From Candidatus Pacearchaeota archaeon (GTDB taxonomy: Archaea > Nanobdellota > Nanobdellia > Pacearchaeales > GW2011-AR1): 49,752 nucleotides of DNA. Location of the stretch: NCBI GenBank assembly GCA_019662115.1, contig JAIFVW010000005.1, positions 1 to 49,752 on the forward strand, given 5' to 3'. A program made the translations under genes and the position numbers. Below the pieces are notes generated by a model. The model was not told the origin of the DNA, ran no database searches, and saw only the letters and a list, made by a program, of their open reading frames with translations. Shown piece after piece: positions 1-49,752 of this stretch (position 1 is the first letter of the stretch; each line of letters begins with the position of its first letter).

Positions 1-312
1 GTTATTGATAAAGGAAAATACGGGATATATCACGCTTCATGTGAAGGAGGAGGAAGCAGGTTTGATGTAGCAAAGGCAATTTTAGAGATAAACGGTCTTG
101 AGAGTAATATCTCCCTAAATAAAGTAGATTCTACGCATTTCAAAAAGGATTATTATGCCCCACGTCCAAGGTCTGAGAAGCTTATCAACTCAAATTTAAA
201 ATCACTTGGAATAAACCTTAGCAGGGACTGGAGAGTGTGTCTCGAGGAATACATGAATAAATTTGACTGGCAAATTCCTAATGTTTATGATAAATCTCTT
301 CAAGCTGCTTAG
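1..312 (+). CDS. dTDP-4-dehydrorhamnose reductase-like (RfbD family) protein, C-terminal fragment; 5' end lies outside the window
   Basis: Frame +1 is open from base 1 to TAG at 310-312. It is absent from the ORF track because it has no start in the window. The translation ...GKYGIYHASCEGGGSRFDVAKAILE...YYAPRPRSEKLINSNLKSLGINLSRDW... follows the RfbD C-terminal pattern. It overlaps the convergent GT4 gene by 35 nt. Confidence 0.6.
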   Translation, partial: VIDKGKYGIYHASCEGGGSRFDVAKAILEINGLESNISLNKVDSTHFKKDYYAPRPRSEKLINSNLKSLGINLSRDWRVCLEEYMNKFDWQIPNVYDKSLQAA

Positions 313-1381
313 CGATATCTTTCCATAAGAATTCCTTCGCTTTCTTATGATTATTTTCTTGCATTTTCCTGCGTAATTTGTTATTGTCAATAATCTTTCT
401 TAAATTATCAAGCAAAGCTTTCTCATCATTATAATTGAATAGATATCCATTTTCCTCTTCATTAACTAGATATCTTCCCCCCTCTGTCTTTGTAGAGACA
501 ATTGCATTTTTTCTCGCCATAGCCTCAAGTACAACAATTCCAAATGCCTCCCATTGGCTGGGGAAAACAAAAATCTCAGAAGCATCAAGCAAAGCTTTCT
601 TTTCATCTTCAGAAACCTCTCCTGTAAATCTTATCTGCTTTTCGACCTTCAGTTCTTTTGCAATTTTAGCCAGTCTTTCTCTGTCTCCGGAATCTTTTCC
701 TATCATTATGAATAAAACATCTTTCAGCTGAGGAAGAACCTTTATGACTTGATCCAATCCCTTATACTCCTGTATCCTCCCTAAATATGAGATGACGAAT
801 TTATTGAATCTGTATTTTTTCCTGGAATTCTTAAACATGTCTTCACTTATTCCATTAGGCAAGAATTTTATCTTATTTCTTGGGATATTATAATCTTTCC
901 TCATCCACGTATGTTGATATGGATTGACCTGAATTATAGTATCATAATATTTCAATGAGCTTCTTATGAATGGAGTATATAATTTTTTAAACAACATTCC
1001 AAGTAAGTTGTATTTTCCTAAGGCCATGAAGGGGCCATGAGGAGTACATACAATCTTTGTGTTAGGAAACTTTCTCTTTAATTTCCTTACAGCAAGGTCA
1101 TGCTGGATGAATCCAATGCCATGTACATGGAGAATATCGAGCCTATGCTCTTGCAGCTTTCTTGTAATGGAAGGATAAAACCCAAGATAGTATTTTATCC
1201 TGAATAATTCCTTGCTCCTATGAACATGAATTCCATCAATAACATCATCTGATTCTTTATCTCCAGAGCAGAAAACGTGGACTTCATGCCTTTTCGCAAG
1301 CTCCCTTGCAAGGAAATAGCAGTTGTTTTCGGCCCCACCAGTTTTAGGGTAAAAATAAGTGATCAAGAAGCCAATTTTCAT
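278..1381 (-). CDS. Glycosyltransferase, GT-B fold (family 4-like)
   Basis: 367-aa ORF. N-terminus reads YPKTGGAENNCYFLARELAKRHEVHVF. The C-terminal EX7E-type motif is FVFPSQWEAFGIVVLEAMA, typical of GT4 enzymes. Confidence 0.8.
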   Translation of the reverse strand: MKIGFLITYFYPKTGGAENNCYFLARELAKRHEVHVFCSGDKESDDVIDGIHVHRSKELFRIKYYLGFYPSITRKLQEHRLDILHVHGIGFIQHDLAVRKLKRKFPNTKIVCTPHGPFMALGKYNLLGMLFKKLYTPFIRSSLKYYDTIIQVNPYQHTWMRKDYNIPRNKIKFLPNGISEDMFKNSRKKYRFNKFVISYLGRIQEYKGLDQVIKVLPQLKDVLFIMIGKDSGDRERLAKIAKELKVEKQIRFTGEVSEDEKKALLDASEIFVFPSQWEAFGIVVLEAMARKNAIVSTKTEGGRYLVNEEENGYLFNYNDEKALLDNLRKIIDNNKLRRKMQENNHKKAKEFLWKDIAKQLEEIYHKH

Positions 1382-1431
1382 GCTTTTCTTGGGACAATCA
1401 TATTTAAAAAGTTACCTTCGTTTTTTAGGCA

Positions 1432-1959
1432 ATGGTTGAAAAGCTCAATCTTGGATGCGGAACAGACATTCGGCCTGGATACATAAATCTCGATAGCTAC
1501 AAATTCAAGGGCGTTGACAAGGTATGGGACATAAATAAGACTCCTTTACCATTTAAGGACAATACATTCAAAGAAGTCATAATAAGCCATGTTCTTGAGC
1601 ATGTCAATGATGTAGTAAAAACTATGGAAGAAGTCTGGAGGATATCTAAGCCTGGAGCTGTAATCGACATAGGAGTTCCCTATTTTAGCAGTCTTAATAT
1701 GGTAAAAGACCCCACCCACAAACATTTTTTTGCAGCAGCCACCTTCGATTTTTTTGAGCGCGGAAAATTAGGCAACTATTTCGACAAATCTTCAAAAATA
1801 AACTTCAAGATAATTAAAAGGACTATAATCTATAGCAATAATAGTTTTCTTAAGATCTTTAATCCACTAGTTAATCTTAGCCAAAAATTCTACGAGAGAT
1901 TCTTTGCATACATATTTCCCTCTCAAGTCTTAGAAGTTAAACTAAAAGTTGTAAAATGA
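1432..1959 (+). CDS. Class I SAM-dependent methyltransferase
   Basis: 175 aa. LNLGCGTD matches SAM motif I, and FKEVIISHVLEHV resembles a Methyltransf_11 core. It is first in a +strand operon divergent from the GT4 gene. Confidence 0.7.
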   Translation: MVEKLNLGCGTDIRPGYINLDSYKFKGVDKVWDINKTPLPFKDNTFKEVIISHVLEHVNDVVKTMEEVWRISKPGAVIDIGVPYFSSLNMVKDPTHKHFFAAATFDFFERGKLGNYFDKSSKINFKIIKRTIIYSNNSFLKIFNPLVNLSQKFYERFFAYIFPSQVLEVKLKVVK

Positions 1960-2906
1960 AGAGTTTAAGAAAACAGCCATTAGTAGGAATTATAATAGTC
2001 AATTGGAACAAGAAAGAAATGACTGCTGAGTGTCTAAACTCTTTAAAAAAGACAACTTACAAAAATTACAAGGTAATTCTTATAGATAATGGGTCCACAG
2101 ATGGAAGCGTTGAATACCTCAAAAAGATTAATCCTAAAATGGCAGTTATCAAACTTAAGAGAAACTACGGTTACACAGAGGGCACAAATGTCGGCTGGAA
2201 ATATGCTATGAAGAAAATGAAGGCAGATTACATCTGTGTTATGGATAATGATATTGTCACGGTGCAGCCACAATGGCTTGATCTCATTATGAATGAGCTT
2301 GTAAAGTCTCCTAAAAATGGACTTGGAAGCGGAAAGCATACTTTTCCTGATGGAAGACTGCAGACCCCTTATGTGGGAGCAGATGCCTCATATAAAAAAG
2401 ATACAGGCAAATATGACTTTGTTAAGGAAGTTGAAGCTTTTGTCGGGCCTGCGATGGTTATCAGCCGGGCAGTAATAGAAAAAATAGGATTTTATGATGA
2501 AAATTTCTTTTATGGCCCTAATGATCTAGATTTCTGTTTCAGGGCAAGGAAAGCAGGATTCAAGATAATTTATAACGGAAAGTCTCACTCAGTTCATATT
2601 GGAAGTGCTTCTGGGCTATCTCCTGCTAAAGACTATATTTACAGGCACCAGAGCGAAGGAATGATGATTTATTCATTCCGTTATGGATCGATTGGAGAAA
2701 AGTTAGGGATGGCTCTCCGCCAGTTGTCAAGAGCACTTTTCACTAGAAGAATAACTACCTCTCCTATATCATTTAGAAATACTATTATTCACTGGACCTT
2801 TCCTAAACGCCTAGTCTTCTACACTATATCATTATATCATGCATTGTTGAATTACAAAAAGGTAAAGACAAGTGATGAACCAGAAAAAATATCAGGGATA
2901 GAGTAG
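1956..2906 (+). CDS. Glycosyltransferase family 2 (GT-A fold)
   Basis: 316 aa. VGIIIVNWNKKE...VILIDNGSTDGS plus a VMDNDI (DxD) motif. The start overlaps the upstream stop (ATGA). Confidence 0.8.
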   Translation: MKSLRKQPLVGIIIVNWNKKEMTAECLNSLKKTTYKNYKVILIDNGSTDGSVEYLKKINPKMAVIKLKRNYGYTEGTNVGWKYAMKKMKADYICVMDNDIVTVQPQWLDLIMNELVKSPKNGLGSGKHTFPDGRLQTPYVGADASYKKDTGKYDFVKEVEAFVGPAMVISRAVIEKIGFYDENFFYGPNDLDFCFRARKAGFKIIYNGKSHSVHIGSASGLSPAKDYIYRHQSEGMMIYSFRYGSIGEKLGMALRQLSRALFTRRITTSPISFRNTIIHWTFPKRLVFYTISLYHALLNYKKVKTSDEPEKISGIE

Positions 2907-3749
2907 ATGGTGTATGCTTCAGTTGTCATTCCTGCTTATAATGAAGAAAGATATATCAAAAAAGCTCTTTCTTCCCTGAAAGAACAATCTTACAAAGACT
3001 TTGAGATAATTGTTGTTGATGATGGTTCAACAGACAGGACAAGAGATATAGTAAAAGCTTTCAAGGGCGTAAGGCTGCTTCAGGGCACGCATAAAGGTCC
3101 TGGAGCATCAAGAAATCTTGGAGCTTCAAATGCAAAAGGAGAGATTCTTGTATTTGTAGATGCTGACATGACTTTTGATAAAGATTATCTAAAAGAGTTG
3201 CTAAATCCCTTGAAAAAAGAAAAGAAATTGATAGGAACTAGCCATGGTTATGAATTTGCAACTAATCTGTCAAACAGATGGGCTGCGCTTTGGGGAAAAG
3301 TTCGATCAGATCCAAAAGATTTACATGTAATATTTAGAGCAATAAGGAAAAAAATCTTTCAAGAGAAGGGTGGCTTTGATCCAAAATATGGATATGCAGA
3401 TGATCAAACTCTCTGGTTAAAATATCATTTAAAGCCTAAAGCTGTTCCAGAAGCAATATGTTATCATAGGAACCCAGAAAGTCTAAGAGAAGTCTATCGC
3501 CAAAGTAAATGGATAGGTTCGTCTCTTAGGCTAATATCCTATCCATTTTCATTTCTAAATTATATTCTTCCTCTTTTTTTAGTTCTTGCCTTGCCCTTTG
3601 CAGTCTTATTTCTCTCTGTTCGCAAATCGTATAAAAATAGAAATCTGAGAAGTCTCATACCCTGGATGATCATATTTATGGCTGTGAGATACTGGGGAAC
3701 CCTATCTGGAATAGTACAAAAGGTATACCAAGGAAAAAATACTCGCTAG
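2907..3749 (+). CDS. Glycosyltransferase family 2 with C-terminal membrane anchor
   Basis: 280 aa. SVVIPAYNEERYI...IIVVDDGSTDRT...LVFVDADM, with two hydrophobic helices at the C-terminus. It starts directly after the previous stop. Confidence 0.8.
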   Translation: MVYASVVIPAYNEERYIKKALSSLKEQSYKDFEIIVVDDGSTDRTRDIVKAFKGVRLLQGTHKGPGASRNLGASNAKGEILVFVDADMTFDKDYLKELLNPLKKEKKLIGTSHGYEFATNLSNRWAALWGKVRSDPKDLHVIFRAIRKKIFQEKGGFDPKYGYADDQTLWLKYHLKPKAVPEAICYHRNPESLREVYRQSKWIGSSLRLISYPFSFLNYILPLFLVLALPFAVLFLSVRKSYKNRNLRSLIPWMIIFMAVRYWGTLSGIVQKVYQGKNTR

Positions 3750-6430
3750 CTGGAGTAAAAAGGATGAGGAATATTAAGAGGAAGAATAATGCATGTGCTG
3801 ACATTTTCTGATGATTCATTGCCCATTATGGAAATATTTCCACTTACATCTTTTTTGATAGCAATTTCTCCATACATATAGAGACTTTTTCCTTGTTTAT
3901 CTTTTAAGGAAGATGGAATAATCCTGACTGAGGCACGATTAGGCACAGTCAATTGAGAGGTCAGGGAAATTTTCTCAATAGTAAATATTTGTGTTTGATT
4001 CATGTAAATGGGGCGAGTGATGTATAGGGGAGATGTACAGCTCTCGTTCGTTTCGCTTGGTGTGAATGCAAAAGCGACATTTTCTCCTGAAATCTCTCTG
4101 AAAACCATAACCGGACGTTTTGCCTTTAATGATTCTTTGAAAGAGGAATAATAACTGATAAATAAGTTAATTTTCTCTGCTGTTAATGATGACTTATTGG
4201 AAGGGGATGAAACATTTACATTATCTAGAATAAGTGATCCGATAAATGGATTGACCGAAAGACTTGAAATATGGGTATAGAGATGAGTTCTCCCGTTTAC
4301 AAGATCTTCTACATTTCCAGGCCGAATGAACAAGATAAACCCAACAATCATTAAGGTAGCAATTAAGATAATTAATCCAAGAACGATATACCTTCTCCTA
4401 GGAAACTTTAGTCTTGATATTCGGGATCCAATTGGTAGAAGCATTTCATAAATTTTGTTCTTAATTCTAACAAAAACTATCAATAGTAATAACAACCCAA
4501 GGGAAAATACAATTCCAACACTTATTCCACTAGGCCAATATGATAATCTAACTGTATGACTTCCTGCTGGAATAAATAGTTTCATTCTGCCTAAACTATC
4601 GTTAGTAATTAAGGCTCTATTGCCATCAACTCTTGCATAATATCCGGGCTTAAAGAGAAAATTAAGGGTAATATTATTGCTGGAGGAAAAACTAGTATTA
4701 AATGTAACTCCACTATCAATCATCTTATAGGGAATAGCTGAATCTGAGAAAACATAGCTTCTTGATCCTGGAACAAGAAGAACCAGTACTTTATCCTGAT
4801 ACAATTTGGTTAGATTAGAAAGCTCTGGATGTGAAGGCAAACTATCTCTAGGTATAATGATATACTTCACCCCATATTCTGCAATGCGGGAAATATTCAG
4901 CTTGATATCAGAAACACCAAACCTTGCAACCGGAATGTTTTCACCAGTTAATTTGTCACTAAACGGTTCATATCCTCCAATACTATCTATCCCATAATAA
5001 GTCGCGAAGTCCTGAGATAATAGCGGCGCTTCAGGAAAGTTAGATGTTGGGGTGGAAAACTTGATTCTCTGGGGATTTACAGAGCTGTTTGTAAAGACGC
5101 TTATAACTCTGCCTTCAGATATATTGTATGGCAATTTACCTAAAGGAATGCTGTCTCCATAATAGGCCCATGCAACTGATGTGCTTACTATTATATGATA
5201 GACAATAAGAAGTGCAAAGAAGGTTAAAAAAACTCCAATAACCGTTTTGCTTTTTATTTTTTCAAGCAGAGGAGATGCAGCAATTGCTCCATAAGAGATT
5301 ACAAAGAAGTGAACAAAGAAGGTTATTTTGAATGAAGATGTAAAATTCTTTATAATAGGAAGGAATGCTCCTATAAGATAAATAAGGCCTATGTATCCGA
5401 AACTCAATATTATTGCCAAAATACCCAGCCATAATAAGGGATGAGCCTTTCTAAGAGATTTTCCTCCATATATTTTGAATGAATTAAATAATCCGGCTAA
5501 GAATAATAAGAAAAAAAGTGTTCCAGCATAATAAATATGAATAAATGCGGGAGAGGAGTATGAGAATACATTTGAACTTTTAACAAAAGGGTATACAAAT
5601 AGTGAACCAAGAACAAATTCATGTGGAAACGCAGGCAGGCTTAGTGCATAGTTGATTATCCCATTATTTCCCCTTGCAGAATCTCTTATAACATATAATT
5701 GAGAAATCAAAAGAGGCCCCGCAATGATGAGAGTTATGACTAATGAAATAATATATTTTTCTATATGACTTCCACTCTTTTTCCACTTGTTCTGATATAA
5801 TGTCAGCCATCCATACAACAATTCAAAAAGACATGCAAATGCAAAATATTGTGCGTTCCCCGCATAGAAGTAAATTCCCCTAGTAATCCCAAGCCAAATA
5901 GTAAACTTCAGGCCTTTTTTATTTAGCTTATCATGTAGCAGGAAAATCAATGGCATAAATACAACACCAGGAATAACATAATACCAGCTGGCACTTGCAA
6001 TTAAAACATATCCAGAAAAAACGAATGCAATTCCAGCTAGGAAGGAAATGAGGCTATTCTTGGTCTTTGGAATAAGAAAATAAAACGTGGCAACAAATCC
6101 AGCAACAAGGTGCAATAGAACGAATATCTCAAAAAGTAAAAAGTCGTTGTGAAAGACATAATGTGCTAAAAAGTAAGAAAGAATCATTGGAGGATAAAGA
6201 ACAGCATAAGTTCCAACCTCAAAAATCCTTGATCCCGTATACTGATGAAAGTTTAAGAGAGGAAAACTGCCATGGAAGAGTTGTTTCATCCCTTCAAGAG
6301 TTATAGGAAGGAATTGTGCAAGGTTATCATCTTTGGTAAAGTTGTAAGGATGAACATACTCTATCAATCCAAATAAGGCACAAACTATTACTATTCCAAT
6401 TATAATATAGGTATTTTTGTTCATTTTCAC
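3746..6430 (-). CDS. Large polytopic membrane protein, candidate GT-C glycosyltransferase (YfhO-like layout)
   Basis: 894 aa. About 13 TM helices lie in the first ~420 aa, followed by a ~200-aa soluble block rich in N-x-S/T sequons. Two more TM helices and a ~180-aa C-terminal domain follow. It is last in the long minus-strand glycan operon. The family assignment rests on architecture only. Confidence 0.4.
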   Translation of the reverse strand: MKMNKNTYIIIGIVIVCALFGLIEYVHPYNFTKDDNLAQFLPITLEGMKQLFHGSFPLLNFHQYTGSRIFEVGTYAVLYPPMILSYFLAHYVFHNDFLLFEIFVLLHLVAGFVATFYFLIPKTKNSLISFLAGIAFVFSGYVLIASASWYYVIPGVVFMPLIFLLHDKLNKKGLKFTIWLGITRGIYFYAGNAQYFAFACLFELLYGWLTLYQNKWKKSGSHIEKYIISLVITLIIAGPLLISQLYVIRDSARGNNGIINYALSLPAFPHEFVLGSLFVYPFVKSSNVFSYSSPAFIHIYYAGTLFFLLFLAGLFNSFKIYGGKSLRKAHPLLWLGILAIILSFGYIGLIYLIGAFLPIIKNFTSSFKITFFVHFFVISYGAIAASPLLEKIKSKTVIGVFLTFFALLIVYHIIVSTSVAWAYYGDSIPLGKLPYNISEGRVISVFTNSSVNPQRIKFSTPTSNFPEAPLLSQDFATYYGIDSIGGYEPFSDKLTGENIPVARFGVSDIKLNISRIAEYGVKYIIIPRDSLPSHPELSNLTKLYQDKVLVLLVPGSRSYVFSDSAIPYKMIDSGVTFNTSFSSSNNITLNFLFKPGYYARVDGNRALITNDSLGRMKLFIPAGSHTVRLSYWPSGISVGIVFSLGLLLLLIVFVRIKNKIYEMLLPIGSRISRLKFPRRRYIVLGLIILIATLMIVGFILFIRPGNVEDLVNGRTHLYTHISSLSVNPFIGSLILDNVNVSSPSNKSSLTAEKINLFISYYSSFKESLKAKRPVMVFREISGENVAFAFTPSETNESCTSPLYITRPIYMNQTQIFTIEKISLTSQLTVPNRASVRIIPSSLKDKQGKSLYMYGEIAIKKDVSGNISIMGNESSENVSTCIILPLNIPHPFYSS

Positions 6431-7047
6431 TTAACAATGCCAGAATTTTCCCACAAAGGAACGAACTTTTCATCAGTCATGACAGCATCAAGCTTGAACC
6501 CTAGTTCCTTTATGTATTCTATGTATCGTGGAATGTCTTGAGGCCTTCCCCATCTTTCAGGGCATACAAGACAGGTCTTAAACGGCTTTAATCGATTTAC
6601 AATATCATGTGTAAGAGGTAGAACAGTATTTGTGTCGATCCATACCCAATCAAGTAATGGCTTGGCATCTTTTATCTGAGCTTCTACCATCTCAATTGGC
6701 TCTGCCTCACTGTAACGCACGGCAATCTTTCTTACTCCTTCTTTTCGTGTAGCTCTATAAATGTAAGGAAATTCGACATCAAGCAAGAAATAGTTCCCGA
6801 TATTGTGTTTATTTGCTAAATCTATAATCCTACTTTCATATCCAGCTTCCTTGACGTTGAATATGATAAATGCATGATGGAATTCTCTCAAATAGTCTTC
6901 AAGCCCATCATACTTTGAGGGCTTATCAATAGGATCGTGATTTAACAGCATCTTATCTCCATATCCCCTAATATCAATTTCAACTCCGTATTGAGAGGGA
7001 ACTTTCCTCAAACCTTCAATCGTATTGATTCGATGTCGGATTATCAC
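6427..7047 (-). CDS. GDPD/PI-PLC-like phosphodiesterase (TIM-barrel) family protein
   Basis: 206 aa. MIIRHRINTIEGL...YGVEIDIRGYGDKMLLNHDP matches the glycerophosphodiester phosphodiesterase pattern HR...E-D-R...HD. It has a 4-nt overlap with the downstream gene. Confidence 0.4.
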   Translation of the reverse strand: MIIRHRINTIEGLRKVPSQYGVEIDIRGYGDKMLLNHDPIDKPSKYDGLEDYLREFHHAFIIFNVKEAGYESRIIDLANKHNIGNYFLLDVEFPYIYRATRKEGVRKIAVRYSEAEPIEMVEAQIKDAKPLLDWVWIDTNTVLPLTHDIVNRLKPFKTCLVCPERWGRPQDIPRYIEYIKELGFKLDAVMTDEKFVPLWENSGIVK

Positions 7048-7081
7048 TTTATCGGCTACAACTAGACTTATTTAAGCTTTA

Positions 7082-7792
7082 TTACTGCCCGTAGTAGGCT
7101 TTTCCGCCATGTTTTCTTAGATAATGCTTGTCATGGAGATATGACGGAATAGGCTTGATTTTCGAATTAAGCCCAAGTGTTATGAAATTCATTTCAGCAA
7201 CTTTTTCAAGAGCTACCGCGTTCCTTAGTGCTTCCGATAATGTTCTTCCCCATGCAAAAAGCCCATGATGCTGTAAAAGGCATGCTGGAACTTCCAAAGG
7301 ATTGATATTGTTTTTCTTGAATGTTTCCACAATTGCTTTTCCCAAGTTAGCCTCATAGTCTTTTTCCACAAGCTCTTTCTTCAATACAGGAACGACTGGA
7401 ATAGGTCCGTAAAAGTAGTCTGCATGAGTAGTTCCCAAACAATCAATAGGAACTCCCGCCTGTGCAAAGCTCGAAGAATAATTAGCATGTGCATGTACAA
7501 TTGCACAAACATCCTTGAAATTCCTATAAATTTCCAGGTGAATTGGAGTATCAACACTAGGTTTTCTTGCTCCCTCTAAAGGATACCCTTGTATATTGAC
7601 CACAACAACATCCTGAGGGGTTAGAGAAGGATAAGGAACGCCGCTTGGCTTAATGGCCACACATGACCTGCTTTTGTCAATACCACTTACATTTCCTAGA
7701 GTAAGTGATGCCTCTTCTCTTCCTACAAGCCCAAGGCGAACGATCTCTTTATTCGCCCTCATGACATCGAATCTCAACTCCTTTAAAATCAT
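7082..7792 (-). CDS. araD: L-ribulose-5-phosphate 4-epimerase (class II aldolase/adducin family)
   Basis: 236 aa, collinear with E. coli AraD as I recall it. Shared blocks are WGNVS-like LGNVSGIDKSR..VAIKPSGV, PSVDTPIH, IVHAHANY, GTTHADYFYGPIP, HHGLFAWG and the C-terminal LHDKHYLRKHGGKAYYGQ. Confidence 0.85.
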   Translation of the reverse strand: MILKELRFDVMRANKEIVRLGLVGREEASLTLGNVSGIDKSRSCVAIKPSGVPYPSLTPQDVVVVNIQGYPLEGARKPSVDTPIHLEIYRNFKDVCAIVHAHANYSSSFAQAGVPIDCLGTTHADYFYGPIPVVPVLKKELVEKDYEANLGKAIVETFKKNNINPLEVPACLLQHHGLFAWGRTLSEALRNAVALEKVAEMNFITLGLNSKIKPIPSYLHDKHYLRKHGGKAYYGQ

Positions 7793-7855
7793 AAAAATGA
7801 GGATTGCTGATCCTATTAAAGGCTTTCTTTAGATTTTCATATAAAAGAGTAGTGA

Positions 7856-8575
7856 CTATTGCTTAAGCTTCTTTTTCAATTCAAATGTAAACTTGATTGT
7901 TCTTTTGATAAATTTAAATCTGGCTTTCATTCCAGTATTCCATGCACTTTTACCATGAATCCTTTTCCCAAAAAACACAGGTAATCTCTTAATTTCATAG
8001 CCATTTTTTCTTGCAAGATAATAAGAATACAGATCGAATGAAAAGTCGTGTGGAGGATCTCTCATAAGTTTAAGGAAAGAATGATGGAACAGGTTAGGTT
8101 GGGCGTTTATATCATACAGTTTTTGCCCAAGGACAAAAGTTTCAAAGATAGACATTCCAAGAGTATTGATTAGAGTGTCTAGTATTGGTCTTCCGTATCT
8201 TTTGCCTTTAACATATGTCTTCTGTGGGTTTTTGCTATTTTTCATTAAATTATATGCTTTAATAGTATCTTGTGGATCAGTCTGAAGATCAGCATGAGTC
8301 CAGCAAAGAAACTCTCCCTTGGATTCCTTTAGACCATTATATATGGAAATACCATAACCTCTCTGGGTAGTAAAGAGATTTTTCATGAATCTATTCTTTT
8401 TAGCGTATTTTGCAAGTTCATCTCTTGTTTTGTCCTGGCTTCCTGAATCTTCTACAAAAATAACCTCAATATCAATTTTTTTGGCTATCTCTGAATATTT
8501 TTCAACAATTAATTTAATATTCTTCTCCTCATTGAATACAGGTAGCACAATAGAGATTTTAGGAATAGTTTTCAA
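7856..8575 (-). CDS. Polyprenol-phosphate glycosyltransferase (GT2, DPM1/GtrB/ArnC-like)
   Basis: 239 aa. ISIVLPVFNEEKNI...VIFVEDSGSQDKT...THADLQTDP follows the short soluble DPM1-like GT2 layout. Confidence 0.7.
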   Translation of the reverse strand: MKTIPKISIVLPVFNEEKNIKLIVEKYSEIAKKIDIEVIFVEDSGSQDKTRDELAKYAKKNRFMKNLFTTQRGYGISIYNGLKESKGEFLCWTHADLQTDPQDTIKAYNLMKNSKNPQKTYVKGKRYGRPILDTLINTLGMSIFETFVLGQKLYDINAQPNLFHHSFLKLMRDPPHDFSFDLYSYYLARKNGYEIKRLPVFFGKRIHGKSAWNTGMKARFKFIKRTIKFTFELKKKLKQ

Positions 8576-9383
8576 AGTATTTGTTCCAGAGAGCTTGTTC
8601 GTGCTTGCTCATATTTATTTTGTTTAAATCTCCTAATTTATAGAAATAGGAAATCTTTTCAAATTCATGAAATTCTTGAGGCGTTCCCCATCCAACTAGA
8701 AGATCCACATCAAAAATGCAGCTTTTCTTGCCAAGCAAATTTAAGGCTAAAGGCAAATTGTCAAGGTAATATTCATTGTTTGTCTTTATGTTATCACTCA
8801 TCATTTTTCTAATTCCGTCATAAAGGATTTTCTTGGAACGGATCCAGAAGGTTGCAGCCACAACGTGATCATTAAAGGGATTGTCAGAAATTGGAACTTT
8901 GACGCTCATATCCTTTATTGTCTTTCCATCATGATCAAGAACGGCATATCCCCACGCTTTAGGGTTTGCAGAAATACGCTGGTCTTTTGTAAACGTCCAT
9001 AAAATACAGTCGTATTTTGGATCTTTCTTCAAAGATTCGTATTTATTTTCATCATAAACAAAACCCATGTCACATCCAGCAATAAATACTTCATCATCAT
9101 CTTTAATATATTGTTCTGCACAGAATATGCTTGCTCCTCCAAGAAGATCTTTATCTACAGTTATTATTGCATTAGGAATTTTCTCTTTTATTGCCTTGTG
9201 AATGTGAAATTCATCAATATGCTCCTGTCGAACAACAAAAATCCATGTATCGCTCTCTGGCAAGCAGTCTATTACTTTCCATATCATAGGATCTCCATCA
9301 ATGGGGATAAGAGGTTTAGGGAGTATATATCCAGCTTCAGAAAATCGTTTTCCTCTTCCCGCCATTGTAACGAGATTTGCCAT
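8559..9383 (-). CDS. Sugar-phosphate nucleotidyltransferase-like protein
   Basis: 274 aa. The N-terminal MAGRGKRFSEAGYILPKPLIPI is the G-x-G-x-R...K-P pyrophosphorylase signature. It has a 17-nt overlap with the downstream GT2. Confidence 0.55.
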   Translation of the reverse strand: MANLVTMAGRGKRFSEAGYILPKPLIPIDGDPMIWKVIDCLPESDTWIFVVRQEHIDEFHIHKAIKEKIPNAIITVDKDLLGGASIFCAEQYIKDDDEVFIAGCDMGFVYDENKYESLKKDPKYDCILWTFTKDQRISANPKAWGYAVLDHDGKTIKDMSVKVPISDNPFNDHVVAATFWIRSKKILYDGIRKMMSDNIKTNNEYYLDNLPLALNLLGKKSCIFDVDLLVGWGTPQEFHEFEKISYFYKLGDLNKINMSKHEQALWNKYFENYS

Positions 9384-9398
9384 ATTTACGTATCCTGT

Positions 9399-10052
9399 CT
9401 ATGCTTTATAAAGCTTACCCGTTAAAGGAAAGGATTTTACCAAAACAGGAATATTAGAATCCAGGGAAGACTTTCTATAAAGGGCAAGTGAGTCAAAAAA
9501 GAACCTTTCCCCTACATTTTTGCCTATCTCTCTGGAAACGGATTCAAATTTGTTTTTATCTATAGAGGAGATTGTAATATGAGGGATCCATCCTTTTCCG
9601 ATATAAGGGAAACCATATTTATTGATATTATCCTTTTGTTCTGCAGAGAATTTTGAATATGCCTCTGATTGCTCATTGAAGAGTATATTTTTATTCAAGC
9701 TTTTAATTCTTGCAATCACCTTCAATTGTAACTCGCGCAACCTATCGCTGTCAGGCTTGGAAAAACCATAGGTAAAAGTATGGCCTTCTGTTAAGGCATC
9801 ATCATAAAAGACATTCTTGTGATCAAGTGAAATGGAAATCTTAGGTGTTAAAGATGCAATGCTTTTGATAATAGAGAGAACTTCATTTACTTTATTTTTT
9901 TCAAATGATGTTACAATTAATGTTGAATGGGGATGATGAGTAAGGTACTTCTGATCTCCTGCAATCTTATAGACTATCTTCTTTTCAGCAAGAATTCTTT
10001 TCTGCATTCCTTCATCTGGAATCAATGCAATAAAAAAATGCTCAATTTCCAT
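9399..10052 (-). CDS. 2H phosphoesterase superfamily protein (LigT-like)
   Basis: 217 aa with two H-x-T/S-x motifs about 115 aa apart (HPHSTLIV and IPHITISS). It has an 11-nt overlap with the upstream 833-aa fusion gene. Confidence 0.55.
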   Translation of the reverse strand: MEIEHFFIALIPDEGMQKRILAEKKIVYKIAGDQKYLTHHPHSTLIVTSFEKNKVNEVLSIIKSIASLTPKISISLDHKNVFYDDALTEGHTFTYGFSKPDSDRLRELQLKVIARIKSLNKNILFNEQSEAYSKFSAEQKDNINKYGFPYIGKGWIPHITISSIDKNKFESVSREIGKNVGERFFFDSLALYRKSSLDSNIPVLVKSFPLTGKLYKA

Positions 10053-12543
10053 TAATCATCAGCTCACGATAGTTATCGAGAGAGGCGTTGATATAAAGTT
10101 TTCTATCTTTAGTCATTACAAACTTAATTGGCTCGTTATGGCTAATCTTGATCATATGCCATTTGCTTTGAGGTATGCCGAGATACCATCCTATAAAGTT
10201 GCGAATTGGAACATTATGTGTTGAAACAAGAATGCTTTTTCCAGGTATGGAAGGTGTTTCTTTAAGAAAATCTAGGAATCTCTTTAGAACCTCTTGATTA
10301 TTCTCCCCATCTGGAAAATGAGCATCTTCTTCTCTCTTCCATGCCTCGATAATTTTAGGATGATTTTCTATAAGATAGTTAATGTCCTTTCCTTCCGCAT
10401 CTCCATACTTCTGTTCCTTCAATCTATCATCATAAGTTATTTCATTGCTGATTAGAGAGGCAGTATCCTTAGCTCTCCTCATAGGTGAAGAATAAACCTT
10501 GTCTGCTCTAATAGTCTGCAGTTTCTTTGCCTCTCCTTTAGATAGAGCGATAATTGAAGGATCCCTTCCCTGCCCTAAAAACACTCCTGGCTTGTTTTTT
10601 GCAGTTTTGGCATGCCTTAAAAGTACTATTTCTGTAGAATCATCATAAAACATCTTCTTGAATTGCTCTTCGAAGTCTTGAAGAAATGCTTGTACATTCT
10701 TCGTCAGATATTCCTGCTTAAGCTTTCTTCTCTCCCTCTTTGCCTTTAAAAGAATAGAAGCAAAACTTCTGTGTTTATCCTGATTTTTTGGAAAAAGCGT
10801 AAAATACTTCTTGAATAGCTCTTTTACCTCATAGTGGTGATTGCTCTTATAATATAACTTGACAAAATTAGACATTGTAAACTTGATTACTTGATATGCC
10901 CTTTCAACTCTGTCATAATCCTCCATTTTCTTATACTCCTTTATTTCCTCAACATTCTTTCCCTTGAACTCATATCTTCTGTAGGAGGTATGCTCTTTAG
11001 ATATCTCATTTGATAGTTCCTGAACTCCTCTTCTTGAATTAATGAAATTCTCTGGTTCAAGGCGTAAAACTGGATAAATGCTCGCCAATGGCTTTTTGAA
11101 GTAGATTTTAGAGCTTTCCCATCCAAAACAAGTAAAGGGACTTTTCATGACATGCTGTTTATGGGACTCAATATCATAAATCATTAGATGAAATACGATT
11201 CTATCCTTAGGAAATTTAAGAGGTCCAAAAGTGGTGTTAACTACAACCTGATATCCATATGTAGATTCGAGATATTGCCTATGTGATTCAAATCTTTCAA
11301 CAATGCTATCAAACTTCTCTCTTGTCAATTTGTCTACAATAATTACTACATCTATATCATTAATTCCTTTAAGCTTCTTTCCTGTCGCAAATGACCCAAC
11401 AATAGATCCAGATTCAATAAATGTAAATGAATCAAGAGTTGTAGGAATATAATACAATATATCATGCCTTAATCTCTTGCTAATGTCACTATACCTTGCG
11501 CTTGTCTTTAACTCCATAAAGGATTCTACAGGATCATGTGATGCAAGAATACCAGAAGAGGAAACAATATAGTTGGCATCAATCCTTCCTATATTGGTTG
11601 GCTTTACCCCTCCATCAAAAATGATGTCGAAATTATGATTTTTCTGCAGCTTTCTTACTTCTTTTAATAATTCCAAAGATCTAGGATCAAAGAGCTGTCC
11701 AGACTTTCCAATCTCTCTTATCCCCATTACCTGTACAAATGAAAGTTTGCTAAGATAGGGCTCTATTGAGTTTATATCATCCTGCATTGTTAATGCAATG
11801 CCTGCTTTCTTCCCATATTTCTCAATCAAATCAATTACATCTGAAAGAGGTTCATTTAGATTAGGATGAACAATAATGGTATCGACTTTATTATGGATCT
11901 GTTCTATCCATAGAGTAGGAGTTTTTGACATTATATGTATCATCTTTTGAATCCTCCATACTGTGTCAATTCGATCCATAACAGAGAGGTCAACAGGAGA
12001 TGCATCCTTCTTGATTGTAGAGTCGATAATATCAATATGTATGAAATCAGCATAGTTCTTTATTTTTTCATATATCTTTTCAACTGACTCCTCTTTGTTT
12101 AGATAAACTGCAACTCCTACTCTTTTAACGAAATCAAATGTGATTTTTCTGTGAGTGGCATAACTGGCCATAAATACCATTCCGGCTGTAATGAATCTTA
12201 AGGTAGAATAACTAAAAGGAAGGCTTTGGGCTAGAGCCTTAATTAGTACTAGATTAAGAACAAGTGCAATAGTAGAAATAATTAAGAATAATCCAAATGT
12301 TCTTGCGTTCTTGGAAGAAGGAACCTTAAAATTAAGCTTCGCATTTAGGAAAAAGCTCAATAATACTCCTCCAGCAAATCCAATCCCGATTCTAAGCAAT
12401 AAAGGCACTGTACGAGCAGCAAGCTGATTTACTATAATAATTTCAAGAAGTACAGAGAAGAAGCCTATAGCAATATAGTTTAGAAGATATCTAAATCGAT
12501 AATACCAGAAGTGCAATGTCCTTAAATTACCTCGAAATACCAT
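10042..12543 (-). CDS. Four-domain fusion: GtrA-like membrane module / ribulose-phosphate 3-epimerase-like barrel / Pol-beta nucleotidyltransferase / histidine phosphatase
   Basis: 833 aa. Residues ~1-135 form 4 TM helices ending HRKITFDF (GtrA layout; nt ~12139-12543). Residues ~140-345 read ADFIHIDIID, IHIMS, VHPN and DIIFDGGVKPTNIGRI, which parallel the RPE blocks HFDVMD, VHLM and EVDGGVKVNNIGEI (nt ~11509-12126). Residues ~365-470 carry GSIVGSFATGKKLKGINDIDVVIIVD (nt ~11134-11451). Residues ~640-833 carry LLRHAKT...SSPMRRAKDTA...VSTHN (nt ~10045-10626). Confidence 0.6.
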   Translation of the reverse strand: MVFRGNLRTLHFWYYRFRYLLNYIAIGFFSVLLEIIIVNQLAARTVPLLLRIGIGFAGGVLLSFFLNAKLNFKVPSSKNARTFGLFLIISTIALVLNLVLIKALAQSLPFSYSTLRFITAGMVFMASYATHRKITFDFVKRVGVAVYLNKEESVEKIYEKIKNYADFIHIDIIDSTIKKDASPVDLSVMDRIDTVWRIQKMIHIMSKTPTLWIEQIHNKVDTIIVHPNLNEPLSDVIDLIEKYGKKAGIALTMQDDINSIEPYLSKLSFVQVMGIREIGKSGQLFDPRSLELLKEVRKLQKNHNFDIIFDGGVKPTNIGRIDANYIVSSSGILASHDPVESFMELKTSARYSDISKRLRHDILYYIPTTLDSFTFIESGSIVGSFATGKKLKGINDIDVVIIVDKLTREKFDSIVERFESHRQYLESTYGYQVVVNTTFGPLKFPKDRIVFHLMIYDIESHKQHVMKSPFTCFGWESSKIYFKKPLASIYPVLRLEPENFINSRRGVQELSNEISKEHTSYRRYEFKGKNVEEIKEYKKMEDYDRVERAYQVIKFTMSNFVKLYYKSNHHYEVKELFKKYFTLFPKNQDKHRSFASILLKAKRERRKLKQEYLTKNVQAFLQDFEEQFKKMFYDDSTEIVLLRHAKTAKNKPGVFLGQGRDPSIIALSKGEAKKLQTIRADKVYSSPMRRAKDTASLISNEITYDDRLKEQKYGDAEGKDINYLIENHPKIIEAWKREEDAHFPDGENNQEVLKRFLDFLKETPSIPGKSILVSTHNVPIRNFIGWYLGIPQSKWHMIKISHNEPIKFVMTKDRKLYINASLDNYRELMINGN

Positions 12544-12587
12544 GATTTATAGGCTCAGACCCGACTTAAAAAGATTGTTGTACTAAT

Positions 12588-13259
12588 CTACGAAGTGATC
12601 ACAAAAACAATTCCGCCAACACCATATCTTGTTATCTCTTCATATGTAATCTTCTGCGTTTTGGTAAATTCTTCAAATGCAGCTCTTACTCCCTTTTTCT
12701 TGTCCCCAGCATAATTGAAATAATCATCAAGTATCAATACAGTTCCCTTACCAATAATCGGCTTTAGAAAGTTAAATGCCTCTTTTGAGGAAGAGTAGAG
12801 ATCGCAATCCATCATGACAATTGCAGCTTTGGATATACCATGTGCTTTAGCTCCCTTTTTCAGCGTTTCCTGGAAAAAACCTTTTACTAGCTTTACCTCT
12901 GGAAATTCCTTAAACCTATTCCTTATTACAGAAAACTTTGTTGAGAAGTCAAAGGAGGTATAAAATGGGTGTTCATCTCCTTTCTCAGGCTTCATTCCTT
13001 CAAAAGAGTCAAATCCATAGAACTTCATAGGGGTTTTTCCTATTTTTCTCCAGTAAGTTGCAGCTCCCTTCAGGCTTGTTCCTTCATAGACGCCAAATTC
13101 AAGATAGTCTCCCTTTACTCCCTCAATTTCCTTATAGAATAAGAATTTCTTGAGAACGTCATGCTTCTCAAAATTATGTATCATGCTTGGAGATATATAA
13201 GAATTAAACCTTATGTATAGGTCCTGTGCTGCTAGGAAGATCTTATGGAGAAAGTCCAT
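12588..13259 (-). CDS. TylF/macrocin-O-methyltransferase-like SAM-dependent methyltransferase
   Basis: 223 aa. GDYLEFGVYEGTS...FYGFDSFEGMKP...VMMDCDLYSSSKEAFNFL...LILDDY matches the TylF family pattern. A TTTATATA box lies ~25 nt upstream at ~13279-13286 on the minus strand. Confidence 0.7.
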   Translation of the reverse strand: MDFLHKIFLAAQDLYIRFNSYISPSMIHNFEKHDVLKKFLFYKEIEGVKGDYLEFGVYEGTSLKGAATYWRKIGKTPMKFYGFDSFEGMKPEKGDEHPFYTSFDFSTKFSVIRNRFKEFPEVKLVKGFFQETLKKGAKAHGISKAAIVMMDCDLYSSSKEAFNFLKPIIGKGTVLILDDYFNYAGDKKKGVRAAFEEFTKTQKITYEEITRYGVGGIVFVITS

Positions 13260-13289
13260 TGTTTTTCCTGTACTCTACCATATATAAAC

Positions 13290-14849
13290 CTAACTTGAAA
13301 TAATCTTTCTCTTAATAGCCCTAACAATTTCCCAATCATGCCTATCCAAAGACTTAGTGGCAAAAAGAATGCCTACATAAATAACACAAAGTACTATCGC
13401 TATCAAAACCGAGTTAATTATATTAATGCTGATTTTACCATGAATAAATATGACTGCAATGGCACATACAAGTCCAGCGGCCAAGATATTGATCATCTTT
13501 CTTCGCAATGGAAATATTCCGGTATTCTTGTATGCCTCTATTACAAACAAAAGGCTAAAGACACTAACTGAAATCAATGTCGCTATTGCAGCTCCATTAA
13601 TTCCTAAACTATTATCAATAGACCCTATTCTAGGCCTAGGAATTAATGCTATATCAAGAATTATGTTTATTATCCAGGCGACTATGCCATTGGTAAGTAT
13701 TGTTCTAGACTTCCCTAGCGTGTAAATAAGTCGGTTTGATACAGCTGTGAGAGCAGTAATGAGGGTTCCAAGAGTAAGTATTTGAAGTGCAGTTGAGGCC
13801 TTAATATATTCACTTCCCCAAATTGCTAAAATTGTCCTTTCTGGAAAGACAATGATAAATATTACCAAAGGAAGGTTTATCATAAGAATCCATTTAGAAA
13901 CCTGCTTACTTAGCTCCTTAATAACCTCATAGTTTTTCCTTGCATATTCTTTGGTAATAAGAGGGAAGAAGAGCTGCATGAAAAGATCCGGTACTATATT
14001 TAGAAGCATTGCCAAAGGGAGCGCCGCGTTGTAGAGTCCAACTTCTGCTGGGCTCTTGAAGTATCCAAGCATGAATGAGTCTACCCAGTAAAAAGCCATA
14101 TAAACTACGCCAAAAAAGAGCATAGGACCAGAATAGGAAAGAAATTCAGCTCGAAGCCTCTTTCTTTGATTCTTTTCAGGGAATTCTTTGAAGAATATTT
14201 CTGGAAGATAAGCCTTACATGCAAAATAAGATGCAATAAGTATTGCAACTATGGAAAGAACATAAGAATAGATGATCGCACTGCTTGAAACGCTTATTAC
14301 CAATAATAGCAGTATGGCGATCACTTTTACAACATTTTGAAGAATATTAAATATAAAAGAATACCATCCTATCTTTTCATAGGCTCTTAGAAAATCAAGA
14401 AATATGTTTCCTAATATTGAAAGAGGAAGAGCAATACTGAAAACCTTAAGATAAATTATTAAGACTGAGGAATGAAAGATCCCAAGAGCAATACTATCTG
14501 CAAAAACATAAAGCAAAATTCCCGCAATTATGGAGCTTACTGCTGTGGTTGCCAGAGACCAGTATCTAAGGTAGGAAATTTTCTTATTTTCCTTATTTGC
14601 CCTATAGATTGCTACATACCTTACAATTCCTTCATTGAATCCAAAAGTGGCAACAGTGATAAATATGCCAAGCACTGCAACGGCCAGGGAAAATAGGCCG
14701 TATTCTTGTGGACCAAACTGCCGTGCAATTATAATCCTGTAAATATAAGATAATAGCTTTGATAAGACTACTCCTATCAACACAACAAATGATGATTTTG
14801 CGAGTAATTTTAGAGAACTGTCAACATTTGACGAAGTCTTTTTTTGCAT
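13290..14849 (-). CDS. Oligosaccharide/polysaccharide flippase (MOP superfamily, Wzx-like)
   Basis: 519 aa with about 14 hydrophobic helices and the layout of a polysaccharide biosynthesis protein. It is first in the minus-strand operon running 14849 -> 3746. Confidence 0.75.
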   Translation of the reverse strand: MQKKTSSNVDSSLKLLAKSSFVVLIGVVLSKLLSYIYRIIIARQFGPQEYGLFSLAVAVLGIFITVATFGFNEGIVRYVAIYRANKENKKISYLRYWSLATTAVSSIIAGILLYVFADSIALGIFHSSVLIIYLKVFSIALPLSILGNIFLDFLRAYEKIGWYSFIFNILQNVVKVIAILLLLVISVSSSAIIYSYVLSIVAILIASYFACKAYLPEIFFKEFPEKNQRKRLRAEFLSYSGPMLFFGVVYMAFYWVDSFMLGYFKSPAEVGLYNAALPLAMLLNIVPDLFMQLFFPLITKEYARKNYEVIKELSKQVSKWILMINLPLVIFIIVFPERTILAIWGSEYIKASTALQILTLGTLITALTAVSNRLIYTLGKSRTILTNGIVAWIINIILDIALIPRPRIGSIDNSLGINGAAIATLISVSVFSLLFVIEAYKNTGIFPLRRKMINILAAGLVCAIAVIFIHGKISINIINSVLIAIVLCVIYVGILFATKSLDRHDWEIVRAIKRKIISS

Positions 14850-14933
14850 TCTATTAGAGAGAAAGTATGTTTTTATTTGTTACTAATCATCTTATGCAGG
14901 CAACTTTATATACGAACAATACTTGCCTTGCCG

Positions 14934-16748
14934 ATGGCTGAAGAGCAAAAAAAAGAAACTTCAAACTATCTAAACTCTTTTATAGATTTCATTTTTTCAG
15001 ATGATGAAAGAAGATGGCTTATTTTGATATTTATCTTTGGATTCATTCTAAGATTTATAGCAGTTATGAATAATTCTCCTGTGGCTGACGAAATGGTTCA
15101 TGGAAGCCATGCTCTTGGTATATCAACACTGCGTCCTCTAAGCACAATTACTCAGGGCCCAATCTGGTTTTACTTAACTGACATATCATACAGAATATTT
15201 GGTGTTCATCTATGGAGTGGAAGAGGACTTTCATTATTATTTGGATCTTTTTCAATACTTCTTGTCTATCTTGTTTCACATTTATTTTTTGACAAGAAGG
15301 TTTCTCTGGTGGCCGCATTCTTGTTTGCAATATCCCCTTTTCAGATAATGTGGGCTAGGATATATATGGACGAGTCCTTATTGTTTTTTATCCTTTTAGC
15401 GACGTATTTGTTCCTTCGGGATTACAGGACAAAGGGATATATTACTCCATTAAGTGCCTTGTTCCTTGGGATAGGTATATTGATAAAAATAATATCAGGA
15501 GTCTTTATCATAGTATTTTCACTCTTTGTCCTGATCAATATCTACAACAATAGAAAAGACAATAAATTGTTCAAAAAGAGCATTAAGAATGCAGTTTACT
15601 TCTTTATCATAATACTTATTTCACTAATTCCATTGCTGGCGTACAATTACTTCCTTTACAAGTCAAAGGGAATACTTGATCTTCCATTTGCAATGTACTT
15701 AGGGGTAAATACTCAAGTCTATCAAGGCTCAGGACTGGCTCACGGATCTGGCTTCCCTATAGGGCAGCTTCCAGGCAATCTCAAGGTAATATTATTCGAC
15801 TATTTCATAAAAGATGAATTAATCCTTTTCATACTTTTCATCCTAGGGCTAATTATTTTTATAAGGGAAATAAAGAAAAATGCATTTGAGAAGGCGTTTA
15901 TATTGACATTGTTTGGATTCTCTCTTATAGCTATCGCCGCATCCATTCTTCTCAATACGCATTATACATATTTCGTAGCTATTTTTGCCATGATTGGAGC
16001 TCCAGTCATACCTTTAATTGCAAGGAAAATCAGCGCAAGGCATGTGAAAAATACAGTTATAGTGATTCTTATAGCTATAGCGATTTTCAATATTTATCAT
16101 ATGTGGGACGTTCTATCAAGCAAGAGCGCAACAGAGAAATTAAGGGATTTTGCAATATCAAATATAAAGGACACTGACCTTGTGATAGTCGACTCTAGAA
16201 TATACAGAGGAAACACCGCATGGATGTTCAACGATAAAGCATATTTAGATGCAAGTATTCTCTCTAGCGCTATTCAATATCTTAACAGCCTTAATGGCAC
16301 GGCGGCATCTGTCCATACATATTTTGTTGAATGTGCAATTGATGATTGCGGATGGGGAAACATAAAAGACAGCCCTGATGTAAACAGCTCTATGGAGATG
16401 CTTGTTGACACTTTCAAGAACCTTTCAAAGAACTCTTTCGCAATAAAAGGAGGAGGCAAAGACAGTCAGGAATACGATTCCTCTAAGTTGGACCAATATA
16501 TAGTATATGACACGTATGTTGCTCTCAATCCCCAGATAATATATCTTGCTCAGCAAAATCACAACTTCTTCTTTTATGAGATTCCAAGAAATAAAAATCC
16601 TGAGAAGGCATTTGACTATTACATAGTAGATGGAGCATCCGGAGATCTTTTGAACTTTATAGCCTATACTGTATTATACCTATTGATTGCGCTAGCAGCA
16701 CTCTCACCAATATATGTAATTTACATTCTTTACAAGATCAAACATTAA
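14934..16748 (+). CDS. GT-C glycosyltransferase (ArnT/PMT-like, family 39/83 type)
   Basis: I prefer the ATG at 14934 (MAEEQKKE...) over the track's non-ATG start at 14844, because a CTTTATATA box sits at 14904-14912. The protein is multi-TM, has a first-loop acidic motif PVADEMVHG, and ends in a C-terminal soluble domain plus a final TM helix. Confidence 0.65.
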   Translation: MAEEQKKETSNYLNSFIDFIFSDDERRWLILIFIFGFILRFIAVMNNSPVADEMVHGSHALGISTLRPLSTITQGPIWFYLTDISYRIFGVHLWSGRGLSLLFGSFSILLVYLVSHLFFDKKVSLVAAFLFAISPFQIMWARIYMDESLLFFILLATYLFLRDYRTKGYITPLSALFLGIGILIKIISGVFIIVFSLFVLINIYNNRKDNKLFKKSIKNAVYFFIIILISLIPLLAYNYFLYKSKGILDLPFAMYLGVNTQVYQGSGLAHGSGFPIGQLPGNLKVILFDYFIKDELILFILFILGLIIFIREIKKNAFEKAFILTLFGFSLIAIAASILLNTHYTYFVAIFAMIGAPVIPLIARKISARHVKNTVIVILIAIAIFNIYHMWDVLSSKSATEKLRDFAISNIKDTDLVIVDSRIYRGNTAWMFNDKAYLDASILSSAIQYLNSLNGTAASVHTYFVECAIDDCGWGNIKDSPDVNSSMEMLVDTFKNLSKNSFAIKGGGKDSQEYDSSKLDQYIVYDTYVALNPQIIYLAQQNHNFFFYEIPRNKNPEKAFDYYIVDGASGDLLNFIAYTVLYLLIALAALSPIYVIYILYKIKH

Positions 16749-17550
16749 GATATTCTCTCAGCGCTTCCTTCCAAGATCTTAGGTAAAAAACATTCGAAAC
16801 CATAGCTTCTGAAGCAGATCGTTTAGGGCCTGGAATATCTCTGGCACTTGCAGGCGTAATAACTGATCTTGACCCAGTTAATGATTTAACCTCATTTACA
16901 ATATCTAAAGCTGATGCAGCCCCATCATTTACAATGTGAACTATTCCGCTCATATTTTTTTCAATAGACTCTCTAAGTGCTAAAAAGAAGTCCTTGCTGT
17001 ATGTTGGGGATCCATATTGGTCTGAACTTGCTTTAACATCTTCTCCTTTAGATGTTTTTTCTATCATTATATCAAATCCTCCCTTCCTATCTTTGGTAGA
17101 AAGCCCTCCAAAAAGCCACCCTGTTCTTACAACAAGATTATCAGGTGAGGACCAGCGAGCTACTATCTCTGCAAGATACTTAGTCTGTCCATATATATTT
17201 TGAGGATCTGGATTGGTCACCTCATTGAATTTGTCATGCAAAGATCCATTAAAAACAGCGCCGCTTGAAACTATTATCATCGGAATTTTTGCATCAGTGG
17301 CTTCTTCGGCTATATTATTGATCCCAATAACATTAACTCTATAGGCATGCATTGGGTCTTTCTCACTATCTCTTAGGTTTACTGAGGCAAGATATAGTAT
17401 TCCAGAAGGATTGTATTTTTCAAATGCCCTTTTAATGTGGTCTCTTTTTAGAACGTCAAGTTCATGCCTAGAAACTTTTATTCCAAAAGGAATGTTTCTT
17501 CCAATTAACCCCTCTCCACCACAAATAAGCAAGCGAGAGATGTCAGCCAA
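16738..17550 (-). CDS. NDP-4-keto-sugar reductase (RfbD-like, SDR family)
   Basis: 270 aa. LLICGGEGLIGRNI is the Rossmann motif and YGQTKYLAE is YxxxK. It has an 8-nt overlap with the upstream C-methyltransferase. Confidence 0.65.
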   Translation of the reverse strand: MADISRLLICGGEGLIGRNIPFGIKVSRHELDVLKRDHIKRAFEKYNPSGILYLASVNLRDSEKDPMHAYRVNVIGINNIAEEATDAKIPMIIVSSGAVFNGSLHDKFNEVTNPDPQNIYGQTKYLAEIVARWSSPDNLVVRTGWLFGGLSTKDRKGGFDIMIEKTSKGEDVKASSDQYGSPTYSKDFFLALRESIEKNMSGIVHIVNDGAASALDIVNEVKSLTGSRSVITPASARDIPGPKRSASEAMVSNVFYLRSWKEALREYLNV

Positions 17551-18775
17551 TTTCTTGTACCTCCAGTTTTGGAAATGGTATTATTACTCTTGCGGATTCC
17601 ACATTTTCCTTAAGTTTCTTTATAAGATGATCCTTATAGTTCCACGATAATAGCAAAAATGTTCTTTTTTCATTTCTATCAAGTGCATTCCATGATTTTA
17701 TAGGAACGTGCATTCCTGGAGAATACTTTCCCTGCTTTAATGGGGTGTCGTCAATCATATAATCTATGTCATCTTTTCCAATCTTGCAGTAATTAGTTAT
17801 TACTATCCCTCTCGCAGGAGAGCCAAGAGCAATTAGCTTTCCATAAGATCTCTTTTCATTTTCTATTATCTGTTTAAGTTGTGTCTTGAAGTTCTTCACC
17901 TTATTCTCAACCTGGTCATAAATAGCACGGTTGTTAAGACCCTTTTCCTTCTCCTCATCTAGTATTGAGATCATTTCCTTAGAATGCTCTCCAGCATCCT
18001 CTTTCCTCTTGGCAAATATCCTTAGAGATCCTCCCTGGGTTGGGATTTTCTCAACATCAACTATCTTCAGTCCAGCTCTATCAAATGTCGATATTAGAGA
18101 GTGTAGAGAAAAGGAATAAACATGCTCATGATAAATTGTATCAAACTCTCCCTGAAGAACGGTTTCAAGAGCATATGCTCCCTCCATAACTAGAGTTCCA
18201 TCTGGACTAAGCGTCTTTTTAACTCCTCTTAATAGATCGACAACGTCTGGAGTATGAGGAATAACATTCAAGGCTACAATGATATCAAAAAGGCCCTGGG
18301 TTTTTACAATCTCTTCAGCAGTTCTTGTATTAAAGAAATCAGTAAGAGTTTCTATTCCTTTCTCCCTGCTTAGCTGCGCAAGATTCTTGGCAGGATCAAC
18401 CCCAAGAAGATTATCTGTATGTTGTTTCAGGAAACCTAAGAGAGTAGCGTCATTTGATCCTATCTCTAAGATGCTTGTGTCGGAGGTTATGTCAAATCTC
18501 TTGTTTAAAGTGTCAGCTACATCTTTAAGATGATTTATGTTGGAAACCGACGCCGAAGAAAGATGAAGATAGTTTGAAAACAACTCTTCAGGTGGAACTA
18601 TCTCTTCAATCTGAACAAGAAGGCATTTAGGACAGTATGCAAGGTTTAAAGGATACTTTTTCTCTTTTTGTATTTCAGATTCATCTAGAAAAGCATTTAC
18701 AGGAGGCATACCTCCCAGTTCCAAGAACCTTTTTAGAGTTCCTTCACCACACGCACGACACAATATTTCATTCAT
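17543..18775 (-). CDS. NDP-hexose C-methyltransferase (TylCIII/EryBIII-like)
   Basis: 410 aa. The N-terminal zinc-ribbon is CRACGEG...YCPKCLLVQIEEIVPPEELFSNYLHLSS. The central SAM domain reads ILEIGSNDATLL. The C-terminal block LGSPARGIVITNY...IDDTPLKQGKYSPGMHVPI is typical of the C-methyltransferase C-terminal domain. Confidence 0.7.
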   Translation of the reverse strand: MNEILCRACGEGTLKRFLELGGMPPVNAFLDESEIQKEKKYPLNLAYCPKCLLVQIEEIVPPEELFSNYLHLSSASVSNINHLKDVADTLNKRFDITSDTSILEIGSNDATLLGFLKQHTDNLLGVDPAKNLAQLSREKGIETLTDFFNTRTAEEIVKTQGLFDIIVALNVIPHTPDVVDLLRGVKKTLSPDGTLVMEGAYALETVLQGEFDTIYHEHVYSFSLHSLISTFDRAGLKIVDVEKIPTQGGSLRIFAKRKEDAGEHSKEMISILDEEKEKGLNNRAIYDQVENKVKNFKTQLKQIIENEKRSYGKLIALGSPARGIVITNYCKIGKDDIDYMIDDTPLKQGKYSPGMHVPIKSWNALDRNEKRTFLLLSWNYKDHLIKKLKENVESARVIIPFPKLEVQEIG

Positions 18776-19548
18776 TTTCTTTTAGAAAATATCTTTGAAT
18801 GTATTCCTATTCTTGCAGCGACAAACTGCCCAAGAACTCCAAATGTCTTAATAGCATATATAGAAGCACCCTTTATAGAATGTGAAGTATGTTCACTTTT
18901 ATAATCTGCCTCTACAGGAACCTCTCTAACCGGCATTCTATAATACGCAGCCTGGGCAATTATCTGAAAGCTGAATAAATAATCATTAGAGTTAGCCTTG
19001 TATGGAACTACATGCAAAAGTTTTTTTCCATAAATTCTAAATCCTGTATGAAATTCAGTAAGAGGAAGGCCAAGAACAATGCGATCAAAGAAACTTAGGA
19101 ATCTATTTGCAATGAATCTTATAAGGGGCATTCCATCTGCAAGGGCCTTTCCTGGCTGCTGGAATCTTGATCCAAGTATAAGCTGTGCTCCTTCATCCAT
19201 ATTCTTTCTTGCATATATAATGGACTTAGGATTAAACTGTGCTCCATCTCCATGGATCTCTACAATATAATCGGCTCCCATCTCCAAGGCCTTTTCTATT
19301 CCTGCCTTAAGGTTGCCCCCATATCCTCTGTTAGGCACATGCCTAAAAGCCTTTATTCCTAATTTTTGTGCTACCTCGTATGTTCCATCTTTTGAACCAT
19401 CATCCATAAGTATCAGATCATCCAGCTCTTCCATTGGAATTCTTTCCAAAGCTCTTGGAAGCATTTTAGCGCAATTATATGCAAGAATTACTCCAATTGT
19501 CTTATACTTCCTGCCTGATTTTGTCTTCTTTATAGTAATGGCCTTCAT
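18772..19548 (-). CDS. Glycosyltransferase family 2 (DPM1-like, polyprenol-phosphate sugar synthase type)
   Basis: 258 aa. IGVILAYNCAKML...LILMDDGSKDGT...VEIHGDGAQ. It has a 4-nt overlap with the downstream gene. Confidence 0.7.
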   Translation of the reverse strand: MKAITIKKTKSGRKYKTIGVILAYNCAKMLPRALERIPMEELDDLILMDDGSKDGTYEVAQKLGIKAFRHVPNRGYGGNLKAGIEKALEMGADYIVEIHGDGAQFNPKSIIYARKNMDEGAQLILGSRFQQPGKALADGMPLIRFIANRFLSFFDRIVLGLPLTEFHTGFRIYGKKLLHVVPYKANSNDYLFSFQIIAQAAYYRMPVREVPVEADYKSEHTSHSIKGASIYAIKTFGVLGQFVAARIGIHSKIFSKRK

Positions 19549-19608
19549 GATAAATAACGCAAAAATGGGTGCAAAATAGGATTTATAAATAATTGTATGT
19601 TAATTTAA

Positions 19609-20751
19609 CTACTCATCAACTGAAAAGTTGTTTATTGTCCATCTAGGGCTTGATGCTACACTATATTCTATTAGTGGCTCCTTGATATGTTTCTTCATAA
19701 CCTCAAGATTATAATATATCGGGTCATCCATATCCTTTAGTTCCCCTTCCTTGAAAGCCTTTTCTATTTCCCTAACACCATGCTCTATATCGTAGAGTGC
19801 CTGGAATCCACATATTCTTTCAAACTTTCTAAAGCTTACTCTGTAAGACCTGTTATCCTTGCTATTTTCAACTTTCTCTATCTTGGATTCAGGAAAATAT
19901 GATTGTATCAAAGGAACAAGATCCTTTATCATGAAGTTAAGCTTGCTATTTCCAACGTTAAATATCTGCTTGTTTGTTATGCTTGGGTCCTCTTTCATCA
20001 CAGTCATAATAGCTCTTGAAGCATCCTTTACATGCAAAAATGGTCTGTACTGAGTTCCATCTCCATTGAGATATATGCTTTTTCCCTGAAGCGCTCTTTT
20101 TGCCATTACGTTTACTGCAAGATCAAATCTCATTCTAGGAGAATAGCCGAACAATGTGGCAAATCTTAATACAGTGACTGCAAACTTTGAATCTGCTAGT
20201 GGAATTAGCTCATTTTCACATTGTAACTTCGAAAGGGCATAAAGCGTGACAGGCCCAACTTCCGACTGCTCATCAAGAAAGAGATGCCCGCTTGCCCCAT
20301 AAACGCTACACGAGGAAATAAATATGAATTTTTTTACTCCCTCTGCCTTTGCCCTTCTAGCGAGAGATATGGTTGCCAAAAAATTAGTTTGTATAGTAAG
20401 GTTAGGATCTAAATCTCCAGATGGATCGTTTGATATCCCTGATAAATGTATAACTGTATCAACTTCCTTAAGAAGGTGAGGAACATTTTCATGGTGTGAA
20501 ATATCCATCTCAATTAGTTTTAGGTTTGGATTGTTTTGATGTTGCATAATATGTTTCTTTCCGAAATAAAACCTATCTAGAATATGCACCTTGTATCCCT
20601 CCTGAAGAAGCATAGGGACCAATATTGATCCAAGATATCCTGCCCCACCTGTAACAAGCACTTCCTTACGGCCTCCATTAGATTTAATCTGCGCTAGGAC
20701 TTTTTCAGCTTCTTTATTCGATTCTTCCATGAGAATTGCACTCTTTGGCAC
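19609..20751 (-). CDS. NAD-dependent NDP-sugar epimerase/dehydratase (extended SDR)
   Basis: 380 aa. VLVTGGAGYLGS is the Rossmann motif and YALSKLQCE is YxxxK. It is first in the 20751 -> 16738 operon. Confidence 0.75.
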   Translation of the reverse strand: MPKSAILMEESNKEAEKVLAQIKSNGGRKEVLVTGGAGYLGSILVPMLLQEGYKVHILDRFYFGKKHIMQHQNNPNLKLIEMDISHHENVPHLLKEVDTVIHLSGISNDPSGDLDPNLTIQTNFLATISLARRAKAEGVKKFIFISSCSVYGASGHLFLDEQSEVGPVTLYALSKLQCENELIPLADSKFAVTVLRFATLFGYSPRMRFDLAVNVMAKRALQGKSIYLNGDGTQYRPFLHVKDASRAIMTVMKEDPSITNKQIFNVGNSKLNFMIKDLVPLIQSYFPESKIEKVENSKDNRSYRVSFRKFERICGFQALYDIEHGVREIEKAFKEGELKDMDDPIYYNLEVMKKHIKEPLIEYSVASSPRWTINNFSVDE

Positions 20752-20825
20752 TTTATAAATTTTATCAGGTTATAGGAAGAGCCAAGTAGAAAACATTTAT
20801 AAATTTCTCTTGATCCTACCAGTTT

Positions 20826-21140
20826 ATGGCACAAAAAGTATCTTCTGGAACAGCGCACAAAATACCCACTGATTTGAAAAAGGCGTTATTGGAAGACAAG
20901 AAAGCGCTGGAAAAATGGGAAGACATTACTCCCTTAGCAAGAAATGAATGGATTTGCTGGACGACGTATGTGAAGCAGCAGCAAACAAGGGATGAGCATG
21001 TGGCAAGAGTTGTTTCTGAGTTGAAAGAAGGCATTAGAAGACCTTGCTGCTGGATTGGATGTCCACACAGAAAAGATAAGGCATTAAGCTCTTCAGTAAA
21101 ATGGGTGCTGATGAATAAGAAGAGAAAAGGTAAATTATAA
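20826..21140 (+). CDS. YdeI/OmpD-associated family protein
   Basis: 104 aa. IPTDLKKALLEDKKALEKWEDITPLARNEWICW...KQQQTRDEHVARVVSELKEG resembles the YdeI C-terminal domain. Confidence 0.5.
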   Translation: MAQKVSSGTAHKIPTDLKKALLEDKKALEKWEDITPLARNEWICWTTYVKQQQTRDEHVARVVSELKEGIRRPCCWIGCPHRKDKALSSSVKWVLMNKKRKGKL

Positions 21141-21197
21141 ATTTTATAAGGTCTTCATCACCAACAGACTTATAACCTTCATTTTAGAGCTCAGAGT

Positions 21198-21473
21198 ATG
21201 TTAGTTAAGGTACTAGGAGCGATAGATCTGGTGGCCGCGGCATCATTCTTAATGATGATATTTGGCATACATGTCTTGTTTCAAGTCATAGTGTTTTGTG
21301 GAGGCCTGCTTCTTGCAAAAGGGATGTTTGTTGTTTCAGGAGATATACTTAGTGTAATAGATATATTATCATCTCTAGTGTTATTTGGCTCGCTGATTTT
21401 TTCCGTACCTATAATCTTATTATGGATTCCAGCATTCCTCTTGCTTGCAAAAGGATTTGTAAGCTTCCTTTAA
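21198..21473 (+). CDS. Small integral membrane protein (3 TM), unknown function
   Basis: 91-aa ORF that is almost entirely hydrophobic helices. Confidence 0.4.
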   Translation: MLVKVLGAIDLVAAASFLMMIFGIHVLFQVIVFCGGLLLAKGMFVVSGDILSVIDILSSLVLFGSLIFSVPIILLWIPAFLLLAKGFVSFL

Positions 21474-21907
21474 ATCCTCTTTCTCAACCAGTTGAAGAAA
21501 AAATACTCTCTCTGATATACTACATCTCTATGCAAAAGGGAAAAGACATCAAGCATGGAATGAAACATCATGCCTATAAATACATAAAATAAAGGTGTGA
21601 AAAATATCCCTATGATTCCTATCAAAGCATGAAATTCTACAGTGTGAAAAAGATGAAAATCTCCTCTTGTTCTTATTCCCTTTTTCCTCTCCTCCTCCTT
21701 CGCCTTTCCCAGGTTCTTATGATATTCAAATGATCTTGGAATGCTTATCTTTCCGGTCTTTATGACTGAGGCTGCATAATGGTCAAAATCAATTAAGAAA
21801 GAAGCAATAAATGTAATAGCAAGATAATACCAATGGATTTGTGGATTAATAATCCACATTAAAATAACTAACAAGGCTCCTAGAATTATATGAGTCCTAG
21901 GAAGCAT
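21470..21907 (-). CDS. DUF457/YdjM-like membrane-bound metal-dependent hydrolase
   Basis: 145 aa. The N-terminal MLPRTHIILG and ...FLIDFDHY resemble DUF457 motifs, and the protein has several TM helices. Confidence 0.45.
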   Translation of the reverse strand: MLPRTHIILGALLVILMWIINPQIHWYYLAITFIASFLIDFDHYAASVIKTGKISIPRSFEYHKNLGKAKEEERKKGIRTRGDFHLFHTVEFHALIGIIGIFFTPLFYVFIGMMFHSMLDVFSLLHRDVVYQREYFFFNWLRKRI

Positions 21908-22095
21908 CAGTCAGCGCCCTCTCTTGGACTCTCAACATATTTCCTTTCATTCTTATTTTCAGAGTATCTCCTTTCGGAATTATTGGAGAGAAAGTTAAAT
22001 TGATGCTCATAATTGGGGTTCCTTGCGCATTCAGGAATATTTAGGGAGAATGTAGTTCTTTTTTCATTTATAGGACTTGAATTATTTTCAGACAT
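21907..22095 (-). CDS. Hypothetical small polar protein
   Basis: 62-aa ORF wedged between secD and the DUF457 gene with a start/stop overlap. It has low-complexity Asn/Ser/Glu-rich composition, so it may not be real. Confidence 0.2.
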   Translation of the reverse strand: MSENNSSPINEKRTTFSLNIPECARNPNYEHQFNFLSNNSERRYSENKNERKYVESPREGAD

Positions 22096-22097
22096 GA

Positions 22098-23615
22098 TTA
22101 ACCCTCCAATTTTCTTAAAATATCCGCAAAAGCTGTTCTGGTTATCAAAATTCCTACGCTAACTCCAATTATAGTGGTTAATGCAAATCCTCTCAACAAA
22201 CCAGCTCCTGCCCAGAATAAAGGAAGCATTGCTGCAACAATAGTGAAGAATGCACCCAGTATGACAAATATAGCTCTCTTAATCCTTTCTTTTGAGCTGC
22301 TTGTTCCTTTGTCATTGACAGCCTCATCAATCAGAACAATTTGATCATTTACTCCTGTTCCCATTCCTGCAATTATTCCTGCAATACTAGGGGCATCAAG
22401 ATTCCATTTGATCAATGCTGCGATACCAAGAGTGATGAATGCTTCTGAGAACATAGTGAGTATCACTGCAAGTGTTATCTTTACCTTCCTATACTTGACG
22501 AAAATAACTATGGATATGGAAATAAATACAATCAATCCGAGAAGCAGAATGCTTCTGGTAAATTCTTTACCAAGAAATGGAGATATAGTATCAAGCTTGA
22601 CAATCTCTAGTTTGTAAGGTAAGCTTCCTGTAATAAGAATAGTCTGTAGCTTCTTCATGTTGTTCTTTGCATCAGTTAATGCCTCTTCCTGCGTTCTGCC
22701 TGCGCCGGATCCCTGAATAGATATTTGTGTAGTCACTCTTCCTTTCAAATCAGCGCTTATCAAAAGAGAATCAACCTCTTGGGCATCTACATATAGATAC
22801 AACTTCTGAGAAAGATATTTTCCTGTCTCGTCAAGTGGGATTGCTTTTGTGATATCAGCGTGCTTTTGAGCTGCGCTTTCAGTAAGATAAACAGTGAATG
22901 CAAAATTGCATCCAAATCCTCCAGCTTGCACAGGGAAGCAGCTTGTTACGCCTGCACAGCTGGCGTCGTTTCTGCATACATTACTTATGTCTCTTTTCCC
23001 TCCTTCAAAGACACTTATATTTCCTATCTTAGCATCAAATTTTCCTTGAGAGCCAACAAGGTCTCTAATGTCTGTAGGCGTTGCTCCGGCTATCTCTACA
23101 AGCATGAAGTTATTGCCCTGTAGGTCCTTTGCAGGCCTTACAGTTACATCGCTGATTCCAAAAGCATTCAGTCTCTGGCTTGTAACTGCTACAAGGTCGT
23201 TGATTTCATTTGAAGATAAAGAGACATTTACAGGCCTTACTAACGCTCGTGCCCCTCCACTTAAATCAAGTCCTGTCTTTATCTTTGAGCTTGGAATATC
23301 TCCAGCAGTTATTTCAGGAGGCCTGTCTGTAAGGAAAATGAAGTCTCCATCTTTCTTCGTTGAAATGCTAATCCTGACACTTTCATTGTTAGTGAAGAGA
23401 GGAGATATTGCTTTGCTATATTCATCAGCTGTCTGTATAGGATGCCCATTAACATTTGTTATGATCATTCCTGGCCTTAATCCCTGGTTAAAGGCAGTTG
23501 AATTTTTGTCTACGCTTTTTATGATAACTCCTTTTTGAAAACTAGGAGAAATCATAAGTGCAGCTAATATCAGCGCAATTATCAAAATCCATATTCTAAG
23601 TGTTAGTTTAGCCAT
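22098..23615 (-). CDS. secD: Protein-export membrane protein SecD with N-terminal PDZ-like insert
   Basis: 505 aa. It has TM1, then a PDZ-like segment, then the GLDLSGGARALV SecD signature. A large extracytoplasmic domain and a C-terminal 5-TM block with GTGVNDQIVLIDE follow. The start overlaps the secF stop. Confidence 0.8.
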   Translation of the reverse strand: MAKLTLRIWILIIALILAALMISPSFQKGVIIKSVDKNSTAFNQGLRPGMIITNVNGHPIQTADEYSKAISPLFTNNESVRISISTKKDGDFIFLTDRPPEITAGDIPSSKIKTGLDLSGGARALVRPVNVSLSSNEINDLVAVTSQRLNAFGISDVTVRPAKDLQGNNFMLVEIAGATPTDIRDLVGSQGKFDAKIGNISVFEGGKRDISNVCRNDASCAGVTSCFPVQAGGFGCNFAFTVYLTESAAQKHADITKAIPLDETGKYLSQKLYLYVDAQEVDSLLISADLKGRVTTQISIQGSGAGRTQEEALTDAKNNMKKLQTILITGSLPYKLEIVKLDTISPFLGKEFTRSILLLGLIVFISISIVIFVKYRKVKITLAVILTMFSEAFITLGIAALIKWNLDAPSIAGIIAGMGTGVNDQIVLIDEAVNDKGTSSSKERIKRAIFVILGAFFTIVAAMLPLFWAGAGLLRGFALTTIIGVSVGILITRTAFADILRKLEG

Positions 23616-24499
23616 TAAGTCATCCTCTTGTAGTCAGCGTACCATTTAATGATGCTCGCATTAGTCAACCATGTATTGAATATATCTGCAAATAATCCTA
23701 CTGCTAAAATAAGGAATATCTGCCTGAATGACTCAGGTAGTCCAGTTACTATGAAGAATGCAGGCAATACTGCAATCAAGGCAGTTACTGTCATGAATAT
23801 TCCTGTTGTGAATGCTCCATAAATTCTCTGGTTTACAGTTCCTTCTTTCTTCTTCATTACTCTTGTCGTCAGGAGAATATCTGTATCAACTGAATATCCT
23901 ATAAGCATAAGGAATGCGGCGATTCCAGCAGCAGATAGCCTAACCCCGATTAAGTTGATGAAAGCAAGAGACATCAATATATCTGCAAGAGCCGCAAAAA
24001 TAACTGCGATACTAGGAACAAAGCTTCTAAACAAGATGAATATGACAATAGACATCAAAATGAATGAGAATATTATTGCAATAACTAATTGCTTGTAAAA
24101 GTTTTGGCTTAGTGTAGGCCCTGTGAATTCAATATTTGAATTATCTACAGTAAGCTTGTATCCTACCGACTTCTCAATGAGGGGAATTAAGACTTCGGGA
24201 GTTGCTGACGAATCTATAATTGTTGCAATAGGCTTTCCCGATGTAAGATCAGTAATTGCTCTAAATGAAACATCTGGAACCTGAGATTTCAATGAAGTTT
24301 CAAGAGAGTTTACATCAACGTCCCCTCTTAGTGTTATAGTGGTCCCTCCTGAAAGGCTCGCATCCTTGTGGACAAAATCTCCATGCTGAGCGTAAAAGAC
24401 TCCCAAATACACGATTGAAAGTATGAACAATACCACTGGCGGCAAAAGAAGTATCTTGTACCAGTGATCATACCAATTCTTAGGATGGTGAGATTCCAT
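23615..24499 (-). CDS. secF: Protein-export membrane protein SecF
   Basis: 294 aa. TM1 plus a periplasmic domain plus a 5-TM block with LMLIGYSVDTDILLTTRV. The secF-secD order matches other archaea. Confidence 0.85.
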   Translation of the reverse strand: MESHHPKNWYDHWYKILLLPPVVLFILSIVYLGVFYAQHGDFVHKDASLSGGTTITLRGDVDVNSLETSLKSQVPDVSFRAITDLTSGKPIATIIDSSATPEVLIPLIEKSVGYKLTVDNSNIEFTGPTLSQNFYKQLVIAIIFSFILMSIVIFILFRSFVPSIAVIFAALADILMSLAFINLIGVRLSAAGIAAFLMLIGYSVDTDILLTTRVMKKKEGTVNQRIYGAFTTGIFMTVTALIAVLPAFFIVTGLPESFRQIFLILAVGLFADIFNTWLTNASIIKWYADYKRMT

Positions 24500-24537
24500 T
24501 GTTCTATAGAAGAAATGCCGCTTTTAAATTTAATGAA

Positions 24538-24608
24538 TGCGCGGTACGGGAATCGAACCCGTGACAGCTGGTTGGAAACCAGCGGTTATGCCATTTAACT
24601 AACCGCGC
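24538..24608 (-). tRNA. tRNA-Gly (anticodon UCC)
   Basis: Hand-folded 71-nt cloverleaf: GCGCGGT TA GTTA AATGGCA TAAC C GCTGG TTTCCAA CCAGC TGTC ACGGG TTCGATT CCCGT ACCGCGC A. All four stems are perfect and no CCA is encoded. Confidence 0.85.
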
Positions 24609-24631
24609 TCATTTAGATAATCAATAAATGT

Positions 24632-24640
24632 CTTTTAAAT
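24632..24640 (-). promoter_or_regulatory. TATA box (ATTTAAAAG on the minus strand) for tRNA-Gly
   Basis: Centred about 28 nt upstream of the tRNA 5' end. The same TTTAAAA box and spacing recur at the other three tRNAs. Confidence 0.5.
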
Positions 24641-24647
24641 CTTCCCA

Positions 24648-24723
24648 CGCGCCCGATAGGATTTGAACCTACGACCCTCAGGTTAGGACCCTGATGCTCT
24701 AATCCAGGCTGAGCTACGGGCGC
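24648..24723 (-). tRNA. tRNA-Arg (anticodon CCU)
   Basis: Hand-folded 76-nt cloverleaf: GCGCCCG TA GCTC AGCCTGGATTA GAGC A TCAGG GTCCTAA CCTGA GGGTC GTAGG TTCAAAT CCTAT CGGGCGC G. There is one G-U pair in the T stem, and G at position 32 is unusual. Confidence 0.75.
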
Positions 24724-24745
24724 ACGAAAGTAGTAAGGAAAACAT

Positions 24746-24754
24746 CTTTTAAAG
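24746..24754 (-). promoter_or_regulatory. TATA box (CTTTAAAAG on the minus strand) for tRNA-Arg
   Basis: Centred about 27 nt upstream of the tRNA-Arg 5' end (24723). Confidence 0.5.
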
Positions 24755-24762
24755 ATATCGTA

Positions 24763-25611
24763 TTATATTCCAAAATTGAGTTGGGTAGTTGCTCCCTTTA
24801 TGGAGAGCCAATCCTTGTTTTTTCTCCAAGCCTCGTTGCTTCTCCATATTTCTCTCAGAAGATGTGGTTGATAGTGATTAGACTGAGCAAGATAGATAAG
24901 GGCATTAAGATCTTTAGGAAAACATTTGCCTCCAAAACCAAAATCTCCGTCTGGTCCAGGCACGTCAATATTTCTCCCTATACGCTTGTCATGCAGCATG
25001 ATTTCTTTGACCTTGTCATAATCTACATTTGATGCTTTGCAAATATTATATAATTCATTGGCTACAGCAATCTGTGATGCAAGCATGACATTTGCGCCAT
25101 ATTTGATCATCTCGGCTGTCTTTGTTGGAACAATATAATACTTTGCCTCAGGGAAAACTTCTTTATACATTTCCACCAGCTTGTCTCCTACATCTGGAAT
25201 GTTGGTCCCTATAACGACCCGGTCTGTATTTTTCATATCTTCATCAGAATGCTTTTCCCTTAAAAATTCAGGATTGAACGCAAATTTAAATGGGTATTTT
25301 TTCTCAAATTCATCTGTTGTTCCAGATACAGCTGTTGAACGTATAACTGCTATAAGATCTTGTGGATTCCTATTTCGTATATTCTCATACAAATAATTTA
25401 ACGAGTGATCAATGGCCGAATAGTCCATTTCCCCATGTACTCCCATAGGAGTTGGGACGCAAATAAAAGCAATCTCTGCTTCTTTGGCAATAGGTTCAAT
25501 ATCCTGCATTCCCATCTTAAATTTATCATAATACATTATATTATGCTTTTTTTCCAGGGCTCTTCCTGTTGCCCCACCAACAACACCTGCTCCAATTATA
25601 CCAATTTTCAT
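24763..25611 (-). CDS. UDP-glucose/GDP-mannose dehydrogenase family protein, short form
   Basis: 282 aa. MKIGIIGAGVVGG is the NAD motif and GFGGKCFPKD is the catalytic-Cys motif, at about aa 228. The ORF ends about 55 aa later, so the usual C-terminal UDP-binding domain appears to be absent. Confidence 0.65.
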   Translation of the reverse strand: MKIGIIGAGVVGGATGRALEKKHNIMYYDKFKMGMQDIEPIAKEAEIAFICVPTPMGVHGEMDYSAIDHSLNYLYENIRNRNPQDLIAVIRSTAVSGTTDEFEKKYPFKFAFNPEFLREKHSDEDMKNTDRVVIGTNIPDVGDKLVEMYKEVFPEAKYYIVPTKTAEMIKYGANVMLASQIAVANELYNICKASNVDYDKVKEIMLHDKRIGRNIDVPGPDGDFGFGGKCFPKDLNALIYLAQSNHYQPHLLREIWRSNEAWRKNKDWLSIKGATTQLNFGI

Positions 25612-25664
25612 TGATTTTACATCTTAATATTATATTTAAGTATTTATATTCTAAAAAAATAAAA

Positions 25665-25748
25665 TGCAGAGGGGAGGATTCGAACCTCCGAACCTACTGA
25701 AGGAAGGGATCTTGAGTCCCTCGCATTTGACCGCTTTGCTACCTCTGC
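25665..25748 (-). tRNA. tRNA-Leu (anticodon CAA)
   Basis: Hand-folded 84-nt type II tRNA. The acceptor stem is GCAGAGG/CCTCTGC, the anticodon arm is AGGGA CTCAAGA TCCCT, and there is a 15-nt variable arm. The T arm is GGAGG TTCGAAT CCTCC. Confidence 0.85.
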
Positions 25749-25771
25749 ACGAAAAAACTAAAGGAAATACA

Positions 25772-25780
25772 GTTTTAAAG
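25772..25780 (-). promoter_or_regulatory. TATA box (CTTTAAAAC on the minus strand) for tRNA-Leu(CAA)
   Basis: Centred about 28 nt upstream of the tRNA 5' end (25748). Confidence 0.5.
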
Positions 25781-25787
25781 GTTGCCA

Positions 25788-25821
25788 TAAGAAGATTTAT
25801 ATAGAAGTTCGACTGTAATTA
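25788..25821 (+). promoter_or_regulatory. BRE/TATA promoter-like element, near-identical copy of the glmS promoter
   Basis: TAAGAAGATTTATATAGAAGTTCGACTGTAATTA matches 32131-32164 at 31 of 34 positions. It lies 72 nt upstream of the ATG at 25894, and a second TATA (TGTTTATATAAA, about 25846-25857) lies between them. Confidence 0.5.
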
Positions 25822-25893
25822 GTTTAGATTCTAGCGAATAGAAATGTTTATATAAAACTCTTCTATACTAACATAGTTCTCTGATTTTATAAT

Positions 25894-26694
25894 ATGAAAC
25901 CAAAAATATACCTTGTAAACAATATAGTTATCCCCCCAACACCGGATAATCCAAAAATCCTCTTGGCAAATTTAGATGGAACTCCAAATGGCAGATATGC
26001 ATTAAAAAGAGATGTTCATTCTCATAATTACCATCCTCTCCACATGGCAATTTCAGCAATACCAATGCGCTTAATGGATAGGCATGTTTTGATTACTCAA
26101 AGGTCGGGAGAAAAAGACACATTCAAGTATAAGATGGGAGATACTGCAACCCATTACCACGAAAGCGAAGTAAATAATGGGGGGCCAGACACACCGCAGG
26201 AGGCAATAGCTCGCGCATTGCTAGATGAAATAGGTATACGCCAATCCCTGGTTTTCCTAATGGATAATTTTCTATACAAAGAATTCGATTTCGGGGTGAT
26301 AGAAACCACTAATCCAGATGATTTGAATAATCCTGAAAAAGTTGCCGCTGAGAATGAATCATGCTTTTCAGCAGTTGCTCTTTGTAATGGGGAATATCGT
26401 CCAAATCCAAAGCATGTAGGAGAAAAGCACTATTGGGCACCAATCGAAAAAGTATTAGATGCCATAGATAAAGATGAAAAGGACAATCCTTTTTACAAAG
26501 CAGATAGAGAATATGTTCCTTGGCTTAAGCCTTCACTTAATAAAATAATTCAGCATGAGGATCAGCTAAACTGTTTCATAGACAAATATGGTACTCTGCT
26601 TCCAGCAATAGAAAAATCAACTAAGGTACCAAGAGGAGTAATTTCTTTCTCTGGCTTAGAAGATACTCTACGCCAATATCGCAAATCCAAGTAG
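25894..26694 (+). CDS. Nudix-fold hydrolase-like protein (degenerate Nudix box)
   Basis: 266 aa. HMAISAIPMRLMDRHVLITQRSGEKDTF resembles the Nudix/IDI N-terminal strand pattern. RALLDEIGI aligns to REUxEExGU with two acidic-position substitutions. Confidence 0.35.
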   Translation: MKPKIYLVNNIVIPPTPDNPKILLANLDGTPNGRYALKRDVHSHNYHPLHMAISAIPMRLMDRHVLITQRSGEKDTFKYKMGDTATHYHESEVNNGGPDTPQEAIARALLDEIGIRQSLVFLMDNFLYKEFDFGVIETTNPDDLNNPEKVAAENESCFSAVALCNGEYRPNPKHVGEKHYWAPIEKVLDAIDKDEKDNPFYKADREYVPWLKPSLNKIIQHEDQLNCFIDKYGTLLPAIEKSTKVPRGVISFSGLEDTLRQYRKSK

Positions 26695-26698
26695 AAAG

Positions 26699-26708
26699 CT
26701 TTTTATAC
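26699..26708 (+). promoter_or_regulatory. TATA box (CTTTTTATAC) for the 5S rRNA
   Basis: Centred about 25 nt upstream of the predicted 5S 5' end. Confidence 0.5.
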
Positions 26709-26728
26709 CTCTATTTCTCAGCATTTCT

Positions 26729-26842
26729 GAAGACGGCCATAGTAATCAGGAAACGCCCGATCTCGTTCCGAACTCGGAAGCTAAGCTGGTTACGTCGGCT
26801 GCGGTAGTCTCCTACAAGAGGCAAAGCACCGATGCTGTCCTC
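26729..26842 (+). rRNA. 5S ribosomal RNA (stand-alone gene)
   Basis: It contains the conserved GGCCATAG...CCCGATCTCGTTCCGAACTCGGAAGCTAAGC core. The 5' GAAGACGGC pairs with the 3' GCTGTCCTC to form helix I. The ends are approximate (+/- 5 nt). Confidence 0.8.
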
Positions 26843-26887
26843 GTAATTTTTCTATATATTTTTATATTGCAATATCTTTTATTGCCT

Positions 26888-27142
26888 ATGAAATTCCCTT
26901 CAAAGACAGAGGCAAAAACAGAAATATACTCTTTCTTCCAGAAGCAATCTTTTAATTCCGATGAATTGAAAAAAATTAAACGTCTAGCTATGAAGTACAA
27001 TATTAAGCTTGGACCATACAAAAAATCTTTCTGCAAGAAGTGCATGACGCAATTGAGAGGGCAAATAAGAATAGATAAACATTACAAGATGGTTGTTTGT
27101 GCTAATTGTGGATATCAGAATAAAGTTATAATCAATCGATGA
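26888..27142 (+). CDS. rnp4: RNase P protein component 4 (Rpp21/RNP4 family)
   Basis: KSFCKKCMTQLRGQIRIDKHYKMVVCANCGYQNKV is the Rpp21 zinc ribbon, preceded by the helical LKKIKRLAMKYNIKL. I prefer the ATG at 26888 over the track start 26867 because a TATA-like TTTTTATATT lies at about 26860-26869. Confidence 0.6.
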   Translation: MKFPSKTEAKTEIYSFFQKQSFNSDELKKIKRLAMKYNIKLGPYKKSFCKKCMTQLRGQIRIDKHYKMVVCANCGYQNKVIINR

Positions 27143-27398
27143 AATCTTCTCTCGTTAATTTCTCATCACAGATATGCCTTAAAAATGACCTAATATGGTT
27201 TGGATGCAACCCACTTTTTCCCTGATAAAGCTTCTTATTGACTTCATTAGTAATATCATTCAAGTGTCGTTCAGAGTTATAGTAAGTTATTTTCCTTGAA
27301 GAAGCAACATCAAATATATACAATGCATCTTCAGTAGGTATATTGCTATGACAATATATAAAATGTTGAGGAGGTAAGTCGGTTTTAACTAAAGTCAT
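27132..27398 (-). CDS. Hypothetical protein
   Basis: 88-aa ORF with no recognisable motif. It overlaps the convergent rnp4 stop by 11 nt. Confidence 0.3.
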   Translation of the reverse strand: MTLVKTDLPPQHFIYCHSNIPTEDALYIFDVASSRKITYYNSERHLNDITNEVNKKLYQGKSGLHPNHIRSFLRHICDEKLTREDFID

Positions 27399-27449
27399 GC
27401 AAAATAATGAAAGTTATTATTTATAAATTTTAATGTGATGGAGTTAGAA

Positions 27450-27647
27450 TTAAGCTTTCTTGAACTTGGTGACTGCTGAAAGCATGTCAGTGTTTCCAAG
27501 CAAGGCTGCTCTGCAGCAATATCTCTCTAATCCAAGATCATCAAGGACTTTTCCTGAGTCCTCGCCTGCATCTATTCTTTTCTTGAATTGCTCCCACAGG
27601 TGACCAATTGGCTTTCCACATGAGAAGCATCTTACCGGAATTATCAT
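27450..27647 (-). CDS. rpoN: DNA-directed RNA polymerase subunit N (Rpo10)
   Basis: 65 aa. MIIPVRCFSCGKPIG...LGLERYCCRAALL is the canonical RpoN/Rpb10 zinc-bundle sequence. A GGTTTAAAAATG TATA box lies about 25 nt upstream on the minus strand. Confidence 0.9.
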   Translation of the reverse strand: MIIPVRCFSCGKPIGHLWEQFKKRIDAGEDSGKVLDDLGLERYCCRAALLGNTDMLSAVTKFKKA

Positions 27648-27722
27648 AATACTATACTCCTTGAGTCATTTTTAAACCTTACGATATAGAAAGGTTCTTA
27701 ATCCCTCTACTTATACAATTTT

Positions 27723-28427
27723 ATGGAAAAGAACATTATTGAGCTTAAGAATGTGGCAAAATACTACGAGATGGGTGAGTCTACCGTGAAGGCAGTTGAT
27801 GGCGTGGATATAAAGGTGGAGAAAGGAGATTTTGTAGCAATAATGGGGCCATCAGGATCTGGAAAATCAACCTCAATGAATCTAGTAGGTAGCCTTGATC
27901 TCCCTACAAAAGGAACTATATACCTAGATGGAAGGGATATTTCGCATTTAGAAGAATCGGAACTTGCCCAGATTAGAGGAAAGAAAATAGGATTTATCTT
28001 CCAGAGCTTTAATTTGATACCTAATCTCACAGCAAAGGAGAATGTCATGCTTCCAATGCTTTTCCAGGGCAAGAGTAAAGAAGAAAGGGAGTTGAAAGCC
28101 GAGGAACTCATGCGTATGGTTGAGCTTGGAGACAGAATGGATCACTATCCAAATCAATTGTCTGGAGGGCAGCAGCAGAGAGTTGCCATTGCCAGAGCAC
28201 TAGCAAACGACCCTGAAGTTATACTTGCTGATGAGCCCACAGGAAATCTTGACACAAAAACTGGAGAAAATGTGATGAAATTCCTCCAGGATCTAAATAA
28301 GAAAGGAACAACAATTATCATGGTCACTCATGATCCTCAGAGAGCGGAAGCCCATGCCAGAACTATTTACTGGATGAAAGACGGAAAAATAGACCGAATT
28401 ACAAGAAAGAAAAAGGCAAAGATGTAA
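27723..28427 (+). CDS. ABC transporter ATP-binding protein (MacB/LolD-type)
   Basis: 234 aa. GPSGSGKST is Walker [16 protein letters not shown] is the signature and [11 protein letters not shown] is Walker B. Confidence 0.9.
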
Positions 28428-28472
28428 TAACTGGAGAGTTACATTTATAAACCACTTATTCTAGGGAGTTTC

Positions 28473-29327
28473 ATGAAGAAAATACTCATTATTGCAGGAA
28501 TCTTTCTAGCATTGTTACTAGTTCAGCATGTGTCAGCTCTAACAGTAAATTCAGTTACTGCAGATTCAATTGCTCCAGGAAAGGAAGGAACTATTTCAGT
28601 TGAGGTAAAGAATAACGCAGACAATGATGTAAATGACGTCTCTTTCAGCCTTCAGCTTTCTAATCTTCCGTTTACAGCAGTAGGAAGTTCAGAGCAGGGA
28701 ATAGACCGTATAAATAACGATGATGAAGAGGATTTCTCATTCATTCTAAAGGCCTCAAGCGATGGTAAGGCTGGGGACTATAATATCCCATATATTCTTA
28801 CATACAAAGATAGCAATGATGTCTCAAAAGAAGAAAAGGGCACTGTGGGTGTCTCAATCATAGCCCAGCCCGAACTAAGTTTTTCTGTTTCCCAAGAAAG
28901 CCCAGTGCTCGGAACAAAAGACAAGATAACATTTAAGGTTGTTAACAAGGGGCTTGCAGACGCAAAATTCGTCAATGTTAAAGTATTCCCAACAGGATAT
29001 ACTCTTCTTTCCGAAGATCAGGTATATCTTGGAACAATAAGCTCAGATGACTTTCAATCTGCCTCATTTGATGTTCTATATACTCAGGATCAGCCTGCAT
29101 TTTCAGCTCTTGTAGAGTATAGTGATTTCAACAATAAGAAGATTATGACTACAGTCGCTCTTCCTTTGACTGCATATACAACCGAAAAAGCAATACAGCT
29201 TGGAATAATAAAGAAAAGCAACACTTTGCTTTACATAACTATCCTTGTAGTTTTGATAATAATCTGGCTTGTTGTAAGATCAATACGAAAGAGGCAAAGA
29301 CTGAAAAGAAGCATGCAGTCGAGCTAA
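28473..29327 (+). CDS. Secreted, C-terminally membrane-anchored surface protein (CARDB/S-layer-domain-like)
   Basis: 284 aa. It has an N-terminal signal (MKKILIIAGIFLALLLV) and two beta-rich repeats of the form ...V.NNADNDVNDVSFSL... and ...FKVVNKGLADAKFVNVKV.... A C-terminal TM helix and a basic tail follow. Confidence 0.5.
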   Translation: MKKILIIAGIFLALLLVQHVSALTVNSVTADSIAPGKEGTISVEVKNNADNDVNDVSFSLQLSNLPFTAVGSSEQGIDRINNDDEEDFSFILKASSDGKAGDYNIPYILTYKDSNDVSKEEKGTVGVSIIAQPELSFSVSQESPVLGTKDKITFKVVNKGLADAKFVNVKVFPTGYTLLSEDQVYLGTISSDDFQSASFDVLYTQDQPAFSALVEYSDFNNKKIMTTVALPLTAYTTEKAIQLGIIKKSNTLLYITILVVLIIIWLVVRSIRKRQRLKRSMQSS

Positions 29328-29328
29328 A

Positions 29329-30546
29329 ATGATTCTCGACTATTTTTCTCTTGCCTTTCAGAATTTAAGGCATCGGGGAGTTCGTTCATGGCTTACAGTT
29401 TTAGGAATTTTTATAGGTATAGCAGCAGTTGTTTCTCTTATTGCAATGGGCCAGGGATTGCAACAGGCTATAACGGGACAATTCAATACTTTATCCGCAG
29501 ATAAACTCATAATTCAAAGCGCAGAAGCTGGATTCGGGCCGCCAGGAAGTACAGCTGCTAAAAGATTAAATGAGCACGACTTAAGAATTATAGAATCAGT
29601 TCCAGAAGTCGATACTGTAGTCACTAGACTTATTCGTGTGGCGAAGGTTGAATATAATAAAGCCTCATCATTTGAATACCTTGCAAGTATCCCTCAAGAT
29701 AGCCAGAAGGCCCTGTTCCTCTATGATACATTAAATCTAAAAATTTCTAGCGGAAAACTGATAACACCTACAGATAAAGGCAAAATAGTAATAGGAAAAA
29801 ATATTGCGGAATCAAAATCTTTTGGAAAAGAGATACGAGTAGGAACTCATCTTAATATCCAGGGTAAGGACTTTGAAGTTGCAGGAATATTGAAGCCTGC
29901 ACAAAGTTTCCAGATAAATTCAGTAATTCTTATGCTTGAAGACGACATGAAAGATACCTTGAAGATTGGAGATGAGATAGACCTGGTAGTAGTGCAGGTA
30001 AAAGACAAAAACAAAATAAAAGATGTTGCGGATGAGATAACCAATAGACTAAGGAGAGATAGAAAGGAAAAAGAGGGAGAGGAGGATTTTTCAGTTCAGA
30101 CTCCAGTTCAGGCCCTATCTACTGTGAATACCGTTCTTAACATTGTCAATCTTATCGTAGGAGGCATAGCTGCTATCTCTCTTCTTGTCGGAGGAATAGG
30201 AATAGCAAACACAATGTATACCTCTGTGTTAGAGAGAACAAAGGAAATAGGAACTATGAAGGCTGTAGGTGCGCAAAATAAAGACATCCTCTCCATCTTC
30301 CTTATCGAGTCAGGAATGCTTGGATTGATTGGAGGAATTATAGGGGCAGCTTTAGGTGTAGGGCTCGCATATCTTGCATCATTCGCGGCTAACACTTCAT
30401 TTGGCACAGAGCTTTTCCAAGTCTCTATCCGCCCTATTCTTATTGGATCTGCAGTACTATTTTCATTCACTGTGGGAATACTTTCAGGTATTCTTCCGGC
30501 TGTCCAGGCATCTAGGCTTAAGCCAGTGGAGGCATTGAGAAAATGA
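29329..30546 (+). CDS. ABC transporter permease (MacB/FtsX family)
   Basis: 405 aa. It has TM1, a ~240-aa extracytoplasmic domain and a C-terminal FtsX-type 3-TM bundle (LLVGGIGIANTMYTSVLERTKEIGTMKAVGA). Confidence 0.85.
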   Translation: MILDYFSLAFQNLRHRGVRSWLTVLGIFIGIAAVVSLIAMGQGLQQAITGQFNTLSADKLIIQSAEAGFGPPGSTAAKRLNEHDLRIIESVPEVDTVVTRLIRVAKVEYNKASSFEYLASIPQDSQKALFLYDTLNLKISSGKLITPTDKGKIVIGKNIAESKSFGKEIRVGTHLNIQGKDFEVAGILKPAQSFQINSVILMLEDDMKDTLKIGDEIDLVVVQVKDKNKIKDVADEITNRLRRDRKEKEGEEDFSVQTPVQALSTVNTVLNIVNLIVGGIAAISLLVGGIGIANTMYTSVLERTKEIGTMKAVGAQNKDILSIFLIESGMLGLIGGIIGAALGVGLAYLASFAANTSFGTELFQVSIRPILIGSAVLFSFTVGILSGILPAVQASRLKPVEALRK

Positions 30547-31754
30547 TAGGAGATTATTTTTCCATGGCTGTCAAGAATGTTAGGAAAAGAAGATTGCGTT
30601 CATGGCTTACTATGTTGGGAATATTCATTTCCATAGCAACAATCTTTACTCTTCTGAGCGCCTCTCTCGGCCTTCAAGGGGCCGTAAAGGAGCAGTTCAG
30701 AATTCTTGGGACCGACAAATTTTTTATTCAACCTAAAGGTCAGGCAGCAGGTCCAGGATCTGGAGGTGCTGTATCCCTAACAACAAAGGATGTTGACACA
30801 ATTGAAAAGGTTCCAGGAGTAAAGACTCTTTCATACAGCGTATATGGCAGCGCAGAGGTGATATTCCAAAACCAGAAAAGATACTTTATGGTAACAGGAT
30901 ATCCTCTTGACAAAGCTGACGTTTTCACAGAACTTGGAGCCTACAAAGCTGATGAAGGCAGGCTTTTGAAGCAAGGTGACAAAGGATCCGTAATGATTGG
31001 AAGTCAGTACAAATACAATGCATTATTCAAAAAACCAGTATCAGCAGGAGATACTCTTACAATACAAGGAAAAGAATTCAAGGTCAAAGGAATATTGCAG
31101 CCTATTGGCAATCCAGGGGACGATAGAAATATATTGATGCCTATAGATGATTTCAATCAGATATTCAACATCACTGACAGAGTTGATGCAATTTTCGTTC
31201 AGGTTGAACAAGGGCAGGATCTCAAGGAAGTCGTAGCAAGAGTTGAGAGGAGATTAAGAAGTGAGAGAGGAGTAACGGAAAAAACACAAGACTTTGAGAT
31301 CAGCACTCCTGAAGAATTGCTGGCAAGTTTTGGAACAGTATTAAATATAATTACAGGATTCCTCTTGGGAATTTCGGCTATCTCTCTTCTTGTAGGAGGA
31401 ATAGGAATAGCAAACACAATGTACACTTCAGTCATTGAAAGGACGAGAGAGATAGGAACCATGAAAGCAATAGGAGCAAAGAATCAAGATATATTATTTA
31501 TATTTTTGATTGAGTCAGGAATGCTTGGATTGATTGGAGGGATTATTGGAGTAGTTCTAGGAATAGGAATCAGCAAATCTCTCGAATACATTGCAGTCCA
31601 TCAATTAGGAACTACTCTATTAAAATCAGCAACTCCAGCATATCTTATAATAGGATGTCTTCTATTTGCTTTCCTTTCAGGAGCTCTCTCAGGACTCTGG
31701 CCTGCATGGCGTGCGACAAAGATAAAACCTGTTGATGCGTTGAGATACGAATAA
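30543..31754 (+). CDS. ABC transporter permease (MacB/FtsX family), tandem paralog
   Basis: 403 aa with the same architecture and an ATGA overlap with the previous gene. It shares long DNA identities with the paralog. One is about 49/51 nt at 30172-30222 vs 31378-31428, and a perfect 29-mer lies within 30304-30335 vs 31508-31540. Confidence 0.85.
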   Translation: MIGDYFSMAVKNVRKRRLRSWLTMLGIFISIATIFTLLSASLGLQGAVKEQFRILGTDKFFIQPKGQAAGPGSGGAVSLTTKDVDTIEKVPGVKTLSYSVYGSAEVIFQNQKRYFMVTGYPLDKADVFTELGAYKADEGRLLKQGDKGSVMIGSQYKYNALFKKPVSAGDTLTIQGKEFKVKGILQPIGNPGDDRNILMPIDDFNQIFNITDRVDAIFVQVEQGQDLKEVVARVERRLRSERGVTEKTQDFEISTPEELLASFGTVLNIITGFLLGISAISLLVGGIGIANTMYTSVIERTREIGTMKAIGAKNQDILFIFLIESGMLGLIGGIIGVVLGIGISKSLEYIAVHQLGTTLLKSATPAYLIIGCLLFAFLSGALSGLWPAWRATKIKPVDALRYE

Positions 31755-32104
31755 TGGAGGCAATACTTGATAATTATTTACAGCTAAGATTATCATTAAC
31801 AGAAAAAGAAGTGCAGTTGTTAGAGAAAGGAATAAAAATTATAGATCAAGTTTGGAGGCCTTCCAACCCAATTCCTTACAATCTTATTTTTGTGGGTCCA
31901 ACTAAAGAAGATCATGCAAGACAAGAAGAGTTATTTCATCCTGAGATAATGGATTTAGATTTTCAAAATACATTTCCGGATATTTACGAGATATATCTAA
32001 GCAAAAGAAGAATAGAAATGATAAAAGGAAGAAAGGTTGTAGATGGAGATCATCCAAGACGCTGGCTAAGGATGTCTATAGTAAGCCTCGTCGGAGTTTA
32101 TTAA
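31754..32104 (+). CDS. Hypothetical protein, translationally coupled to the ABC permease
   Basis: 116-aa ORF whose ATG overlaps the permease TAA (TAATG). No recognisable motif. Confidence 0.35.
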   Translation: MEAILDNYLQLRLSLTEKEVQLLEKGIKIIDQVWRPSNPIPYNLIFVGPTKEDHARQEELFHPEIMDLDFQNTFPDIYEIYLSKRRIEMIKGRKVVDGDHPRRWLRMSIVSLVGVY

Positions 32105-32130
32105 TAAATTTGCAATAAAAAAATAAATTA

Positions 32131-32164
32131 TAAGAAGATTTATATATAAGATCGACTATAATTA
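32131..32164 (+). promoter_or_regulatory. glmS promoter (BRE + TTTATATA box at 32139-32146 + conserved downstream block)
   Basis: TAAGAAGATTTATATATAAGATCGACTATAATTA ends 4 nt before the glmS ATG (32169). The TATA-to-ATG spacing of about 26 nt implies a leaderless mRNA. It is 31/34 identical to 25788-25821. Confidence 0.6.
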
Positions 32165-32168
32165 TTAT

Positions 32169-33922
32169 ATGTGCGGTATAATTGGTTATATCGGACATAA
32201 AGACATTCTTTCAGTACTAATTTCCGGTTTATCAAAACTAGAATATAGAGGTTATGATAGTTCAGGTCTTTGTGTCCAAAATTCTGGAAATCTTACAATC
32301 ATAAAAAAATGTGGAAAGATTGCTGAGCTTGCTACAGCTCTAACAAATTCTTCTATAAAGAGCCTAGCGAAAAAAACGCACATCCTCATTCTGACTGTAC
32401 AAAATCGATTGCCCTAGTCCACAATGGAATAATTGAGAATTATCATTCCTTGCGAGAGTTGCTGGAGAAAGAAGGCCACAAGATAGAAACTCAGGTTGAT
32501 TCAGAGATCCTTGCCCATTTGATAGAAAAATTCTATGAGGGAGACCTTGAAGAGGCAGTAATGAAAGCTCTAAGTTACACAGAAGGAACTTTCGGAATTG
32601 CAGTAATGCATAAAGACGAAGAAAGAATTGTTGCAGCAAGAAGAGGATCTCCTTTAGTTATCGGAATAGGCGATGGAGAGCTTTTTGTTGCTTCGGATGT
32701 CTCTGCAATTTTAAATCACACGAAGAAAGTGATATATCTTAATGATAATGAGATTGCCACCATCAATAATACTCATTGCGTTATAAAGAATCTTGGAGGA
32801 GAAATACTTACAAAAAAGGTTGATGAGATTCAATGGACAATAGATACCATCGAAAAAGGTGGATTCAAGCATTTCATGCTTAAGGAAATATTTGAGCAAC
32901 CAAAAGCAATAGCGAACACGCTTCGTGGAAGAATTTCAGACTCTGGAGTAAAGCTTAGTCTTAACTTCAATGTCAAAGATGTAAAGCGTATTGTAATAAC
33001 TTCATGCGGAACAAGCTGGCACTCGGCACTTATTGGAAAGCACTTCATTGAAAAGCTCACAAGGATCCCAGTAGAAGTGGATTATGCTTCTGAATTTAGA
33101 TATAGGCATCCAATTATTTCTAAAGGTGACCTTGTTGTTGCAATTTCTCAATCAGGAGAGACTGCAGATACCCTTGCAGCAATTAGAGAAGCCAAACTTC
33201 AGGGAGCAACCACACTCGGAATAGTAAATGTTGTTGGATCTACCATTGCTAGAGAGGTTGATTGCGGGATTTACCTTCATGCAGGACCAGAAATGGGTGT
33301 AGCAAGCACAAAAGCATTCACATGCCAGCTTGTGGCGTTACTTCTTCTTGCACTTCATATAAAACAGGGCAGGGGAGAAATTCTAGATAAAGATCTTCTT
33401 GCAGACATTCAAAATCTCCCTCAGCTTGTCGAAAAAACCCTTAATGATGGAAAAACCATCTTTGACGTTGCTGAAGAATTTAAGGATAGTAAAGACTTTC
33501 TTTACCTTGGAAGGGGGATTAATTTCCCCGTTGCATTAGAAGGCGCATTAAAGTTGAAGGAAATATCATATATTCATGCTGAAGGTTATCCGGCAGCAGA
33601 AATGAAACATGGCCCTATTGCTCTTGTCGACTCATCTCTTCCAGTGGTCTTTATAGCCCCCCATGATGCCATGTATGAAAAAATAATAAGTAATATGCAG
33701 GAAATTAAAGCAAGAAAGGGAAAGATAATTGCAATATCTGACAAAGGAGACGAAATAAAGAATCTTGCAGATGTAGTTTTTCAAGTACCTTCTGTTAGGG
33801 AAGAATTGTCTCCAATAATAAATATCCTTCCTTTGCAACTTCTATCTTATTATGTGGCAGATGCAAAAGGCCTTGACGTGGACAAGCCAAGGAATCTTGC
33901 AAAGTCAGTGACTGTAGAGTAA
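32169..33922 (+). pseudogene. glmS: Glutamine--fructose-6-phosphate aminotransferase, disrupted by an internal out-of-frame deletion
   Basis: Frame 3 reads MCGIIGYIG...[11 protein letters not shown]...[17 protein letters not shown], then runs to a stop at 32415-32417. Frame 2 resumes at about 32360 with [10 protein letters not shown]...[12 protein letters not shown]... and continues through two SIS domains to 33922. The conserved G-I-G-H-T-R-W-A-T-H-G block expected between the two parts is absent in every frame. Confidence 0.75.
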
Positions 33923-33959
33923 TAAGTAAAAGTTAAAAATAACTTCTATTTCTAGTAAT

Positions 33960-34121
33960 ATGACAAAGTGGGGAAATGTGCTGATTATTTCTGCATTAAT
34001 TATTGCTTTCTTGTTCTTGCTTGTAAATTACAAGCATGGGAACATTACTTCCGTATATTATACAGTTTCAATAATCTGCATAGTGGCAGTAATCTATATT
34101 CTTGCAAGATTTTCTAAATAA
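33960..34121 (+). CDS. Small membrane protein (2 TM), hypothetical
   Basis: 53-codon ORF below the track threshold, reading MTKWGNVLIISALIIAFLFLLVNYKHGNITSVYYTVSIICIVAVIYILARFSK. It sits in the otherwise empty glmS-groES spacer. Confidence 0.3.
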   Translation: MTKWGNVLIISALIIAFLFLLVNYKHGNITSVYYTVSIICIVAVIYILARFSK

Positions 34122-34135
34122 TGCAGTATAAAAAT

Positions 34136-34146
34136 CTTTAAATATA
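34136..34146 (+). promoter_or_regulatory. TATA box (CTTTAAATATA) for groES-groEL
   Basis: Lies about 40 nt upstream of the groES ATG, implying a short (~15 nt) leader. Confidence 0.45.
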
Positions 34147-34180
34147 CCATGTTTGCATCATTATTATTGCATCTTAGAAA

Positions 34181-34438
34181 ATGAGAATTATACCTCTCGG
34201 AGAAAGAATATTAATTAAGCCATTAAGGCGCGAGGAAAAGACGAAGTCAGGAATCTATTTACCAAAGGGAGATAGTGAAAAGAAGGAAGGAGAGGTTATT
34301 GAGGTTGGCAATCTAAAGGAGTCCCATGTTAAGAAAGGAGACAGAGTCATCTATGGAGGATACCCAGAAGAACTTGAGATCGAAGGGGAGAAATATCTTC
34401 TTCTTGAACTAAAAGATGTAATGGCAAAAATAGAATGA
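34181..34438 (+). CDS. groES: Co-chaperonin GroES (Cpn10)
   Basis: 85 aa. [26 protein letters not shown]...GDRVIYGGY...E is a classic Cpn10 pattern. It has an ATGA overlap with groEL. Confidence 0.9.
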
Positions 34439-36039
34439 GCAAGCAATTAATTTTCAATGAGGAAGCGCGCCAAGCGCTAATGAGGGGAATTGACAAAGTA
34501 GCAAACACGGTCAAGGTCACTCTCGGCCCTAAAGGAAGGACTGTGATACTTGACAAGTCTCCATCCCCTCTAGTATCGAATGACGGCGTTACTATAGCAA
34601 AAGAAATCGAGCTGAAAGATAAGTTTGAGAATATAGGTGCCAAGCTTATCAAAGAAGTTGCCTCTCAAACCCAGGATAAAGCAGGAGATGGCACCACAAC
34701 GGCAACACTGCTTGCACAACTAATGATCTCTGAGGGACTGAAAAATATAACTGCAGGTTCAAATCCAATCGAGCTAAAAAAAGGAATAGAAGTAGCTACG
34801 GAAAAGATAGTGCAGTATCTAAAGAGCAGGTCTATTCCTGTCAAGGACAAGGAAAAAATAACTCAGGTTGCCACAATATCTGCAAACAATGACGAGATAA
34901 TAGGAAATTTGATTGCAGAGGCAATGCAGAAAGTAGGGAATAAAGGAGTTATAACTGTAGAAGAATCAAAAAGCATCGACACTTACCTAGAGCTTGTAGA
35001 AGGAATGCAGCTTGAAAGAGGATATCTCTCTCCTTACATGGTTACAGATTCAGAAAAGATGGAGGCTTCATTTGAAGACGCCTATATTCTTGTTACAGAT
35101 AAGACCATCTCATCAGTCAAGGAGCTTGTGCCTCTTCTTGAGTCTGTAGCTCACACAGGAAAGCCTCTTGTCATAATTGCGGAAGATGTTGATGGCGAAG
35201 CTCTGACATTGCTGGTTCTTAATCTCTTACGAGGAGGGCTTAAAGTTGGAGCCATGAAGGCTCCAGGATTTGGAGATGAAAAGAAAGAAATGCTTGAAGA
35301 CATTGCAGTTCTTACAGGAGGAAGGTTGATTAGCAAAGATCGTGATGAGAAAATCGAGGATGTAGAGATGGAAGATCTTGGGTCTGCCAAAAGGGTAAAA
35401 ATGACAAAAGATGAGACAGTATTAATTGAAGGAAGAGGTGAGAAGAACGAAATAGAAAAAAGAGTTAAATTCCTAGAAAGCAGAATAGAAAATGAAGATT
35501 CAGATTATAGGAGAGAGGATCTGAAAAAGAGGCTTGCAAAACTAAGTGGAGGGGTTGCTGTCATTAATGTAGGGGCAGCCACAGAAACTGAACTAAAGGA
35601 GAAAAAAATGAGGATAGATGATGCTTTGCATGCGACAACTGCAGCAGTGGAAGAAGGGGTTGTTCCTGGAGGAGGCCTTACTTTATTGCATGCAATAAAA
35701 GAGCTAGAATCTCTGCATCTTCCCGAAGAGCAGGAAACAGGAGTAAAGATAGTAAAGAAATCCCTTGAAGGTCCCTTGCGACAGATTGCCAACAACGCAG
35801 GCAGAGATGGATCGGAAGTGCTTGCTCACCTTAAAACTGCTGAACATGGAATAGGGTATAATGCTCGCACTGGAAAATACGAGGATCTCTTCAAGGCAGG
35901 AGTTATCGATCCGACTAAAGTTGTAAGGAATGCCGTTCAAACTGCATCGAGCATTGCAGGAATGGTAATTACAACCGAGGCACTAGTTGCTGATTTCGAT
36001 GACGAAAAAGACGAAAAGAGTTCTGCAATCATAATTTAA
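34435..36039 (+). CDS. groEL: Group I chaperonin GroEL (Cpn60)
   Basis: 534 aa. [45 protein letters not shown] and [10 protein letters not shown] are all present. The C-terminus is acidic ([15 protein letters not shown]) and lacks a GGM repeat tail. Confidence 0.95.
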
Positions 36040-36120
36040 TAATTATCAAGCTTGCCCAGTTAAGGTTCTCGAGTCATATGTTTTCGGTAGATTTTTAAGC
36101 CCTATTCCACTTATTCTTTG

Positions 36121-36921
36121 ATGTCTAATCAAATAATCATTGTAAACAATGTTGTGAAAAAATTCAAGAAATTCACAGCCGTAGACAAAGTTTCTTTTAC
36201 AGTAGATAAGGGAGAGATGTTTGCATTTCTTGGTCCAAATGGAGCTGGAAAGACAACAACCATCAGGATGCTTACAACATTGCTTCATCCAACTTCAGGA
36301 AGGCTAGTGATAAACGGATTCAATCCCCTAAAAGAGCAGCAGGAGGTAAGATCTTCATTTGGCATTGTTTTTCAGGACTTTAGCCTGGATAACGAATTGA
36401 CCGCACTGGAGAATCTAAGATTTCATGCAGCCCTATATAGCGTACCTAAAAAATTAGCCGAAGAAAGAATAGAGTATTTGCTTAAATTAGTAGATCTATG
36501 GGACAGAAGGAATGACTTTATCAAGACATATTCAGGCGGAATGAAAAGAAGGTTAGAGATAGCTAGAGGACTAGTCCATCACCCTAAAATTCTTTTCCTG
36601 GATGAGCCTACTCTGGGTCTGGACCCTCAAACAAGGAATAATATGTGGGATTATATTAAAAAATTGAACAAAGATGAGGGAATGACTGTATTTTTCACAA
36701 CTCATTATATGCATGAGGCAGAGAAATATGCCGATAGAATTGCGATTATAGATCATGGCAAGCTACTAACTATTGGGACAGCTGATCAATTGAGGAAAAA
36801 GACTAAAACAGAATCGCTGGAAGATGCATTTTTGAAACTTACAGGTCACGGCATAAGAGATGAGAGTGGTAAATCTATTGATGCACTAAGGACTGCTGCA
36901 AAATCTTGGGGGAACAGATGA
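36121..36921 (+). CDS. ABC transporter ATP-binding protein (ABC-2/DrrA-type)
   Basis: GPNGAGKTT is Walker A, YSGGMKRRLEIARGL is the signature and LFLDEPTLGLD is Walker B. I prefer the ATG at 36121 to the track's TTG at 36118. Confidence 0.85.
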   Translation: MSNQIIIVNNVVKKFKKFTAVDKVSFTVDKGEMFAFLGPNGAGKTTTIRMLTTLLHPTSGRLVINGFNPLKEQQEVRSSFGIVFQDFSLDNELTALENLRFHAALYSVPKKLAEERIEYLLKLVDLWDRRNDFIKTYSGGMKRRLEIARGLVHHPKILFLDEPTLGLDPQTRNNMWDYIKKLNKDEGMTVFFTTHYMHEAEKYADRIAIIDHGKLLTIGTADQLRKKTKTESLEDAFLKLTGHGIRDESGKSIDALRTAAKSWGNR

Positions 36922-37664
36922 AAGCAATTTATGTAATGTGGTTAAGGCAACTAATAAGATTTTGGAGAACAAAATCTAGGATAATAGCTTCACTGGCACA
37001 GCCAATACTATTTTTAGTAGCTTTAGGATTCGGGCTTGGACCTATCTATGCAAAAAGTGGAGGAGGAAGCTACATTCAGTTTCTAGCTCCAGGAATTATT
37101 GGAATGAGCATACTCTTTACTGCAATGTTCGCAGGTATGGAAGTTATATGGGATAGGCAGTTTGGATTCCTGAAAGAAACTTTGGTGTCTCCATCTTCAA
37201 GATTTAGTATATTTCTAGGAAGAACTTTAGGAGGAGCAACAGTCGCGTTAATACAGGGAATTGTCCTTTTCATTATCACCTTAATTATAGGGTTCAGGCC
37301 TACAAGCATAGCTCTTCTTCCTTTGGCCTTAGTATTCATGTTTCTATTAGCATTCATATTTACAGCATTAGGAACGGCGCTTGCAATTAAGGTGGAAGAC
37401 ATGCAGGCATTTCCATTAATAATGAACTTCATAATTATGCCAGTATTCTTTTTGTCAGGAGCCTTATATCCGTTAGCAACGGCATCAGGGGTGATAAAGA
37501 CAATTGCCTTGTTTGATCCTCTTTCATATCAAATAGATGCGATAAGGAGTATACTTACCGGGGCAGCTCATTTTGGATTGATGGTTGATTTTACTGTCAG
37601 CCTTGTATGTGCAGCAATTGTAACAATGCTGGGAATATATTTCTTCAACAGAGTTGAAGTTTAA
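36918..37664 (+). CDS. ABC-2 type transporter permease
   Basis: Six-TM protein. The ATG at 36918 overlaps the ATPase stop (ATGA). The track start at 36906 is a TTG. Confidence 0.8.
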   Translation: MKAIYVMWLRQLIRFWRTKSRIIASLAQPILFLVALGFGLGPIYAKSGGGSYIQFLAPGIIGMSILFTAMFAGMEVIWDRQFGFLKETLVSPSSRFSIFLGRTLGGATVALIQGIVLFIITLIIGFRPTSIALLPLALVFMFLLAFIFTALGTALAIKVEDMQAFPLIMNFIIMPVFFLSGALYPLATASGVIKTIALFDPLSYQIDAIRSILTGAAHFGLMVDFTVSLVCAAIVTMLGIYFFNRVEV

Positions 37665-37701
37665 TAGAAATATATTTAAGCTCTTTCTCTATAATAAACA
37701 G

Positions 37702-37959
37702 ATGCCTGATAATATGTATAATGGCCTAGAAAACATTGCCAAAGGCCAAATGAAGACTCTTTCTCTAGTAAAAGGAAATCAATACTATTGTTTCAGATAT
37801 GAATTAGGCCAGGAATCAAAGGTTCTTGACGCTCTAGTTGAGATGGTGCATAAACCTGATAGTGGGTTTGACTGGTTTGATGCAGGCATTCTTTCGCACC
37901 AGCTTGGAAGACACCTTGCTAAAGAATTGAAAAAGTATCAACCAAACAAAGCTGCATAA
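37702..37959 (+). CDS. Hypothetical protein
   Basis: I prefer the ATG at 37702 (MPDNMYNGLENIAKG...), which lies about 25 nt downstream of AAATATATTTAAG. 85 aa with no recognisable motif. Confidence 0.3.
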   Translation: MPDNMYNGLENIAKGQMKTLSLVKGNQYYCFRYELGQESKVLDALVEMVHKPDSGFDWFDAGILSHQLGRHLAKELKKYQPNKAA

Positions 37960-38073
37960 TTTCCATCTCTTTTTAAATCATACGATAGATTTATATATTT
38001 GAACGGTGTATATAATATATAATTCTACAGACTTGTATGCTTCATTGTGTACGGTCTGTAAGTTTTCTAAACC

Positions 38074-38334
38074 ATGAATAAAATAACCATACGTGAACAT
38101 AAAGAATTTGGTGAAGTATTGAAGCGACTGGCAATCCGGTTGCTCGAAACAAAAGAGCAAAACAGGATGAAAACCTATGAAGATAGGGCCATCAAGTATC
38201 TAGCACAACTGCTTGAGATGCTTGAAGAAATAACAGTGCGTGACTACAAGGGACTTCGCGAAGAAGGAAGCTTTGCACCTGCATATGCTGCAGAATTAGC
38301 ACCTATTGCAGCCAGTGCAGATGAAGCAAGTTAA
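38074..38334 (+). CDS. Hypothetical helical protein
   Basis: 86-aa ORF, preceded by the strong BRE/TATA AGATTTATATAT at about 37988-37999 and a second TATA-like run. Confidence 0.3.
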   Translation: MNKITIREHKEFGEVLKRLAIRLLETKEQNRMKTYEDRAIKYLAQLLEMLEEITVRDYKGLREEGSFAPAYAAELAPIAASADEAS

Positions 38335-38363
38335 GTAAATCCCAAGTAAAATTCATCAATATT

Positions 38364-38924
38364 CTATCTTTTTTTCCTTTCTAGTTTTAACTTTATTCTA
38401 TTGGAATTAATATCGCAACTTTCCGCTACTGCTGAAGAGACAATTAAAAGAGAATAGATCAGGAGCACAATAGCTACAAATGAAACTTCTGATCCTTTGA
38501 ATGGAAGAACAGCGAGTACTGTACCAAGACCCAATATTGCGGCAAGTCCTATGCCACAGCTTGCACAAGCAGGGGCAAGAAGTCCAAGGAATAACCCAAT
38601 ACTTCCCGCAATTCCTCCTTTTCCTTCCAACCTTCTTATTTTTTTGTAATTATACCATAGAATAGTTATTAGCATTCCAGTTAGTATGCTGATTATTATC
38701 ATGGTGTAAAAACTTAGCGTGTTGAGGCTAGCTCCTACTATTAAATTAAAGACCAACACAATATCGCCGCCAAAACTAAGGTGAGGAAAGAGTGAAGCAA
38801 TGTTTTTTGAATCTGAAATCAGTATATTGAATGAATAGAAAAGAAAAGCAATAATAATTGCAGAAAAAATATTCTTTCCATTCTTAAAAACTTCCTTCAA
38901 ACCTCTTCCACTATCTACGATCAT
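38364..38924 (-). CDS. Integral membrane protein with intramembrane CxxC (LLAPACASCGIGLAAILG)
   Basis: 186 aa with about 5 TM helices. The Cys pair sits inside a Gly/Ala-rich helix. No family was recognised. Confidence 0.4.
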   Translation of the reverse strand: MIVDSGRGLKEVFKNGKNIFSAIIIAFLFYSFNILISDSKNIASLFPHLSFGGDIVLVFNLIVGASLNTLSFYTMIIISILTGMLITILWYNYKKIRRLEGKGGIAGSIGLFLGLLAPACASCGIGLAAILGLGTVLAVLPFKGSEVSFVAIVLLIYSLLIVSSAVAESCDINSNRIKLKLERKKR

Positions 38925-38938
38925 TAACGAATATCTAC

Positions 38939-39196
38939 TTATTTCCTTATAATTCTTTTGGTGTTTTTCTTGATAATTAACACAATCGCTATCAGGATGT
39001 ATAATGCAAGTATGAACGGATTGTAAAATATAATAATTCCAAGCAATGAAGATGTAGTGCTATAATTTGCTCCCCCATCAACCTGAATAGGTATAAAATA
39101 AGAAATTCCTATAATAAGGAGTATTGCAATTCCTAATAATCTAAGCTTCATTTTTAAACAAGTTAAGTTGAATATATATTTCTTTCCAGACAGCAT
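38939..39196 (-). CDS. Small membrane protein, hypothetical
   Basis: 85 aa with two hydrophobic helices. The true start may be the internal MKLRLLGIAILL. Confidence 0.3.
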   Translation of the reverse strand: MLSGKKYIFNLTCLKMKLRLLGIAILLIIGISYFIPIQVDGGANYSTTSSLLGIIIFYNPFILALYILIAIVLIIKKNTKRIIRK

Positions 39197-39246
39197 AAGA
39201 ATATTTATATACCCCTGCCCCTAATGGAAATTATAAAAAAGAGAAC

Positions 39247-39441
39247 ATGGCAAAAAAATGCATTTATTGTAAATCACCGATTGCTGATACTTCTGTTGTT
39301 GATGTCTGCAGGAATTGCGGGATTGGAGTATGGGGAGAGAAAATGTTCAACGCAATAATCACTAACATGGAAAATGCAAGGGAAGCCGGAGACCTGGATC
39401 AAGGATCTGTCACAAATCCTACAGTTTCCAGGCGATTCTAA
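39247..39441 (+). CDS. Small zinc-ribbon protein, hypothetical
   Basis: 64 aa with CIYC-x13-CRNC. An ATATTTATATAC box lies about 35-45 nt upstream of the ATG. Confidence 0.4.
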   Translation: MAKKCIYCKSPIADTSVVDVCRNCGIGVWGEKMFNAIITNMENAREAGDLDQGSVTNPTVSRRF

Positions 39442-39520
39442 CTATTCTTGTTTAAAAGGCTATTAAAAAGTCATTAGAGCTCTACAAAAGCTTTTTAAAC
39501 TGTTTTTATCAGGTACTATT

Positions 39521-39775
39521 ATGCTGAAACAGAAAAGACTCAGAGACCGAGGAAAAATTTCACTTACGAAGTATTTCCAGAAATTCAAGCCAGGGGATGC
39601 AGTAGCGGTAGTCAGAGAACATAGCGTGCCATTCGGATATTCTACAAGAGTTCATGGAAGGACTGGAAAAGTCATAGCAAAGAGAGGCTCAGCATACGAG
39701 GTAGAGGTCTTTGACCTGAATAAGCCTAAGCGATATGTAATTAAACCAGTTCACCTTAAGAGGATTATACAATGA
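39521..39775 (+). CDS. rpl21e: 50S ribosomal protein L21e
   Basis: 84 aa. KFKPGDAVAVVREHSV...RVHGRTGKVIAKRGSAYEVEV is the SH3-like L21e pattern. Confidence 0.85.
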   Translation: MLKQKRLRDRGKISLTKYFQKFKPGDAVAVVREHSVPFGYSTRVHGRTGKVIAKRGSAYEVEVFDLNKPKRYVIKPVHLKRIIQ

Positions 39776-40071
39776 TATTAAGCAAAAAGCCTCTTTCAAT
39801 TGCAGATGTACAGCACTATGTTAAGAAGAGTGAGGACAAGAAGCCTATAGATGAGTATCTTAAGCACTTTGGTGAGATGTCTCAGGAAAAGGCTCACAAG
39901 ATCTCTGAAAGCATAAGAAAGTTGAATAATCCTAAAATTACAGAAGAGGATATAATCAAGATTGTGGACTTCCTTCCCCAGGACGCAGAAGATCTACACA
40001 AGATATTCAACCAGGTGGGTCTTTCTGAAGAGGAAATTTCTAAACTGTTGCAGCTCGTAAAGGAGAAGTAA
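39772..40071 (+). CDS. rpoF: DNA-directed RNA polymerase subunit F (Rpo4)
   Basis: 99 aa, helical, with an ATGA overlap with L21e. The L21e-RpoF-DUF655 order is the conserved archaeal arrangement. Confidence 0.6.
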   Translation: MILSKKPLSIADVQHYVKKSEDKKPIDEYLKHFGEMSQEKAHKISESIRKLNNPKITEEDIIKIVDFLPQDAEDLHKIFNQVGLSEEEISKLLQLVKEK

Positions 40072-40072
40072 C

Positions 40073-40612
40073 ATGGCAGAGAAAGAAGAATTTGCAATCA
40101 TACTAGATTATTTGCCGTACGGCTACCCGATGCAGGGAAAGATGATGCCGATAGCACAGGCAATCGGAATCAACACTCTCATCCTGCTTGAGCTTATTCC
40201 TAGAAGGGGAGTTACTCTTGAATCTAAAGAAAAGGTTTATATAGGCCCAGACAAACGAGATAAGATATATTACATCGCTGGCAGGTTGCCGCGAGAGAAA
40301 CTCACAGAGACTGCGAAGATCCAGCTACAAGAGTTCATTGAAGGAGTAGTTGCGGAGCAGGAGAAGAAATTTATAGATTTCTTTAACAACGCTCAGGCAA
40401 TTAATACACGTCTCCATCAAATTGAACTTCTTCCCGGATTTGGAAAAAAACACACGAAGGAGATTTTAGAGGCCCGAGATCAAAAGGCCTTTGAGTCATT
40501 CCAAGATATAAGGGACAGAGTAGCAAATATTCCAGACCCTAAGAAGGCCATAGAAAAAAGGCTTTTGGAGGAGCTCTCAGAACGTCAGAGATTTAATTTA
40601 TTCGTAAAGTAA
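40073..40612 (+). CDS. DUF655 (COG1491) predicted RNA-binding protein
   Basis: 179 aa. IILDYLPYG...LLELIPR...EQEKKFIDFFNNAQAINTRLHQIELLPGFGKKHTKEILEAR...FESFQDIRDRV is the typical family signature, including the HhH motif. Confidence 0.75.
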   Translation: MAEKEEFAIILDYLPYGYPMQGKMMPIAQAIGINTLILLELIPRRGVTLESKEKVYIGPDKRDKIYYIAGRLPREKLTETAKIQLQEFIEGVVAEQEKKFIDFFNNAQAINTRLHQIELLPGFGKKHTKEILEARDQKAFESFQDIRDRVANIPDPKKAIEKRLLEELSERQRFNLFVK

Positions 40613-40613
40613 A

Positions 40614-41135
40614 ATGGCAGAAACAAAACAAGTAAAACCAGCAAAACCAGAGCTGAAGAAACCAGTAGAAAGGGAAAAGAAACAGCCAGTGCAGGAAGAC
40701 AATAACGAGGTTATTGTAAGAATATTCGGATATGACGTTCCAGGATCAAAAAATATTTACGCAGGCCTTACAAGAATCAAGGGAGTTTCATGGACTATTT
40801 CAAATGCAACATGTCTTGCTCTTAAGATGCCAAGGACAAGAAAGATTTCTGAATTATCAAAGCAGGATATTGCCCATATAGAGGAATACCTGAAAAAGCT
40901 TCCACTTCCAGATTTCCTGAAGAACAGAAGATTCGATCTAGAGACAGGAGAGACTCATCATTTATATGGCTCAGACCTTGACATAGCAAAGGAATTCGAT
41001 ATAAAGAGACTGAAGAAGATTAAAAGCCATCGTGGAATACGTCATTCATATAATCAGCCTACTAGAGGACAAAGAACAAGATCTCACTTTAGGAATAGAG
41101 GCCAGGGTGTCGGCGTAAGGAGAAACAGCAAATGA
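40614..41135 (+). CDS. rps13: 30S ribosomal protein S13 (uS13) with Lys/Glu-rich N-terminal extension
   Basis: 173 aa. The core runs from VRIFGYDVPGSKNIYAGLTRIKGV to ...HRGIRHSYNQPTRGQRTRSH. The first ~32 aa are an extra charged tail. Confidence 0.9.
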   Translation: MAETKQVKPAKPELKKPVEREKKQPVQEDNNEVIVRIFGYDVPGSKNIYAGLTRIKGVSWTISNATCLALKMPRTRKISELSKQDIAHIEEYLKKLPLPDFLKNRRFDLETGETHHLYGSDLDIAKEFDIKRLKKIKSHRGIRHSYNQPTRGQRTRSHFRNRGQGVGVRRNSK

Positions 41136-41638
41136 TAAGGAAAAAGAAACTTTATTTAAGACCAAAGAAGGCATATGAAAAAACAAGAATTGCAGAGGAA
41201 AATGTTATTGTTAAGAAATACGGCCTTAAGAATAAGAGAGAAATATGGAAGACAGCTGCAAGAGTGAACTACTTCAGAAGAAGGGCTAAAGAGCTTGCTA
41301 AAGAGTCTCCAGAGGAGCAGAAAGTTCTTTTCAATAAGTTGCGTGAGCTTGGATTAAAAACAGATACCATTGCAGATGTTCTAGACTTAAAGGTAGAAGA
41401 TCTTCTTGAAAGAAGGCTTCCAACTTTAGTAGTAAAGAAAGGCCTAGCATTCACTCCTAAGCATGCAAGGCAGCTTGTTGTCCATAAGAAAATTACAGTT
41501 GACAATAATGTAGTAAATACTCCAAGCTATCTAGTCCGAGTCTCAGAAGAGTCAAGTATAAGTTCAAAAGCAGGCAAGCCTGTTAAGCCGATTCACAATA
41601 AACAAGAAGCTCCAGAAGCTATTGAGGAGAGCGCATAA
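41132..41638 (+). CDS. rps4: 30S ribosomal protein S4 (uS4)
   Basis: 168 aa. YGLKNKREIWK... and RRLPTLVVKKGLAFTPKHARQLVVHKKITVDNNVVNTPSYLV form the S4 domain. Confidence 0.9.
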   Translation: MIRKKKLYLRPKKAYEKTRIAEENVIVKKYGLKNKREIWKTAARVNYFRRRAKELAKESPEEQKVLFNKLRELGLKTDTIADVLDLKVEDLLERRLPTLVVKKGLAFTPKHARQLVVHKKITVDNNVVNTPSYLVRVSEESSISSKAGKPVKPIHNKQEAPEAIEESA

Positions 41639-42090
41639 TGGCTGAAGAAATAAAGCAGGAGATAGTTGAGGAAGAAGTAAAAGAAGAATCTAAGCATGAG
41701 CACAAGGAAGAGAAGGAAGAAAAGGCAGGAATAGCATACATATTCAGCTCACAAAATAATACTATTGTTCATATAACGGATCTTGCAGGAAACACTATCT
41801 CAAGAGTTTCAGGCGGAATGGTTACAAAGCATGATAGATTGAAGGCAGATCCTACTATCGCAATGTTCGTTGCAAAAAGAGCAGCAGAAAGAGCAAAAGA
41901 CCTAGGAATAACAAGCCTATATGTCAGGATGCGTGCCAAGACAGGAAGCATAGGAATAGGTCCAGGATCTCACTCAGTAGTAAGAAGCCTAGGAAAAGAA
42001 GGCTTCAAGATAATCAGCATTCTGGACACTACAAGAGTTGCCAGAGGCGGTCCTAAGAAGAAAGGAGGTAAGCGAGGAAGAAGGGTTTAA
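41638..42090 (+). CDS. rps11: 30S ribosomal protein S11 (uS11) with acidic N-terminal extension
   Basis: 150 aa. The core GIAYIFSSQNNTIVHITDLAGNTISRVSGGM... is preceded by about 30 aa of Glu/Lys-rich sequence. Confidence 0.9.
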   Translation: MAEEIKQEIVEEEVKEESKHEHKEEKEEKAGIAYIFSSQNNTIVHITDLAGNTISRVSGGMVTKHDRLKADPTIAMFVAKRAAERAKDLGITSLYVRMRAKTGSIGIGPGSHSVVRSLGKEGFKIISILDTTRVARGGPKKKGGKRGRRV

Positions 42091-42114
42091 AAAACTCTTT
42101 TTACACTATCTTTT

Positions 42115-42810
42115 ATGGAACTTGTTGAAGAAAATCCTGGAAAAGTTGTCCTGAAAATGGAGGCAAACGAGCCTCTTGCCAATGCATTAAGAAGAAGCGT
42201 TGCAGAAGTTCCTACGCTTGCCATTGACGAAGTTGAAATTTTCAAGAATGACTCTGCATTGTATGACGAAGTTCTTGCCCATCGACTTGGTCTGGTTCCT
42301 CTAAAGACAGAGAAAGGAATGTCAGCAAAGACAAAGATAGATCTGAAATTATCAAAGAAGGGTCCAGCAACAGTCTATGCAGAAGATCTTGACGGAAGCG
42401 CAGATATAGTATATGGAAAGATACCTCTTACAATATTAACTGAAGACAAGCATATAGAGCTTGTTGCTACAGCCTCTCTAGGAAAAGGAATAGACCATGC
42501 AAAATACATGCCTGGATTATGCTACTACCGTCATGTGCTTGAAATAAAATCAACTCCTGAAATAGACAAGATTGTACAGAAATCTAAAGGCCTAATCAAA
42601 GCAGAAAAGAAAGGGGCTAAATGGTTCTGCGACCTAAGGGAAGCAGATGTTGATGAGATTGTCAAGCTAGATGCAGAGGCAGTAAAAGATGCCCAGGAAA
42701 TACTTTTTGTAATAGAATCATTCGGCTCAATGCCTGCAAAAGACATCCTTGCGAAAGCAGTCACTGCCCTTTCTGAGAACCTCGAAGAATTCGAGAAAGC
42801 TATCAAGTAA
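42115..42810 (+). CDS. rpoD: DNA-directed RNA polymerase subunit D (Rpo3)
   Basis: 231 aa. [43 protein letters not shown] is the RpoD/Rpb3 dimerisation signature. The insert domain has only two Cys, so no 4Fe-4S cluster is expected. Confidence 0.85.
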
Positions 42811-42850
42811 TTTTAGATATCTTTAAATATAGATTCCATGGTGTAAAAAT

Positions 42851-43504
42851 ATGTTAGATTTAATAATTGACGCTAAGACTGATACTATAGAATCAGGAAG
42901 AGTTTACGCTCCTTTTGATTTAGGTTTAAAAAAGCTCTATGAAAACAACTTTGCACTTGCATCTTTATCAGATATAGCTCAACTGCGTATACATGAAGGT
43001 GTTAATTCATTTTCATTTAAAAAAACAAGCTTGGTGAGTGAAGGTGTCTTATTTATTCCACAAGGAGAACACAAACTAATAAGAAATTCCCCTATTCTTG
43101 ATGCAGCGCAAGAGGCAACTAGAATTAGTGATAAAGGCCAAGAATTTTATCTTAATCCAAATCAACTCCAAAAAGCTCTTGCCGATTCAATTGACCTTCC
43201 TCGGCGCGATGTTAAAATCCCTGCAAAACTAATTGGTTCTGATGAATTTTGTGCATATGCCTTTAGGGGCAGCAACAATGCAAAAGCTTACGGAAATTTT
43301 TTACATTCCATAGGTATAGATCATTTATCTCTTTGTGTTATGGGCAATGAATTTGTTGATAAACAACCAAAACCTTTTGTTAGACAGATAGTTATCGGAG
43401 GATATGCCGAAGTAGAAAACCCAGACCTTTACTTGTGTGGATCATCTCTTTGGGATACTCGCTGGATTAGAGGTGTTCGTTCACTGCCTCAAATATCAAA
43501 CTAG
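42851..43504 (+). CDS. Hypothetical protein (orphan) inserted after rpoD
   Basis: 217-aa ORF with its own CTTTAAATATA box (42821-42831) about 25 nt upstream. No recognisable motif. Confidence 0.4.
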   Translation: MLDLIIDAKTDTIESGRVYAPFDLGLKKLYENNFALASLSDIAQLRIHEGVNSFSFKKTSLVSEGVLFIPQGEHKLIRNSPILDAAQEATRISDKGQEFYLNPNQLQKALADSIDLPRRDVKIPAKLIGSDEFCAYAFRGSNNAKAYGNFLHSIGIDHLSLCVMGNEFVDKQPKPFVRQIVIGGYAEVENPDLYLCGSSLWDTRWIRGVRSLPQISN

Positions 43505-43560
43505 CCTCCAGCTGATACATTTTTCGTAATATTTATATAGAAGAGTCATGTCCAAAAGTG

Positions 43561-43710
43561 ATGATGAACCCAAAAATTAGAATGGAAAAAGCAGTGAATC
43601 AAATGGTCAAAGACTCAATGGCTCTGCCTCCAAGAGTAAAGCAGGCTGTTGAAGAGGCCATACTTCGTGTTAGATTAAAGAAAGTTCTTGATTACGACGA
43701 ATTTATTTAA
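43561..43710 (+). CDS. Hypothetical small helical protein
   Basis: 49-codon ORF below the track threshold, reading MMNPKIRMEKAVNQMVKDSMALPPRVKQAVEEAILRVRLKKVLDYDEFI. An ATATTTATATAG box lies about 25 nt upstream. Confidence 0.2.
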   Translation: MMNPKIRMEKAVNQMVKDSMALPPRVKQAVEEAILRVRLKKVLDYDEFI

Positions 43711-43716
43711 TTCTCA

Positions 43717-45564
43717 CTAGCTGTTTCGCCCAATCCATATATTAAGCGTGCTTGCGGGACATCCATGTGCATACGCGTAGGTACTTGTGCTCTGAAGCGC
43801 ATCAAGAATCTGCACACATGAACATCCTTTTGTTCTTGTCATGGTGTAAGTGGAATTTTCTATAATATTTCCAGCAGAGTTTTTTGTTTCAAATGGCAAA
43901 TCAGTATCCATATTGCCGAATCTATCAATTACCAAAGAGAAATTCTCAGGAAGTCTAGTGTTTGGACAAATATCGTTACTATTAATTATTCCATCTCTAT
44001 CCGTATCAGTCGATGAACTATTAGTAGATGTGTTGTTGGTATTAGTTGTGTTAGTGGTATTGACTGGAGGAGGCGTAGTAATAATAGAACCAGTATTCCA
44101 GCCTGAGCCTGCAGTTAACCTTGCAGTGTTTCCATTCCCTGAACTGTCTTTTGTTGTGCTTCCAGTGCCTTCATCAATTACCCACTCTCCCTGAATATCT
44201 GTATCTCTTCCAAATATATTTCTGAATATTGTCATGTCAGTATAGTTTGATATGCTTATTCTCTTAAGGCCTTGATAGGCAATAGGATTGTCAGACTTGA
44301 ATGTATATTTAGGAGTCTCAGGATTACTTCCATAAGTCCAGCATAGAGTGTAATAATCTCCGCATATCTTGGTGTATGTTGAGTTTGATCTATGGAATGG
44401 GAAAACAAAAGATGTTGGTGTTTTCCCAAGATGCTGCGTTATATTCTGCTTTGAGGCAATCAATTGTTTTCTAAAATCAGACTCACTGAATGTAAGCATG
44501 TCAGTATGGCTCATTCCATGTGATGTCATTTCCCATCCACTATCCTGCAGTTGCTTTAACTCTGGCCAATGCATGTAGGATGGTCCCCCTTGCACACCAT
44601 TGGCATAATTACTTACAACTGCTTCAGTTCCTTTGAATCCATACTGCTGCATAATAGGATAGGCATTATCATAGACGCTTCTCCATCCATCATCAAAGTA
44701 AATGATCACTGGCTTTGAAGGCATTGTAAATTGGCCCTTTCTCCAGTTCAGATAATCATTAGGGGTGATAGAAGTAAATCCTTGTTGTTTCAGGTAATCC
44801 ATATGCTGCTTGAATTGTGCAGGTGTTATTATGTCTGCGCTTGTTGCCGGAGACTTGATCTGATGATATAAAATTACAGGAATCGCCTGACCAAGCTTCT
44901 GTCCATGCTCAGACTCCTGATAAAGTCTTGCAACTTGCGATGCAGCAAGGTCCCTGTCATAGATTTTTGCATCATCAACACTTCCATTAAAGAATACATT
45001 GTTTCCTCCTCCGATGCTTAAAGGCGATGAAGCGTCATAGATAGATCTGATAGAGGTCGTGTCTGTATCACAAAGCAAGCCATTTCTGTAATACTTTATT
45101 GAGCTTCCATCGTAAGTTATAGTAATCATAGTCCACTGCCCATTGCTTCTTATTCCGCATGATCTAGTTGTATCTGAGCTGTATGTTGATGTACCGGCTC
45201 CATCCGTAGAAATAAGCAGTGAAACACCATTAGTGTTTACGGTTCTGATAAGGTATGCCCTTTTTCCACTAGAAGGTGAATACTGTCCGAACAATCCAGC
45301 ATTTGACTTATAGGTATCTTGCTTAACCCATATATTCCATGTAGCTTTTGAAAATCCAGAAACAGAGCTGCTTCTGCTTATATTTAACTGTCCTGACCTA
45401 CCATCAAGTTTCACCCATATATTTCCAGAGCTCAATACATATTTCAAATCAGAATAGATCTGCTGTGCAGGCGAAGAAGAAATAGAATATGAGGGTGCCA
45501 AGGCAAACGCTATCGCTACAAGAAGAAACACACTAACAGCAAATGATATGAGACTAAAACGCAT
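43717..45564 (-). CDS. Secreted LamG/concanavalin-like lectin + polysaccharide deacetylase (NodB/CE4) + TSP3-like Ca-binding/Cys-rich tail protein
   Basis: 615 aa with a signal peptide (MRFSLISFAVSVFLLVAIAFALA). The LamG pattern is WNIWVKQD...ITYDGSSIKYYRNGLL...FFNGSVDDAKIYDRDL. The CE4 pattern is VILYHQI...IIYFDDGWRSVYDNAYPIM...SHGMSH. A Thr/Asn linker (VNTTNTTNTNNTSTNSSST), DTDRDGIINSNDICPN and a 4-Cys tail follow. Confidence 0.65.
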   Translation of the reverse strand: MRFSLISFAVSVFLLVAIAFALAPSYSISSSPAQQIYSDLKYVLSSGNIWVKLDGRSGQLNISRSSSVSGFSKATWNIWVKQDTYKSNAGLFGQYSPSSGKRAYLIRTVNTNGVSLLISTDGAGTSTYSSDTTRSCGIRSNGQWTMITITYDGSSIKYYRNGLLCDTDTTSIRSIYDASSPLSIGGGNNVFFNGSVDDAKIYDRDLAASQVARLYQESEHGQKLGQAIPVILYHQIKSPATSADIITPAQFKQHMDYLKQQGFTSITPNDYLNWRKGQFTMPSKPVIIYFDDGWRSVYDNAYPIMQQYGFKGTEAVVSNYANGVQGGPSYMHWPELKQLQDSGWEMTSHGMSHTDMLTFSESDFRKQLIASKQNITQHLGKTPTSFVFPFHRSNSTYTKICGDYYTLCWTYGSNPETPKYTFKSDNPIAYQGLKRISISNYTDMTIFRNIFGRDTDIQGEWVIDEGTGSTTKDSSGNGNTARLTAGSGWNTGSIITTPPPVNTTNTTNTNNTSTNSSSTDTDRDGIINSNDICPNTRLPENFSLVIDRFGNMDTDLPFETKNSAGNIIENSTYTMTRTKGCSCVQILDALQSTSTYAYAHGCPASTLNIWIGRNS

Positions 45565-45650
45565 AATAGATAAAACCGTTACTAATGAGAAGCTAGCGGC
45601 ATGATATAATAAAGCCCAAGTTGTATATATATTTTTCTCCTCGTGGATAG

Positions 45651-45659
45651 CTTTAAAAA
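45651..45659 (+). promoter_or_regulatory. TATA box (CTTTAAAAA) for tRNA-Leu
   Basis: Centred about 28 nt upstream of the tRNA 5' end (45683), with the same box and spacing as the other tRNAs. Confidence 0.5.
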
Positions 45660-45682
45660 ACCTTTTCTCTCTATCTTTTTAT

Positions 45683-45766
45683 GCGGGGATGCCGGAGCGG
45701 TCAAACGGGCTGCGTTAAGGCCGCAGTAGCTTAGTGCTTGCGTAGGTTCGATTCCTACTCCCCGCA
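45683..45766 (+). tRNA. tRNA-Leu (type II; anticodon reads AAG in my fold)
   Basis: Hand-folded 84-nt tRNA: GCGGGGA TG CCGG AGCGGTCAA ACGG G CTGCG TTAAGGC CGCAG (15-nt variable arm) GTAGG TTCGATT CCTAC TCCCCGC A. The anticodon stem is perfect and the loop TTAAGGC gives A34-A35-G36. Confidence 0.75.
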
Positions 45767-45805
45767 CTTCTAAAAATATAAATAGTGGGTAAATTCGGTA
45801 TTTTC

Positions 45806-46432
45806 ATGCAGACGTTAGATGTAAACGAATCTCTTGAGAAGAGTGTGGAAGAGAATGTTCGTCAGTCAATCAAGTTTCTTGCTCCTCATTTGGGATTTTC
45901 CGCGAGAGAAGCAAAATCCATGGCCAATAAAACAGGATTAAGAGTTGTATTTGATAGAAGTATACCTTCAAACTCTCAGGAACTTCCCATAGGGCCAGAA
46001 TATATGCCTCATTGGGCTCCACCAGCGTTTTTGTTTCCTTATGAACCTGAAAAAGATAGAGATGAATTTACTATAGGACATGAAGTAACTCATTGGTATC
46101 ATTATATGATGAATCCTGATGCTGGAGAATTCTATAGAAATGGAATAGCGGGGAACTCTCCAAAACTTGTATTTGCCGAAGGATTGGCTAATTATGGAGG
46201 AGTTATATGGCACTTAAAGAGAGATCCCAGAGAGAATAATAAGGTTGTTTTACCAAACCATTCTTTGAAAGATCTTATGAAATTTAGCGCCGAAGATGTT
46301 AGAAGATTTTCTTCCCCACATTTACTTGAAGTTTTATTTGCGGAAGCGGTGGCTCCTTACATACCTGATGTTGAACACCGTGACAAATTTATAGAGAATG
46401 TTAAATACTATATGCGTTGTATAAAATATTAA
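45806..46432 (+). CDS. Putative zinc metallopeptidase (HExxH ... E, gluzincin-like)
   Basis: I prefer the ATG at 45806 to the track's GTG at 45785. It contains TIGHEVTHWYH and, about 35 aa later, FAEGLANYGG, a candidate third-ligand Glu. No signal peptide. Confidence 0.4.
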   Translation: MQTLDVNESLEKSVEENVRQSIKFLAPHLGFSAREAKSMANKTGLRVVFDRSIPSNSQELPIGPEYMPHWAPPAFLFPYEPEKDRDEFTIGHEVTHWYHYMMNPDAGEFYRNGIAGNSPKLVFAEGLANYGGVIWHLKRDPRENNKVVLPNHSLKDLMKFSAEDVRRFSSPHLLEVLFAEAVAPYIPDVEHRDKFIENVKYYMRCIKY

Positions 46433-46433
46433 T

Positions 46434-46652
46434 CTATTTTCTTTCTAACTTTTCCAACCGTACTTCTAGTTCCTTGACTTTAAGCTGAAGATCTTTCTGT
46501 GTTCCTGCATAATCCTTGTCCATAGAAGATACGAAATCAGCAAGATAAGCGTTGAACAAAGTACTAAGCTTGCCACCAAATAAATTCAATTTTGTCTTAG
46601 CCTTGTCTAGATTTGATTTATCTACTGTAATATTTACTCTAATTTTCTTCAT
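46434..46652 (-). CDS. Small ribbon-helix-helix-like / coiled-coil protein
   Basis: 72 aa. The N-terminal KKIRVNITVDKSNLDKAK looks like an RHH beta-strand plus helix. The C-terminal LQLKVKELEVRLEKLERK is coiled coil. Confidence 0.3.
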   Translation of the reverse strand: MKKIRVNITVDKSNLDKAKTKLNLFGGKLSTLFNAYLADFVSSMDKDYAGTQKDLQLKVKELEVRLEKLERK

Positions 46653-46698
46653 ACGTATAAGTATGTATAAGGGTATAAAAAGCTTTTTCCTGCGGTAG

Positions 46699-46707
46699 GT
46701 TTAAATA
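46699..46707 (+). promoter_or_regulatory. TATA box (GTTTAAATA) for the L18e-L13-S9 operon
   Basis: Lies about 26 nt upstream of the L18e ATG (46729), implying a leaderless transcript. Confidence 0.5.
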
Positions 46708-46728
46708 CCGTTATTATGAACTCTAAAT

Positions 46729-47097
46729 ATGATAAGTAGAACGATGATAAAAGCTAGGATGCACAGAAAGACAAATCCATCTCTAGCAGAGACTATACTA
46801 ATGGCTCACAAGAATAAAGGATGGAATGAAGTCGCAAAGCTCATCTCAACTTCAACAAGGAATCATTCTTCAGTAAACCTTTCAGATATAGACAAGAATA
46901 CAAAGGAAGGAGACACTGTAATAATCCCTGGAAAAGTCCTTGGATCTGGAAATCTCACTAAAAAAGTGCGAATATGCTCTCTAGCAATATCTGAATCAGC
47001 CAAGGAAAAGCTAAAGGAGACAAAATCAGAGTATGTCTCAATTGCCGAGGAAATAAAAATAAACTCAAAAGCCCAGGGGATAAAGATAATAAGATGA
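46729..47097 (+). CDS. rpl18e: 50S ribosomal protein L18e
   Basis: 122 aa. It reads ...NLSDIDKNTKEGDTVIIPGKVLGSGNLTKKVRICSLAISESAKEKL.... Its position immediately upstream of L13-S9 is the conserved archaeal order. Confidence 0.8.
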   Translation: MISRTMIKARMHRKTNPSLAETILMAHKNKGWNEVAKLISTSTRNHSSVNLSDIDKNTKEGDTVIIPGKVLGSGNLTKKVRICSLAISESAKEKLKETKSEYVSIAEEIKINSKAQGIKIIR

Positions 47098-47495
47098 ACC
47101 AAATAATAATCGACGCTACAAATGCAACTCTTGGAAGATTGGCAAGCTATGCAGCAAAGCAGGCACTGCTTGGAAAGTCAGTGATTATAGTGAACTGCAA
47201 CGAAATACTTATTACAGGAAATAGAGATTCAATTGTGAAAGAGTATAAGGAAGCTAGAGGAAGAGGCGGATCAAGTCTTAGAGGACCTCACTTTCCAAAG
47301 AGCGCTGAAAGAATATTAAAGAGAATAGTTAGAGGAATGCTTCCATACACTCAAGGAAGGGGAGAGGCTGCATTGCACAGAGTAATATGTCATAATAATA
47401 CACCTGCAGAATATGAGTCAGCTAAAAAGATTCATGCAGGAAAAGAAAAGCCAGTTAAGACAATGAAACTAGGAGAGCTAAGTAAATTACTATGA
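47094..47495 (+). CDS. rpl13: 50S ribosomal protein L13 (uL13)
   Basis: 133 aa. IIDATNATLGRLASYAAKQALLGKSVIIVNCNEILITG...RIVRGMLP. Confidence 0.9.
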   Translation: MNQIIIDATNATLGRLASYAAKQALLGKSVIIVNCNEILITGNRDSIVKEYKEARGRGGSSLRGPHFPKSAERILKRIVRGMLPYTQGRGEAALHRVICHNNTPAEYESAKKIHAGKEKPVKTMKLGELSKLL

Positions 47496-47899
47496 TTCAC
47501 AAGCAATTCATAATCGCCGGAAAGAGAAAGACTGCAGTAGCAAAAGTAAAGGTTATTCCAGGCACAGGAAAGATATTCTACAATAGGCTTCCATCAACAG
47601 AGCTAAGCTTGTTCCATAGGCTTGCTCTTGTAGAACCATTGAGAATCTATGAAAGAGAACTTGGAGAGCTTAAGCATGATCTTCACATCAGCACTTTAGG
47701 CGGAGGAAAAGAATCTCAAATTGAGGCAGCAAGAGTAGGAATTGCAAGAGCCTTGATTGCAATCACTTCCTCGGATACACTTAAGAAATCATTCATGAAA
47801 TATGACCGTAACATGGTTGTCCAGGATTCAAGAAGAAAGGAAGCCAGAAAGCCAGGGGACTCTAAAGCTAGAGCCAAGAGACAGAAGTCTTACCGTTAA
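47492..47899 (+). CDS. rps9: 30S ribosomal protein S9 (uS9)
   Basis: 135 aa. GKRKTAVAKVKVIPGTGKIFYN...GGGKESQIEAARVGIARAL...DSRRKEARKPG...ARAKRQKSYR. Confidence 0.9.
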   Translation: MIHKQFIIAGKRKTAVAKVKVIPGTGKIFYNRLPSTELSLFHRLALVEPLRIYERELGELKHDLHISTLGGGKESQIEAARVGIARALIAITSSDTLKKSFMKYDRNMVVQDSRRKEARKPGDSKARAKRQKSYR

Positions 47900-47943
47900 T
47901 ATAGCATACAAATTCTTTTTAACCCTAATAAGATGCAGTTTCT

Positions 47944-49023
47944 ATGGGTTATCCCTATAGTGCGTTCATTCCTGCAGCAATTCTCCTAGATAATCCAGGA
48001 ATAACAAAAGAAAAATTTGCTAAGCTACTTTTTCAAACAAATTCTACAGAAAACGGAGTAAGTAAGTATACACGCTGGGATCTTTCGAATATGAGAGAAC
48101 GCAAAAGTGAATACAATGATTATCATAGGGGAATACAAAGTGTTGCGTATTTTTTTGGAATTCTTAAAAGTGAGAACTTTGGAGAGCAATATCATAGTAA
48201 ATTAAGAAAAGACAGAAACGGACTAGAATATGGTGGACAGAGGCTGGAAGTATATAGCGAAAGACTAAAAGGTAAATGGAAAAATTCATTTGTAGTTGTT
48301 ACACAAAAGCCAAGTGTAACTTCCAGGAAATTATGCGAAGATATATTCCAAACCAATGAAGATCATCTAGAAGAAACCGAAGTTGGAAGTATTTTCAAGG
48401 AGGGAGAAGTTGTTGATAGAGATTTTTTTGACCATTCTATAGGTGCAGATTACATTAGGGTTGAAGAATATCTTGGAGGATACAGGGATTCTGAAACTCC
48501 TTGGAGAAAGAATCATTTAATGAGAGTCCGTAAAATAAATCTTGCATTTGAAAAAGAAAAATTTTCCAATCTGGAGGATGTCATTGAAAAGCATAATCAT
48601 TTTGATCCTAATTTTATGTATGACTTTTCTCCTTCAGAAGGAAATTTAGAAGGAGGGATGTTAATAAGATCAGCATTTAGATGGAAAAAGATCGATGATA
48701 AGTACTATTTAGATGAAGATTATTCTTTTGGCCATTTGCCTTCAGGTATTCTTGATGGAGGAGGATACTTCGGATACACAGACCTAATTGTTACAGCTGA
48801 GGCAATTAAGAACAAGGCGTGGAAGATTTTAAGCTATAAGGGCCTTAATCATGCTAGCTCGTGCTTTAAGCGATTTCCTAAAGTGAGAAAAAGATACGAG
48901 CAGGCAGTATGGGACTCTCACACTTCCTTAGCAGCAAAAAAGAAGAAAATGACTAATAATCAGTTGCTAAGATGGAGACTGACTGGTTTGAGAGACTCTA
49001 CATCAATCCATCAAGAGGATTAA
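47944..49023 (+). CDS. Hypothetical protein (orphan) following S9
   Basis: 359-aa ORF, soluble, with no recognisable motif. A CTTTTTAAC box lies about 25 nt upstream. It overlaps the convergent recombinase gene by 26 nt. Confidence 0.4.
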   Translation: MGYPYSAFIPAAILLDNPGITKEKFAKLLFQTNSTENGVSKYTRWDLSNMRERKSEYNDYHRGIQSVAYFFGILKSENFGEQYHSKLRKDRNGLEYGGQRLEVYSERLKGKWKNSFVVVTQKPSVTSRKLCEDIFQTNEDHLEETEVGSIFKEGEVVDRDFFDHSIGADYIRVEEYLGGYRDSETPWRKNHLMRVRKINLAFEKEKFSNLEDVIEKHNHFDPNFMYDFSPSEGNLEGGMLIRSAFRWKKIDDKYYLDEDYSFGHLPSGILDGGGYFGYTDLIVTAEAIKNKAWKILSYKGLNHASSCFKRFPKVRKRYEQAVWDSHTSLAAKKKKMTNNQLLRWRLTGLRDSTSIHQED

Positions 49024-49752
49024 TAACTTTTCTTATCTGCTCGCTTGAAACATGAGTGTATACTTGTGTTGTGTTTAATGAAGCATGACCAAGCATAGCC
49101 TGAATAATTCTAATATCTGTTCCCTGTTCAAGCAAATGGGTGGCAAAACTATGCCTTAGAGTGTGTGGAGTGACTTTCTTTACGAGGCCAGCCTTTTTCT
49201 TTGTCAGAGAAATGATTTTTTGTACATTTCTCGTCGTCAAAGGCTTGTCTTTGGAGAACAGGTAATTATATCCGACACCCTTATGCTGAAGGTAATCAGT
49301 TAAATCCTGTGCAAGGCCTTCTGAAATCATGAATATTCTATCTTTGGATCCTTTTCCTTTTCTTACCCATCCTGTCTTGTCACCAAGACTTATGTCCTGG
49401 ACTTTCAGATTAACAAGTTCAGATACTCGAAGCCCTGCAGAATAAAGCATTGAAATCATAAACCTCGACTTTATTGTTTCTGCAGATTCTATTAATTTCT
49501 TTACCTCTTCCTTCGTAAGTACTTCAGGAAGTTTCCTGTCTTTTTTTGGCATCTTTACTTTTGCAAATTCTTTTCCTAATATCTCTCCGTAAAAGAATTT
49601 TAATGAAGCAGCCGCAAGCATAATTGTATTTTTGGATTTTGTGTCAAACATATCCGACAAATATGCCTTAACATCATCCTCATTTAATTCTTGCATTGGT
49701 TTGCTTATTCTCTGCAGAAATTTTTCAACGAAAAAAGAATAGTTCCTAACTG
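48998..49752 (-). CDS. Tyrosine recombinase (XerA/XerC/XerD-like), N-terminus runs off the window
   Basis: The catalytic domain carries ...LYSAGLRVSELVNL..., HTLRHSFATHLLEQGTDIRIIQAMLGHASLNTTQVYTHV. The reading frame stays open upstream of the track's Met (49696) to the window edge (...RNYSFFVEKFLQRISKPMQEL...), so the true start is outside the window. Confidence 0.85.
   Translation of the reverse strand, partial: VRNYSFFVEKFLQRISKPMQELNEDDVKAYLSDMFDTKSKNTIMLAAASLKFFYGEILGKEFAKVKMPKKDRKLPEVLTKEEVKKLIESAETIKSRFMISMLYSAGLRVSELVNLKVQDISLGDKTGWVRKGKGSKDRIFMISEGLAQDLTDYLQHKGVGYNYLFSKDKPLTTRNVQKIISLTKKKAGLVKKVTPHTLRHSFATHLLEQGTDIRIIQAMLGHASLNTTQVYTHVSSEQIRKVINPLDGLM

Follow-up and report, generated by a model that had tools for sequence, protein, structure and literature searches.

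The six consecutive minus-strand genes analyzed here, together with an accessory gene for a TylF-type O-methyltransferase, are on balance best understood as a variant of an uncharacterized cassette that is widespread, moves horizontally and supplies extracytoplasmic glycosylation with a lipid-linked pentose donor. Most likely, the cassette takes a pentose phosphate from central metabolism and turns it into an unusual sugar, linked to lipid, with which the cell surface is decorated. The product, whose exact identity we infer, is probably a ribulose-5-phosphate-derived ketopentofuranose carried on polyprenyl phosphate and destined for GT-C glycosylation. We found no description of such a cassette in the accessible literature. 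The genes lie in a 49,752-nucleotide stretch of a Candidatus Pacearchaeota genome (the window). Its host markers are archaeal: SecF belongs to the archaeal type, and the score of RNA polymerase subunit D exceeds the equivalog cut-off.

Components of the cassette

A first-pass annotation of this DNA had reported six minus-strand genes; these are real, with open reading frames at exactly the positions in Table 1, and its domain calls hold for all six, by Pfam or NCBIfam matches or, for the GDPD-like protein, by predicted structure. Neighboring genes either overlap, by 4, 17 or 11 nt, or are separated by 15-63 nt, and the same-strand run extends from the Wzx gene through to that of the 894-aa membrane protein.

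Table 1. Features of the locus, with the domains of the fusion protein and the basis of each assignment
Feature	Position	Strand	Basis or remark
894-aa polytopic membrane protein, overlaps last cassette gene	3746..6430	-	~11 predicted TM segments
GDPD-fold enzyme (core component)	6427-7047	-	family without Pfam model
AraD, L-ribulose-5-phosphate 4-epimerase	7082-7792	-	NF006047
GT2, polyprenyl-phosphate glycosyltransferase-type, without TM domain (core component)	7856-8575	-	PF00535
GlmU/RmlA-type sugar-phosphate nucleotidyltransferase (core component)	8559-9383	-	NTP_transf_3
2H (LigT-like) cyclic phosphodiesterase	9399-10052	-	PF13563
Four-domain fusion protein	10042-12543	-	Pfam domains
Fusion aa 23-136: GtrA/DPMS-type four-helix membrane domain	12136..12477	-	PF04138 (GtrA_DPMS_TM), 45.5 bits
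Fusion aa ~153-343: divergent RPE-like barrel	11515..12087	-	PF00834, 84.7 bits (Ribul_P_3_epim, aa 158-332)
Fusion aa ~350-635: Pol-β-type NTase core and helical domain	10639..11496	-	PF01909, 25 bits (NTP_transf_2, aa 381-445)
Fusion aa 639-833: histidine phosphatase domain	10045..10629	-	PF00300, 101 bits (His_Phos_1, aa 639-804)
TylF-type sugar O-methyltransferase, recurrent cassette accessory	12588..13259	-	PF05711, 66.7 bits
Wzx/MurJ-type flippase, same-strand neighbor	13290..14849	-	PF01943
PMT_2 GT-C glycosyltransferase, divergent neighbor	14844..16748	+	PF13231, 60 bits

The family profile of the nucleotidyltransferase (NTase) best matches the NDP-sugar pyrophosphorylase 4evw (4e-13), followed by GlmU, HddC, IPCT and RmlA, and the protein carries an MAGxGxRF...PKP motif. 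A TarI/IspD-type cytidylyltransferase was considered and ruled out, the profile being nearest to NDP-sugar pyrophosphorylases, GlmU and RmlA. The GT2 finds its best PDB match in the Dol-P-Man synthase (DPMS) of Pyrococcus furiosus (5mlz), over the whole catalytic domain, then in GtrB (5ekp) and ArnC, and is 45% identical to an orthologue on an E. coli plasmid. Its GtrA_DPMS_TM membrane partner is encoded in the next-but-two gene, as the N-terminal domain of the fusion protein, which has the same fold as the TM domain of Pyrococcus DPMS. These best relatives and this partner place the GT2, at the level of sequence, in the DPM1/GtrB/ArnC class.

The remaining domains of the fusion protein are soluble enzymes. 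The RPE-like domain matches RPE structures in the PDB and aligns at the H-x-D, H-x-M and D-G-G motifs that furnish metal-binding and catalytic residues: H169, D171, D174, H203, M205 and D310-G-G are invariant in 25 homologues. The canonical MDGxFVPN substrate-capping loop of RPE is, however, absent and replaced by IDSTIKKDASPVDL, and the score against TIGR01163 (78 bits) is below the equivalog cut-off of 212.6; we therefore call the domain RPE-like, and it may act on another ketose phosphate. The Pol-β domain has an invariant GS...DxD...D triad and a confident AlphaFold (AF2) model (pLDDT 91.7), for which the structural matches are all remote: MNT, AadA ANT(3'')(9) and HalB. The histidine phosphatase domain retains the RH...R...E...H core and has as nearest solved relatives PspA, the α-ribazole-5'-P phosphatase CobC and fructose-2,6-bisphosphatase.

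AraD scores 280 bits against the AraD subfamily model NF006047 (cut-off 257) and 259 bits against the stricter equivalog TIGR00760, under its cut-off of 389. Aligned with E. coli AraD over residues 4-236 (full length), it shows 48% identity and has the equivalents of D76, H95, H97, D120, H171 and Y229 all conserved; of these we take D76, H95, H97 and H171 to be Zn ligands and D120 and Y229 to be the acid/base residues. With their catalytic residues kept, both AraD and the RPE-like domain are catalytically equipped, as the first-pass annotation had supposed. The 2H enzyme scores 29.2 bits against PF13563 (cut-off 27), and its family profile matches the LigT protein PH0099 (1vdx, 1.6e-5) and YjcG. 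Both motifs are present (PHSTL and PHITI), with H42 and H158 invariant and T44 conserved in at least 90% of sequences.

The 206-aa product of the last cassette gene has no sequence match in Pfam, NCBIfam or the PDB, even by profile search, so that its GDPD-like nature is visible by structure prediction only. None of 24 members of its family matches Pfam or NCBIfam, and by sequence profile the protein does not belong to PF03009. The top eight Foldseek matches of its AF2 model (pLDDT 96.9) are all GDPDs (E 6e-6 to 1.5e-4, TM-scores up to 0.75), the best by E value at a TM-score of 0.74 and about 12% identity. The family keeps an HR...ExD...H motif, with H5, E23, D25 and H37 invariant and R6 conserved in at least 90% of members; its correspondence to the GDPD residues was judged by inspection rather than superposition. 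The predicted structure thus holds up the view of this protein as a PLC-like TIM barrel that is GDPD-like at the level of fold and motif.

Conservation, modularity and distribution

That the six genes form a functional unit, as the first-pass annotation had proposed, is borne out by their co-conservation, translational coupling and fusion to each other in other genomes. Among 67 loci anchored on the fusion protein, which span DPANN archaea and many bacterial phyla, the 2H gene is found nearby in 58, GT2 in 58, the NTase in 54, AraD in 52 and the GDPD-like gene in 49, most absences falling at contig ends. The recurrence of the same six genes in dozens of unrelated genomes indicates that the arrangement is not due to chance. 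Rosetta-stone fusions link the NTase to GT2 (L003, L010), the histidine phosphatase to 2H (L008, L041, L045), the Pol-β and histidine phosphatase pair to the NTase, and 2H to that pair.

The invariant core of the cassette consists of four components: the GlmU/RmlA-type NTase, the DPMS/GtrB-type GT2, the GtrA membrane domain and the GDPD-fold enzyme. At least 580 species have this core; the GDPD-fold family comprises 1707 protein-database clusters and occurs in at least 580 GTDB species. A second set comprised 50 long loci centered on the GDPD-like gene, and nearly all of them have the core (NTase in 48, GT2 in 46). The GDPD-fold gene usually directly follows GT2, and the GtrA domain is always there, in physical fusion with enzymes. 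The cassette sits in glycan islands, beside polytopic transferases and flippases. The special tie to archaea that had been suggested is not borne out by this survey: most carriers are bacterial, with CPR, SAR11, Bacteroidota and Planctomycetota among them, and an E. coli plasmid carries the cassette too.

To this core is joined one of two distinct front ends. The window-type front end: this comprises the RPE-like domain, Pol-β NTase, histidine phosphatase and 2H enzyme, with or without AraD (13 of the 50 long loci). The PRK-type front end: this comprises a membrane-anchored phosphoribulokinase (PRK), a HAD phosphatase resembling ribulose-1,5-bisphosphate (RuBP) 5-phosphatase and a second NTase, plus in some loci a RhaD-like aldolase, which is fused to the kinase in L087 (30 of the 50). 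No long locus has both, and with no mixed front end among 146 loci the two are mutually exclusive. The 2H enzyme occurs in all window-type loci and in no PRK-type locus; AraD occurs in 10 of the 13 long window-type loci and is absent from about a quarter of window-type loci. The two types are interspersed in the GDPD-like tree, where at least 12 switches between them can be counted. Window-type loci have exactly one GlmU-type NTase (49 of 49) and PRK-type loci two (26 of 28), which implies that each version involves two nucleotidyl-transfer steps along with a single phosphatase and a single enzyme of the class II aldolase fold.

The PRK-type kinase has phosphoribulokinase as its best NCBIfam match (188-205 bits), and the HAD has ribulose-1,5-bisphosphate 5-phosphatase (168-198 bits, the next family being 17-22 orders of magnitude weaker); these scores are below the NCBIfam cut-offs, hence the substrates of both are presumptive. 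The alternative front end nevertheless points independently to ribulose-5-phosphate, in agreement with the earlier proposal that the pathway starts from pentulose phosphates.

The flanking genes vary. Upstream of the six genes in the window are the TylF-type and Wzx genes, with the PMT_2 GT-C gene on the opposite strand. TylF-like genes lie inside or adjoin the cassette in 9 of 52 window-type and 8 of 28 PRK-type loci. Wzx is near the fusion gene in only 4 of 67 loci and is not conserved with the cassette. PMT_2 proteins also flank the cassette in L001, L005, L054 and L095, and the one in the window is possibly a second user of the lipid-linked donor. The 894-aa protein shows a faint match to YfhO (E 0.005), and its homologues adjoin the cassette in L013, L018 and L021; we regard it as a candidate GT-C-type transferase, with the lipid-linked sugar as its presumed donor. 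More generally, 44 of 68 loci encode, no more than 3.5 kb from the cassette, a protein that has at least 7 TM segments and a length of at least 400 aa. PMT_2 was detectable in 5 of 15 tested flanking polytopic proteins from homologous loci, and a GT-C signature was not detectable in most flanking membrane proteins.

The proposed pathway and its alternatives

In the core of the pathway that we propose, the NTase, given its family, would make an NDP-sugar, and the GT2, judging from its closest relatives, would move the sugar onto dolichyl or polyprenyl phosphate while docking, as an anchorless enzyme, on the GtrA-type domain at the N-terminus of the fusion protein. The GDPD-fold enzyme would be coupled to the GT2. 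GtrA-type or Wzx proteins would flip the product, for use by an adjacent polytopic GT-C-type enzyme, here the 894-aa protein and/or the PMT_2 protein. At the front end, the RPE-like domain and AraD would act on a ketopentose 5-phosphate taken from the pentose-phosphate pool and fix its stereochemistry. Removal of the 5-phosphate by the histidine phosphatase would let the sugar close into a furanose, and the Pol-β NTase and 2H enzyme would put an activated phosphate back at the C1/C2 end. Most other genomes would rely for the front-end job on the membrane-anchored PRK, RuBP-5-phosphatase-like HAD, second GlmU-type NTase and RhaD-like aldolase.

To our knowledge there is no anomeric kinase for 2-ketopentoses. 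We put forward, as a speculation that is more probably wrong than right, a new route for their activation: the ketopentose would be nucleotidylated or phosphorylated at O1; the anomeric O2 would attack the O1 phosphate to give a ketofuranose 1,2-cyclic phosphate; ring opening would yield the anomeric 2-phosphate; the core NTase would turn this into an NDP-ketopentofuranose; and the GT2 would transfer the sugar to polyprenyl phosphate. The cyclic phosphate would be made and opened by the 2H and GDPD-fold enzymes, and RNase-A-like cyclic-phosphate chemistry is typical of the 2H and GDPD/PLC folds. We know of no precedent for the role proposed for the GDPD-fold enzyme, and only the remote resemblance of the Pol-β domain to aminoglycoside nucleotidyltransferases (TM-score about 0.35) suggests that it nucleotidylates a sugar hydroxyl. 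This chemistry, though speculative, accounts for every part of the cassette. Were it correct, the long-missing donor would be found for the xylulofuranose or ribulofuranose of O antigens, capsules and chlorovirus N-glycans, ketopentose surface decoration would be common to CPR bacteria, DPANN archaea and SAR11, and two non-homologous front ends would converge on the same intermediate.

An aldopentofuranose or a phosphodiester-linked product would fit much of the same evidence. The latter descends from the first-pass annotation, which had envisaged a teichoic-acid-like phosphodiester polymer, a reading that our results do not support. In the mildest form of that idea, which we consider unlikely, a pentulose phosphate is attached through a phosphodiester like ribitol- or glycerol-phosphate decorations: one NTase would make an NDP-pentulose via the terminal phosphate, the other an ordinary NDP-hexose for the GT2, and the GDPD-fold enzyme or Pol-β domain would be the phosphotransferase onto lipid-linked hexose. 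The two nucleotidyltransferases and three phosphoester enzymes are in keeping with this, as are the translational coupling of the GDPD-fold gene to GT2 and the capability of GDPD/PLD-fold enzymes for transphosphatidylation. Ketose phosphates are also known to be cytidylylated at the terminal phosphate, as in CDP-6-fructose and CDP-xylulose (PMC10918830). However, the known phosphotransferase families (TagF/TarL, LicD/FKRP, CDP-alcohol phosphotransferase and Stealth) are absent from the cassette and its recurrent neighbors, a weak CDP-OH_P_transf gene being near one locus only (L003); the genes conserved in the cassette include no alditol-phosphate reductase; the NTase belongs to the GlmU/RmlA type; and the structure search with the Pol-β domain found no LicD or FKRP match. 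A phosphodiester product would also leave the histidine phosphatase/2H pair and the RuBP-5-phosphatase-like HAD without a role, and a polymerase and TagGH-type exporter are absent. The strong form of the idea would be a true poly(pentulose-phosphate) polymer. The likely 5-phosphatase in both front ends argues that the 5-phosphate is removed, not kept as a linking phosphodiester. The invariant GT2 and GtrA pair with polytopic partners, some of them GT-C, is the arrangement expected where a single sugar is donated from a lipid carrier. Trimming had further been suggested as a role for the GDPD-like and 2H proteins; both lack signal peptides, which points to cytoplasmic, biosynthetic roles.

A slightly less probable variant retains the lipid-linked donor for GT-C enzymes but makes the sugar an aldopentofuranose, such as D-arabinofuranose or D-ribofuranose. 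Here the GDPD-fold barrel would act as an isomerase turning a ketopentose 1-phosphate into a pentofuranose 1-phosphate, to be nucleotidylated and transferred in a PRPP-independent route to a donor resembling decaprenyl-phosphoryl arabinose or ribose (DPA/DPR). GT-C enzymes with a polyprenyl-P-arabinofuranose donor are well known, and the NTase is of the sugar-1-phosphate class. Isomerizations between ribose-1-P-type and ribulose-1-P-type sugars are also known, from MtnA and R15P isomerase (PMC9700705), and the Ribf donor of E. coli O antigens is not known (PMC7685785). Against this, known aldose-ketose isomerase families are absent, the conserved HR...ExD...H of the GDPD-fold enzyme is a phosphodiesterase signature, and the need for two NTases and a 2H enzyme is left unexplained. 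Least probable by far is a soluble product, a glycoside akin to compatible solutes: the GT2 would add a sugar to a small phosphorylated acceptor, from which the histidine phosphatase would take the phosphate off, as in GpgS/GpgP and glucosylglycerate. The GT2 does show weak matches to glucosyl-3-phosphoglycerate synthase and the phosphatase profile a weak one to mycobacterial GpgP (4pz9, 2e-9), but the closest GT2 relatives are polyprenyl-phosphate glycosyltransferases, and the enzyme-fused GtrA domain, the membrane anchor of the PRK and the glycan-island setting all speak against this reading.

Relation to known systems

The lipid-linked donor pathway that we favor is closest in logic to several three-component systems: GtrA/GtrB/GtrC of Shigella and Salmonella phages; CsbB/GtcA/YfhO of Bacillus and Listeria; and ArnC/ArnE-F/ArnT. 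Like these, the cassette pairs a DPM1/GtrB-type GT2 with a GtrA-family membrane protein, usually has a large polytopic protein encoded alongside, a putative GT-C transferase in the case of the 894-aa protein of the window, and behaves as a mobile add-on in glycan loci. Whereas those systems take ready-made UDP-Glc, UDP-GlcNAc or UDP-Ara4FN, the cassette brings its own five- to seven-enzyme sugar-supply pathway and has its GtrA domain fused to soluble enzymes; we know of no Gtr-type system with a GDPD-fold enzyme, 2H enzyme, Pol-β NTase or histidine phosphatase (or PRK and HAD). P. furiosus DPMS, the best solved GT2 relative, has as its C-terminal TM domain the GtrA fold found at the fusion N-terminus. 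The cassette differs in having the catalytic and TM domains on separate polypeptides and a His for the first Asp of the DxD motif (HAD-L-Q).

The DPA pathway of Corynebacteriales likewise leads from a central pentose phosphate to a polyprenyl-phosphate-linked pentofuranose, with 5-phosphate removal, epimerization, an associated GtrA-like protein (Rv3789) and use of the product by GT-C enzymes. It starts, however, from PRPP and a UbiA-type transferase and epimerizes on the lipid (DprE1/E2); its enzyme families are absent from the cassette, in which a nucleotide sugar appears to be involved. The CDP-ribitol, CDP-arabinitol and CDP-glucitol pathways (TarI/TarJ, AbpA/AbpB and C. jejuni HS:5; PMC10918830) also start from a central ketose phosphate and include nucleotidyl activation. 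They depend on a reductase as well as an IspD-type cytidylyltransferase, and their phosphate is retained in the phosphodiester link, whereas the cassette has no reductase, a GlmU/RmlA-type NTase and a likely 5-phosphatase. RuBP 5-phosphatase and ribulose-1-P aldolase chemistry is established in the haloarchaeal non-carboxylating pentose bisphosphate pathway, which is catabolic and ends in DHAP and glycolaldehyde (PMC9700705). In the PRK-type version, the HAD and the enzyme of the class II aldolase fold score best against the families of that pathway, though below equivalog cut-offs; they occur instead alongside NTases and a GT2 in a cassette for glycans, where they would presumably convert RuBP to ribulose-1-P.

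One core and two front ends

The cassette is built around a core of four components: a GlmU/RmlA-type nucleotidyltransferase (NTase; 274 aa in the window), a DPMS/GtrB-type GT2, a GtrA domain and a GDPD-fold enzyme (206 aa). This core is accompanied by one of two front ends. The window-type front end: this comprises an RPE-like domain, a Pol-beta NTase, a histidine phosphatase, a 2H phosphoesterase and, variably, AraD. The PRK-type front end: this comprises a phosphoribulokinase (PRK), a RuBP-5-phosphatase-like HAD hydrolase, a second GlmU-type NTase and, variably, a RhaD-like aldolase.

A scan of the genome collection with single protein sequences recovered no related loci; an alignment of homologues of the window's four-domain fusion protein, used as query, recovered 64 in species-representative genomes. 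The other five cassette genes adjoin the fusion in 49-58 of 67 loci (these 64 and three metagenomic ones), their absences lying mostly at contig ends, and the co-conservation on which the first-pass annotation had made its reading depend is thus observed. The Wzx, TylF, PMT_2 and 894-aa protein genes are not conserved with the fusion across these 67 loci. Fusions found in other genomes link the parts further: NTase-GT2, His-phosphatase-2H, (Pol-beta NTase + His-phosphatase)-NTase and 2H-(Pol-beta NTase + His-phosphatase). In 44 of 68 loci the cassette has, no more than 3.5 kb away, a polytopic protein of 400 aa or more with 7 or more TM segments; a PMT_2 GT-C domain is detectable in 5 of the 15 such proteins tested from homologous loci, and 20 loci have an additional small GtrA gene. 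TylF-like O-methyltransferases recur in loci of both types; hence, the window TylF gene is probably a real accessory of the cassette. Fusion carriers include DPANN archaea, one Thermoplasmatota genome, Patescibacteria, SAR11, Bacteroidota, Planctomycetota, Verrucomicrobiota, Actinomarina and other lineages. Archaea form a minority among the carriers of the cassette, which is not an archaeal speciality and has clearly crossed the archaea-bacteria boundary.

Cultured Proteobacteria have homologues of the GDPD-fold protein with 35-39% identity, encoded on an IncR plasmid of E. coli, on pHbal01 of Hirschia baltica and on a plasmid of Azospirillum brasilense. These plasmid loci possess a GT2 45% identical to that of the window, the GDPD-fold gene, GtrA and GlmU-type NTase domains, and are devoid of the RPE, Pol-beta NTase, His-phosphatase and 2H components. 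They also hold a membrane-anchored kinase with phosphoribulokinase as best family match, a HAD hydrolase that matches ‘ribulose-1,5-bisphosphate 5-phosphatase’ far better than any other family, and a RhaD-like class II aldolase-fold protein; the same assignments are valid in CPR and DPANN loci. The PRK domain of PRK-type cassettes invariably follows, in the same polypeptide, an N-terminal membrane domain of ~360 aa with 7-10 TM segments and faint similarity to ALG3 (GT-C; E 0.0017), and in one homologous locus, L087, a class II aldolase-fold domain is fused on as well. The E. coli plasmid NTase is a tandem of two domains resembling the 274-aa NTase (BLASTP); hhalign comparison of the E. coli kinase N-terminus and NTase C-terminus with the fusion protein found no shared ancestry.

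A genome scan anchored on the GDPD-fold family recovered the cassette in at least 580 species. Among the 50 long GDPD-anchored loci used for front-end classification, the core is nearly constant (GDPD-fold protein in 50, NTase in 48, GT2 in 46). Thirteen loci have the window-type front end, always with the four fusion domains and 2H all together and with AraD in 10, and 30 have the PRK/HAD front end; no locus combines both (0/50 long loci, 0/146 over all loci). Neighbour-joining of the GDPD-fold proteins intersperses the two types and implies no fewer than 12 switches, a rough count as the tree carries no support values; the window copy groups among PRK-type CPR sequences at ~70% identity. Exactly one GlmU-type NTase is present in 49 of 49 window-type loci and two in 26 of 28 PRK-type loci; therefore, the second NTase of the PRK-type is matched by the Pol-beta NTase. 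With the His-phosphatase as counterpart of the HAD hydrolase and AraD as that of the RhaD-like enzyme, the two parts lists match item for item. Swaps between these two unrelated enzyme sets have occurred repeatedly in front of one conserved core, across the archaea-bacteria divide: a clear natural case of non-orthologous displacement, which provides a handle on the chemistry.

The complete PRK-type cassette of E. coli (L068) is situated beside IS26 on a 33-kb IncR plasmid and was found in 2 of 5426 complete genomes, the two isolates coming from human stool and a bullfrog, respectively. As it is confined to this rare plasmid, we rejected it as the source of xylulofuranose in the O95/O97 antigens. 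No phage carriage was detected among 50,697 phage records.

Coordinates of the cassette, its surroundings and homologous features (window positions unless a locus is named)
Feature	Location	Strand	Assignment
Six-gene cassette	6427-12543	-	
833-aa fusion protein		-	GtrA_DPMS_TM + Ribul_P_3_epim + NTP_transf_2 + His_Phos_1 (Pfam/NCBIfam)
Genes after the fusion		-	2H phosphoesterase, NTP_transf_3/GlmU-like NTase, GT2, AraD (Pfam/NCBIfam)
His/Cys cluster of the fusion	~11119-11190 (aa 452-475)	-	H-x8-H-x2-H-C-x2-S-P-F-T-C-x2-W
O-methyltransferase	12588-13259	-	TylF-type
Overlap of Wzx and PMT_2 ORF starts	14844-14849	-/+	
Glycan island on either side of the cassette	278-3749; 16738-20751		
Sugar C-methyltransferase	17543-18775		Methyltransf_13/14
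SecF	23615-24499		archaeal type
282-aa ORF	24763-25611	-	nucleotide-sugar dehydrogenase, partial
GroEL	34435-36039	+	bacterial type
RNA polymerase subunit D	42115-42810		archaeal marker
Membrane-anchored PRK, L078	6839-8992		
Membrane-anchored PRK, L068	9456-11438		
Membrane-anchored PRK, L087	10748-13921		
Complete PRK-type cassette, L068	NZ_CP145712.1, 6022-14984		
Genes upstream of cassette, L003	380-8264		
Radical-SAM genes, L001	764-3195; 7421-8797; 18178-19539; 20748-21869		

Enzymes and host of the window cassette

The six minus-strand ORFs have positions identical to those reported before and are joined by 4-, 17- and 11-nt overlaps or 15-63-nt gaps; the same-strand run extends upstream through the TylF-type O-methyltransferase and Wzx, and downstream into the 894-aa polytopic protein. 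All previous domain calls were borne out by Pfam and NCBIfam, with the exception of the 206-aa protein. For this family, HMM searches with a 24-member profile against Pfam and PDB sequences returned only noise, every one of its 1707 database relatives is annotated ‘hypothetical’, and its nature was resolved only by structure prediction. Glycerophosphodiester phosphodiesterases make up the eight best structural matches of the AlphaFold2 model, which has a pLDDT of 96.9 (matches at E 6e-6 to 1.5e-4; TM at most 0.75, identity ~12%), and an HR...ExD...H motif is kept across the family; hence, the ‘GDPD-like’ call is correct at the level of fold and motif.

Loss of catalysis in AraD or the RPE-like domain had been named as fatal to the earlier reading; judged from their motifs, which are intact, the enzymes are likely to be competent. 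AraD aligns with its E. coli namesake over the full length at 48% identity, passes the NF006047 cut-off of 257 with 280 bits, and keeps the zinc ligands and both acid/base residues. The RPE-like domain has H-x-D, H-x-M and D-G-G motifs invariant in 25 homologues, no longer has the canonical GxFVPN loop and falls far short of the equivalog cut-off: it is a divergent RPE relative, still catalytically equipped. The histidine phosphatase displays the RH/R/E/H core, with PspA, CobC and fructose-2,6-bisphosphatase as closest solved relatives, and the 2H protein has both H-x-T motifs and a family profile matching LigT. In the middle part of the fusion (model pLDDT 91.7), a helical domain comes after a Pol-beta NTase core whose GS...DxD...D triad is invariant. 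The structural matches of this part are all remote (MNT, the aminoglycoside adenylyltransferase AadA and HalB); as the search yielded no LicD/fukutin/FKRP-type phosphotransferase, that identity was rejected. After the third catalytic aspartate of the Pol-beta domain lies an invariant or near-invariant His/Cys cluster, which may be a metal (zinc) site; no counterpart was seen in the remote structural matches. The 274-aa NTase belongs to the NDP-sugar pyrophosphorylase class (4evw at 4e-13, then GlmU, HddC, IPCT and RmlA). The best solved relative of the GT2 is the Pyrococcus dolichol-phosphate mannose synthase, followed by GtrB and ArnC; unlike the former, it lacks a TM domain, which the GtrA_DPMS_TM domain of the fusion can supply. 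A defence-system reading of the Pol-beta NTase and 2H pair was rejected, as PADLOC gave no matches.

The host is an archaeon: its RNA polymerase subunit D exceeds the equivalog cut-off, and its SecF is of the archaeal type. Amid these markers stands a bacterial-type GroEL (phmmer E ~1e-190 to GroELs, with the thermosome absent from the top 60 PDB matches), probably a chaperonin acquired horizontally by a DPANN-like archaeon; the bacterial host that it might imply is ruled out by the two archaeal markers.

A putative pentose donor

What we observe are the family assignments, intact catalytic motifs, co-conservation with fusions and mutual exclusivity of the front ends; onto these a putative route can be mapped. 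Haloarchaea convert ribulose-5-P via RuBP to ribulose-1-P (PMC9700705), and the PRK-type front end would perform the same steps. Loss of the 5-phosphate would free the 5-OH, making the furanose form of a ketopentose possible, and a RhaD/FucA-type enzyme could next invert C4. In the window-type front end, which is devoid of a kinase, two epimerases acting at the 5-phosphate level, a phosphatase, an NTP-using Pol-beta NTase and 2H would lead to the same intermediate or a stereoisomer. The core would then make the nucleotide sugar and load it onto polyprenyl phosphate, for flipping by GtrA or Wzx and transfer by a GT-C enzyme. The reading to which we lean, if by a small measure, is that the cassette provides GT-C enzymes with a pentose donor derived from Ru5P and carried on polyprenyl phosphate.

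The first-pass annotation had instead taken the two nucleotidyltransferases, together with three enzymes acting on phosphate esters (GDPD-like, 2H and His-phosphatase), as signs of a teichoic-acid-like polymer. This conclusion is unsupported because the cassette has no phosphotransferase or polymerase of any known family and no alditol-phosphate reductase, the NTase is not of the TarI/IspD type, a likely 5-phosphatase is present in both front ends, the GDPD-fold and 2H proteins are predicted to be cytoplasmic, and the invariant partners are of the kind that serve lipid-linked monosaccharide donors. We regard a phosphodiester-linked pentulose-phosphate decoration as an unlikely product, and an aldopentofuranose, in place of the ketopentose of the route, as somewhat less likely still. 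If the donor is a ketopentofuranose, a speculative chain that would employ every component can be drawn: O1 would be nucleotidylated, or phosphorylated and then nucleotidylated; attack of the anomeric O2 would give a 1,2-cyclic phosphate, whose opening would leave an anomeric 2-phosphate, 2H and GDPD folds both performing RNase-A-like chemistry of this kind; the 2-phosphate would be converted to NDP-ketopentofuranose, and the sugar transferred to give polyprenyl-P-ketopentofuranose. We consider it doubtful that this chain is right as drawn.

Full-text searching found no description of the cassette; an apparent match, a paper on an Arctic SAR11 genomic island, concerns unrelated genes. The overall architecture of polyprenyl-phosphate GT2, GtrA and GT-C is shared with systems already known; new are the built-in sugar-supply pathway, its enzyme families and the two interchangeable front ends. 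According to a review of E. coli O-antigens, no activated donor is known for xylulofuranose or ribofuranose residues, and the genes for these donors lie outside the O-antigen clusters (PMC7685785); xylulofuranose also occurs in chlorovirus N-glycans (PMC9614988). A ketopentofuranose product, if true, would settle the activation route of such residues, and the versions on the E. coli plasmid, with L068 as a tractable handle, and in cultured Hirschia baltica make the question directly testable. Among the carriers are CPR/Patescibacteria, DPANN and SAR11, the small-celled lineages that are both the most abundant and the least understood, and in which surface glycans probably govern host attachment and phage recognition; despite its prevalence there, the signature protein of the cassette has no Pfam family and is annotated ‘hypothetical’.

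Genomic surroundings

The window cassette lies within a ~20-kb glycan island coding for a GT4, three further GT2s, an RmlD-like reductase, an SDR epimerase/dehydratase and a sugar C-methyltransferase, which suggests a methyl-branched deoxysugar pathway unrelated to the cassette. The divergent Wzx and PMT_2 genes overlap at their mechanically called ORF starts. The called PMT_2 start is a TTG; an internal Met ~30 codons downstream (MAEEQKK...) is more likely the true start and would leave a short promoter region common to both genes. Elsewhere in the window, a 282-aa ORF adjoining three tRNA genes matches only positions ~70-296 of a 413-position nucleotide-sugar dehydrogenase model, lacking the N-terminal Rossmann part and the C-terminal domain; a truncated or split gene for UDP-glucose dehydrogenase is one possibility.

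The Woesearchaeota locus L003, and likewise L010, has immediately upstream of the cassette a PEP mutase, a TPP-dependent decarboxylase, a 1059-aa fusion of radical-SAM, aminotransferase and methyltransferase domains, an NTP transferase and a weakly matching CDP-alcohol phosphotransferase, which look like a pathway adding (methylated) aminoethylphosphonate to the glycan. On a 652-kb DPANN contig (L001), the cassette is surrounded by unusually many radical-SAM genes, partly B12-binding or SPASM-type, along with methyltransferases, a hint of further unusual glycan tailoring.

Follow-up and report, generated by a model that had tools for sequence, protein, structure and literature searches.

A DPANN archaeal protein joining a GtrA-type membrane module to three sugar-phosphate enzyme domains, and the gene cassette to which it belongs

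Four domains in one reading frame

Whether one archaeal protein genuinely unites a lipid-carrier membrane module with three sugar-phosphate enzymes, and what such a protein would do, are the questions raised by a single long frame in the window, the whole 49,752-nucleotide stretch of Candidatus Pacearchaeota DNA that was analysed. A preliminary description had claimed an uninterrupted 833-residue ORF, and the frame indeed runs without a break, with the following parts:

10042..12543 (-): 833-aa four-domain fusion ORF, an uninterrupted 833-codon frame with an ATG start
12130..12543 (-): GtrA/DPMS four-helix membrane module, residues 1-138 (PF04138 and modelled helices)
11494..12129 (-): ribulose-phosphate-3-epimerase-like (beta/alpha)8 barrel, residues 139-350 (PF00834 and Foldseek)
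10636..11493 (-): divergent Pol-beta nucleotidyltransferase (NTase), residues 351-636 (PF01909 and conserved residues)
10042..10635 (-): branch-1 histidine phosphatase (HisPhos), residues 637-833 (PF00300 and PDB matches)

All four proposed domains score above their Pfam gathering scores, and AlphaFold yields a full-length model with a mean pLDDT of 90.7 and a pTM of 0.81, with structure prediction and Foldseek supporting the domains, the NTase region by weak matches. None of the domains reaches an NCBIfam equivalog cut-off, the names of the fusion's relatives in source records are generic, and searches of the literature, NCBIfam equivalogs, and source names brought up no family, named or characterised, of this build, in keeping with the preliminary view that no characterised protein is so built. 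The 833-residue archaeal fusion is confirmed as a real, uncharacterised protein, combining a lipid-carrier membrane module with three sugar-phosphate enzymes.

The GtrA-like layout of four transmembrane helices proposed earlier is borne out by the match of residues 23-136 to GtrA_DPMS_TM (PF04138; 45.5 bits against a cut-off of 26.1) and by four long helices in the AlphaFold model, at residues 18-42, 48-70, 76-105, and 112-135. Lysine and arginine are enriched at the N terminus, in the loop 67-82, and in the segment after TM4, a positive-inside pattern, with both termini of the module predicted to be cytoplasmic and the enzyme domains predicted to lie on the cytoplasmic side.

The first strand of the barrel starts 5 residues past TM4. 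Residues 158-332 match Ribul_P_3_epim (PF00834; 84.7 bits, cut-off 21.1), with Foldseek recovering 2fli, 1tqj, and 7b1w (TM-score ~0.8 relative to the target, E ~1e-11). The block-by-block likeness to ribulose-phosphate 3-epimerase (RPE) noted previously holds against solved RPEs, with ADFIHIDIID aligning with ADNIHFDVMD, IHIM with VHLM, and FDGGVKPTNIGRI with IDGGVNPYNIAEI of 3inp. The metal and catalytic His/Asp positions, said to be retained, are likewise present, with H169, D171, D174, H203, D310, G311, and G312 invariant in the family alignment (53/53 sequences); the H-x-D-x-x-D pattern, the second His, and D-G-G are all kept, and Ile or Val stands in place of the Met of HxDxMD. Assignment as a housekeeping Rpe orthologue was rejected (TIGR01163 rpe, 78.4 against a cut-off of 212.6; NF004076, 100.1 against 165), the domain lying far under all NCBIfam RPE and AlsE equivalog cut-offs. 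Judged by these scores, it is a divergent paralogue and is not to be filed as Rpe.

Conservation within the family is highest in the NTase, whose residues 381-445 match NTP_transf_2 (PF01909; 25.0 bits, cut-off 21.0), a profile matched by 36 of 49 family members, and Polbeta by 15 of the 49. The Pol-beta signature described earlier is upheld by this match and by the conservation of G383, S384, D396, and D398 (G-S...D-x-D), together with a third carboxylate, D457. The domain has its own beta-hairpin and a helical C-terminal domain, and no match to it was found among PDB sequences. Foldseek matches are weak, none at E <=0.001 and all at E 0.01 or worse, and all are to Pol-beta-superfamily NTases, led by the minimal NTase 2rff (E 0.011, probability 0.98) and followed by HalB, AadA, AAD(9), and MNT. 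AadA/ANT(3'')(9), AAD(9), and MNT-type minimal NTases are the nearest structural matches to the NTase and its C-terminal domain, at a TM-score of ~0.4 relative to the query and E >=0.01; AadA and AAD(9) nucleotidylate sugar hydroxyls. Basic residues predominate among those conserved near the site (R504, R505, R522, K562, K602, and several His), which would suit an anionic, phosphorylated acceptor. A LicD/fukutin-type phosphotransferase was considered and rejected, with the LicD profile matching 0 of 49 members at E up to 1 and such folds absent from the top 50 Foldseek matches. Among 1.84 billion proteins the NTase forms just 271 representative clusters, in which NTase-HisPhos is the commonest architecture.

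The PGAM/CobC-type phosphatase is upheld, with residues 639-804 scoring 101.4 bits against His_Phos_1 (PF00300; cut-off 21.7) and R643, H644, R690, E710, and H776, the catalytic residues, invariant (50/50) in the family alignment. The motifs quoted in the preliminary description align with solved histidine phosphatases, PDB matches include 9mmh, 4ij5, and 6e4b, and the fold is closest by Foldseek to CobC, PspA, and the riboflavin-pathway HFP. It is not a named equivalog (CobC, dPGM, or PspA), the best score being 82.9 bits for TIGR03162 CobC against a cut-off of 162.9.

Distribution of the fusion and its cassette

The single-ORF architecture recurs in >40 independent metagenomic proteins, from differing samples and assemblers, and in 8 DPANN genome loci, and chimeric assembly is excluded as its source. 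In the bacterial loci fetched (>=8 phyla) the same four domains are always two adjacent genes, GtrA-RPE and NTase-HisPhos, the one arrangement that might suggest genes wrongly joined in one ORF; the conserved sequence across the junction, the recurrence of the single ORF, and the packing of the domains together in the model (pTM 0.81) make such an artefact vanishingly improbable. The 833-aa ORF is a DPANN-specific fusion of these neighbouring genes. The earlier statement that the four functions are normally separate does not stand, as outside DPANN archaea they are usually fused pairwise in this way: GtrA-RPE is one gene in every locus showing both, and NTase-HisPhos is fused in nearly all loci.

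The preliminary description had no mention of a further point, that the fusion is part of a seven-gene, nine-domain cassette, found in many bacteria and DPANN archaea. In the window the cassette and its neighbours comprise:

3746..6430 (-): 894-aa polytopic membrane protein, YfhO-like (GT-C type), from hhalign and ~11 hydrophobic segments
6427..7047 (-): conserved ~200-aa cassette protein, co-located in nearly all loci
7082..7792 (-): AraD-like L-ribulose-5-phosphate 4-epimerase, class II aldolase fold (Aldolase_II, 148.9 bits)
7856..8575 (-): small soluble GT2, polyprenyl-phosphate glycosyltransferase catalytic domain (PDB matches)
8559..9383 (-): NDP-sugar-pyrophosphorylase-like nucleotidyltransferase (Pfam NTP_transf_3)
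9399..10052 (-): 2H phosphoesterase (Pfam 2_5_RNA_ligase2; both HxS/T motifs)
12588..13259 (-): TylF-type O-methyltransferase, accessory, directly upstream of the fusion (TylF, 66.7 bits)
13290..14849 (-): Wzx/MurJ-type flippase, accessory and variable (Polysacc_synt, 99.9 bits)
14844..16748 (+): PMT_2/ArnT-like GT-C membrane glycosyltransferase (PMT_2, 60.1 bits)

The 2H, AraD-like, NDP-sugar-pyrophosphorylase-like, membrane-less GT2, and ~200-aa proteins accompany the fusion, or the corresponding gene pair, in nearly all loci, in DPANN, Planctomycetota, Bacteroidota, Pelagibacterales, Gemmatimonadota, Acidobacteriota, Verrucomicrobiota, Marinimicrobia, and others; Limnoglobus roseus PX52 is one cultured carrier. 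Spacing between the genes is tight, and GtrA-RPE, NTase-HisPhos, 2H, the NTP-transferase, GT2, and the 206-aa protein stay together with AraD at either end; the genes around the cassettes are surface-glycan genes. Neither a kinase nor a mutase nor an aldose-ketose isomerase can be recognised at the cassette.

Among the partners, the 2H protein is cyclic-phosphodiesterase-like; the start of its gene overlaps the fusion stop by 11 nt, and an orthologue scores above the gathering score of DUF1045, a family predicted to open 5-phosphoribosyl-1,2-cyclic phosphate (PMC3840354). In some lineages the 2H protein is itself fused, as 2H-NTase-HisPhos, NTase-HisPhos-2H, or HisPhos-2H. The NTP-transferase family profile matches 4evw (5.5e-17), GlmU, HddC, and Man-1-P guanylyltransferases, and weakly inositol-1-P and MEP cytidylyltransferases, with the protein fused to GT2 in loci L002 and L008. 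The GT2 has no TM-like window in its sequence, and its best PDB match is the Pyrococcus furiosus dolichyl-phosphate mannose synthase (DPMS) 5mlz (residues 6-224 against 24-241, E 1e-9), with GtrB sll0501 and ArnC also among the best, all polyprenyl-phosphate GTs; a weak match to glucosyl-3-phosphoglycerate synthase is also seen. The AraD-like protein reaches 280 bits against NCBIfam NF006047 AraD (cut-off 257). Of the 4396 homologues of the ~200-aa protein, none bears a functional name or its own Pfam domain, a small number being fused to PF14251; fold and family searches with the protein were all negative, and its invariant polar residues are H5, N8, E23, D25, R27, H37, K66, E71, R111, S113, E114, E116, and D138.

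The start of the gene for the 894-aa protein overlaps the gene for the ~200-aa protein by 4 nt, and the 894-aa gene lies in the same operon as the cassette. Alignment with a YfhO pair (hhalign) gives a probability of 97.1%, E 5.7e-11, over 408 columns, and the protein is probably an extracytoplasmic transferase, with relatives adjoining the cassette in L010, L014, L037, L038, and L040. The PMT_2/ArnT-like protein is a second candidate for the acceptor-side transferase, PMT_2 proteins also flanking the cassette in L001 and L005. A polytopic GT-C-like protein usually follows the cassette, belonging to one of several unrelated or unassigned families (PMT_2, DUF6798, and others), and none lies within reach in some loci, including ones with long flanks. 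The TylF-type gene is not conserved with the cassette, lying beside it elsewhere only in L034 and L042.

Comparison with known systems

The Gtr system (GtrA/GtrB/GtrC) of Shigella and Salmonella and the established three-component CsbB/GtcA/YfhO system of Bacillus, Listeria, and Staphylococcus encode together a polyprenyl-phosphate-type GT2, a GtrA-family module, and a GT-C protein, as seen here (PMC7389260). In nearly all loci of the cassette a polyprenyl-phosphate GT2 accompanies the GtrA module, and in the window candidate GT-C-type transferases, the YfhO-like 894-aa protein and the PMT_2 protein at 14844-16748, are encoded alongside. Whilst the known systems use a ready-made UDP-hexose, the cassette adds RPE-like, AraD-like, NTase, HisPhos, 2H, and ~200-aa domains, its GtrA module shares a polypeptide with an epimerase barrel, and its GT2 lacks a membrane anchor of its own.

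In type-III DPMS of P. furiosus (5mlz), the catalytic GT2 domain is joined to, and acts together with, a GtrA-like domain of four helices, and the enzyme may flip its own product (PMC12992685). A similar partnership is proposed here, with the cassette GT2 aligning over the whole DPMS catalytic domain; however, the two halves share one polypeptide in DPMS and lie on two in the cassette, where the membrane half bears three other enzymes. Because a PDB sequence search with the GtrA module does not recover the membrane domain of DPMS, with similarity between the two membrane modules not detectable, the idea of a split DPMS draws on the Pfam family and on analogy.

The cassette is alike in concept to the PRPP-dependent pentofuranose systems, Citrobacter youngae ORF12-15 and mycobacterial DPPRS/Rv3807c/DprE1-E2/Rv3789/Emb-Aft, in which a pentose from central metabolism is placed on polyprenyl phosphate, loses its 5-phosphate to a dedicated phosphatase, is optionally epimerised, flipped, and transferred by a GT-C enzyme (Kelly et al. 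2024, PMC11127046). The routes nonetheless differ. No UbiA-family phosphoribosyltransferase (PPPRS/DPPRS) was found in the window ORFs scanned (278 to 24499), nor any UbiA family among precomputed Pfam labels in L001-L005, and loading in the cassette appears to proceed via the DPMS-like GT2 and an NDP-sugar. The cassette phosphatase is of the histidine-phosphatase type rather than HAD or PAP2, and epimerisation appears to act on ketose phosphates (RPE/AraD chemistry), in contrast to the lipid-linked sugar and redox enzymes of the PRPP route.

Rpe and AraD share their folds, catalytic residues, and metal residues with their cassette counterparts. Unlike housekeeping Rpe, the RPE-like domain is tied to a membrane module and comes from a glycan locus; together with its below-cut-off score, this suggests that the paralogue has a substrate or role peculiar to it.

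A proposed route and its alternatives

The best reading is that the cassette forms the half of a three-component extracytoplasmic glycosylation system that supplies the precursor and loads the carrier, with pentulose-5-phosphates as the starting material. We favour, at a little better than an even chance, a pathway in which ketoses of the pentose-phosphate pathway are turned into a pentose-type sugar linked to polyprenyl or dolichyl phosphate, to be passed to an extracytoplasmic GT-C transferase, with the fusion facing the cytoplasm and held by its GtrA module. Each step is proposed from family chemistry. The AraD-like enzyme and the RPE-like domain would interconvert pentulose 5-phosphates, taking D-Ru5P or D-Xu5P to L-Ru5P and possibly L-Xu5P. 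The NTase, 2H esterase, ~200-aa protein, and HisPhos may then process the sugar phosphate via nucleotidylated and/or cyclic-phosphate intermediates, giving an anomeric phosphate, with the 5-phosphate removed there or after lipid transfer. The pyrophosphorylase-like enzyme would make the NDP-sugar, and the membrane-less GT2, docking on the GtrA/DPMS module in the style of a split type-III DPMS, would transfer the sugar to lipid phosphate. The product may be flipped by the GtrA module, alone or with the second GtrA copy present in many archaeal versions, and attached to a surface polymer or protein by the YfhO-like or PMT_2-like protein.

Functional coupling is argued for by the fusions within the cassette (GtrA-RPE, NTase-HisPhos, 2H with NTase-HisPhos or HisPhos, and NTP-transferase-GT2). 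The entry chemistry is supported by the AraD-like protein passing the NCBIfam AraD cut-off, the part of the 2H protein by its HxS/T motifs and its likeness to DUF1045, the exit chemistry by the DPMS/GtrB/ArnC relatives of the TM-less GT2 and the NDP-sugar pyrophosphorylase profile of the NTP-transferase, and the acceptor side by the YfhO-like GT-C following the cassette in the same operon. The neighbourhood thereby fits the membrane-tethered route from a pentulose phosphate to a surface modification outlined in the preliminary description; channelling of the substrate, the sequence of steps, and the product sugar are matters on which we infer rather than observe. Counting against the pathway are the lack of a recognisable enzyme for converting a 5-phosphate to an anomeric phosphate, the weak fold matches of the NTase, the negative fold searches for the ~200-aa protein, the missing sequence match of the GtrA module to the DPMS membrane domain, and the differing families of the flanking GT-C-like proteins, absent from some loci. 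The NTP-transferase and GT2 might also handle an ordinary hexose, separately from the pentulose enzymes.

LicD/FKRP-type Pol-beta-fold enzymes transfer alcohol phosphates from CDP-alcohols, and the cassette could by similar means build a teichoic-acid-like decoration of pentulose or pentitol phosphates held by phosphodiester bonds. CDP-5-pentulose would come from the NTP-transferase, working in the manner of AbpA/Mnp1/HS5.18-type enzymes on ketose phosphates; the Pol-beta-fold domain would move the pentulose phosphate to a glycan, and the phosphodiesterase-like proteins and phosphatase would serve in editing or recycling. Ketose phosphates are known to be cytidylylated, for example to CDP-6-D-fructose (PMC10918830), and the NTP_transf_3 assignment and weak inositol-1-P and MEP cytidylyltransferase matches are in its favour. 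However, this reading is unlikely, with no LicD Pfam signal in the 49 members, LicD, FKRP, and fukutin structures missing from the leading 50 Foldseek matches, no conserved reductase in the cassette, and an NTP-transferase profile far nearer to sugar-1-phosphate pyrophosphorylases than to IspD. Furthermore, a conserved DPMS/GtrB-like GT2, sometimes fused to the NTP-transferase, implies that the NDP-sugar is activated at its anomeric carbon.

A pathway of GpgS/GpgP-like logic ending in a soluble product, for instance a glycosyl-pentulose acting as compatible solute or a metabolite resembling a nucleotide, has only an outside chance. Here the GT2 and an NDP-hexose from the NTP-transferase would glycosylate a phosphorylated acceptor, such as pentulose 5-phosphate, HisPhos would dephosphorylate the product, and the membrane module would be an anchor only. 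This would require no phosphate-moving enzyme, and is consistent with the weak GT2 match to glucosyl-3-phosphoglycerate synthase and with the histidine-phosphatase-family GpgP (4pz9) among the structural matches of HisPhos, but it leaves the NTase and 2H protein without a role. The obligate GtrA-RPE fusion and the second archaeal GtrA copy, the lipid-phosphate GTs as best GT2 matches, the GT-C-like polytopic proteins regularly adjoining the cassette (the YfhO-like one within the operon here), and the surface-glycan surroundings also argue against it.

Should the pathway to a lipid-linked pentose be correct, the cassette would probably yield a new lipid-linked pentose-type sugar that decorates the cell surface.

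Domain composition and predicted fold of the fusion ORF

The ORF at 10042-12543 on the minus strand, which was proposed from its sequence to join four normally separate functions, runs for 833 codons without interruption. All four domains are recovered in this single ORF by Pfam, each scoring above its curated gathering score.

Pfam domains of the fusion ORF
Residues 23-136: GtrA_DPMS_TM, GtrA/dolichyl-phosphate mannose synthase (DPMS) membrane module, 45.5 bits
Residues 158-332: Ribul_P_3_epim, ribulose-phosphate 3-epimerase (RPE)-like barrel, 84.7 bits
Residues 381-445: NTP_transf_2, Pol-beta nucleotidyltransferase (NTase), 25.0 bits
Residues 639-804: His_Phos_1, histidine phosphatase (HisPhos), 101.4 bits

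When RPEs and histidine phosphatases of solved structure are aligned with the ORF by HMMER, the motif correspondences put forward in the preliminary description likewise appear. Within a family alignment of 63 sequences, residues H169, D171, D174, H203, D310, G311, and G312 of the RPE barrel, G383, S384, D396, D398, and D457 of the NTase, and R643, H644, R690, E710, and H776 of the HisPhos are essentially invariant, and these are the residues that perform the chemistry of the respective superfamilies. Neither the RPE-like nor the phosphatase domain reaches any NCBIfam equivalog cut-off, and they are therefore not to be filed as Rpe or CobC. For the GtrA module, a PDB search gave no direct sequence match to the membrane domain of DPMS.

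The AlphaFold model of the full-length fusion is confident, having a mean pLDDT of 90.7 and a pTM of 0.81, the latter, across four to five domains, suggesting that the domains adopt a defined mutual arrangement as opposed to one of beads on a string. Foldseek comparison of this model with the PDB matched RPEs, with a TM-score of ~0.8 relative to the target, and histidine phosphatases (e.g. PspA, CobC, and a riboflavin-pathway HFP). The enzyme domains are predicted to be oriented to the cytoplasm. Only five residues separate TM4 from the first barrel strand of the model; this tether attaches to the barrel at its N-terminal face, an arrangement that does not by geometry place the active site at the membrane, and action of the barrel on a lipid-linked substrate by way of the tether was rejected.

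For the middle region of the fusion (residues 346-637), modelled separately with a pLDDT of 92, the PDB contains no sequence relative and gives weak fold matches (best E 0.011), every one being a Pol-beta-superfamily NTase, among them a minimal NTase, MNT antitoxins, HalB, and the aminoglycoside O-adenylyltransferases AadA and AAD(9). The NTase region is the most conserved portion of the entire fusion in the family alignment, and, catalytic carboxylates apart, its conserved side chains are predominantly basic (R504, R505, R522, K562, K602, and several histidines), from which we infer that the acceptor may be phosphorylated. When 1.84 billion representative proteins were searched exhaustively, only 271 clusters contained this NTase domain, most of them proteins of 470-500 residues with the NTase at the N terminus, and with HisPhos also present in 49 of the 49 proteins sampled, the ancestral unit is the NTase-HisPhos pair.

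Distribution and fusion states

A homologue search with the fusion returned 66 proteins. Four-domain homologues of ~840 residues share 45-49% identity with the fusion and belong, where organism labels are given, to Nanoarchaeota, Pacearchaeota, and Woesearchaeota; others of ~1000 residues carry an additional N-terminal 125-145 residues corresponding to a second GtrA domain (82 bits), those of 638 residues are without the phosphatase, and those of 478 residues consist of NTase-HisPhos only. A scan of one genome per species located the NTase domain in 40 further loci across DPANN archaea and many bacterial groups, among them Planctomycetota (with Limnoglobus roseus PX52, a cultured organism, at around 8.255-8.278 Mb of NZ_CP042425.1), Phycisphaerae, Bacteroidota, Pelagibacterales, Gemmatimonadota, Acidobacteriota, Verrucomicrobiota, and Marinimicrobia. 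Frame analysis shows the single-ORF four-domain state in DPANN loci only, with GtrA-RPE and NTase-HisPhos encoded by two adjacent genes in every bacterial locus, ruling out a full-length four-domain protein in these bacterial loci. The window itself, going by its low G+C and its best hits, resembles archaeal DNA of the DPANN type. The four-domain ORF is thus a lineage-specific fusion of DPANN archaea and not a chimera; an assembly artefact, which would have joined separate genes, is excluded for practical purposes by the recurrence of the single-ORF state in DPANN loci and in the ~840-residue homologues.

Further fusions join 2H-NTase-HisPhos in Planctomycetota, NTase-HisPhos-2H in Bacteroidota, HisPhos-2H in one DPANN archaeon, and NTP-transferase-GT2 in Woesearchaeota, and the GtrA module and RPE barrel form one gene wherever both are seen. 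These patterns resolve three modules, a membrane-epimerase, an NTase-phosphatase-2H, and a pyrophosphorylase-GT2 module, and together with the archaeal fusion they constitute Rosetta-stone evidence for enzymes acting together.

Many archaeal versions also possess a second GtrA module, either as an extra N-terminal domain or as a small gene whose end overlaps the start of the fusion, as at the following positions in three other cassette-bearing loci, with the version in the window having a single GtrA module. The second copy is a hint of the membrane module acting in pairs.

Second GtrA modules
L001, 9615-10007
L003, 9588-10007
L005, 10001-10450

The conserved cassette and its surroundings

Searches of all 47 loci by tblastn with the neighbouring proteins of the window show five further genes beside the GtrA-RPE/NTase-HisPhos pair almost everywhere that the contig is long enough. 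Gene order is stable, running [AraD] GtrA-RPE, NTase-HisPhos, 2H, NTP-transferase, GT2, ~200-aa protein, [AraD], and the cassette in the window is tightly packed, with intergenic gaps of -17 to +63 nt and three overlaps.

Cassette members accompanying the fusion ORF
9399-10052: 2H phosphoesterase, both H-x-S/T motifs present
8559-9383: NTP-transferase, NDP-sugar-pyrophosphorylase-like by family profile
7856-8575: GT2 of 239 residues, hydrophobic segment absent
7082-7792: class II aldolase-fold protein, passing the NCBIfam cut-off for AraD, L-ribulose-5-phosphate 4-epimerase (280 bits vs 257)
6427-7047, minus strand: ~200-aa protein

An orthologue of the 2H protein passes the gathering score of DUF1045, the 2H family of C-P lyase operons without phnP, which is predicted to open 5-phosphoribosyl-1,2-cyclic phosphate (PMC3266647, PMC3840354). 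Profile matches of the NTP-transferase to 4evw (5.5e-17), GlmU, HddC, and mannose-1-phosphate guanylyltransferases are far better than that to IspD, and the best solved relatives of the GT2, namely Pyrococcus DPMS (over the whole catalytic domain), GtrB, and ArnC, are all polyprenyl-phosphate glycosyltransferases.

The homologues of the ~200-aa protein number more than 4,000, and all lack both a functional name and a Pfam domain of their own. Its dense set of invariant polar residues includes H5, N8, E23, D25, R27, H37, K66, and E71, with R111, S113, E114, E116, and D138 also invariant, and the motifs HR..ExDxR..HD are the basis for a guess at a PLC/GDPD-type phosphodiesterase. Searches of Pfam and NCBIfam and two profile searches of the PDB gave no match and assigned no fold, and a distant RPE-type barrel was rejected at an hhalign probability below 1%, not above controls. 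A few family members are fused to PF14251 (PterinBD-DUF4346), which, itself a domain of unknown function, gave no hint.

Membrane proteins that could serve the acceptor side lie at both ends of the cassette.

Membrane proteins adjoining the cassette
3746-6430, minus strand: polytopic membrane protein of 894 residues, following the cassette with a 4-nt overlap with the previous gene
13290-14849, minus strand: Wzx/MurJ-type flippase, just upstream of the cassette
14844-16748, plus strand: PMT_2/ArnT-like GT-C, a polytopic extracytoplasmic transferase, just upstream of the cassette
L002 13872-15824 and L009 14360-16225 (two other cassette-bearing loci): DUF6798 polytopic protein, in the position held elsewhere by YfhO-like or PMT_2 proteins

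Profile-profile comparison links the family of the 894-residue protein to YfhO (97.1% probability, E 5.7e-11, 408 columns), which acts as the extracytoplasmic transferase in the three-component system CsbB/GtcA/YfhO (PMC7389260). Pfam gives only a sub-threshold DUF748 match for this protein, and its C-terminal region (~450-894) is long and mostly non-membrane. A polytopic protein of 550-900 residues adjoins the cassette in most other loci with enough flank, and these proteins fall into several families (a YfhO-like group, PMT_2, DUF6798, and others without an assigned family), a variability that fits a conserved donor-making unit served by variable, acceptor-specific transferases. The DUF6798-containing protein (~620-650 aa), which some loci of Woesearchaeota and Nanoarchaeia carry within or beside the cassette, may represent an unrecognised GT-C family. 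The flippase and PMT_2/ArnT-like genes of the window are divergently transcribed with annotated starts overlapping by 6 nt, and the latter may provide a second transferase, whether for the same lipid-linked donor or for a different one.

A second sugar-modification block at 16738-20751 on the minus strand encodes an RmlD-like reductase, a sugar C-methyltransferase (Methyltransf_13/14), a GT2, and an SDR epimerase/dehydratase, suggesting synthesis of a branched or methylated deoxysugar. Further along, at ~24500-27000, gene orientation changes from mostly minus to mostly plus, with a cumulative GC skew minimum near 26 kb; the switch adjoins three tRNA genes (24538-25749) and a lone 5S rRNA gene (26729-26843), and could be a replication-related strand switch. 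In L002, a Woesearchaeota contig, genes of the phosphonate-biosynthesis type adjoin the cassette at 380-8264 (PEP mutase, TPP-dependent decarboxylase-like, NTP-transferase, and CDP-alcohol phosphatidyltransferase-like), suggesting that the surface glycans served by the cassette are decorated with phosphonate.

A candidate route to a lipid-linked pentose donor

Domain identities, intact active sites, synteny, fusion patterns, and partner families together favour, by somewhat better than even chances, a model in which pentulose 5-phosphates are converted via an NDP-sugar to a lipid-linked donor for a GT-C. Pentulose 5-phosphates from the pentose-phosphate pathway would be epimerised by the AraD-like and RPE-like enzymes, the likely non-housekeeping products being L-Ru5P and/or L-Xu5P, and the pyrophosphorylase-like enzyme would form the NDP-sugar. 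Loading of the sugar on dolichyl or polyprenyl phosphate would then fall to the membrane-less GT2 acting together with the GtrA/DPMS module; HisPhos would remove the residual phosphate, and a GT-C on the outer side of the membrane would receive the lipid-linked sugar.

The cassette has no recognisable kinase, mutase, or isomerase for converting a 5-phosphate sugar to an anomerically phosphorylated one, so that the only enzymes left for the phosphate-moving step are the NTase and phosphatase, together with the 2H esterase and the ~200-aa protein. A speculative and rather improbable, chemically coherent sequence for this step would be nucleotidylation, diester cyclisation, regiospecific 2H ring opening, and 5-phosphate hydrolysis: the Pol-beta NTase would nucleotidylate the sugar, the ~200-aa enzyme would close the diester into a cyclic phosphate for the 2H esterase to open to an anomeric phosphate, and HisPhos would take off the 5-phosphate, after which the pyrophosphorylase and split DPMS would load the lipid carrier. 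An undescribed route of this kind, from pentulose 5-phosphates to an activated pentofuranose or ketopentofuranose donor with the phosphate relocated by neither kinase nor mutase, is rated as unlikely; if true, it would assign new activities to two protein families that are so far unannotated, and would define a new surface modification by a rare sugar common to SAR11, Bacteroidota, Planctomycetota, and DPANN archaea.

A teichoic-acid-like pentulose-phosphate decoration made via CDP-pentulose has a precedent in CDP-6-fructose (PMC10918830); it is weakened by the pyrophosphorylase type of the NTP-transferase, by the DPMS-like GT2, and by the absence of a LicD-type signal in Pfam and of any such Foldseek match, which also leaves a LicD/fukutin-like phosphotransferase identity for the NTase domain unsupported. 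Synthesis of a soluble glycosyl-pentulose by GpgS/GpgP-like logic leaves parts of the cassette unexplained, giving no account of the membrane module, the NTase, the 2H enzyme, or the adjacent GT-C proteins.

The lipid-linked donor model would have the cassette work much as the three-component extracytoplasmic glycosylation systems do, and its proposed two-part design of GT2 and GtrA/DPMS module is that of type-III DPMS, which may flip its own product (PMC12992685). There is also a conceptual likeness to the PRPP-dependent pentofuranose systems, in which a 5-phosphate removal step parallels the role proposed for HisPhos (PMC11127046); the UbiA-type phosphoribosyltransferase that defines those systems is absent from the cassette, which adds six conserved enzyme domains found in no described system. 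The architecture had been put forward as novel, and a literature search, with most subscription-journal papers outside its scope, found no description or characterisation of either the architecture or the gene set.

Extracytoplasmic addition of pentose-type sugars has been explained only recently, and solely by the PRPP/UbiA route (PMC11127046); the cassette points to a second, unrelated pentose-donor route, with pentulose phosphates as the start and a DPMS-like loader. Widespread, conserved, and experimentally tractable, with L. roseus PX52 as a cultured carrier, the cassette offers a testable setting for the small Pol-beta NTase family (~270 clusters) and the ~200-aa family (>4,000 members). 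It probably encodes a new route to rare-sugar surface modification in abundant and poorly understood microbes, among them SAR11/Pelagibacterales, freshwater Bacteroidota, Planctomycetota, and DPANN archaea. Surface glycans in such microbes are thought to shape phage susceptibility and, in DPANN archaea, host attachment.
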